The notes: generated by a model from the sequence alone, not told the origin. Numbered from the stretch's first letter, positions 1-20,000 are shown. The stretch is 20,000 bases of DNA from an uncultured virus (IMG/VR IMGVR_UViG_3300049982_000206) (IMGVR_UViG_3300049982_000206); one strand, 5' to 3'. Numbers and translations: made by a program.

Positions 1-279
1 CATCTCCGGGACGCGATCGCGCGGGCCGTCGCAGGCGAAGACCTGCCCGGCGGACTCCGAACCTCCGCCGAGTGGTCCGCGCAGTACGCCATCGAGGTCG
101 TCGACCGTACCGGTTGGATCGGCAACGAGTGGCACAACCCGATCACTGAGCAGGAGTTCGTCGAGCGCTGCTCCAAGTCGAAGCTGCGTGAGATCCCCCT
201 GACGTTCGAGCAGGAGATGGCCGCAACGCTGGTGGGCCTTCTCGGCGGCGGTACGCATCCACGGCTCAGGGCGATCTGA
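1..279 (+). CDS. Hypothetical phage protein, 5'-truncated by the window (HLRDAIARAV...TSAEWSAQYAIEVVDRTGW...PITEQEFVERCSKS...RLRAI*)
   Basis: Frame 1 open from base 1 to TGA 277-279, which overlaps the next ATG (TGATG); GC3-rich codons. Confidence 0.8.
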   Translation, partial: HLRDAIARAVAGEDLPGGLRTSAEWSAQYAIEVVDRTGWIGNEWHNPITEQEFVERCSKSKLREIPLTFEQEMAATLVGLLGGGTHPRLRAI

Positions 280-464
280 TGGCGACCGTCCAGGCAGCCG
301 TACGCCGTACCTGCTTCGCGAAGTGGGGCCCGCTGGATCCCTGGCACGTCTGGAAGGACCGAGTCCTTCACGGACACACCAGCCACACCTGCCGAGGCGG
401 TCACTACTCGTACCAGCCCCACCGCTGCGCATGCGGCGTACACCCACCGGAGAACACGCAATGA
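279..464 (+). CDS. Small His/Cys-rich hypothetical protein (61 aa)
   Basis: Coupled at both ends (TGATG at 277-281, ATGA at 461-464); HxC...HxCxC possible metal site. Confidence 0.7.
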   Translation: MATVQAAVRRTCFAKWGPLDPWHVWKDRVLHGHTSHTCRGGHYSYQPHRCACGVHPPENTQ

Positions 465-898
465 TCGTCAGCCTCACAGCACCCTGCTTCGTCCTCGACC
501 CCTCCCCCAATACCGACGACGGCGGAACCTGGCACCACGTGGACGTCGAAGCCGCAGCCAGGGCCCTGCATGAGCACCTCAGCGAGATCCGCGCCGACAA
601 CGCCGCCGACCAGCTAGCACGCGCCATGCACATCGTCATCGTCCAGAACGCCGCGGCCTGCAAGACCCTGACCTGTGACGGCTGCGGCGACGAGTTCGAA
701 GACGACGAGACCGCCTGGTCACACCTCATGACCGACGAGGATGAGCGGACCATGACGCGCATGGCGCTCGACTCCGGTTGGACTGGCGGTGAGGGCAACA
801 CCATCCACTGCACCCGCTGCCCCACGTTGATCGATCCCGCTCCCGGACCGTCGGAGTACGACGTACCGCTGTTCGGCATGGAAACGGTGGCCGGATGA
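461..898 (+). CDS. Acidic hypothetical protein with two CxxC motifs (putative Zn-binding), 145 aa
   Basis: Start moved from 323 to ATG 461 (GGAG at 449-452, ATGA overlap); CDGC...GWT...HCTRC. Confidence 0.75.
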   Translation: MIVSLTAPCFVLDPSPNTDDGGTWHHVDVEAAARALHEHLSEIRADNAADQLARAMHIVIVQNAAACKTLTCDGCGDEFEDDETAWSHLMTDEDERTMTRMALDSGWTGGEGNTIHCTRCPTLIDPAPGPSEYDVPLFGMETVAG

Positions 899-1794
899 AG
901 TGGACTGAGGCGCTGGTTGTCGAGCGACTTCGTGAGGGGTACTTGCTGCCAGCCGGGTCGCAGGCAATGGATGAGTGGGCGATGCTCACCCATGTACCGC
1001 TTCGCGTGGACGACAACGAGCGCATCATCGACGCGTTCGCCGTACGGTGCTGGGCCAGCGGCAAGGGGTTCGAGCGGCACGCGTTCGAGGTGAAGGTCTC
1101 GCGCTCCGACTTCCGCAACGAGACACCGGAGAAGCGCGCGCCTGCTGAGGTGAGCGCGCACCGGTGCGCGTACGTCGTACCGGCCGGGCTGCTCAAGCCG
1201 GAAGAGATCCCGCCAGGCTGGGGACTCGTCGAGGTGTACGAGAACGCCGCAGACCGGCCGTGGCACAGCCGCGGCCAGCTCGGTTCGCGCGCCCGCTGGA
1301 CGCTCCCGGCCGCCCGCCGGAAGCCGACTTGCGATCTCGACTACCTGGTGACCGCTGGCTTCCGGCGCGCGTCCCGAGCCGAGGCCGAGATCCGTCACGG
1401 CGACGTACCGGCCGCGGAGGTCGTTCGACTGCGCCAAGAGGTCGAGTCGCTGAGCGGTATGTTGAGCCGCGCCAAGACCGGCAAGCAGCGCGAGACCGCG
1501 CGCGCCAAACGGGCCGAGAGTGAACTTCTCGCGGCCTTCGGCGATCAGCAATTCTGCGCCGACTGCGACCAGCCGCTGCTGTGGAAGCGCGAGTCGGGCG
1601 GGAACAGCCGGTGGGCGCACGTCGACCCCGCACAGGAGAAGCCCTGTTCGCAGGCCCGAGCGGATGCCGACCGGCGCCGCAAAGAGGCCGCGACCGGCGC
1701 CAAGTACGGCTGGGGCATGGCTGGAGACCCCGAACCCAAGGCCACGCGGGAGCGCAGGCTCGCCGCCGAACAAGAGATGGAGAACGCGTCGTGA
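895..1794 (+). CDS. MmcB-like PD-(D/E)XK nuclease with C-terminal coiled coil and CxxC extension
   Basis: RIIDAFAV...FEVKVSRSDF...YVVPAGLLKPEEIPPGWGLVEV resembles the MmcB-family signature; ATGA-coupled. Confidence 0.75.
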   Translation: MKWTEALVVERLREGYLLPAGSQAMDEWAMLTHVPLRVDDNERIIDAFAVRCWASGKGFERHAFEVKVSRSDFRNETPEKRAPAEVSAHRCAYVVPAGLLKPEEIPPGWGLVEVYENAADRPWHSRGQLGSRARWTLPAARRKPTCDLDYLVTAGFRRASRAEAEIRHGDVPAAEVVRLRQEVESLSGMLSRAKTGKQRETARAKRAESELLAAFGDQQFCADCDQPLLWKRESGGNSRWAHVDPAQEKPCSQARADADRRRKEAATGAKYGWGMAGDPEPKATRERRLAAEQEMENAS

Positions 1795-2354
1795 ACCAGG
1801 ATCTGGAGATCCCCCCGCGAATGAGCAGCCTGCCGAAGGACGAGAACGGGCGGCCCGTGCCCTGGTTCGCCGCGGAGGTCGACGGTAAGCCGGACATCCA
1901 GACCGTCAGGCCAGGCGGCATGCAGGAGGCACTCCAGTTCAAGCTGTGCTTCCTGTGCGGGAAGTCGCTCGGCCGGTACGCCGCGTTCATGCTCGGCCCG
2001 ATGTCGCTGCTCAACCGCATCGCGGCCGAGCCGCCATGTCACCGCGACTGCGCGCAGTACGCCGCAATGGCAGGGCTCTCCCCTCGACGCGCATCCGGCC
2101 TCGAACTCGTCTGGGTAACCCGCCGCTGGTACATGATCCGTGACGCCAACGGGCAGCCGCTGTTCGACGTCGGAAGCCCAGACCAGACCTACTGGTACGC
2201 CGACGGCCGCGAGGCCGGCCGAGACGACATCCTCGAATCGCTCGACTCGGGAATGCCCCCGCTCCGGAAGACCGCCGCCGACAACGGCCCGCTCGCGGCG
2301 CTCGACCTTGAATCCCAGTACGGCTCCGCGTTGAACCTGGTGCCGGCCTCGTGA
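1791..2354 (+). CDS. Conserved hypothetical phage protein with CxxC and HxxC motifs (187 aa)
   Basis: GTG 1791 overlaps the previous stop, GGAG upstream; RMSSLPKDENGRPVPWF...CFLCG...EPPCHRDCA. Confidence 0.8.
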   Translation: MNQDLEIPPRMSSLPKDENGRPVPWFAAEVDGKPDIQTVRPGGMQEALQFKLCFLCGKSLGRYAAFMLGPMSLLNRIAAEPPCHRDCAQYAAMAGLSPRRASGLELVWVTRRWYMIRDANGQPLFDVGSPDQTYWYADGREAGRDDILESLDSGMPPLRKTAADNGPLAALDLESQYGSALNLVPAS

Positions 2355-2689
2355 TGAGACGTCGCCGCGACCGCGACAGGATGCTGAAGCGAGCCCAGCC
2401 AAAGTGGCCGCTCTTCTGGGCTGTGCCCGAGCACTGCGTGGACAAGCCTGACCTGCTCCACGCAGAGCTGCGAGACGTTCTGCGCTATCGCCACCTGCCT
2501 CCTGGACACGAAGTCAACGCGACCGTGCTCCAAGACTTCGTCCCCTTCCAAGGCGGGCCGCGCTACGACCTAGTCCTGAGGCTCGACCTCATCGCTCGAC
2601 GCGACACTAACGTCGCACTCGCGGCACGGTTGCCCCCAGCAACCCCCGTCTTGAGGCCCTCCCACGGAGGCCACCAAGACCGCCCGTGA
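2351..2689 (+). CDS. Hypothetical protein (112 aa); 3' part overlaps a class II promoter motif
   Basis: GTGATG coupling at 2351-2356; fills the gap between neighbours. Confidence 0.6.
   Translation: MMRRRRDRDRMLKRAQPKWPLFWAVPEHCVDKPDLLHAELRDVLRYRHLPPGHEVNATVLQDFVPFQGGPRYDLVLRLDLIARRDTNVALAARLPPATPVLRPSHGGHQDRP
2600..2630 (+). promoter_or_regulatory. Class II promoter-like motif, copy 1: CGCGACACTA-N14-GCACGGT
   Basis: Same two blocks and 14-nt spacing as copies at 3492, 5505, 8512, 15193; about 70 nt upstream of the PIG-L gene. Confidence 0.7.
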
Positions 2690-2700
2690 AGGAGTTCGAG

Positions 2701-3474
2701 ATGCCTATCAACTGGGACCCGACAGGTCGCCGCGTCTACCTGTTCGAGCCTCATCAGGACGACGGGGCGCTGTTCATGGGGCAGATGGCTGCGCATCACG
2801 TGTTGGCCGGACGTGAGGTGCGCGTGGTGCTCATGTCGAACGGCAACACCAGCGCTGCCCGGAACGAGATCAACGGCACTGTCGTGGACAACGGCTGGTG
2901 GGGCACCCCGGCCCACAACCCGGCCCGTGAGGGCTACGAACCGCTGGACCTCACCGACTTCGGTCTCGCCAGGACCCAGGAGTGGCGCCAGTCGTGGATC
3001 CAGCTCGGTGTCCCGCCGGAGCGTCAGCACTTCGGGGCAGGTATGGCCTCATCGGACCTGCTGCCGGCGAACATCACCACTGCCTACGCCACGAGCGTCA
3101 TGCAGTACTGGATGCAACAGGACCTCAACGAGGGCCTCCCTGCGCCGTCCATGAAAGCAATGTGGTGGGGCGATACCACCCTCGACCACGCCAACTGCGG
3201 TACCGCGCTGCGCAACCTACGCCTCACCGATCCGCACTTCGTGGACGCCCAGTGGATGGTGCGGGCCGAACAGCACGGCGACACGGGCATGCAGTACGCC
3301 GTACCGTCGACGATGCTCGCCGAGGTGCGAGCAATGCAGTCCCGAGCCGCGTGGTGCTACTGCGCCTGGGCCCCCGAGTACGGCTCGTACGCGATCGGCC
3401 GGCACAGCGTTCCGGACCTGTTCGACAGCGGCCCGTTGGTGCACCTGCCGAACTGGATCGTTAAGACCCCATGA
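2701..3474 (+). CDS. PIG-L/LmbE family metal-dependent N-deacetylase
   Basis: VYLFEPHQDDG (HxDD metal motif), VVLMSNG, AR-x-x-E and DH motifs; ATG 2701 has GAAGGAG 6 nt upstream (alternative GTG 2686). Confidence 0.8.
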   Translation: MPINWDPTGRRVYLFEPHQDDGALFMGQMAAHHVLAGREVRVVLMSNGNTSAARNEINGTVVDNGWWGTPAHNPAREGYEPLDLTDFGLARTQEWRQSWIQLGVPPERQHFGAGMASSDLLPANITTAYATSVMQYWMQQDLNEGLPAPSMKAMWWGDTTLDHANCGTALRNLRLTDPHFVDAQWMVRAEQHGDTGMQYAVPSTMLAEVRAMQSRAAWCYCAWAPEYGSYAIGRHSVPDLFDSGPLVHLPNWIVKTP

Positions 3475-3491
3475 TGGACGACCTTCCTCGG

Positions 3492-3522
3492 CGCGACACT
3501 ACGTTCGTGCTCGCGGCACGGT
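3492..3522 (+). promoter_or_regulatory. Class II promoter-like motif, copy 2: CGCGACACTA-N14-GCACGGT
   Basis: Intergenic, both blocks identical to copy 1, upstream of GAGAGG and ATG 3556. Confidence 0.75.
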
Positions 3523-3555
3523 GGCAGTCAGACCCCTGCTGAGAGGACCCCCTCA

Positions 3556-3924
3556 ATGACCGAGACACCGCCGACCGCCGCCGGAGAGGACCAAGAGAAG
3601 GCTGGGGGGTGGCAGGGCTACCTTCCGAAGTTGCCTTCCGGCTGGCGCTATGAGGTCAGGCTGGTCTCTTCCGACGGCCACATCACAGTGGCATCCAGAC
3701 CGGCGCATCCTGACGAATGGCGCACCTCGATATCCGACACTCCGGCGGCCGGCAAGATGCGCGATGTCGTCTCGGCCAGCTTCAAGGCGGCGATCGCACT
3801 CGCGGTTGGTGCCGCCAAATCGCTGTCGAAGATCAGTGCCAAGGAGCGGGAACTGGCGAGCGAGCGTGCAGACCTTTTGGATGCGCTCGGCTCTGAGCCC
3901 ACGCCGCCCGAAGTCGTCGGATGA
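3556..3924 (+). CDS. Hypothetical protein (122 aa) with C-terminal helix/coiled coil
   Basis: GAGAGGA ribosome-binding site upstream; ATGA overlap with the next ORF. Confidence 0.75.
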   Translation: MTETPPTAAGEDQEKAGGWQGYLPKLPSGWRYEVRLVSSDGHITVASRPAHPDEWRTSISDTPAAGKMRDVVSASFKAAIALAVGAAKSLSKISAKERELASERADLLDALGSEPTPPEVVG

Positions 3925-4133
3925 TCAGCATGGTGGTGTACGCCGTACTCGCCGGATTCCTGGCGGGCGTCACCACCATGCTCGCGATCCGCGTTCGGCC
4001 GAGCCGCAGCGGCGCTCTCCAATCTGTCGCCGCTGCCCTCTTGCTCATTGACGGTAAGGGTGTGTACGCTCGAATAAGTCGGATAGAGCAACCCGACTCA
4101 ACAGGAGACAGATTCAACCCACCAGACCTGTAG
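3921..4133 (+). CDS. Small membrane protein (70 aa); C-terminus reads through the class I promoter and hairpin, possibly a remnant
   Basis: ATGA coupling; N-terminal hydrophobic helix MISMVVYAVLAGFLAGVTTMLAI. Confidence 0.55.
   Translation: MISMVVYAVLAGFLAGVTTMLAIRVRPSRSGALQSVAAALLLIDGKGVYARISRIEQPDSTGDRFNPPDL
4041..4070 (+). promoter_or_regulatory. Class I (SigA-like) promoter: TTGCTC-N18-TACGCT containing TAAGGGTGTGTACGCT
   Basis: 16-mer at 4055-4070 identical to 8487-8502 and 15666-15681; -35/-10 geometry. Confidence 0.75.
4077..4107 (+). promoter_or_regulatory. Leader hairpin, variant copy: AGTCGG-ATAGAGCAAC-CCGACT followed by AGGAG (4103-4107)
   Basis: 6-bp stem, loop contains AGAGCA, same spacing to AGGAG as other copies; no start codon follows. 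Confidence 0.6.
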
Positions 4134-4153
4134 GCAGCGCTACCCCATATGCA

Positions 4154-4199
4154 CGCCGGGGTGGCGGCCGGAACCTTCGACGCCGCCGCCACTCCGGCG
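4154..4199 (+). other. Long GC-rich stem-loop (15-bp stem with one G-U, 16-nt loop) in the leader of the multi-HTH gene
   Basis: CGCCGGGGTGGCGGC (4154-4168) pairs with GCCGCCACTCCGGCG (4185-4199); no U-tract. Confidence 0.65.
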
Positions 4200-4218
4200 C
4201 TCCAACAGGAGCCCCAAA

Positions 4219-5502
4219 GTGCAAGGGCCACTGCGGTCAGTGGGCAAACCCGGAGGACATGCTATGCCGCGACTCGCACCAGATGACCCGCGCCTGACTG
4301 CGCCGGACTTCCCCCACGCAACCAACCTCGGCTACAGCCGCGGCTGCTCCTGCGATGCATGCCGAGCGGCACACGCCCAGCATCGGTGGGAACAGCGCCG
4401 CGGCGTTCCGCGGCCAGCGTCAGTCCTACATTCCGTGTCTACGGCAGAGGCTCGTCGGCATGTCGAGCAGCTTCTGGGACACGTTGGCGTACGGCGATCT
4501 GCGATCGCTCGGGCTGCAGGCGTCTCTCAGCAGGCGGTTCTCAACATCATGCGGAAGCCAACGGTCTATTCGGCCACCGTCGAGGCTGTGCTCGCGGTGA
4601 CCCTAAACGACGTGGCTTCGAACCAGCGCCTTGTCGATGCGCGCCCAGCCATGCTGCACATCCACTACCTGTTGCAAGGAGAGGACTCGTCGTACGCGGC
4701 CATTGCGGCGGCAGCCGGCCTCACACTTGACGCCGTAGAACTGATTGCTGAGAGCAAACGAGTCACGATCTCACGTACAACTGACGAAGCTCTGCGGCGC
4801 CTGAACCACCGTGTCGTACGGCGCAACGCCGCGACCGTTTCATCCCACCGAACCATCACGAGACTGCGGGCGCTACAGGCCAACCGCTGGACCATCGCGG
4901 CGCTGACTGAACTCACTGGTCTCGCCGTCCCCAACATCCTGCGCGACAACCGCCCGTACGTTACGCAGGAAACCGAGCGGATCGTTGAGAAGCTGTACGA
5001 CGTGATCGGCGACCGGCCGGGGAACTCCGTTAGCTCAGCTGAACTGGCAAAGCAACTCGGGTACCACGAGCCGATCCACTACGACGAGAACATGAACCTC
5101 ATCCCCGGCAGCGTCCCGGACCACCGTTGGTCGCCGAGCAGCTCACCAGAGGATCGTGCACGCGACAAGCTGAGGATGCTCGGCCTGACCCTCCGCGAGC
5201 TGCCCAGTCAGGAGATCGCCAACAGGCTCAACGTGTCGAAGAAGACCGTGGACCGAGCCCGCAGCGAGATCGGGATCCGTCTCGACCCAAACGCCTTGGA
5301 CTCTGTCCTGCTGCCGTTCATCCGGCCAGGACAAGACGCCATCGTCGAGCTGATCCTGCGGCACACCTCAGGCATCGAACTGAGCGAGAACATCTCAGTG
5401 CTCGACGACGACGGCCTGGACTACGTCACGCTATGGGACTCACTACGGTCCAGCGCCCGGCGGCTCTGCGCTGCACCCGTGCGTGACCTCGCGGTCGCGT
5501 AG
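4219..5502 (+). CDS. Multi-domain DNA-binding protein: N-terminal H-x-CxCxxC module, three tandem HTH-like repeats, C-terminal sigma-region-4/LuxR-like HTH
   Basis: HATNLGYSRGCSCDACRAAH; repeats begin VSTAEARRHVEQL, VDARPAMLHIHYL, VSSHRTITRLRAL, each followed by IA/LT-xx-AG/TG; LPSQEIANRLNVSKKTVDR. Both GTG 4219 and ATG 4264 have a Shine-Dalgarno sequence. Confidence 0.8.
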   Translation: MQGPLRSVGKPGGHAMPRLAPDDPRLTAPDFPHATNLGYSRGCSCDACRAAHAQHRWEQRRGVPRPASVLHSVSTAEARRHVEQLLGHVGVRRSAIARAAGVSQQAVLNIMRKPTVYSATVEAVLAVTLNDVASNQRLVDARPAMLHIHYLLQGEDSSYAAIAAAAGLTLDAVELIAESKRVTISRTTDEALRRLNHRVVRRNAATVSSHRTITRLRALQANRWTIAALTELTGLAVPNILRDNRPYVTQETERIVEKLYDVIGDRPGNSVSSAELAKQLGYHEPIHYDENMNLIPGSVPDHRWSPSSSPEDRARDKLRMLGLTLRELPSQEIANRLNVSKKTVDRARSEIGIRLDPNALDSVLLPFIRPGQDAIVELILRHTSGIELSENISVLDDDGLDYVTLWDSLRSSARRLCAAPVRDLAVA

Positions 5503-5504
5503 GA

Positions 5505-5535
5505 CAGGACGCTAAGCGCATGCACTCCCTACGGT
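5505..5535 (+). promoter_or_regulatory. Class II promoter-like motif, copy 3: CAGGACGCTA-N14-CTACGGT
   Basis: Intergenic, same spacing; TACGGT ends 6 nt before an SD-less ATG (5542). Confidence 0.65.
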
Positions 5536-5541
5536 GGCCAG

Positions 5542-5934
5542 ATGATCGCACTGGTGATCGACGCGCTCGCCCCAGTTCAGGCCGGGCCGCCCTTCAACGG
5601 CGAACGAGTGTTGGAGAACACCGTCCGCCTCATCACCATGATCGTCGGCGTACCGATCTCGTTGGTCTGCATCAAGTTCGGGATCAAAGCGCTGCGGAAG
5701 AGGCAACTCGACCGCGCCTGGGGAACGCTCTCGTACGCCCTGGCGATCCTCGTACCGGCCGCTGGCCGTGCGATGAGCTTCGGGCAACCCATCAACTGGG
5801 TTACGACCGCGCTCTACGCAGCAAGCCTCACGGCCGGCGGAATCGCCCTGTACTACCGGGCCCGCTGGGAAGCGTGGTGGACACGAAGCCGCCCCGCGAA
5901 GCAGGAGGAGCAGCCACGTGATGCCGATGAGTGA
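5542..5934 (+). CDS. Membrane protein, about 3 TM helices (130 aa)
   Basis: Three hydrophobic segments separated by basic loops; probable leaderless start. Confidence 0.75.
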   Translation: MIALVIDALAPVQAGPPFNGERVLENTVRLITMIVGVPISLVCIKFGIKALRKRQLDRAWGTLSYALAILVPAAGRAMSFGQPINWVTTALYAASLTAGGIALYYRARWEAWWTRSRPAKQEEQPRDADE

Positions 5935-6262
5935 ACCGTTCACCGACCACCTCGCACTCGACATCGTCCGCTGCGTCACGATCGCCGCTGCCTGGTGGCT
6001 GTGTGCCCTGATCGTGAAGCTCACCTACCAGCGGTGGCAGACCCGTAGCACCGACCCGGACCGGTACCGGCGGACGCACCCGGCCACGATGGCTTCGTAC
6101 GCCGTCGCGTTGTTCTTCATCGGCGTACGACGGGCAGACAACCTCGGCGACCCGTGGTCCTGGTACCTGTTGCCCAGCATCGTCATCCTCGTCCTGGGCT
6201 TCATCGGTGTCCTGCGGCGCATCCGCGTGCCGCTGACGCCGCCCTGGAGACGTGCCCGATGA
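5918..6262 (+). CDS. Membrane protein, about 3 TM helices (114 aa), apparent paralogue of the preceding gene
   Basis: AGGAGGAG at 5903-5910; shares SYA-x-A...RA...G-x-P-xx-W with 5542-5934. Confidence 0.78.
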   Translation: MMPMSEPFTDHLALDIVRCVTIAAAWWLCALIVKLTYQRWQTRSTDPDRYRRTHPATMASYAVALFFIGVRRADNLGDPWSWYLLPSIVILVLGFIGVLRRIRVPLTPPWRRAR

Positions 6263-6711
6263 AGTGCGTCACCTGCGGCGCCGAGGTCGAACGGATGACG
6301 TGCACGATCGACCCCCGGCGAGCTGCGCTGGCGTTCATCGCGAACTGCGGGCACGAGATGACCGTCGAAGAGGCGCGCACCGCGTGGCGCCTCAACATCT
6401 TCCCGGCCAACGCCGTACCCGTGGTCAACGGCGCGACGCTGATCGGCGCCGAGCGCGAGCGGCACGCCGCCGAAGAAGGCCACACCCCCGAGAGTGATGC
6501 CGAGTTCACCGGCGCGCAGCTGGCCTGGGCCGCCTGGTGCCTCCTCGACCGAGCCGCCGCCACCAACCCGACCGAGCAGGCCCCTGCAGTGTGGCCGCTC
6601 CCCCGCGACCGCTGGCCGGCCGACAAGAGCGCTACCCGCCTCCTCATCATCGCTGGCTCCCTCATCGCCGCCGAGATCGATCGGCGTCTAGCCGCTGGAG
6701 AGACCCCATGA
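6259..6711 (+). CDS. Hypothetical protein: N-terminal CxxC...CGH module plus a conserved helical phage domain
   Basis: ATG 6259 with GGAG and ATGA overlap; IGAERERH...EGHTPESD...LAWAAWC...WP...AGSLIAAEIDR recalls a widespread uncharacterised phage domain. Confidence 0.78.
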   Translation: MKCVTCGAEVERMTCTIDPRRAALAFIANCGHEMTVEEARTAWRLNIFPANAVPVVNGATLIGAERERHAAEEGHTPESDAEFTGAQLAWAAWCLLDRAAATNPTEQAPAVWPLPRDRWPADKSATRLLIIAGSLIAAEIDRRLAAGETP

Positions 6712-7175
6712 CCCACGTCGACACCGCCTCGATGTCAGACCCGCTACTCCTGCAGCGCGTACGTGCCGCCGCACAGCCTGACCGGACCCTCGCCGCGGCG
6801 TTGCACGACAGCACTGCCGTGCTCGGGATCCAGCTGAACTGGCACGAGGCAGACGTTCTCGCCGAGGCGGTCCGCGGCCACCATGACAAGGAGGTCCGTG
6901 TCTGGCGTGTCGTCGACCCGGCGATCGGACTGAGCAGAATCCGGGAGATGGGCGTGCAGGAAGACATGCTGGACGAGCTGCTACGCGACGCGCACAAGGC
7001 CGGGATGGCGCTGGTTGCGGTGCCGGTCGAAACGCAGTACACGGTCGGGAGCCTTCGCTCGGCAGGTTCCCTCGCCGAGAAGAAGCTCGGACTCCACCTG
7101 ATGTCCATGTATCCAGACCGGTACGACGTCGTACTGCTGACCGGCAAGCTCCGGTCGTTCGCCAAGGCCACCTGA
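6708..7175 (+). CDS. Hypothetical protein (155 aa)
   Basis: ATG 6708 with GGAGAG and ATGA overlap; TGATG at the 3' end. Confidence 0.75.
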   Translation: MTHVDTASMSDPLLLQRVRAAAQPDRTLAAALHDSTAVLGIQLNWHEADVLAEAVRGHHDKEVRVWRVVDPAIGLSRIREMGVQEDMLDELLRDAHKAGMALVAVPVETQYTVGSLRSAGSLAEKKLGLHLMSMYPDRYDVVLLTGKLRSFAKAT

Positions 7176-7933
7176 TGCTCACGGGCGCCCTGCTAGGAGC
7201 CTTGCTGCTGGTCGCTGAGGCCATCTGGCATATCCGGCGGAAGAAGCGCCGGCGCGTGGCTCTCCGGCCACCAGTCGACCTGCGCCGGTTGGAAGAAGCC
7301 GCCGCCGTACCGCTGGAAGAGATCGTCGCAGCTGCTGAGCACTGGGCCGAGCATCCATCCGATCCGGAACCTGCCGTACTGCGGAACTTGCTGCCGGAGG
7401 CATGGGAGCCACCTCGCCCGATGACCCGGAAAGCCCTGCTGACCCCGCCGCCTGACATCCAGACCGCGCGGGTCCCGGATGGCTGGATCACCCTTCCCAG
7501 GAACGCGCCTGCCGAGCGGATCGATATCCACTGTGGCAACTCAATCATCCTGGCTGACGAGGGCATGACCTGGCAGCCATTGCCCGCCGCGGTCACGCCT
7601 CAAGATCTGTACGCCAAGTGCAACCACGCCGTCGCCGATCGCGAAGAGATCCAGACGCACGGCGCATCCGCGTCAGTCAGGTCGATCGTGACGTACTGCA
7701 CTTCGTGCGTTGTCATCGCACGTGGCAGGAATCGGCTGGCCGAGATTATCGGCCAGGTCGACCAGATCACCGCCGACAACACGAAACCGAACGGCGAAAC
7801 GGACTTCACCGAAGACCTCGTGCGGCACCTTCAACGCCTGCTCGGCGAGTACGACCGGATCACGAGCACCCTCGACCGCCTGACTAATCCGTACCGGCCC
7901 GCCTGGGCCACCCTAGAAAGGCACCATCAGTGA
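7175..7933 (+). CDS. N-terminally membrane-anchored hypothetical protein (252 aa)
   Basis: Hydrophobic N-terminus followed by RRKKRRR; coupled at both ends. Confidence 0.7.
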   Translation: MLTGALLGALLLVAEAIWHIRRKKRRRVALRPPVDLRRLEEAAAVPLEEIVAAAEHWAEHPSDPEPAVLRNLLPEAWEPPRPMTRKALLTPPPDIQTARVPDGWITLPRNAPAERIDIHCGNSIILADEGMTWQPLPAAVTPQDLYAKCNHAVADREEIQTHGASASVRSIVTYCTSCVVIARGRNRLAEIIGQVDQITADNTKPNGETDFTEDLVRHLQRLLGEYDRITSTLDRLTNPYRPAWATLERHHQ

Positions 7934-8151
7934 GCCAGTGGAAGAAGGACGACCGCGTCGTTCTGGCTAGCCGGCCGGAGTTCGTCGGCACCTGCATCGA
8001 GAGCGAGCGCCGCGGGTCCGTCGAGGTCGCGTTCGATGGCGGCGGCAAGGGCCGCTTCCTGAGCGATGACCTGCAACGAGTTGAAGATGCTCCCCTCACG
8101 GACAAGACGTGGCCACCGGGGAGCCTTGAAACCAAGGCCTTAGCTCCATGA
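7930..8151 (+). CDS. Small SH3/KOW-like beta-barrel protein (73 aa)
   Basis: WKKDDRV...GT...VEVAFD...DLQRV pattern; GTGA and ATGA coupling. Confidence 0.7.
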   Translation: MSQWKKDDRVVLASRPEFVGTCIESERRGSVEVAFDGGGKGRFLSDDLQRVEDAPLTDKTWPPGSLETKALAP

Positions 8152-8468
8152 CGTACTACACCCATCAAGCGATCGAGGCCGTCGCCGAGCCAGGCGACAA
8201 GAGCCGTGAATGCCGCGTGTGCGGGGTAGCTGTGACTGGCGTCGGCGACACACTCACCCACTGCGATGAGCAGATCCGCACGATCGCCGTCGACCGCGAG
8301 TACCTGTCGGCGGTGCGCCAAGCTGCTGAGGCCGCTGAGCAGGCGCTGTCCCAGATCACGATCCGTGCTACGGAAGCTGAGCGGGCCCGGGCGGTCGCCG
8401 TGGCCATCTATTCGGCTGGTCTGCTGCGGCAGAGGGCAGTGAGGCCGCGGGCCCAATCCAGTCGTTAA
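8148..8468 (+). CDS. Hypothetical protein (106 aa), CxxC plus Ala-rich helix
   Basis: ATGA coupling; its TAA stop is the first three bases of a class I motif. Confidence 0.7.
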   Translation: MTYYTHQAIEAVAEPGDKSRECRVCGVAVTGVGDTLTHCDEQIRTIAVDREYLSAVRQAAEAAEQALSQITIRATEAERARAVAVAIYSAGLLRQRAVRPRAQSSR

Positions 8469-8502
8469 GGGTGTGTACTTTCGCAGTAAGGGTGTGTACG
8501 CT
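8466..8502 (+). promoter_or_regulatory. Tandem class I motif: TAAGGGTGTGTACTTT (8466-8481) and TAAGGGTGTGTACGCT (8487-8502)
   Basis: Direct repeat with 21-bp period; no TTG-type -35 and no AAGAGCAG hairpin. Confidence 0.75.
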
Positions 8503-8511
8503 GAAGCTCAA

Positions 8512-8542
8512 CGCGACGCTAACTACATCCCTGTAGCACGGT
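8512..8542 (+). promoter_or_regulatory. Class II promoter-like motif, copy 4: CGCGACGCTA-N14-GCACGGT
   Basis: Intergenic, same spacing; 8 nt before ATG 8551. Confidence 0.75.
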
Positions 8543-8550
8543 GAGGCCGG

Positions 8551-8994
8551 ATGAGCACCCGGCCGAACAGGAGACCCGCCTTGACGATGCAAAAGCACAC
8601 CTTCGACGACGACGGCAACGGGTACTGCGACACGTGCCCGCTGCCGCATAAGAACCCCATTCACGACGTCGTACGACCGGCGGTCAACGAGCCGGCGCCG
8701 ATCATCACCGTGAACCAGACCGCCACCTCGCAGGCCGCTGGTGAGGCCGCCCGGATCCGCTCCGGATCGCTGCGCGAAGCGGCGTACCGGTTCATCGCAA
8801 GCCGCCCAGGCGGAGCGACCACAGAAGAGGTCGAGATCGCCCTGGAGCGGTCGCACCAGTCGGTGTCGTCCGCAATCAACTCCCTGACCGCGCACGGGCA
8901 CCTGACGGCGCTCGTTCGCAATGGCGCCGAGGTGCAGCGCGCTACCCGCTCTGGCCGCTCCGCCACCGTCTACGTCATCAGGCGGGCCGCATGA
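8551..8994 (+). CDS. Winged-helix DNA-binding protein with N-terminal H...CxxC...H module
   Basis: GATTEEVEIALERSHQSVSSAINSL...RATRSGRSATVY; alternative starts TTG 8581 or ATG 8587 follow an AGGAG. Confidence 0.8.
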   Translation: MSTRPNRRPALTMQKHTFDDDGNGYCDTCPLPHKNPIHDVVRPAVNEPAPIITVNQTATSQAAGEAARIRSGSLREAAYRFIASRPGGATTEEVEIALERSHQSVSSAINSLTAHGHLTALVRNGAEVQRATRSGRSATVYVIRRAA

Positions 8995-9260
8995 CGCGCG
9001 AGGAACTGCTCACGCTGCTGCTGGCCGAGGGCACCCAGCCCGGTCCGCTGCCGGGCGTCCCGTACGACTCCCCCACGGACCAGAAGGCACGGCGTGAAGC
9101 GCTGCTCTCTGACCTGCGCGCAGTCGACAAGTACAACTCCGGTCAACCGCGCCCACCCGCCGTACCGAGAATCGTCCGACGCGCCCAGTGTGCGAACTGC
9201 GGCTCACCGAACCTGGTCGCGGTACGCCCCCAGCCTCGCCGGCCGGAGGTGGCGGCATGA
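8991..9260 (+). CDS. Hypothetical protein (89 aa)
   Basis: ATGA-coupled at both ends. Confidence 0.7.
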   Translation: MTREELLTLLLAEGTQPGPLPGVPYDSPTDQKARREALLSDLRAVDKYNSGQPRPPAVPRIVRRAQCANCGSPNLVAVRPQPRRPEVAA

Positions 9261-9661
9261 CTCCCGAGCGAGCATTGACGGTCCGGCAACCGTGGGCATC
9301 CCTGATCATCACCGGCAACAAACTGATCGAGAACCGAGTGTGGGACACACGGTGGCGAGGCACGTTCGCCGTCCACGCTGGCAAGGCGGTCGACAAGCAC
9401 GACGTCGACGCACTCGCCGACGAGTTCGGGCTCACGCCGCCCCACCCGACGGGCTACCTCGGGCTCGTCGACCTCGTCGATGTCCACTTCGCCGACTTGC
9501 ACTGCTGCGGTGTCTGGGCCCTACCCGACGTCTACCACTGGCGCCTGGAGAATCCCCGCCCATTCCCTCAGCCAATCCCCGGTCTCGGCCGCCTCGGGCT
9601 GTACACCTGCCCACCAGCCGTTAGGGACGCCATCGCAACAACCCTCCGGGAGTCAGCGTGA
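9257..9661 (+). CDS. ASCH domain protein
   Basis: ALTVRQPWASLIITGNKLIENRVW...RG...HAGK matches the ASCH GxKxxExR signature; GGAGG before ATG 9257. Confidence 0.9.
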   Translation: MTPERALTVRQPWASLIITGNKLIENRVWDTRWRGTFAVHAGKAVDKHDVDALADEFGLTPPHPTGYLGLVDLVDVHFADLHCCGVWALPDVYHWRLENPRPFPQPIPGLGRLGLYTCPPAVRDAIATTLRESA

Positions 9662-9960
9662 CCACCGAACCGAACCACCTCACGACAGAGCAGATGCTGA
9701 CGGCTGGGCTCAGTCCACGCCAGCTCGAATACTGGGTCGGCCGCGGATATCTCCGGCCCGAAACTGCCAGCCCGGGCACCGGCTTCCCTCGCCGCTGGCC
9801 GCCGACCGAGCAGCAGATCGCGCACCTCATGGTCCGGCTCACTCACGCAGGTCTCATCCCCGGTGTCGCGGCTTCGGCTGCCCGGGTCGCGATCGAACAC
9901 GGCCTGACCGAGATCGTCCTATCGGACGGCATCGTCGTCGGCGTACGGGACGCCGCATGA
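9658..9960 (+). CDS. MerR-type HTH DNA-binding protein
   Basis: GLSPRQLEYWVGRGYLRP...GTGFPRRW...LTHAG. Confidence 0.8.
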   Translation: MTTEPNHLTTEQMLTAGLSPRQLEYWVGRGYLRPETASPGTGFPRRWPPTEQQIAHLMVRLTHAGLIPGVAASAARVAIEHGLTEIVLSDGIVVGVRDAA

Positions 9961-10523
9961 CCGACGCCCTATTCCCGCTCGGCGACCTCGGGGCCGAGAC
10001 GCTGTCGAGCGCAAGACTGTCTCCCTGCGGCACCTACCGCTACACCCTCGACCGGGTCTGGGACCGGCGGCGCCGCGCAGCAGTCTTCCTGATGCTGAAC
10101 CCGTCGACCGCCGATGCCAGCGAGAACGACCCGACCATCCGCCGCTGCATCGGGTTCGCGAAGCGCAACGGGTACGGCGGGATCACCGTGGTGAACCTGT
10201 TCGCACTCCGCGCCACCAAACCGGCCGCGCTCGCTCTGCACCCGGATCCGGTTGGTCCGGACAACGATATGTGGATCCAGTCGGTGCTGTTCAAGCAGCC
10301 TGCCGCCGTGATCGCCGCATGGGGCGCGTACCCACCCGCCGCCGGCCGTGGAATGGCGGATCGGGCTACTGAGCGCGTCGCCGCAGTACTGCGGCTGGTC
10401 GCCATCTACGGCGTTCCGCTCAAATGCCTCGGCACCACCAAAGACGGCCAACCGCGGCACCCGCTGTACCTGGCCGGCAGTACACCCCTGACCGATTACC
10501 GGCCCCCGGAGGTCGCAGCATGA
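9957..10523 (+). CDS. DUF1643 family protein
   Basis: SPCGTYRYTLDRVW...FLMLNPSTAD...DPTIRRC...VNLFALRAT...AAWG...PRHPLY; start ATG 9957 by ATGA overlap. Confidence 0.9.
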   Translation: MTDALFPLGDLGAETLSSARLSPCGTYRYTLDRVWDRRRRAAVFLMLNPSTADASENDPTIRRCIGFAKRNGYGGITVVNLFALRATKPAALALHPDPVGPDNDMWIQSVLFKQPAAVIAAWGAYPPAAGRGMADRATERVAAVLRLVAIYGVPLKCLGTTKDGQPRHPLYLAGSTPLTDYRPPEVAA

Positions 10524-11218
10524 AGAAGACGTACCCCAGCTTGCTCTTGCTAGTCGTCCTCGCGGTCTGTGCGGGAGGTGTCGCCTGGTCGCGCAGCGCA
10601 CCAACTCTGACCCTGCCCGCGCGCGTCGACCTGTCGATCCTGCAACTGCTGGACCACAGCAAGGTCGTCGACAAGCGTCCCGACGTACCCGGCTATGACC
10701 GTGGCTGCGGATCCGGTGAGGCCTGCGTCTTCGGGCAGGCCTGGGCCGACGTCGACCGCAACGGATGCGACACCCGCAACGACGTGCTGAAGCAGCAGCT
10801 CCAGAAGGAAACGGTCATCACCCGCACCGGAAGCCGCGGATGCGTGGTCATCTCCGGCGACGGCCGCGACCCGTACAGCGGCGGCCTCATCCGCTACCGC
10901 AAAACCAGCGGCGACGGAGACCACGTGGAGATCGACCACGTCTATCCGTTGGCGCTGGCCTGGGACATGGGCGCGAACACCTGGTCACAGGAGCGTCGGC
11001 GTGAATTCGCGAACGACCAGCTGAACCTCAAGGTCGCGCTGCAGAAGACCAACCGAGCGAAGAGTGACAAGACGCCAGCCGAGTGGACCGAGCACATCGC
11101 TCCGACGCTGCGCTGCGACTACGTCAAGACGTTCCTGAACGTTGCCCTCGCCTACGCCCTGCCGATCACCCGCGCTGACGCGGAGTCGATTCGGTCCACC
11201 GCCAACACCTGCGTCTGA
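10520..11218 (+). CDS. Secreted or membrane-anchored DUF1524 (HNH-like) nuclease
   Basis: Signal-like MKKTYPSLLLLVVLAVCAGG; NGCDTRNDVL, DPYSG, IDHVYPL, FAND..NL, NRAKSD motifs; GGAGG before ATG 10520. Confidence 0.88.
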   Translation: MKKTYPSLLLLVVLAVCAGGVAWSRSAPTLTLPARVDLSILQLLDHSKVVDKRPDVPGYDRGCGSGEACVFGQAWADVDRNGCDTRNDVLKQQLQKETVITRTGSRGCVVISGDGRDPYSGGLIRYRKTSGDGDHVEIDHVYPLALAWDMGANTWSQERRREFANDQLNLKVALQKTNRAKSDKTPAEWTEHIAPTLRCDYVKTFLNVALAYALPITRADAESIRSTANTCV

Positions 11219-11227
11219 GGAGACCCC

Positions 11228-11818
11228 GTGAAGAGTCCTACGACGGCACCCATCTACTTCGAGGTCGACGGCAAGCCTCAGCCTGCAACGAACTGCCACT
11301 GGATCGAGATTGCAACCTGTGGGTGCATCGCCGCGATTCACGTTGCTGCGTACGAGGTCCGCGGCGAACTGACCGTGCACAACACCGCTGAGGACGCGTT
11401 CTTCAGCGACCTGCCCAAGGTGGTGCGGGAGTACGAGCAGTCGCTCGGCCGCACCTACCGGCTGATCACCCACCAGCAGTACCGCGACACCTACATGGAC
11501 CAGATGAAGGGATCGTGCCCTCACACCCCGCAGTGGGGCGAGGTGCCGGTTCCGGTTCCGGACGGGTGGTCATGGAAGTGCAGCGACAGCGTCGTACGCC
11601 GGACGCACCGCAAGCACATCGTGCCCGACGAGATGCCTCAGGGCGGGCGCACACAGGTCGCTGCGCTGTGCGGCAAGAAGGAGTACGACTTTGCGTGGCG
11701 CGGTGACGAGTGGCATGACCTCGCACACAAGGTCCCGTGCAAGAAGTGCGTGAAGCGCGCCGACGAAACCAGTCCCGCACTGCCCGGCGTGCTGGACATG
11801 AAGACAGGAGAGCAGTGA
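11228..11818 (+). CDS. Cys/His-rich hypothetical protein (196 aa)
   Basis: GAGGAG before GTG 11228; TCGC, CPH, HIV...ALCG...CKKC. Confidence 0.78.
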   Translation: MKSPTTAPIYFEVDGKPQPATNCHWIEIATCGCIAAIHVAAYEVRGELTVHNTAEDAFFSDLPKVVREYEQSLGRTYRLITHQQYRDTYMDQMKGSCPHTPQWGEVPVPVPDGWSWKCSDSVVRRTHRKHIVPDEMPQGGRTQVAALCGKKEYDFAWRGDEWHDLAHKVPCKKCVKRADETSPALPGVLDMKTGEQ

Positions 11819-12366
11819 TGATCCGCAACCTCGCAAGAGTCTTGGCCGTCGTCCTGGTAGGCATCGGCGCGTTAGTTGCCTGCGGCGACGACCAGCAAGC
11901 TTGTGCGGCCACCATGGGGAACCCGAGACCCAACCCACCGAAGTACAACCCGCCGCCAAGGCCCAGCGGTCAGCGCACCTCGTCGAAGGTTCAGGACCGG
12001 ACGAGCAAGAAGACGACGACCGGCACCTCGAACGGCAGCAGCAAGAAGAGCACGAACCCGTACTGGCGGTCGTCGAGCAAGCCGACGACCTGGGGCGGGT
12101 ACAACACGAGCAGCCGAAACTGGTCGCAGCCGTACCGGAAGAACATGCCGGTCGCGCCGCAGCCGGTGATCGTGAACTACTACGGCCACGACTACCGGAC
12201 CTACCCGATGTTCCCGGGGTACTACCCGGTCGGTGTCTGGCCGGTCGGGTACGGGGCTCACTACGGCTGTGTTGCCGAGCGCGAGGCCGAGCCCGAGCAG
12301 GCGCCTACCCCGGCGCCGACCGTCACAGTCACCGTACCGCCGAGCCCAACGGAGACTCCTCGATGA
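11818..12366 (+). CDS. Lipoprotein with low-complexity Ser/Thr/Lys-rich and Tyr/Gly/Pro-rich segments (182 aa)
   Basis: AGGAG at 11806-11810; MIRNLARVLAVVLVGIGA-LVA-C lipobox. Confidence 0.8.
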   Translation: MIRNLARVLAVVLVGIGALVACGDDQQACAATMGNPRPNPPKYNPPPRPSGQRTSSKVQDRTSKKTTTGTSNGSSKKSTNPYWRSSSKPTTWGGYNTSSRNWSQPYRKNMPVAPQPVIVNYYGHDYRTYPMFPGYYPVGVWPVGYGAHYGCVAEREAEPEQAPTPAPTVTVTVPPSPTETPR

Positions 12367-13586
12367 GCGACAGCACGATCGAGTGGACACAGAAGGTCTG
12401 GAACCCAGTTCTGGGCTGCAGCCGGGTGTCGGCCGGGTGCACAAACTGCTACGCCATCACCTCGGCGCGAATCCGGCAGAGTAATCCGAACCCGAAGATC
12501 GCCACGGCGTTCGCGGGTCTCGTCGAACGCGTCGACGACGGTTCGGACAAGGGCCGGCTCGACTGGACCGGGCAGGTCAACCTGCTCCCCGAGCGTCTGT
12601 TCCAGCCGCTGAGGTGGAAGGCCGGTCAGCGGGTGTTCGTGAACTCGATGAGCGACCTGTTCCACAAGAACGTCCCGCGCAACTACATCGTCCAGGTGTT
12701 CGCCGTGATGGCCCTGGCCCGGTGGCACCAGTTCCAGTTGCTGACCAAGCAGCCTGCCCGCATGCGCAGTCTCCTCAATGACCCGGAGTTCCGGCCCGAT
12801 GTCCACATGGCCATGCAGGACCTGCTACGTCGAAGCGACGTACCGATCCCGATCGGGAACAAGCGGGCCCTCACCACGGACGTCGAGGCTTGGATGCCGT
12901 ACACCGAATGGCCGCTCCCCAACCTCTGGCTCGGCGTCTCCGTGGAAAACCAGAAGTGGGCAGACATCCGCATCCCTGCCCTGCTTGCGACTCCTGCGGC
13001 CGTCAGGTGGTTGTCGTGTGAGCCGCTGCTCGGTCCACTTAACCTTTTCGGGAGCGTCGACGAGGGATGCGACACAGCCGGTCCAGCGATCTCGCACGAG
13101 GGCTACTCGTTTCCGGTCGACTACGGCTCGGGGACCGAGTGGACATGTGATCATCAGGTCGGGATCGACTGGGTTGTCGCGGGTGGTGAGTCTGGCCACA
13201 ACGCCCGGCCCATGCACCCAGACTGGGCACGCAGCCTCCGCGACCAGTGCCAAGCCGCGGGCGTTCCGTTCCTGTTCAAGCAGTGGGGCGAGTGGGGGCC
13301 AGCAGAATGGAAGGTCGAGCGCATTGCGGGCGAGGCCGACCATGCGTACAAGGATCGAGCTGAGGCGGTCGGCGCGACCCACGTGCACACGCATAACCCG
13401 ATCGAGGTTGACGGCGAGACGACGTACCACCTGTACAAGCCGAACTACATGCCGTGGTCGATCGAGCGGCAGCCGATGGGCGAACACAACTGGCACGCGC
13501 CAATCCGCCGGTGGGGCAAGAAGAAGGCCGGCCGCGAGCTAGACGGCCTGGTACACGACGGCTACCCGGCCGCGGGGCGCGCATGA
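12363..13586 (+). CDS. DUF5131 / phage Gp37Gp68 family protein (three-Cys, radical-SAM-like)
   Basis: IEWT..WNPV.GC..VS.GC.NCYA, VFVNSMSDLFH, FQLLTK, NLWLGVSVENQ, LSCEPLLG, WVVAGGESG..ARPM, FLFKQWG; start ATG 12363. Confidence 0.93.
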   Translation: MSDSTIEWTQKVWNPVLGCSRVSAGCTNCYAITSARIRQSNPNPKIATAFAGLVERVDDGSDKGRLDWTGQVNLLPERLFQPLRWKAGQRVFVNSMSDLFHKNVPRNYIVQVFAVMALARWHQFQLLTKQPARMRSLLNDPEFRPDVHMAMQDLLRRSDVPIPIGNKRALTTDVEAWMPYTEWPLPNLWLGVSVENQKWADIRIPALLATPAAVRWLSCEPLLGPLNLFGSVDEGCDTAGPAISHEGYSFPVDYGSGTEWTCDHQVGIDWVVAGGESGHNARPMHPDWARSLRDQCQAAGVPFLFKQWGEWGPAEWKVERIAGEADHAYKDRAEAVGATHVHTHNPIEVDGETTYHLYKPNYMPWSIERQPMGEHNWHAPIRRWGKKKAGRELDGLVHDGYPAAGRA

Positions 13587-13759
13587 CTGGCCTTCCGCCT
13601 GTCGCCGCCCTGGAGGAGGTTCTGAAGGCCGCGCTGAGCAGCGGGGATGCCCGCGGCGTCACGGCCGCCCTGGAGCTGATCGCAGTGCAGGACCCCGACC
13701 GCGCAAGCGAGCTGCACGAAGCCATCCAACTCGGTATCGCTATTGGGAGCGCCTCATGA
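13583..13759 (+). CDS. Small helical hypothetical protein (58 aa)
   Basis: ATGA-coupled at both ends. Confidence 0.7.
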   Translation: MTGLPPVAALEEVLKAALSSGDARGVTAALELIAVQDPDRASELHEAIQLGIAIGSAS

Positions 13760-13992
13760 TCCTCGGAGACCTGACCGCACATCACATCGGCCGGATTGTC
13801 ACCTTCCGGCCTGGAGGCCCGGCCCGCGCGATCGCGAGCCTGCGACACTTCACGATCTCCGACCCGGAAACCAAGAACGGCGTACTGCGACGTACGAGCG
13901 TGATGCTCACGTCGACAGGAGCCGGCGCCAAAGACCATCAGAGCGAGCACATCGGCGACTCGGCCGACCAGGTGGTGATCGGGAATGGCTGA
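13756..13992 (+). CDS. Hypothetical protein (78 aa)
   Basis: GGGAG upstream, ATGA coupling. Confidence 0.7.
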   Translation: MILGDLTAHHIGRIVTFRPGGPARAIASLRHFTISDPETKNGVLRRTSVMLTSTGAGAKDHQSEHIGDSADQVVIGNG

Positions 13993-14296
13993 CTGGCTGA
14001 AGATCAAGATCGACCACGAGGTTCGGTGGCATAAGACGACTGAGTTCGAGGTCGACGCCGCGGCGGTCCGCGAGTACTTCGAGCTAGCCGACGATGCCGA
14101 GATCACCGAAGAGCAGCTGCGTGAGTACGTCGAGGGTGATCTGGAGTGTGGCGAGCCTGTCGGCTGGTTGCCGAACGAGGAGTACGGCGAGGGCTACGAC
14201 TGGGTGAGCGCTGACGTCCACGCAGTGACCTACGCAGAGGATCGGTCGCGCAGCCGTCTCGTGGAGGCAGTACAGCCGGACCAGCAGTATGTCTGA
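13985..14296 (+). CDS. Small highly acidic hypothetical protein (103 aa)
   Basis: 8-nt overlaps at both ends; about 27 Asp/Glu by hand count. Confidence 0.75.
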   Translation: MADWLKIKIDHEVRWHKTTEFEVDAAAVREYFELADDAEITEEQLREYVEGDLECGEPVGWLPNEEYGEGYDWVSADVHAVTYAEDRSRSRLVEAVQPDQQYV

Positions 14297-14654
14297 ACCC
14301 CGCCGAGCGCCGACGCGGATTCAGCGCAAGCGAACTCGGGGGTGGCGAATGCCAGCCGGCGCCGTGTACGTCGGTCGGCCGACGGTCTTCGGCAATCCGT
14401 GGACCAAAGGCGACGCCGAGTACTGGTTGACTCCCGCTGCCGACTGGCGCAAGTGGGTCGTGGATCGGTACGACGCCGAGTTGACCGAGCGCGGCGGAAC
14501 CGGCGAACTGGAGTTCGTCACCGTCGAGCAGATCCGCGAGCGGCTCCGCGGGAAAGACCTTGCCTGCTGGTGCCCGCTCGGTGCCGCGTGCCATGCCGAT
14601 GTACTGCTCCGAATCGCCAACGAAGAACCAGCCGTCAATGACGAGACCCGGTGA
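14289..14654 (+). CDS. DUF4326 family protein
   Basis: RIQRKRT.GWRMP..AVYVGRPT.FGNPW...LRGKDLACWCP...CHADVLL.IAN. Confidence 0.92.
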   Translation: MSEPRRAPTRIQRKRTRGWRMPAGAVYVGRPTVFGNPWTKGDAEYWLTPAADWRKWVVDRYDAELTERGGTGELEFVTVEQIRERLRGKDLACWCPLGAACHADVLLRIANEEPAVNDETR

Positions 14655-15135
14655 GAAGCCGCCGATGACTATCACCACTCGCCGCGCACTGGCCGAACCC
14701 TGCTTCACGACCTATCCGCTTCGCGGTCAAAAGCTGGTCTGCCCATTCGGCTGCGGCAACACCCTCATGTACACCATGCTCGACGTCCAGTGCTCCGACT
14801 CCGACTGCCCGAGCATGGGTGGTCCCGTCAGCAAGGTCCCACCCAGGTCGCCGTACCAGCACGGCGACCGAGTCCAATTGCACGGCTACCCGGGCGAGGA
14901 CGCCGGGCACCGTCGTACCGGATTCCGCGGCGTAGTCACCGGCTCGCTCGGATCGACCATCCTCCGCGGTCTCACCGACACTGGTGAGGAGTGGGCCGAA
15001 CACTGGGGCGCGCTAGACCCAGACGGGACACCGGCCCGCAGTGGTGCGTGTACCTGCTGCCCGAGGCCTGCGCGGAAGCCGGTCCAGCTCGAACTGTTCG
15101 GGATGGCTCGCTGCAAGTCGCCTGGAGTGTCATAG
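14638..15135 (+). CDS. Cys-rich hypothetical protein with SH3-like central segment
   Basis: Start ATG 14638 or 14665; CPFGC...CSDSDC, YQHGDRV...GVVTG, CTCC. Confidence 0.65.
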   Translation: MTRPGEKPPMTITTRRALAEPCFTTYPLRGQKLVCPFGCGNTLMYTMLDVQCSDSDCPSMGGPVSKVPPRSPYQHGDRVQLHGYPGEDAGHRRTGFRGVVTGSLGSTILRGLTDTGEEWAEHWGALDPDGTPARSGACTCCPRPARKPVQLELFGMARCKSPGVS

Positions 15136-15192
15136 CAGCAGGGTCGGTTCGGGCTGCTGATCACAGGCCTCTCGGATCTTCACGCGGGCCGA

Positions 15193-15223
15193 CGCGACAC
15201 TAAGCAGGCAGCCGGGGCAACGT
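15193..15223 (+). promoter_or_regulatory. Class II promoter-like motif, copy 5: CGCGACACTA-N14-GCAACGT
   Basis: Intergenic, upstream block identical to copies 1 and 2; ends 6 nt before the SD-less ATG 15230. Confidence 0.7.
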
Positions 15224-15229
15224 CGGCGT

Positions 15230-15637
15230 ATGGCCGATCCCCGACCCCAGTTCCTGCGCAGTGTCACCATCCGCGACCGAACGTCCAGTAACGACGAGCG
15301 GTTCCCCGTCCACGTCGGCAACAGCGTGCTCCTAGACGGTGAGGAGCACGCTGACCTGTTTCTGCTGAACGACGGCTGGACAGCTGAAGGCGGAGCACAT
15401 GAAGGCACCGTTCTCTCGCTGACCGCGGACGCTACCCGTGTGACGGTAGGCAGGGTGGCCGACGGAAAGTTCGAGTCGTACCGGCTCGACGACATCCCCG
15501 TACTGGTCCCCCGGGACGCCGAATGGGAGTTCCTGCCCGTCAGCGACGATCATCCGCCAGCGGTGCGAGTGCAGCTGTACGTCGAACACTTTGGGTTCGA
15601 CGTTCCCCCATCGGTCGAGACGGCTGTCGGAAAATGA
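15230..15637 (+). CDS. Acidic beta-rich hypothetical protein (135 aa)
   Basis: Fills the space between two promoter motifs; probable leaderless start. Confidence 0.72.
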   Translation: MADPRPQFLRSVTIRDRTSSNDERFPVHVGNSVLLDGEEHADLFLLNDGWTAEGGAHEGTVLSLTADATRVTVGRVADGKFESYRLDDIPVLVPRDAEWEFLPVSDDHPPAVRVQLYVEHFGFDVPPSVETAVGK

Positions 15638-15651
15638 CGGGCGCGGGATCG

Positions 15652-15681
15652 TTGCCTGAATCTAGTAAGGGTGTGTACGCT
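15652..15681 (+). promoter_or_regulatory. Class I promoter: TTGCCT-N18-TACGCT containing TAAGGGTGTGTACGCT
   Basis: Intergenic; -35 at 15652-15657, -10 at 15676-15681. Confidence 0.8.
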
Positions 15682-15685
15682 CGGG

Positions 15686-15719
15686 GTGAGGTGGAAGAGC
15701 AGCCACCCTCACTAGGAGG
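15686..15719 (+). promoter_or_regulatory. Leader hairpin GTGAGGTGG-AAGAGCAG-CCACCCTCAC followed by AGGAGG
   Basis: 9-bp stem with one bulged C; loop 15695-15702; SD 15714-15719; ATG 15727. Confidence 0.8.
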
Positions 15720-15726
15720 ACTCATC

Positions 15727-16233
15727 ATGCAGTTCAGCATCGAGCGCAACGAGAACATCACCCCGCAGCGCGCCCGCGGTGAAGCCTGGTCCGTTCGCGA
15801 CCAGGACGGCAACCGGGTCGGCATCATCTCCCACAGCGAACTGGGCTGGCGCGTCTTCTCGGCCGGCTGGGGCGTGAAGGTCGACCAGAACGAAGTCCAC
15901 CGCGCCCGCGACTTCGCGATCGCGGCCATCATCGATGCCCGCGAGATCGCCAATCAGCCGGGCGGGGCCCTCGCCATCGACGAGTCTGGTCTCACCGGTC
16001 ACCAGCGGGCGATGATCGACTTCCACCGCAAGTACGTGCAGGTCACCCCGGAGCGACGCAACTTCGTCATCTGGGAGCAGTTCGACATGTCGCCCACGCA
16101 GTTCTACAGCGAGTGGAACGCGCTCATCGACCACCCCCGGGCCCTCGCCTACGACCCGCACGTCATCAACCGGCACCTCCGCCTCCGCGACCAGCGGAAG
16201 GCGCGCCGCAGCCGCGTTCCCGTGACTGCGTGA
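15727..16233 (+). CDS. Two-domain protein with C-terminal DUF3263-like domain (168 aa)
   Basis: AGGAGG before ATG 15727; LTGHQRAMIDF...FDMSPTQFY..WNALIDHP.ALAYDP..INR..RLR resembles actinobacterial DUF3263. Confidence 0.8.
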   Translation: MQFSIERNENITPQRARGEAWSVRDQDGNRVGIISHSELGWRVFSAGWGVKVDQNEVHRARDFAIAAIIDAREIANQPGGALAIDESGLTGHQRAMIDFHRKYVQVTPERRNFVIWEQFDMSPTQFYSEWNALIDHPRALAYDPHVINRHLRLRDQRKARRSRVPVTA

Positions 16234-16535
16234 TGACCACGACTCTGCTGGTTTCCCCCCGGAGCAAGGTGGCCGCATGTGCCATCGTGCTCCGGCGGGC
16301 TCAGCTTCCTGCGGAGGTCGGATACGACCGCCACGTTGGGCATCATGTCCGCGTGAATGTTGCCGGGAGCAACCCCGGCTACTACCTCGTCACACCTGCA
16401 CGAGTCGAACAGTTCAGGGTCCGCTGGTATCCGCGCAACAGCCAGCCGCCGCGCCCTGACTTGCTCGGCATCGTCGACACACCGGCACGCGCCGCCGGTT
16501 TGATCCTCGACCACTACGAGGGTCTGGTCCGCTGA
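16233..16535 (+). CDS. Hypothetical protein (100 aa)
   Basis: GTGATG coupling at 16230-16235. Confidence 0.68.
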   Translation: MTTTLLVSPRSKVAACAIVLRRAQLPAEVGYDRHVGHHVRVNVAGSNPGYYLVTPARVEQFRVRWYPRNSQPPRPDLLGIVDTPARAAGLILDHYEGLVR

Positions 16536-16537
16536 CC

Positions 16538-17113
16538 ATGCCTGGAAGGACATCCCCTGTGCCCAACTTCTCTACCAGCCTGCATCTCCCGTCCGATATC
16601 GCTGAGGAACGGGTGGACGAAATTGGCCGCGCCGTACTGATCGAGCAGGCCCGGAAAGAAGGCCTCTCGATCACCGGCGAGGTGACCCGAGTCCTGGATC
16701 AATTCGTGGTCGGCGTGATGGCACCGGACCACACCGGTCAGATGGTCGTCACGCACGTCCCAATCGATTCCCCCCTCGCCGGAGGCCGCACCGATCCCGA
16801 TGCCCGGTCCGTCACCTGGGCGGCCGATGCTAGCGAGGTCACAACCGACCCGGCACTCGTCATCGTGGGCACAGTCGACGGTTCTGTCTCGCGCGCGGTG
16901 CTGCCGCCGTCGATCAGCGAGCACGGCGGCATGGTCGCCTTCCGGCACAACCTGGACAGCGACGACGTCCTGGTGCTGGTCCTCGACGCCTCCGGAGACC
17001 GGATGGGTTACGAGTTCGCGGTCGAGATCGACAACAACGAGCAGCAGGTCTTGGTGCCCCGTGGCGCCCACACGATTCAGGCCAGCAGCAACGACGAGGA
17101 GCCGACCAAGTGA
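16538..17113 (+). CDS. Acidic hypothetical protein (191 aa) with C-terminal HNL...V.V.D..G motif
   Basis: Starts 2 nt after the previous stop; GTGA overlap at the 3' end. Confidence 0.72.
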   Translation: MPGRTSPVPNFSTSLHLPSDIAEERVDEIGRAVLIEQARKEGLSITGEVTRVLDQFVVGVMAPDHTGQMVVTHVPIDSPLAGGRTDPDARSVTWAADASEVTTDPALVIVGTVDGSVSRAVLPPSISEHGGMVAFRHNLDSDDVLVLVLDASGDRMGYEFAVEIDNNEQQVLVPRGAHTIQASSNDEEPTK

Positions 17114-17793
17114 GACAACGCGCATGGACTCCCGACCAGGTCATCGTCAACGCTGGTAATCGGATCCTTGCCCAGGAACCGAAGCGCGACTGCAACCGGT
17201 GCGGCACCCGCCTCGGCGACATGAACGAGATCGAGCTGGCGGCCGCCGCCCGTGGCCGACGCATCAGCCCGGTCAACAGTGAGTGCCCGATGTGCCTCGG
17301 GTTCCACGCGATCCTGGCCACGTACGTCCGCCCGCTGGAGGCGGGCATCGTGGTTCCGCTCGACATCCGGATTCTTTGTCCTGGCGCTCCTGCTGGGGCA
17401 GTTGTGGCGAACTGCGCGGCATGGGCGCCGTGCGGTTGTGTACCTGCTGCAGGTACAGGGGTTCCCTCGGTCGAGTGGGCATCGTTCCTGGCGAGCCCGT
17501 GCGCCTCCTCCCCGACCGGCGAGCACCGCCACCTCGTCGAGCGTGACGAACCGGACAGCCCGTGCATCGCGGCCCCGCAGGCAGATACCTGCGAATACCT
17601 TGATGTCGCTCGCCGCTCTCCTGGATGGCAATCACGCTGGAACATCGCGCCGGCCGAACCGACCGGATGGCTGTTCGACGTGGTCACGGAACCTGGCCTC
17701 TATCCCGTCGAGATCGAGCTACTTGACCGGGACACGCTCGCTTTCGAGTTCGTGAAGGTCACTCCCCACCGGCATGCCGAGGTGGGGCAGTAA
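17110..17793 (+). CDS. Cys-rich hypothetical protein (227 aa), N-terminal CxxC...CxxC Zn-finger
   Basis: GAGGAG upstream; RDCNRCG..LGD...ECPMC. Confidence 0.75.
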   Translation: MRQRAWTPDQVIVNAGNRILAQEPKRDCNRCGTRLGDMNEIELAAAARGRRISPVNSECPMCLGFHAILATYVRPLEAGIVVPLDIRILCPGAPAGAVVANCAAWAPCGCVPAAGTGVPSVEWASFLASPCASSPTGEHRHLVERDEPDSPCIAAPQADTCEYLDVARRSPGWQSRWNIAPAEPTGWLFDVVTEPGLYPVEIELLDRDTLAFEFVKVTPHRHAEVGQ

Positions 17794-18263
17794 TGCCGCG
17801 GCGCGGGATACTGTCGCTGGTCGTCAGCAACCTTGTCGAATCGGCGAGGCGCGAATCGTCCGCGGACCGCAGCTTCATTGACGGCGCCACTGCCCCGGTG
17901 CAGCTCACCAAGCTGCCGGACTTGCAGCACAACGCTGTCCAGTTTGCGATCTCACGCGAGATGGCAGTCGATCTGGGCATCGTCGAACCGACGCCGCAGG
18001 AGCTGACAGACCGCAGTGGGAGTGTCGCTGACTCCCGGATCCGGTACGCCGCCAGGATCGCGCTGTCGGCCGAGTGGTTCCTGGCCATCCTGGATGCTGC
18101 AGGACCTGTTGGCGCTGCGGCTGTTGGCCTGCACACCCCCGGCCGGTACGGCGACTGCGAGGGGTGCGGGTTCGAGGACATGGCCGGGCTGCCCTGGCCG
18201 TGCGCGACGGTCCTTGCAGCGGCCGAGGCCGCCGGCCTTCCGGAACCGGACGGCATCATCTGA
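17793..18263 (+). CDS. Hypothetical protein (156 aa), C-terminal H...CxxC...WPC motif
   Basis: TAATG and TGATG coupling; LHTP...CEGC...WPCAT. Confidence 0.72.
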   Translation: MPRRGILSLVVSNLVESARRESSADRSFIDGATAPVQLTKLPDLQHNAVQFAISREMAVDLGIVEPTPQELTDRSGSVADSRIRYAARIALSAEWFLAILDAAGPVGAAAVGLHTPGRYGDCEGCGFEDMAGLPWPCATVLAAAEAAGLPEPDGII

Positions 18264-18475
18264 TGGCGATCTCACCGGTGTTCCTCGACATCGTTGACGA
18301 CGCCCAGTGGGTGAAGGTCGATCGCCGCACGGTTCGCATGTTCGTCTGGAAAGGCGCCACCTCTGTCGGCGTCTACTCGACCGAGGACGGGTCGCTCCTG
18401 GACGAATGGGAGTGCTCGCCGTCGATGGGGTCCGCTGCGGTTGTGGTTGCTGAGCGAACCAATGGCGGCTACTGA
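18263..18475 (+). CDS. Small hypothetical protein (70 aa)
   Basis: ATG 18263 via TGATG; ends just before a class I promoter. Confidence 0.68.
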   Translation: MAISPVFLDIVDDAQWVKVDRRTVRMFVWKGATSVGVYSTEDGSLLDEWECSPSMGSAAVVVAERTNGGY

Positions 18476-18481
18476 CCTCAC

Positions 18482-18510
18482 TTGTCAGGTGTGTTAAGCG
18501 GGTGTACGCT
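18482..18510 (+). promoter_or_regulatory. Class I promoter: TTGTCA-N17-TACGCT containing TAAGCGGGTGTACGCT
   Basis: Intergenic; near-consensus -35; 16-mer identical to 19914-19929. Confidence 0.82.
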
Positions 18511-18517
18511 CGGGTCA

Positions 18518-18550
18518 TGAGTCGGGAAGAGCAGCCCGCCACACAGGAGG
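18518..18550 (+). promoter_or_regulatory. Leader hairpin TGAGTCGGG-AAGAGCAG-CCCGCCACA followed by AGGAGG
   Basis: 4-bp core stem, extendable with 2 mismatches; loop 18527-18534; SD 18545-18550; GTG 18556. Confidence 0.78.
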
Positions 18551-18555
18551 ACACC

Positions 18556-19479
18556 GTGACCGTCACCGCCGAAACCGCCATCACCGTCACCCGCGGCGAG
18601 ACCCTGACCATCGGCAACTCGCAGTTCTACACCCGCGGCAACAAGCCGACGGCCACTCTGGTCACGGTCAACGACGGCGAGACATTCCTGGAGATCGGCG
18701 GCACGCTCTACGCGCAGTGCGGCTGGTGCGAGTACGGCACCAAGTCCTGGCACGGCAACGTCTTCAGCGGCGTGTGCTTCCAGTGCGACGGACGCGGATA
18801 CGACCGTGAGGTCGGCACTGTCGAGGTCGCCGCCAAGCGCGTTCACAACCGCGCTCTGCGCCAGGCGCGCAACGCCCGCAAGGAGGCCGACAAGGCCGCT
18901 GCAGCCCAGACGGCGGGCGCCGAGTGGCGTGCCGCGAACGAGGATCTTGCCGACGCGCTCGCAGCGATCTACGCCGAACTGGCTGAGGTGAGCGACAACT
19001 TCACCTACGACGCCCACACCGCGCTCGAAGCCAAGTGGAGCGACTTCGTTCTCCAGATGGCGAACACCGTCGGCATGGGTCACGCCCTCACGACGAACCA
19101 GACCGTCTCGGTCACGGATGCGATCGAGACGGCGATCGTCGAAGAGGCCGCGAAGCTGGCTCGCCAGAACGCGTCCCGCTGGCTCGGCCAGGAGAAGGAC
19201 AAGGTGACCGCGACCGGCACGGTCAAGGTCGCAATGCCGATCGAGGTCGAGAACTACGCCACCAAGATGCCCGAGACCAAGATGCTGATCATCATCGAAG
19301 GCACCGGCGAGTTCACCGGCGTCACCTTCAAGATCTTCGGCACCGGCAAGACCCTCTGGGAAACCGAGCGAGGCCAGGACGTCACCGTCAGCGGCACCGT
19401 GAAGAAGCACAGCGAGCGCGACGACATCAAGCAGACCGAGCTGACGCGAGCCAAGATCACCCCCACCGCCGGGGCGTGA
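18556..19479 (+). CDS. Zn-finger (CxxC...CxxCxGxG) + helical linker + C-terminal OB-fold-like protein (307 aa), putative single-stranded nucleic-acid-binding
   Basis: CGWC...GVCFQCDGRG; LGQEKDKVTATGTVK...GQDVTVSGTVKKH.E...KQT.LTRAK; strong SD; strongly C/G-ending codons. Confidence 0.8.
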   Translation: MTVTAETAITVTRGETLTIGNSQFYTRGNKPTATLVTVNDGETFLEIGGTLYAQCGWCEYGTKSWHGNVFSGVCFQCDGRGYDREVGTVEVAAKRVHNRALRQARNARKEADKAAAAQTAGAEWRAANEDLADALAAIYAELAEVSDNFTYDAHTALEAKWSDFVLQMANTVGMGHALTTNQTVSVTDAIETAIVEEAAKLARQNASRWLGQEKDKVTATGTVKVAMPIEVENYATKMPETKMLIIIEGTGEFTGVTFKIFGTGKTLWETERGQDVTVSGTVKKHSERDDIKQTELTRAKITPTAGA

Positions 19480-19500
19480 CCCCCTCCCCCAGGACCGACA

Positions 19501-19531
19501 GGCCGGGAAGAGCAGCCCGGCCGGACAGGAG
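19501..19531 (+). promoter_or_regulatory. Intercistronic hairpin GGCCGGG-AAGAGCAG-CCCGGCC followed by AGGAG, with no adjacent promoter motif
   Basis: Perfect 7-bp stem; loop 19508-19515; SD 19527-19531; ATG 19538. Confidence 0.8.
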
Positions 19532-19537
19532 CCCGAC

Positions 19538-19825
19538 ATGACCACCATGACCATGATCCCGATCGACGCAGTCGCTACGCAGCACCTCATCAGCCTCTTC
19601 ACCCTGCGGACCATCGGCGCCCGCGACCTCGTGATCGACGACACCGGCGTCTTCGCGTTCTTCTACGGCAAGACTGGCCGAGTCCAGATCCGCCTGACCG
19701 GCACCGACGTCTACCTGGTCGAGGTCGGACACGTCGACCGGCGCACCTTCGAGTGGGTCATCGACCGCTGGCAGAACGACGTCGCCGCGAGCGATCTCCG
19801 AGAGGTCCTGCAGGAACTCACCTGA
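19538..19825 (+). CDS. Conserved hypothetical phage/mobile-element protein (95 aa)
   Basis: AGGAG upstream; IGA...F...V.I.L...D.Y.V...DV...DL pattern. Confidence 0.78.
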   Translation: MTTMTMIPIDAVATQHLISLFTLRTIGARDLVIDDTGVFAFFYGKTGRVQIRLTGTDVYLVEVGHVDRRTFEWVIDRWQNDVAASDLREVLQELT

Positions 19826-19849
19826 CCTGACCATCGACCGCCCCCACGC

Positions 19850-19890
19850 GAGGCGCGCCCGGAAGTTCCGGGCGCGCCTCCGCTTCGTTT
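19850..19890 (+). terminator. Intrinsic terminator-like hairpin
   Basis: Perfect 15-bp inverted repeat GAGGCGCGCCCGGAA-G-TTCCGGGCGCGCCTC (19850-19880) followed by CGCTTCGTTT, between a stop codon and the next promoter. Confidence 0.8.
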
Positions 19891-19900
19891 AGGCGCGTCC

Positions 19901-19929
19901 TCGACGACCGGACTAAGCGGGTGTACGCT
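19901..19929 (+). promoter_or_regulatory. Class I promoter: TCGACG-N17-TACGCT containing TAAGCGGGTGTACGCT
   Basis: Immediately downstream of the terminator; 16-mer at 19914-19929. Confidence 0.78.
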
Positions 19930-19937
19930 GTACCGGA

Positions 19938-19972
19938 TGGATGGGAAGAGCAGCCCAGCCCAGCACTAGGAG
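19938..19972 (+). promoter_or_regulatory. Leader hairpin (TGGA)TGGG-AAGAGCAG-CCCA(GCC) followed by AGGAG
   Basis: Loop 19946-19953; AGGAG 19968-19972; no well-spaced start codon before the window ends. Confidence 0.72.
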
Positions 19973-20000
19973 AGGACCCCCAGCCTTCGCTTGTCCCCAC

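Follow-up and report, generated by a model that had tools for sequence, protein, structure and literature searches.

In the available text of PMC3369931 and PMC8164766, ANTAR targets are described as two hairpins 2-25 nt apart, with short stems of free sequence and recognition through loop bases, and many actinobacterial examples act at the ribosome-binding site (RBS) by translational repression. The PeSL stem-loop of T4-like phages, as far as it is treated in the accessible part of PMC2839356, is a terminator upstream of a sigma-70-type early promoter, with conserved G-run and C-run arms. The phage helix-turn-helix proteins Aca2 and Aca1 bind 5'-UTR hairpins, which in the case of Aca2 leads to translational repression (PMC13551039, in part), and the initiation regions of numerous early T4 mRNAs are a joint target of RegA and RegB (PMC3014915, in part). 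The SAS and ESAS elements of Cluster K actinophages are, in the accounts available, repeated motifs of one orientation that are limited to non-structural genes. In lambdoid phages, the boxB hairpin of the nut site lies just downstream of early promoters and is read via its loop by the N protein. As a general kind, motifs or hairpins that recur at gene starts in the early regions of phages are already published.

The DNA analysed here comes from an uncultured actinobacterial phage in a soil metagenome; the window, i.e., the whole stretch analysed, spans 20,000 nt of a 134,914-bp contig. It contains six copies of a hairpin which is a genuine gene-expression signal, absent from catalogues, and which stands before the RBS of six early gene cassettes (Table 1). 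All six are on the coding strand, the sense of the element always being that of the genes; all five copies listed in the preliminary description stand, and a sixth, c8545 (8545-8564), had been missed. Non-coding DNA makes up about 4% of the window, and the six hairpins lie within it, occupying six of its nine non-coding stretches. Each stem consists of 4-9 Watson-Crick base pairs of a sequence that differs between copies, and every loop is built on GAGCA: AAGAGCAG in four copies, ATGAGCAC in one and ATAGAGCAAC in one. The octamer AAGAGCAG occurs five times, on the + strand only, versus 0.32 expected, and five or more occurrences were found in 0 of 200 shuffles. The four identical loops named earlier (15695, 18527, 19508, 19946) all have their stems; the remaining match, at 14109, lies stemless within a coding region and was therefore rejected as a chance match. 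The variant at 4083 (AGTCGG/CCGACT) is a real copy: a covariance model trained without it placed it sixth among 48 matches (16.1 bits, E value 0.06; next match 15.5 bits). We read the element, with a confidence somewhat short of even, as a 5'-UTR operator read via its loop, through which early cassettes of one class would be coordinated in their translation or stability.

Table 1. Positions of the hairpin copies and of the associated signals in the window.
Feature	Position	Strand	Remarks
Class A promoter-like box, TAAGGGTGTGTACGCT	4055-4070	+	-10-like TACGCT at 4065-4070
Hairpin c4077, AGTCGG / ATAGAGCAAC / CCGACT	4077-4098	+	16.1 bits, outside training set; within MFE structure, -6.9 kcal/mol; start at predicted +1
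AGGAG of c4077	4103-4107	+	10 nt past loop; no start codon behind
Leader of HTH gene (c4077)	4100-4218	+	Non-coding, without codon-position GC signal; gene start 4219 or 4264
Tandem class A boxes	8466-8481, 8487-8502	+	Box match; first a variant ending TACTTT, second exact
Class B promoter-like motif (GCGACG, 18 nt, CACGGT)	8513-8542	+	Alignment; between class A box and hairpin
Hairpin c8545, GGCCGG / ATGAGCAC / CCGGCC	8545-8564	+	29.0 bits, -11.7 kcal/mol; newly found
AGGAG of c8545	8569-8573	+	10 nt past loop; start TTG 8581 or ATG 8587
MarR-like wHTH gene after c8545	start 8581 or 8587	+	
Class A box before c15686	15666-15681	+	Box match
Hairpin c15686, GTGAGGTGG / AAGAGCAG / CCACCCTCAC	15686-15712	+	9 bp, bulged C15708; 28.9 bits, -11.7 kcal/mol
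AGGAG of c15686	15714-15718	+	11 nt past loop; ATG 15727, NapA-like DUF3263 gene
Class A box, TAAGCGGGTGTACGCT	18495-18510	+	Box match
Hairpin c18523, CGGG / AAGAGCAG / CCCG	18523-18538	+	Outer pair G18521-C18540; 30.7 bits, -4.8 kcal/mol
AGGAG of c18523	18545-18549	+	10 nt past loop; GTG 18556
Hairpin c19501, GGCCGGG / AAGAGCAG / CCCGGCC	19501-19522	+	Intercistronic, no promoter box; 34.4 bits, -14.8 kcal/mol
AGGAG of c19501	19527-19531	+	11 nt past loop; ATG 19538
Intrinsic terminator, 14 bp	19850-19880	+	Ends preceding unit
Class A box before c19942	19914-19929	+	Box match
Hairpin c19942, TGGG / AAGAGCAG / CCCA	19942-19957	+	32.0 bits, -4.0 kcal/mol; outer pairs G19939/G19940-C19960/C19959
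AGGAG of c19942	19968-19972	+	14 nt past loop; gene extends beyond window

Over the six copies, 36 of 36 stem pairs are Watson-Crick on stem sequences that are unlike one another, and the MFE fold of each of the six leaders contains the hairpin with its loop unpaired. The stems do keep pairing, as had been claimed, with the qualification that GTGAGGTGG/CCACCCTCAC carries one bulged C (15708). In a covariance model and covariation check of the window copies, to which these figures refer (the protein sequences of relatives leave wobble positions open), both sides are changed in four of the seven modelled pairs. The covariation score is 0.505 in the true register versus at most 0.13 in slid registers, and was reached by 0 of 500 shuffles, which supports the notion of a structured element whose stems compensate and whose loop is constrained in sequence; pairing cells amount to 85.7% in the copies versus 67% in the shuffles. 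The same 12-mer combined with AGGAG has 40 chance matches in IMG/VR, of which 27 form two pairs, 11 three, two four, and none five or more, versus 4, 4, 5(+4) and 7 pairs in four of the window copies. The reading frame of the loop varies, giving KSS at 15686 and 19942 and EEQ at 18523; a conserved peptide therefore does not explain the loop, and coding constraint was ruled out as its cause.

The distance from the loop to AGGAG had been given as 10-14 nt, and the gaps in the six copies are 10, 10, 11, 10, 11 and 14 nt, at an offset where AGGAG is found in only 0.8% of window positions. The gap is near-constant while the 3' arm measures 4-10 nt and the spacer 1-10 nt; stem and spacer thus offset one another. 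At c4077, AGGAG is retained despite the absence of a start codon, the next 115 nt at least being non-coding. This module bears on the possibility, in our estimate very improbable, that a phage or host endoribonuclease reads the loop and cuts nearby, either inactivating early initiation regions or making defined 5' ends. The element does lie in the initiation regions of early-type cassettes, including that of the intercistronic copy 19501, AGGAG belongs to the conserved module even where a start codon is lacking, and T4 RegB cuts GGAG in early initiation regions, with class-wide shut-off (PMC3014915, in part). In the same partial account, however, RegB-type recognition takes place without a hairpin and is hindered by structure; furthermore, no cleavage site is marked in the sequence and no nuclease family was found among the window ORFs. 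The likeness to RegA and RegB would lie in class-wide post-transcriptional control of early messages with GGAG as part of the target, whereas their sites are, in the available text, unstructured; a homologue of either was not detected in the window.

Upstream, five of the six copies are preceded by a phage-specific box with the consensus TAAG[G/C]G[T/G]GTGTACGCT (class A), which has six matches at up to 2 mismatches in the window, on the + strand only, versus 0.03 expected. The copy at 19501 lacks the box, confirming that the element is separable from the promoter. In two copies, TACGCT is followed by the stem at 4 and 6 nt, in two others at 12 nt (9-10 nt with the outer pairs included), and in c8545, the newly found one, at 42 nt. 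Therefore, the earlier placement of the stem 4-8 nt after TACGCT, at +1, is true of two copies only. With transcript ends predicted from promoter geometry, the hairpin lies within a few nucleotides of the 5' end in two copies, nearly so in two, and not in the other two, and the argument from 5'-terminal hairpins fits no more than two to four copies. The same distances bear on a rather unlikely explanation that dispenses with a reader, namely that hairpin and strong RBS would stabilise the message against 5'-end-dependent decay (RNase J and RNase E of actinobacteria) and insulate the RBS, the Shine-Dalgarno sequence (SD) being kept unpaired and the loop being conserved for folding or by common descent of the cassettes. 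The stems of c4077 and c15686 begin at the predicted +1 and those of c18523 and c19942 within about 3-6 nt of it, when +1 is placed by the 6-nt distance from -10 to start codon at two leaderless class B starts; the SD is mostly unpaired in the predicted leader folds; and c4077 is a hairpin with a startless AGGAG heading a long leader, an arrangement which we take to resemble the SD-type stabilisers of Bacillus mRNAs. However, some 36 nt separate c8545 from the class A start, c19501 is internal, and two 4-bp stems (-4.0 and -4.8 kcal/mol) would protect poorly. Stabilisation also leaves unexplained the eight invariant loop bases and two invariant closing pairs on otherwise diverged stems, as well as the retention of the loop in relatives at 47-66% protein identity.

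The position behind promoters likewise bears on a nut-like site, an improbable reading in which an N-like arginine-rich antiterminator would bind the nascent loop at class A promoters and render RNA polymerase terminator-resistant. As in a nut site, there is a small hairpin after an early promoter, which would be recognised through its loop with the stem sequence free; the class A -10-like box precedes five of the six copies by 4-42 nt, and the copy without a promoter, 19501, is followed after about 330 nt by the sole strong intrinsic terminator (19850-19880). The early protein 2354-2686 starts with an arginine-rich stretch, presumably similar to those which N-type proteins employ, but has no PDB sequence match at E values up to 10. 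Moreover, the copies are many, their loops are 8-10 nt instead of a pentaloop, and the set distance of 10-11 nt to AGGAG is not accounted for by antitermination. Because its own promoter follows at once, read-through is superfluous at terminator 19850. The interval from the -10-like box to the stem contains nothing conserved, boxA-like or otherwise, the flanks differing in all copies, and with neither boxA nor a pentaloop the element was rejected as a lambdoid nut site. Two class B starts in the window are leaderless, with 6 nt from the -10 to the start codon. The copy c18523 has the same geometry, with an in-frame ATG at 18517, 6 nt past the -10, and its hairpin may be part of a translated N-terminal extension. 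Two cassettes have a leaderless mini-ORF that traverses the hairpin and has the TAG of TAGGAG as its stop codon.

Relatives are known as proteins, and their upstream DNA was read via mis-called N-termini, in which box, loop and spacing are retained upstream of the same genes. In a DUF3263 homologue called as a 5'-partial gene (P0025; 66% identity), class A box, 5' arm, loop, closing pairs and spacing all recur in the in-frame upstream translation, the reference being the window's own in-frame reading. Two further proteins, P0043 (58% identity) and P0044 (47%), retain the translation of hairpin c18523 and its SD; if this hairpin does lie in a translated N-terminal extension, that conservation could be at the protein level. 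Among the matches listed, related contigs from the same study align at 80% or more over 15666-15921 and 8471-8565, one aligned piece (at least 80%) ends at 8566, homology with one contig starts precisely with base 15666, the first of a class A box, and the box 4051-4074 is an isolated conserved island in another. The latter two observations, with the scope just given, would suit an element acting at the DNA level, a reading to which we assign hardly any probability: either a promoter-hairpin-SD recombination cassette, by which relatives would swap genes as with the PeSLs of T4-like phages, or a 12-mer operator on double- or single-stranded DNA. As would be expected of an inserted module, the AGGAG of c4077 has no gene to serve; the 10-11 bp spacing amounts to one DNA helical turn; and since G-U pairs are absent from all stems, the hairpin could fold on either strand and pairing alone cannot separate RNA from single-stranded DNA. 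However, a duplex site needs no flanking complementarity, which all six copies have in differing sequences, and copies spread by recombination should share stems, which these do not. A cassette role may be true of the class A box itself.

PeSL modules resemble the present ones, in the available text of PMC2839356 and PMC4122927, in that a large phage carries dense series of near-identical promoter modules before small early genes, and homology with relatives, among the matches listed, breaks at the module. The PeSL stem-loop, in the same partial accounts, lies upstream of the promoter in a terminator role (PMC2839356) and is unlinked to an SD, whereas the hairpin here is downstream of the box, in the transcript and SD-adjacent, with a conserved loop. 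PeSL was rejected, the hairpin lying after the box without a T run and the terminator 19850-19880 being a separate element. A scan of the window against Rfam 15 at E values up to 1 gave no match at any copy; its sole match was ASpks (2384-2456; 31.1 bits versus a gathering score of 52), away from the copies. The ANTAR likeness, as far as the partial accounts of that family go, lies in stems of at least 3 bp with free sequence and, possibly, in an inner hexamer AGAGCA with A at position 1 and G at 4, like the ANTAR hexaloops. This hexamer is present in five of the six copies (UGAGCA, with U at position 1, in c8545), within 8-10 nt loops, and an A-G or A-C closing mismatch (U-A in c4077) would be needed, the loop otherwise being 8 nt. 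The hairpin here is single: no second hairpin (at least 3 bp, A1/G4 hexaloop) was found within 45 nt downstream in any of the six copies, and upstream there are three weak candidates, two of them inside the promoter box, against a background of 0.14 per 45 nt. With the two-stem-loop arrangement (2-25 nt linker) in none of the six copies, an ANTAR target RNA was rejected; an ANTAR domain (PF03861) was not found among the window's 38 ORFs.

With SAS and ESAS, as far as the available descriptions of Cluster K extend, the element shares repetition in one orientation, the tie to the RBS of a subset of genes with AGGAG as part of a broader conserved stretch, and an inverted repeat immediately upstream of the SD. 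ESAS, however, has conserved, imperfect 17-bp arms around a variable spacer in these descriptions, while the arms here are variable (4-10 nt, differing) and the loop conserved, and five of the six copies have a dedicated promoter box; ESAS was rejected on its arms. The SAS 13-mer GGGATAGGAGCCC is not enriched in the window, with nine matches at up to 3 mismatches versus 6.8 expected, a count reached in 44 of 200 shuffles, and with a single site at up to 2 mismatches (19522-19534; 2 mismatches), i.e., at one of the six copies. SAS, as defined in those descriptions, was rejected with the count at chance level. Aca2 and Aca1 likewise involve phage 5'-UTR hairpins near an RBS, but these proteins recognise the helix in the manner of DNA, and the motif is that of one operon type (PMC13551039, in part), whereas the present element has a helix of free sequence and stands before several unrelated genes. 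The suggestion that the hairpin is not a described motif stands after the literature search, its general kind apart.

The operator reading adds a mechanism to the structure, covariation, placement, spacing and conservation in relatives established above; from sequence, we infer action as RNA, the existence of a reader and the direction of the effect, and the earlier RNA-operator interpretation is in this sense partly supported. The element would act in cis, as a stem-loop within the 5'-UTR of early mRNAs, in cassettes of the order class A promoter box, hairpin, AGGAG and start codon. The helix would need merely to exist, while the loop (GAGCA core, two closing G-C pairs) would need its specific sequence and a position 10-11 nt along the chain before the SD. 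A trans-acting reader would recognise the loop and thereby govern how accessible the adjacent site is to ribosomes and, in consequence, how long the mRNA lasts. Phage precedents for such a mechanism are the Aca2 and Aca1 proteins and the RegA/RegB pair of T4. This reader would most likely be a phage-encoded protein, possibly on or with the 30S subunit; scans of the window ORFs against Pfam, PHROGs and NCBIfam (38 ORFs; 7 ORFs) found no known RNA-binding domain. If one reader acts on all cassettes, their first genes would be switched together, e.g., licensed or silenced at a given stage of infection.

The distance to the SD is constant in linear and not in spatial terms, which speaks somewhat against a loop reader, since for a loop-bound protein on a folded hairpin this is not the simplest expectation. 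According to a quite improbable variant, the hairpin would be a translation licence tag, with its loop at a set distance of 10-11 nt from the SD/anti-SD helix. There, the loop would be read by a phage factor that is docked on the 30S platform; alternatively, the platform would read it directly once the stem has opened. If true, ribosomes would be steered to, or later kept off, class A early messages, and host messages would be treated differently from these. The leaderless mini-ORF through the hairpin in two cassettes might then add a second, ribosome-driven opening.

The loop sequence AAGAGCAG is present five times in the window, always on the plus strand (expected number, 0.32). Four of these occurrences are borne on stems, and a scan for hairpins centred on GAGCA recovered two further copies with variant loops (see table), so that six hairpins, named here by their first stem base, are considered (c4077, c8545, c15686, c18523, c19501 and c19942). 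The fifth occurrence, at 14109, lies within a gene, has no stem, and was rejected as a copy. The preliminary description had reported the four identical loops and the variant at 4083; all five are real according to the loop count and the hairpin scan, but its total missed c8545. A covariance model (R1) was trained on an alignment (A3) of the five copies with an 8-nt loop, leaving out c4077. R1 scores its training copies at 28.9-34.4 bits and, with filters off, ranks the untrained c4077 directly after them (16.1 bits; E value 0.06), above generic hairpins (at most 15.5 bits); the minus strand of the window contains no comparable match. An RNA encoded in the window and complementary to the loop can be ruled out, since the plus strand lacks CTGCTCTT and the minus strand lacks AAGAGCAG. 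Loop-like strings without a stem are found in two other initiation regions, AGGAGGAGCAGCC before GTG 5918 (5903-5920) and AGGAGAGCAG before ATG 11818 (11806-11820); these may be meaningless, since chance alone should yield about one 7-mer match.

Coordinates of the hairpins, promoter-like motifs, mini-ORFs and genes discussed in the text
Feature	Position	Strand	Remarks
Hairpin c15686	15686-15712	+	loop AAGAGCAG; stem sequence differs among copies
Hairpin c18523	18523-18538	+	loop AAGAGCAG; stem sequence differs among copies
Hairpin c19501	19501-19522	+	loop AAGAGCAG; stem sequence differs among copies
Hairpin c19942	19942-19957	+	loop AAGAGCAG; stem sequence differs among copies
Variant hairpin c4077	4077-4098	+	loop ATAGAGCAAC
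Sixth hairpin c8545	8545-8564	+	loop ATGAGCAC
Tandem class A boxes	8466-8502	+	21 nt apart; TACTTT replaces TACGCT in the first
Class B motif	2601-2630, 3493-3522, 5506-5535, 8513-8542, 15194-15223		GCGACA-like, exactly 18 nt, CACGGT/TACGGT/CAACGT
Mini-ORF VRWKSSHPH, 9 codons and stop	15686-15715	+	runs through hairpin, ends on TAG of TAGGAG
Mini-ORF MDGKSSPAQH, 10 codons and stop	19937-19969	+	runs through hairpin, ends on TAG of TAGGAG
Arginine-rich early protein, 111 aa	2354-2686	+	N-terminal arginine-rich stretch, then K-R-A-Q-P-K-W
HTH protein, 412-427 aa	4219-5502	+	several HTH motifs; weak sigma-70 region-4 similarity (phrog_1590)
NapA-type gene	15727-16230	+	first gene 3' of hairpin c15686

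Every stem pair is Watson-Crick in all copies. In an ungapped alignment of five sequences, 85.7% of the paired cells are complementary versus 66.8 ± 5.4% in shuffles, and the covariation score is 0.486 versus 0.148, a value reached by none of 500 shuffles of these five sequences from one window. When c4077 is included, both sides change in four of seven pairs, the score is again matched by 0 of 500 shuffles, and the score does not exceed 0.133 in slid registers; as this six-sequence alignment was fitted to the model, it is biased toward pairing, and the covariation is that of six copies within one 20-kb window. An independent control was provided by the pattern GGAAGAGCAGCC, 8-12 nt, AGGAG, which has 40 matches in IMG/VR, apparently all in coding DNA. 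Contiguous pairing around these matches (GG/CC counted) never reaches 5 bp: it stops at 2 bp for 27 of them, at 3 bp for 11 and at 4 bp for 2, while the same measure gives 4, 4, 5 (plus 4 past a bulge) and 7 bp for four copies of the window. The compensating stems under a constant loop that had been proposed from inspection are thus upheld by the shuffling test. In the minimum-energy folds that RNAfold predicts for the six leaders, the hairpin is always present with its loop open, and the isolated hairpins have energies of -4.0 to -14.8 kcal/mol. Such stems might act as a stabiliser or insulator that no factor reads, an alternative which, beside a loop kept constant on stems of differing sequence, we regard as unlikely though deserving some weight.

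The hairpins are associated with one class of promoter-like sequence. The class A box, TAAG[G/C]G[T/G]GTGTACGCT (16 nt, ending in the -10-like TACGCT), occurs six times at up to two mismatches, all on the plus strand (expected number, 0.03); five boxes are exact, the sixth being the tandem variant at 8466, and each of the five exact boxes has a hairpin downstream. The box at 19914 comes after the sole strong intrinsic terminator (19850-19880), an adjacency from which we conclude that a class A box very probably begins a transcription unit. At a second promoter-like motif, class B, two copies have an ATG exactly 6 nt past the -10-like hexamer (5542 and 15230). Leaderless actinobacterial mRNAs show this spacing, which suggests that both class B starts are of this kind. 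Class A transcript starts were predicted from the same 6-nt spacing. The predicted +1 would fall on the first stem base in c4077 and within the outer stem in c15686; it would precede the stem by about 3-6 nt in c18523 and c19942, and by about 36 nt in c8545. The distance from TACGCT to the stem is 6, 42, 4, 12 and 12 nt in c4077, c8545, c15686, c18523 and c19942, respectively, so that the 4-8 nt first claimed, with the stem at +1, holds for c4077 and c15686 and fails for c18523 and c19942. A start predicted from the class B motif at 8513 would remove the 5' arm of c8545, whose hairpin would then be formed only in transcripts from the upstream class A box. Non-coding stretches of at least 20 nt number nine and make up about 4% of the window; six contain a hairpin and three class B alone. 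Box and hairpin could together form a cassette or operator acting at the DNA level, a reading to which, next to the covariation of the stems, we attach very little credence. A separate hairpin (2655-2680; GGCCCTCC / CAC / GGAGGCC), flanked by a class B motif and the Shine-Dalgarno sequence (SD) of gene 2701, has its GGAGG paired with an upstream CCTCC.

The element is also tied to the ribosome site. AGGAG follows the loop by 10, 10, 11, 10, 11 and 14 nt in the six copies, in agreement with the 10-14 nt of the preliminary description, and AGGAG at such an offset is found at only 0.8% of window positions. Across the copies the 3' arm ranges over 4-10 nt and the spacer over 1-10 nt, one lengthening as the other shortens, so that the linear distance stays fixed. 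In c4077 no start codon lies behind the AGGAG, and 4100-4218 has no codon-position G+C signal, which argues that AGGAG belongs to the module and is more than the SD of a neighbouring gene. An arginine-rich ORF considered behind c4077 was rejected, as the region lacks a coding signature. In the cassettes (class A box, hairpin, AGGAG, start codon) of c15686 and c19942, ACTAGGAG takes the place of ACAGGAG, and these two alone carry, at or beside the predicted +1, a start codon in frame with the TAG. Leaderless uORFs, coupled to the main start, are a possible interpretation of the resulting mini-ORFs. In c18523, ATG 18517 sits 6 nt past the class A -10 and in the frame of the gene (18517-18558), which would permit a leaderless isoform with an extended N-terminus. 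The translated loop reads KSS in c15686 and c19942 and EEQ in c18523, and a conserved peptide therefore cannot account for it. The public call for the latter gene (P0037, 320 aa) takes ATG 18517 as its first codon, and gene 8581 can be given a wrong start at ATG 8551 within the c8545 loop; since gene callers begin genes inside the element, recognition of the motif improves annotation.

We tentatively favour, at somewhat less than even confidence, a loop-read mRNA operator which couples one promoter class to shared post-transcriptional control of ribosome access and stability. A candidate reader would recognise the loop, and ribosome access and mRNA stability would be set jointly for class A messages. 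Two observations which every final model must explain, namely that the linear spacing is fixed and that one AGGAG lacks a gene, point to a putative reader that includes the initiating ribosome or a factor on it. Nut sites are likewise read via a loop beside an early promoter, have a boxA and a pentaloop, and are not linked to an SD. The likeness lies in loop reading beside an early promoter, the reader here being putative; the window hairpins, in contrast, have neither boxA nor pentaloop and do have the SD link, and a nut-like site is in our judgement unlikely. An RNase signal seems decidedly improbable. No Rfam family matched the hairpin in a covariance-model check, and full-text literature searches, some aimed at loop-conserved hairpins before SDs in actinophages, turned up no description of the motif, consistent with the initial view that it is not a described motif. 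ANTAR targets (PMC3369931; PMC8164766) have free stems in common with the window hairpins, and their A1/G4 hexamer would fit the inner loop bases of five of the six copies if a non-canonical A-G or A-C pair (U-A in c4077) closed it; they require two hairpins, however, and a second hairpin is present in none of the six copies. Cluster K SAS/ESAS elements are similarly placed and likewise of unassigned function, with an architecture opposite to that of the window hairpins, and the window shows no enrichment of the SAS 13-mer. PeSL stem-loops (PMC2839356) are terminators 5' of the promoter, unlike the hairpins here. Other work describes phage regulators able to bind 5'-UTR hairpins (Aca1 and Aca2; PMC13551039) and class-wide control of early messages (T4 RegA and RegB; PMC3014915). 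Such a tag, short, constant in its loop, free in its stem and set at a fixed distance from the ribosome site, would mark co-regulated genes, and could serve as bait for finding their regulator. To our knowledge, little is known of how the many small early genes of unassigned function in large uncultured phages are controlled as a set.

Megablast of 15000-20000 against phages returned no match, distant blastn of 8400-16300 only the DUF5131 and DUF1643 genes, blastn with one cassette nothing below E 0.6, and tblastn with two proteins as queries nothing but remote matches among phages and plasmids; in two mycobacteriophage loci from the latter the model had no match at E ≤1. IMG/VR pattern scans yielded chance matches only, IMG/VR scans with protein or alignment found no relatives, and pattern scans of genome and metagenome contigs gave four chance matches each, all in coding DNA. 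The 168-aa DUF3263 protein, which is among the best conserved proteins of the phage clade, has 25 homologues (47-89% identity), the HTH protein has 9 (38-48%) and the 307-aa protein 12 (39-65%), some encoded on contigs of 84-136 kb; sequence comparison indicates that a clade of related phages exists. The protein records of three relatives (P0025, P0043 and P0044) include translated upstream DNA; a search of representatives found no N-terminally extended forms. In P0025 (66% identity), a 5'-partial call, ...AKGVYARGEVEEQPPGLEQQA precedes the conserved first Met, where the window in the same frame has KGVYARGEVEEQPPSLGGLI. Judged from codon positions 1-2 only, P0025 retains the class A box, both the 5' arm and the inner 3' arm, the loop together with its closing pairs, and GGAG at its position; it differs from the window in the outer 3' arm. 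P0043 (58%) and P0044 (47%) start with MSREEQPA, as does P0037, followed by a translated SD at equal offset. Among the matches listed, at a likeness of at least 80%, three contigs of the same study align: one of 12,356 bp from 15666 (exact) to 15921, one of 151 bp spanning 8471-8565, and one of 10,676 bp with one piece ending at 8566 and an isolated island at 4051-4074.

The window (66% G+C) carries all of its genes on the plus strand; they are small, mostly of unassigned function, and include DUF1643, DUF5131, DUF4326, an HNH/GmrSD_C nuclease and several HTH proteins, so that the window looks like the early, non-structural arm of an actinobacteriophage. A soil metagenome is the sole public run with the sequence, and the proteins of the window are recorded from a 134,914-bp contig. 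The product of 15727-16230 combines a beta-rich N-terminal domain with a NapA-type (DUF3263) nucleoid-associated DNA-binding domain and matches PDB 9n2n/9n2g (M. tuberculosis NapA on AT-rich DNA); the idea, taken from a PDB chain letter, that it is ribosome-bound was discarded, as it is a DNA-binding nucleoid protein. The 2354-2686 protein, whose N-terminus we take to recall arginine-rich RNA-binding peptides, is a candidate reader; family, PDB and Atlas look-ups gave no match for it. The 4219-5502 gene is preceded by a leader of at least 115 nt with c4077 at its start, and its product might regulate the promoters of class A or class B. Summed depth in the aligned contigs is about 430x in the bin 10673-11339, which holds the nuclease gene, versus about 20-50x in other bins and 2.5x in the next one; this gene is common to many other genomes in the sample.
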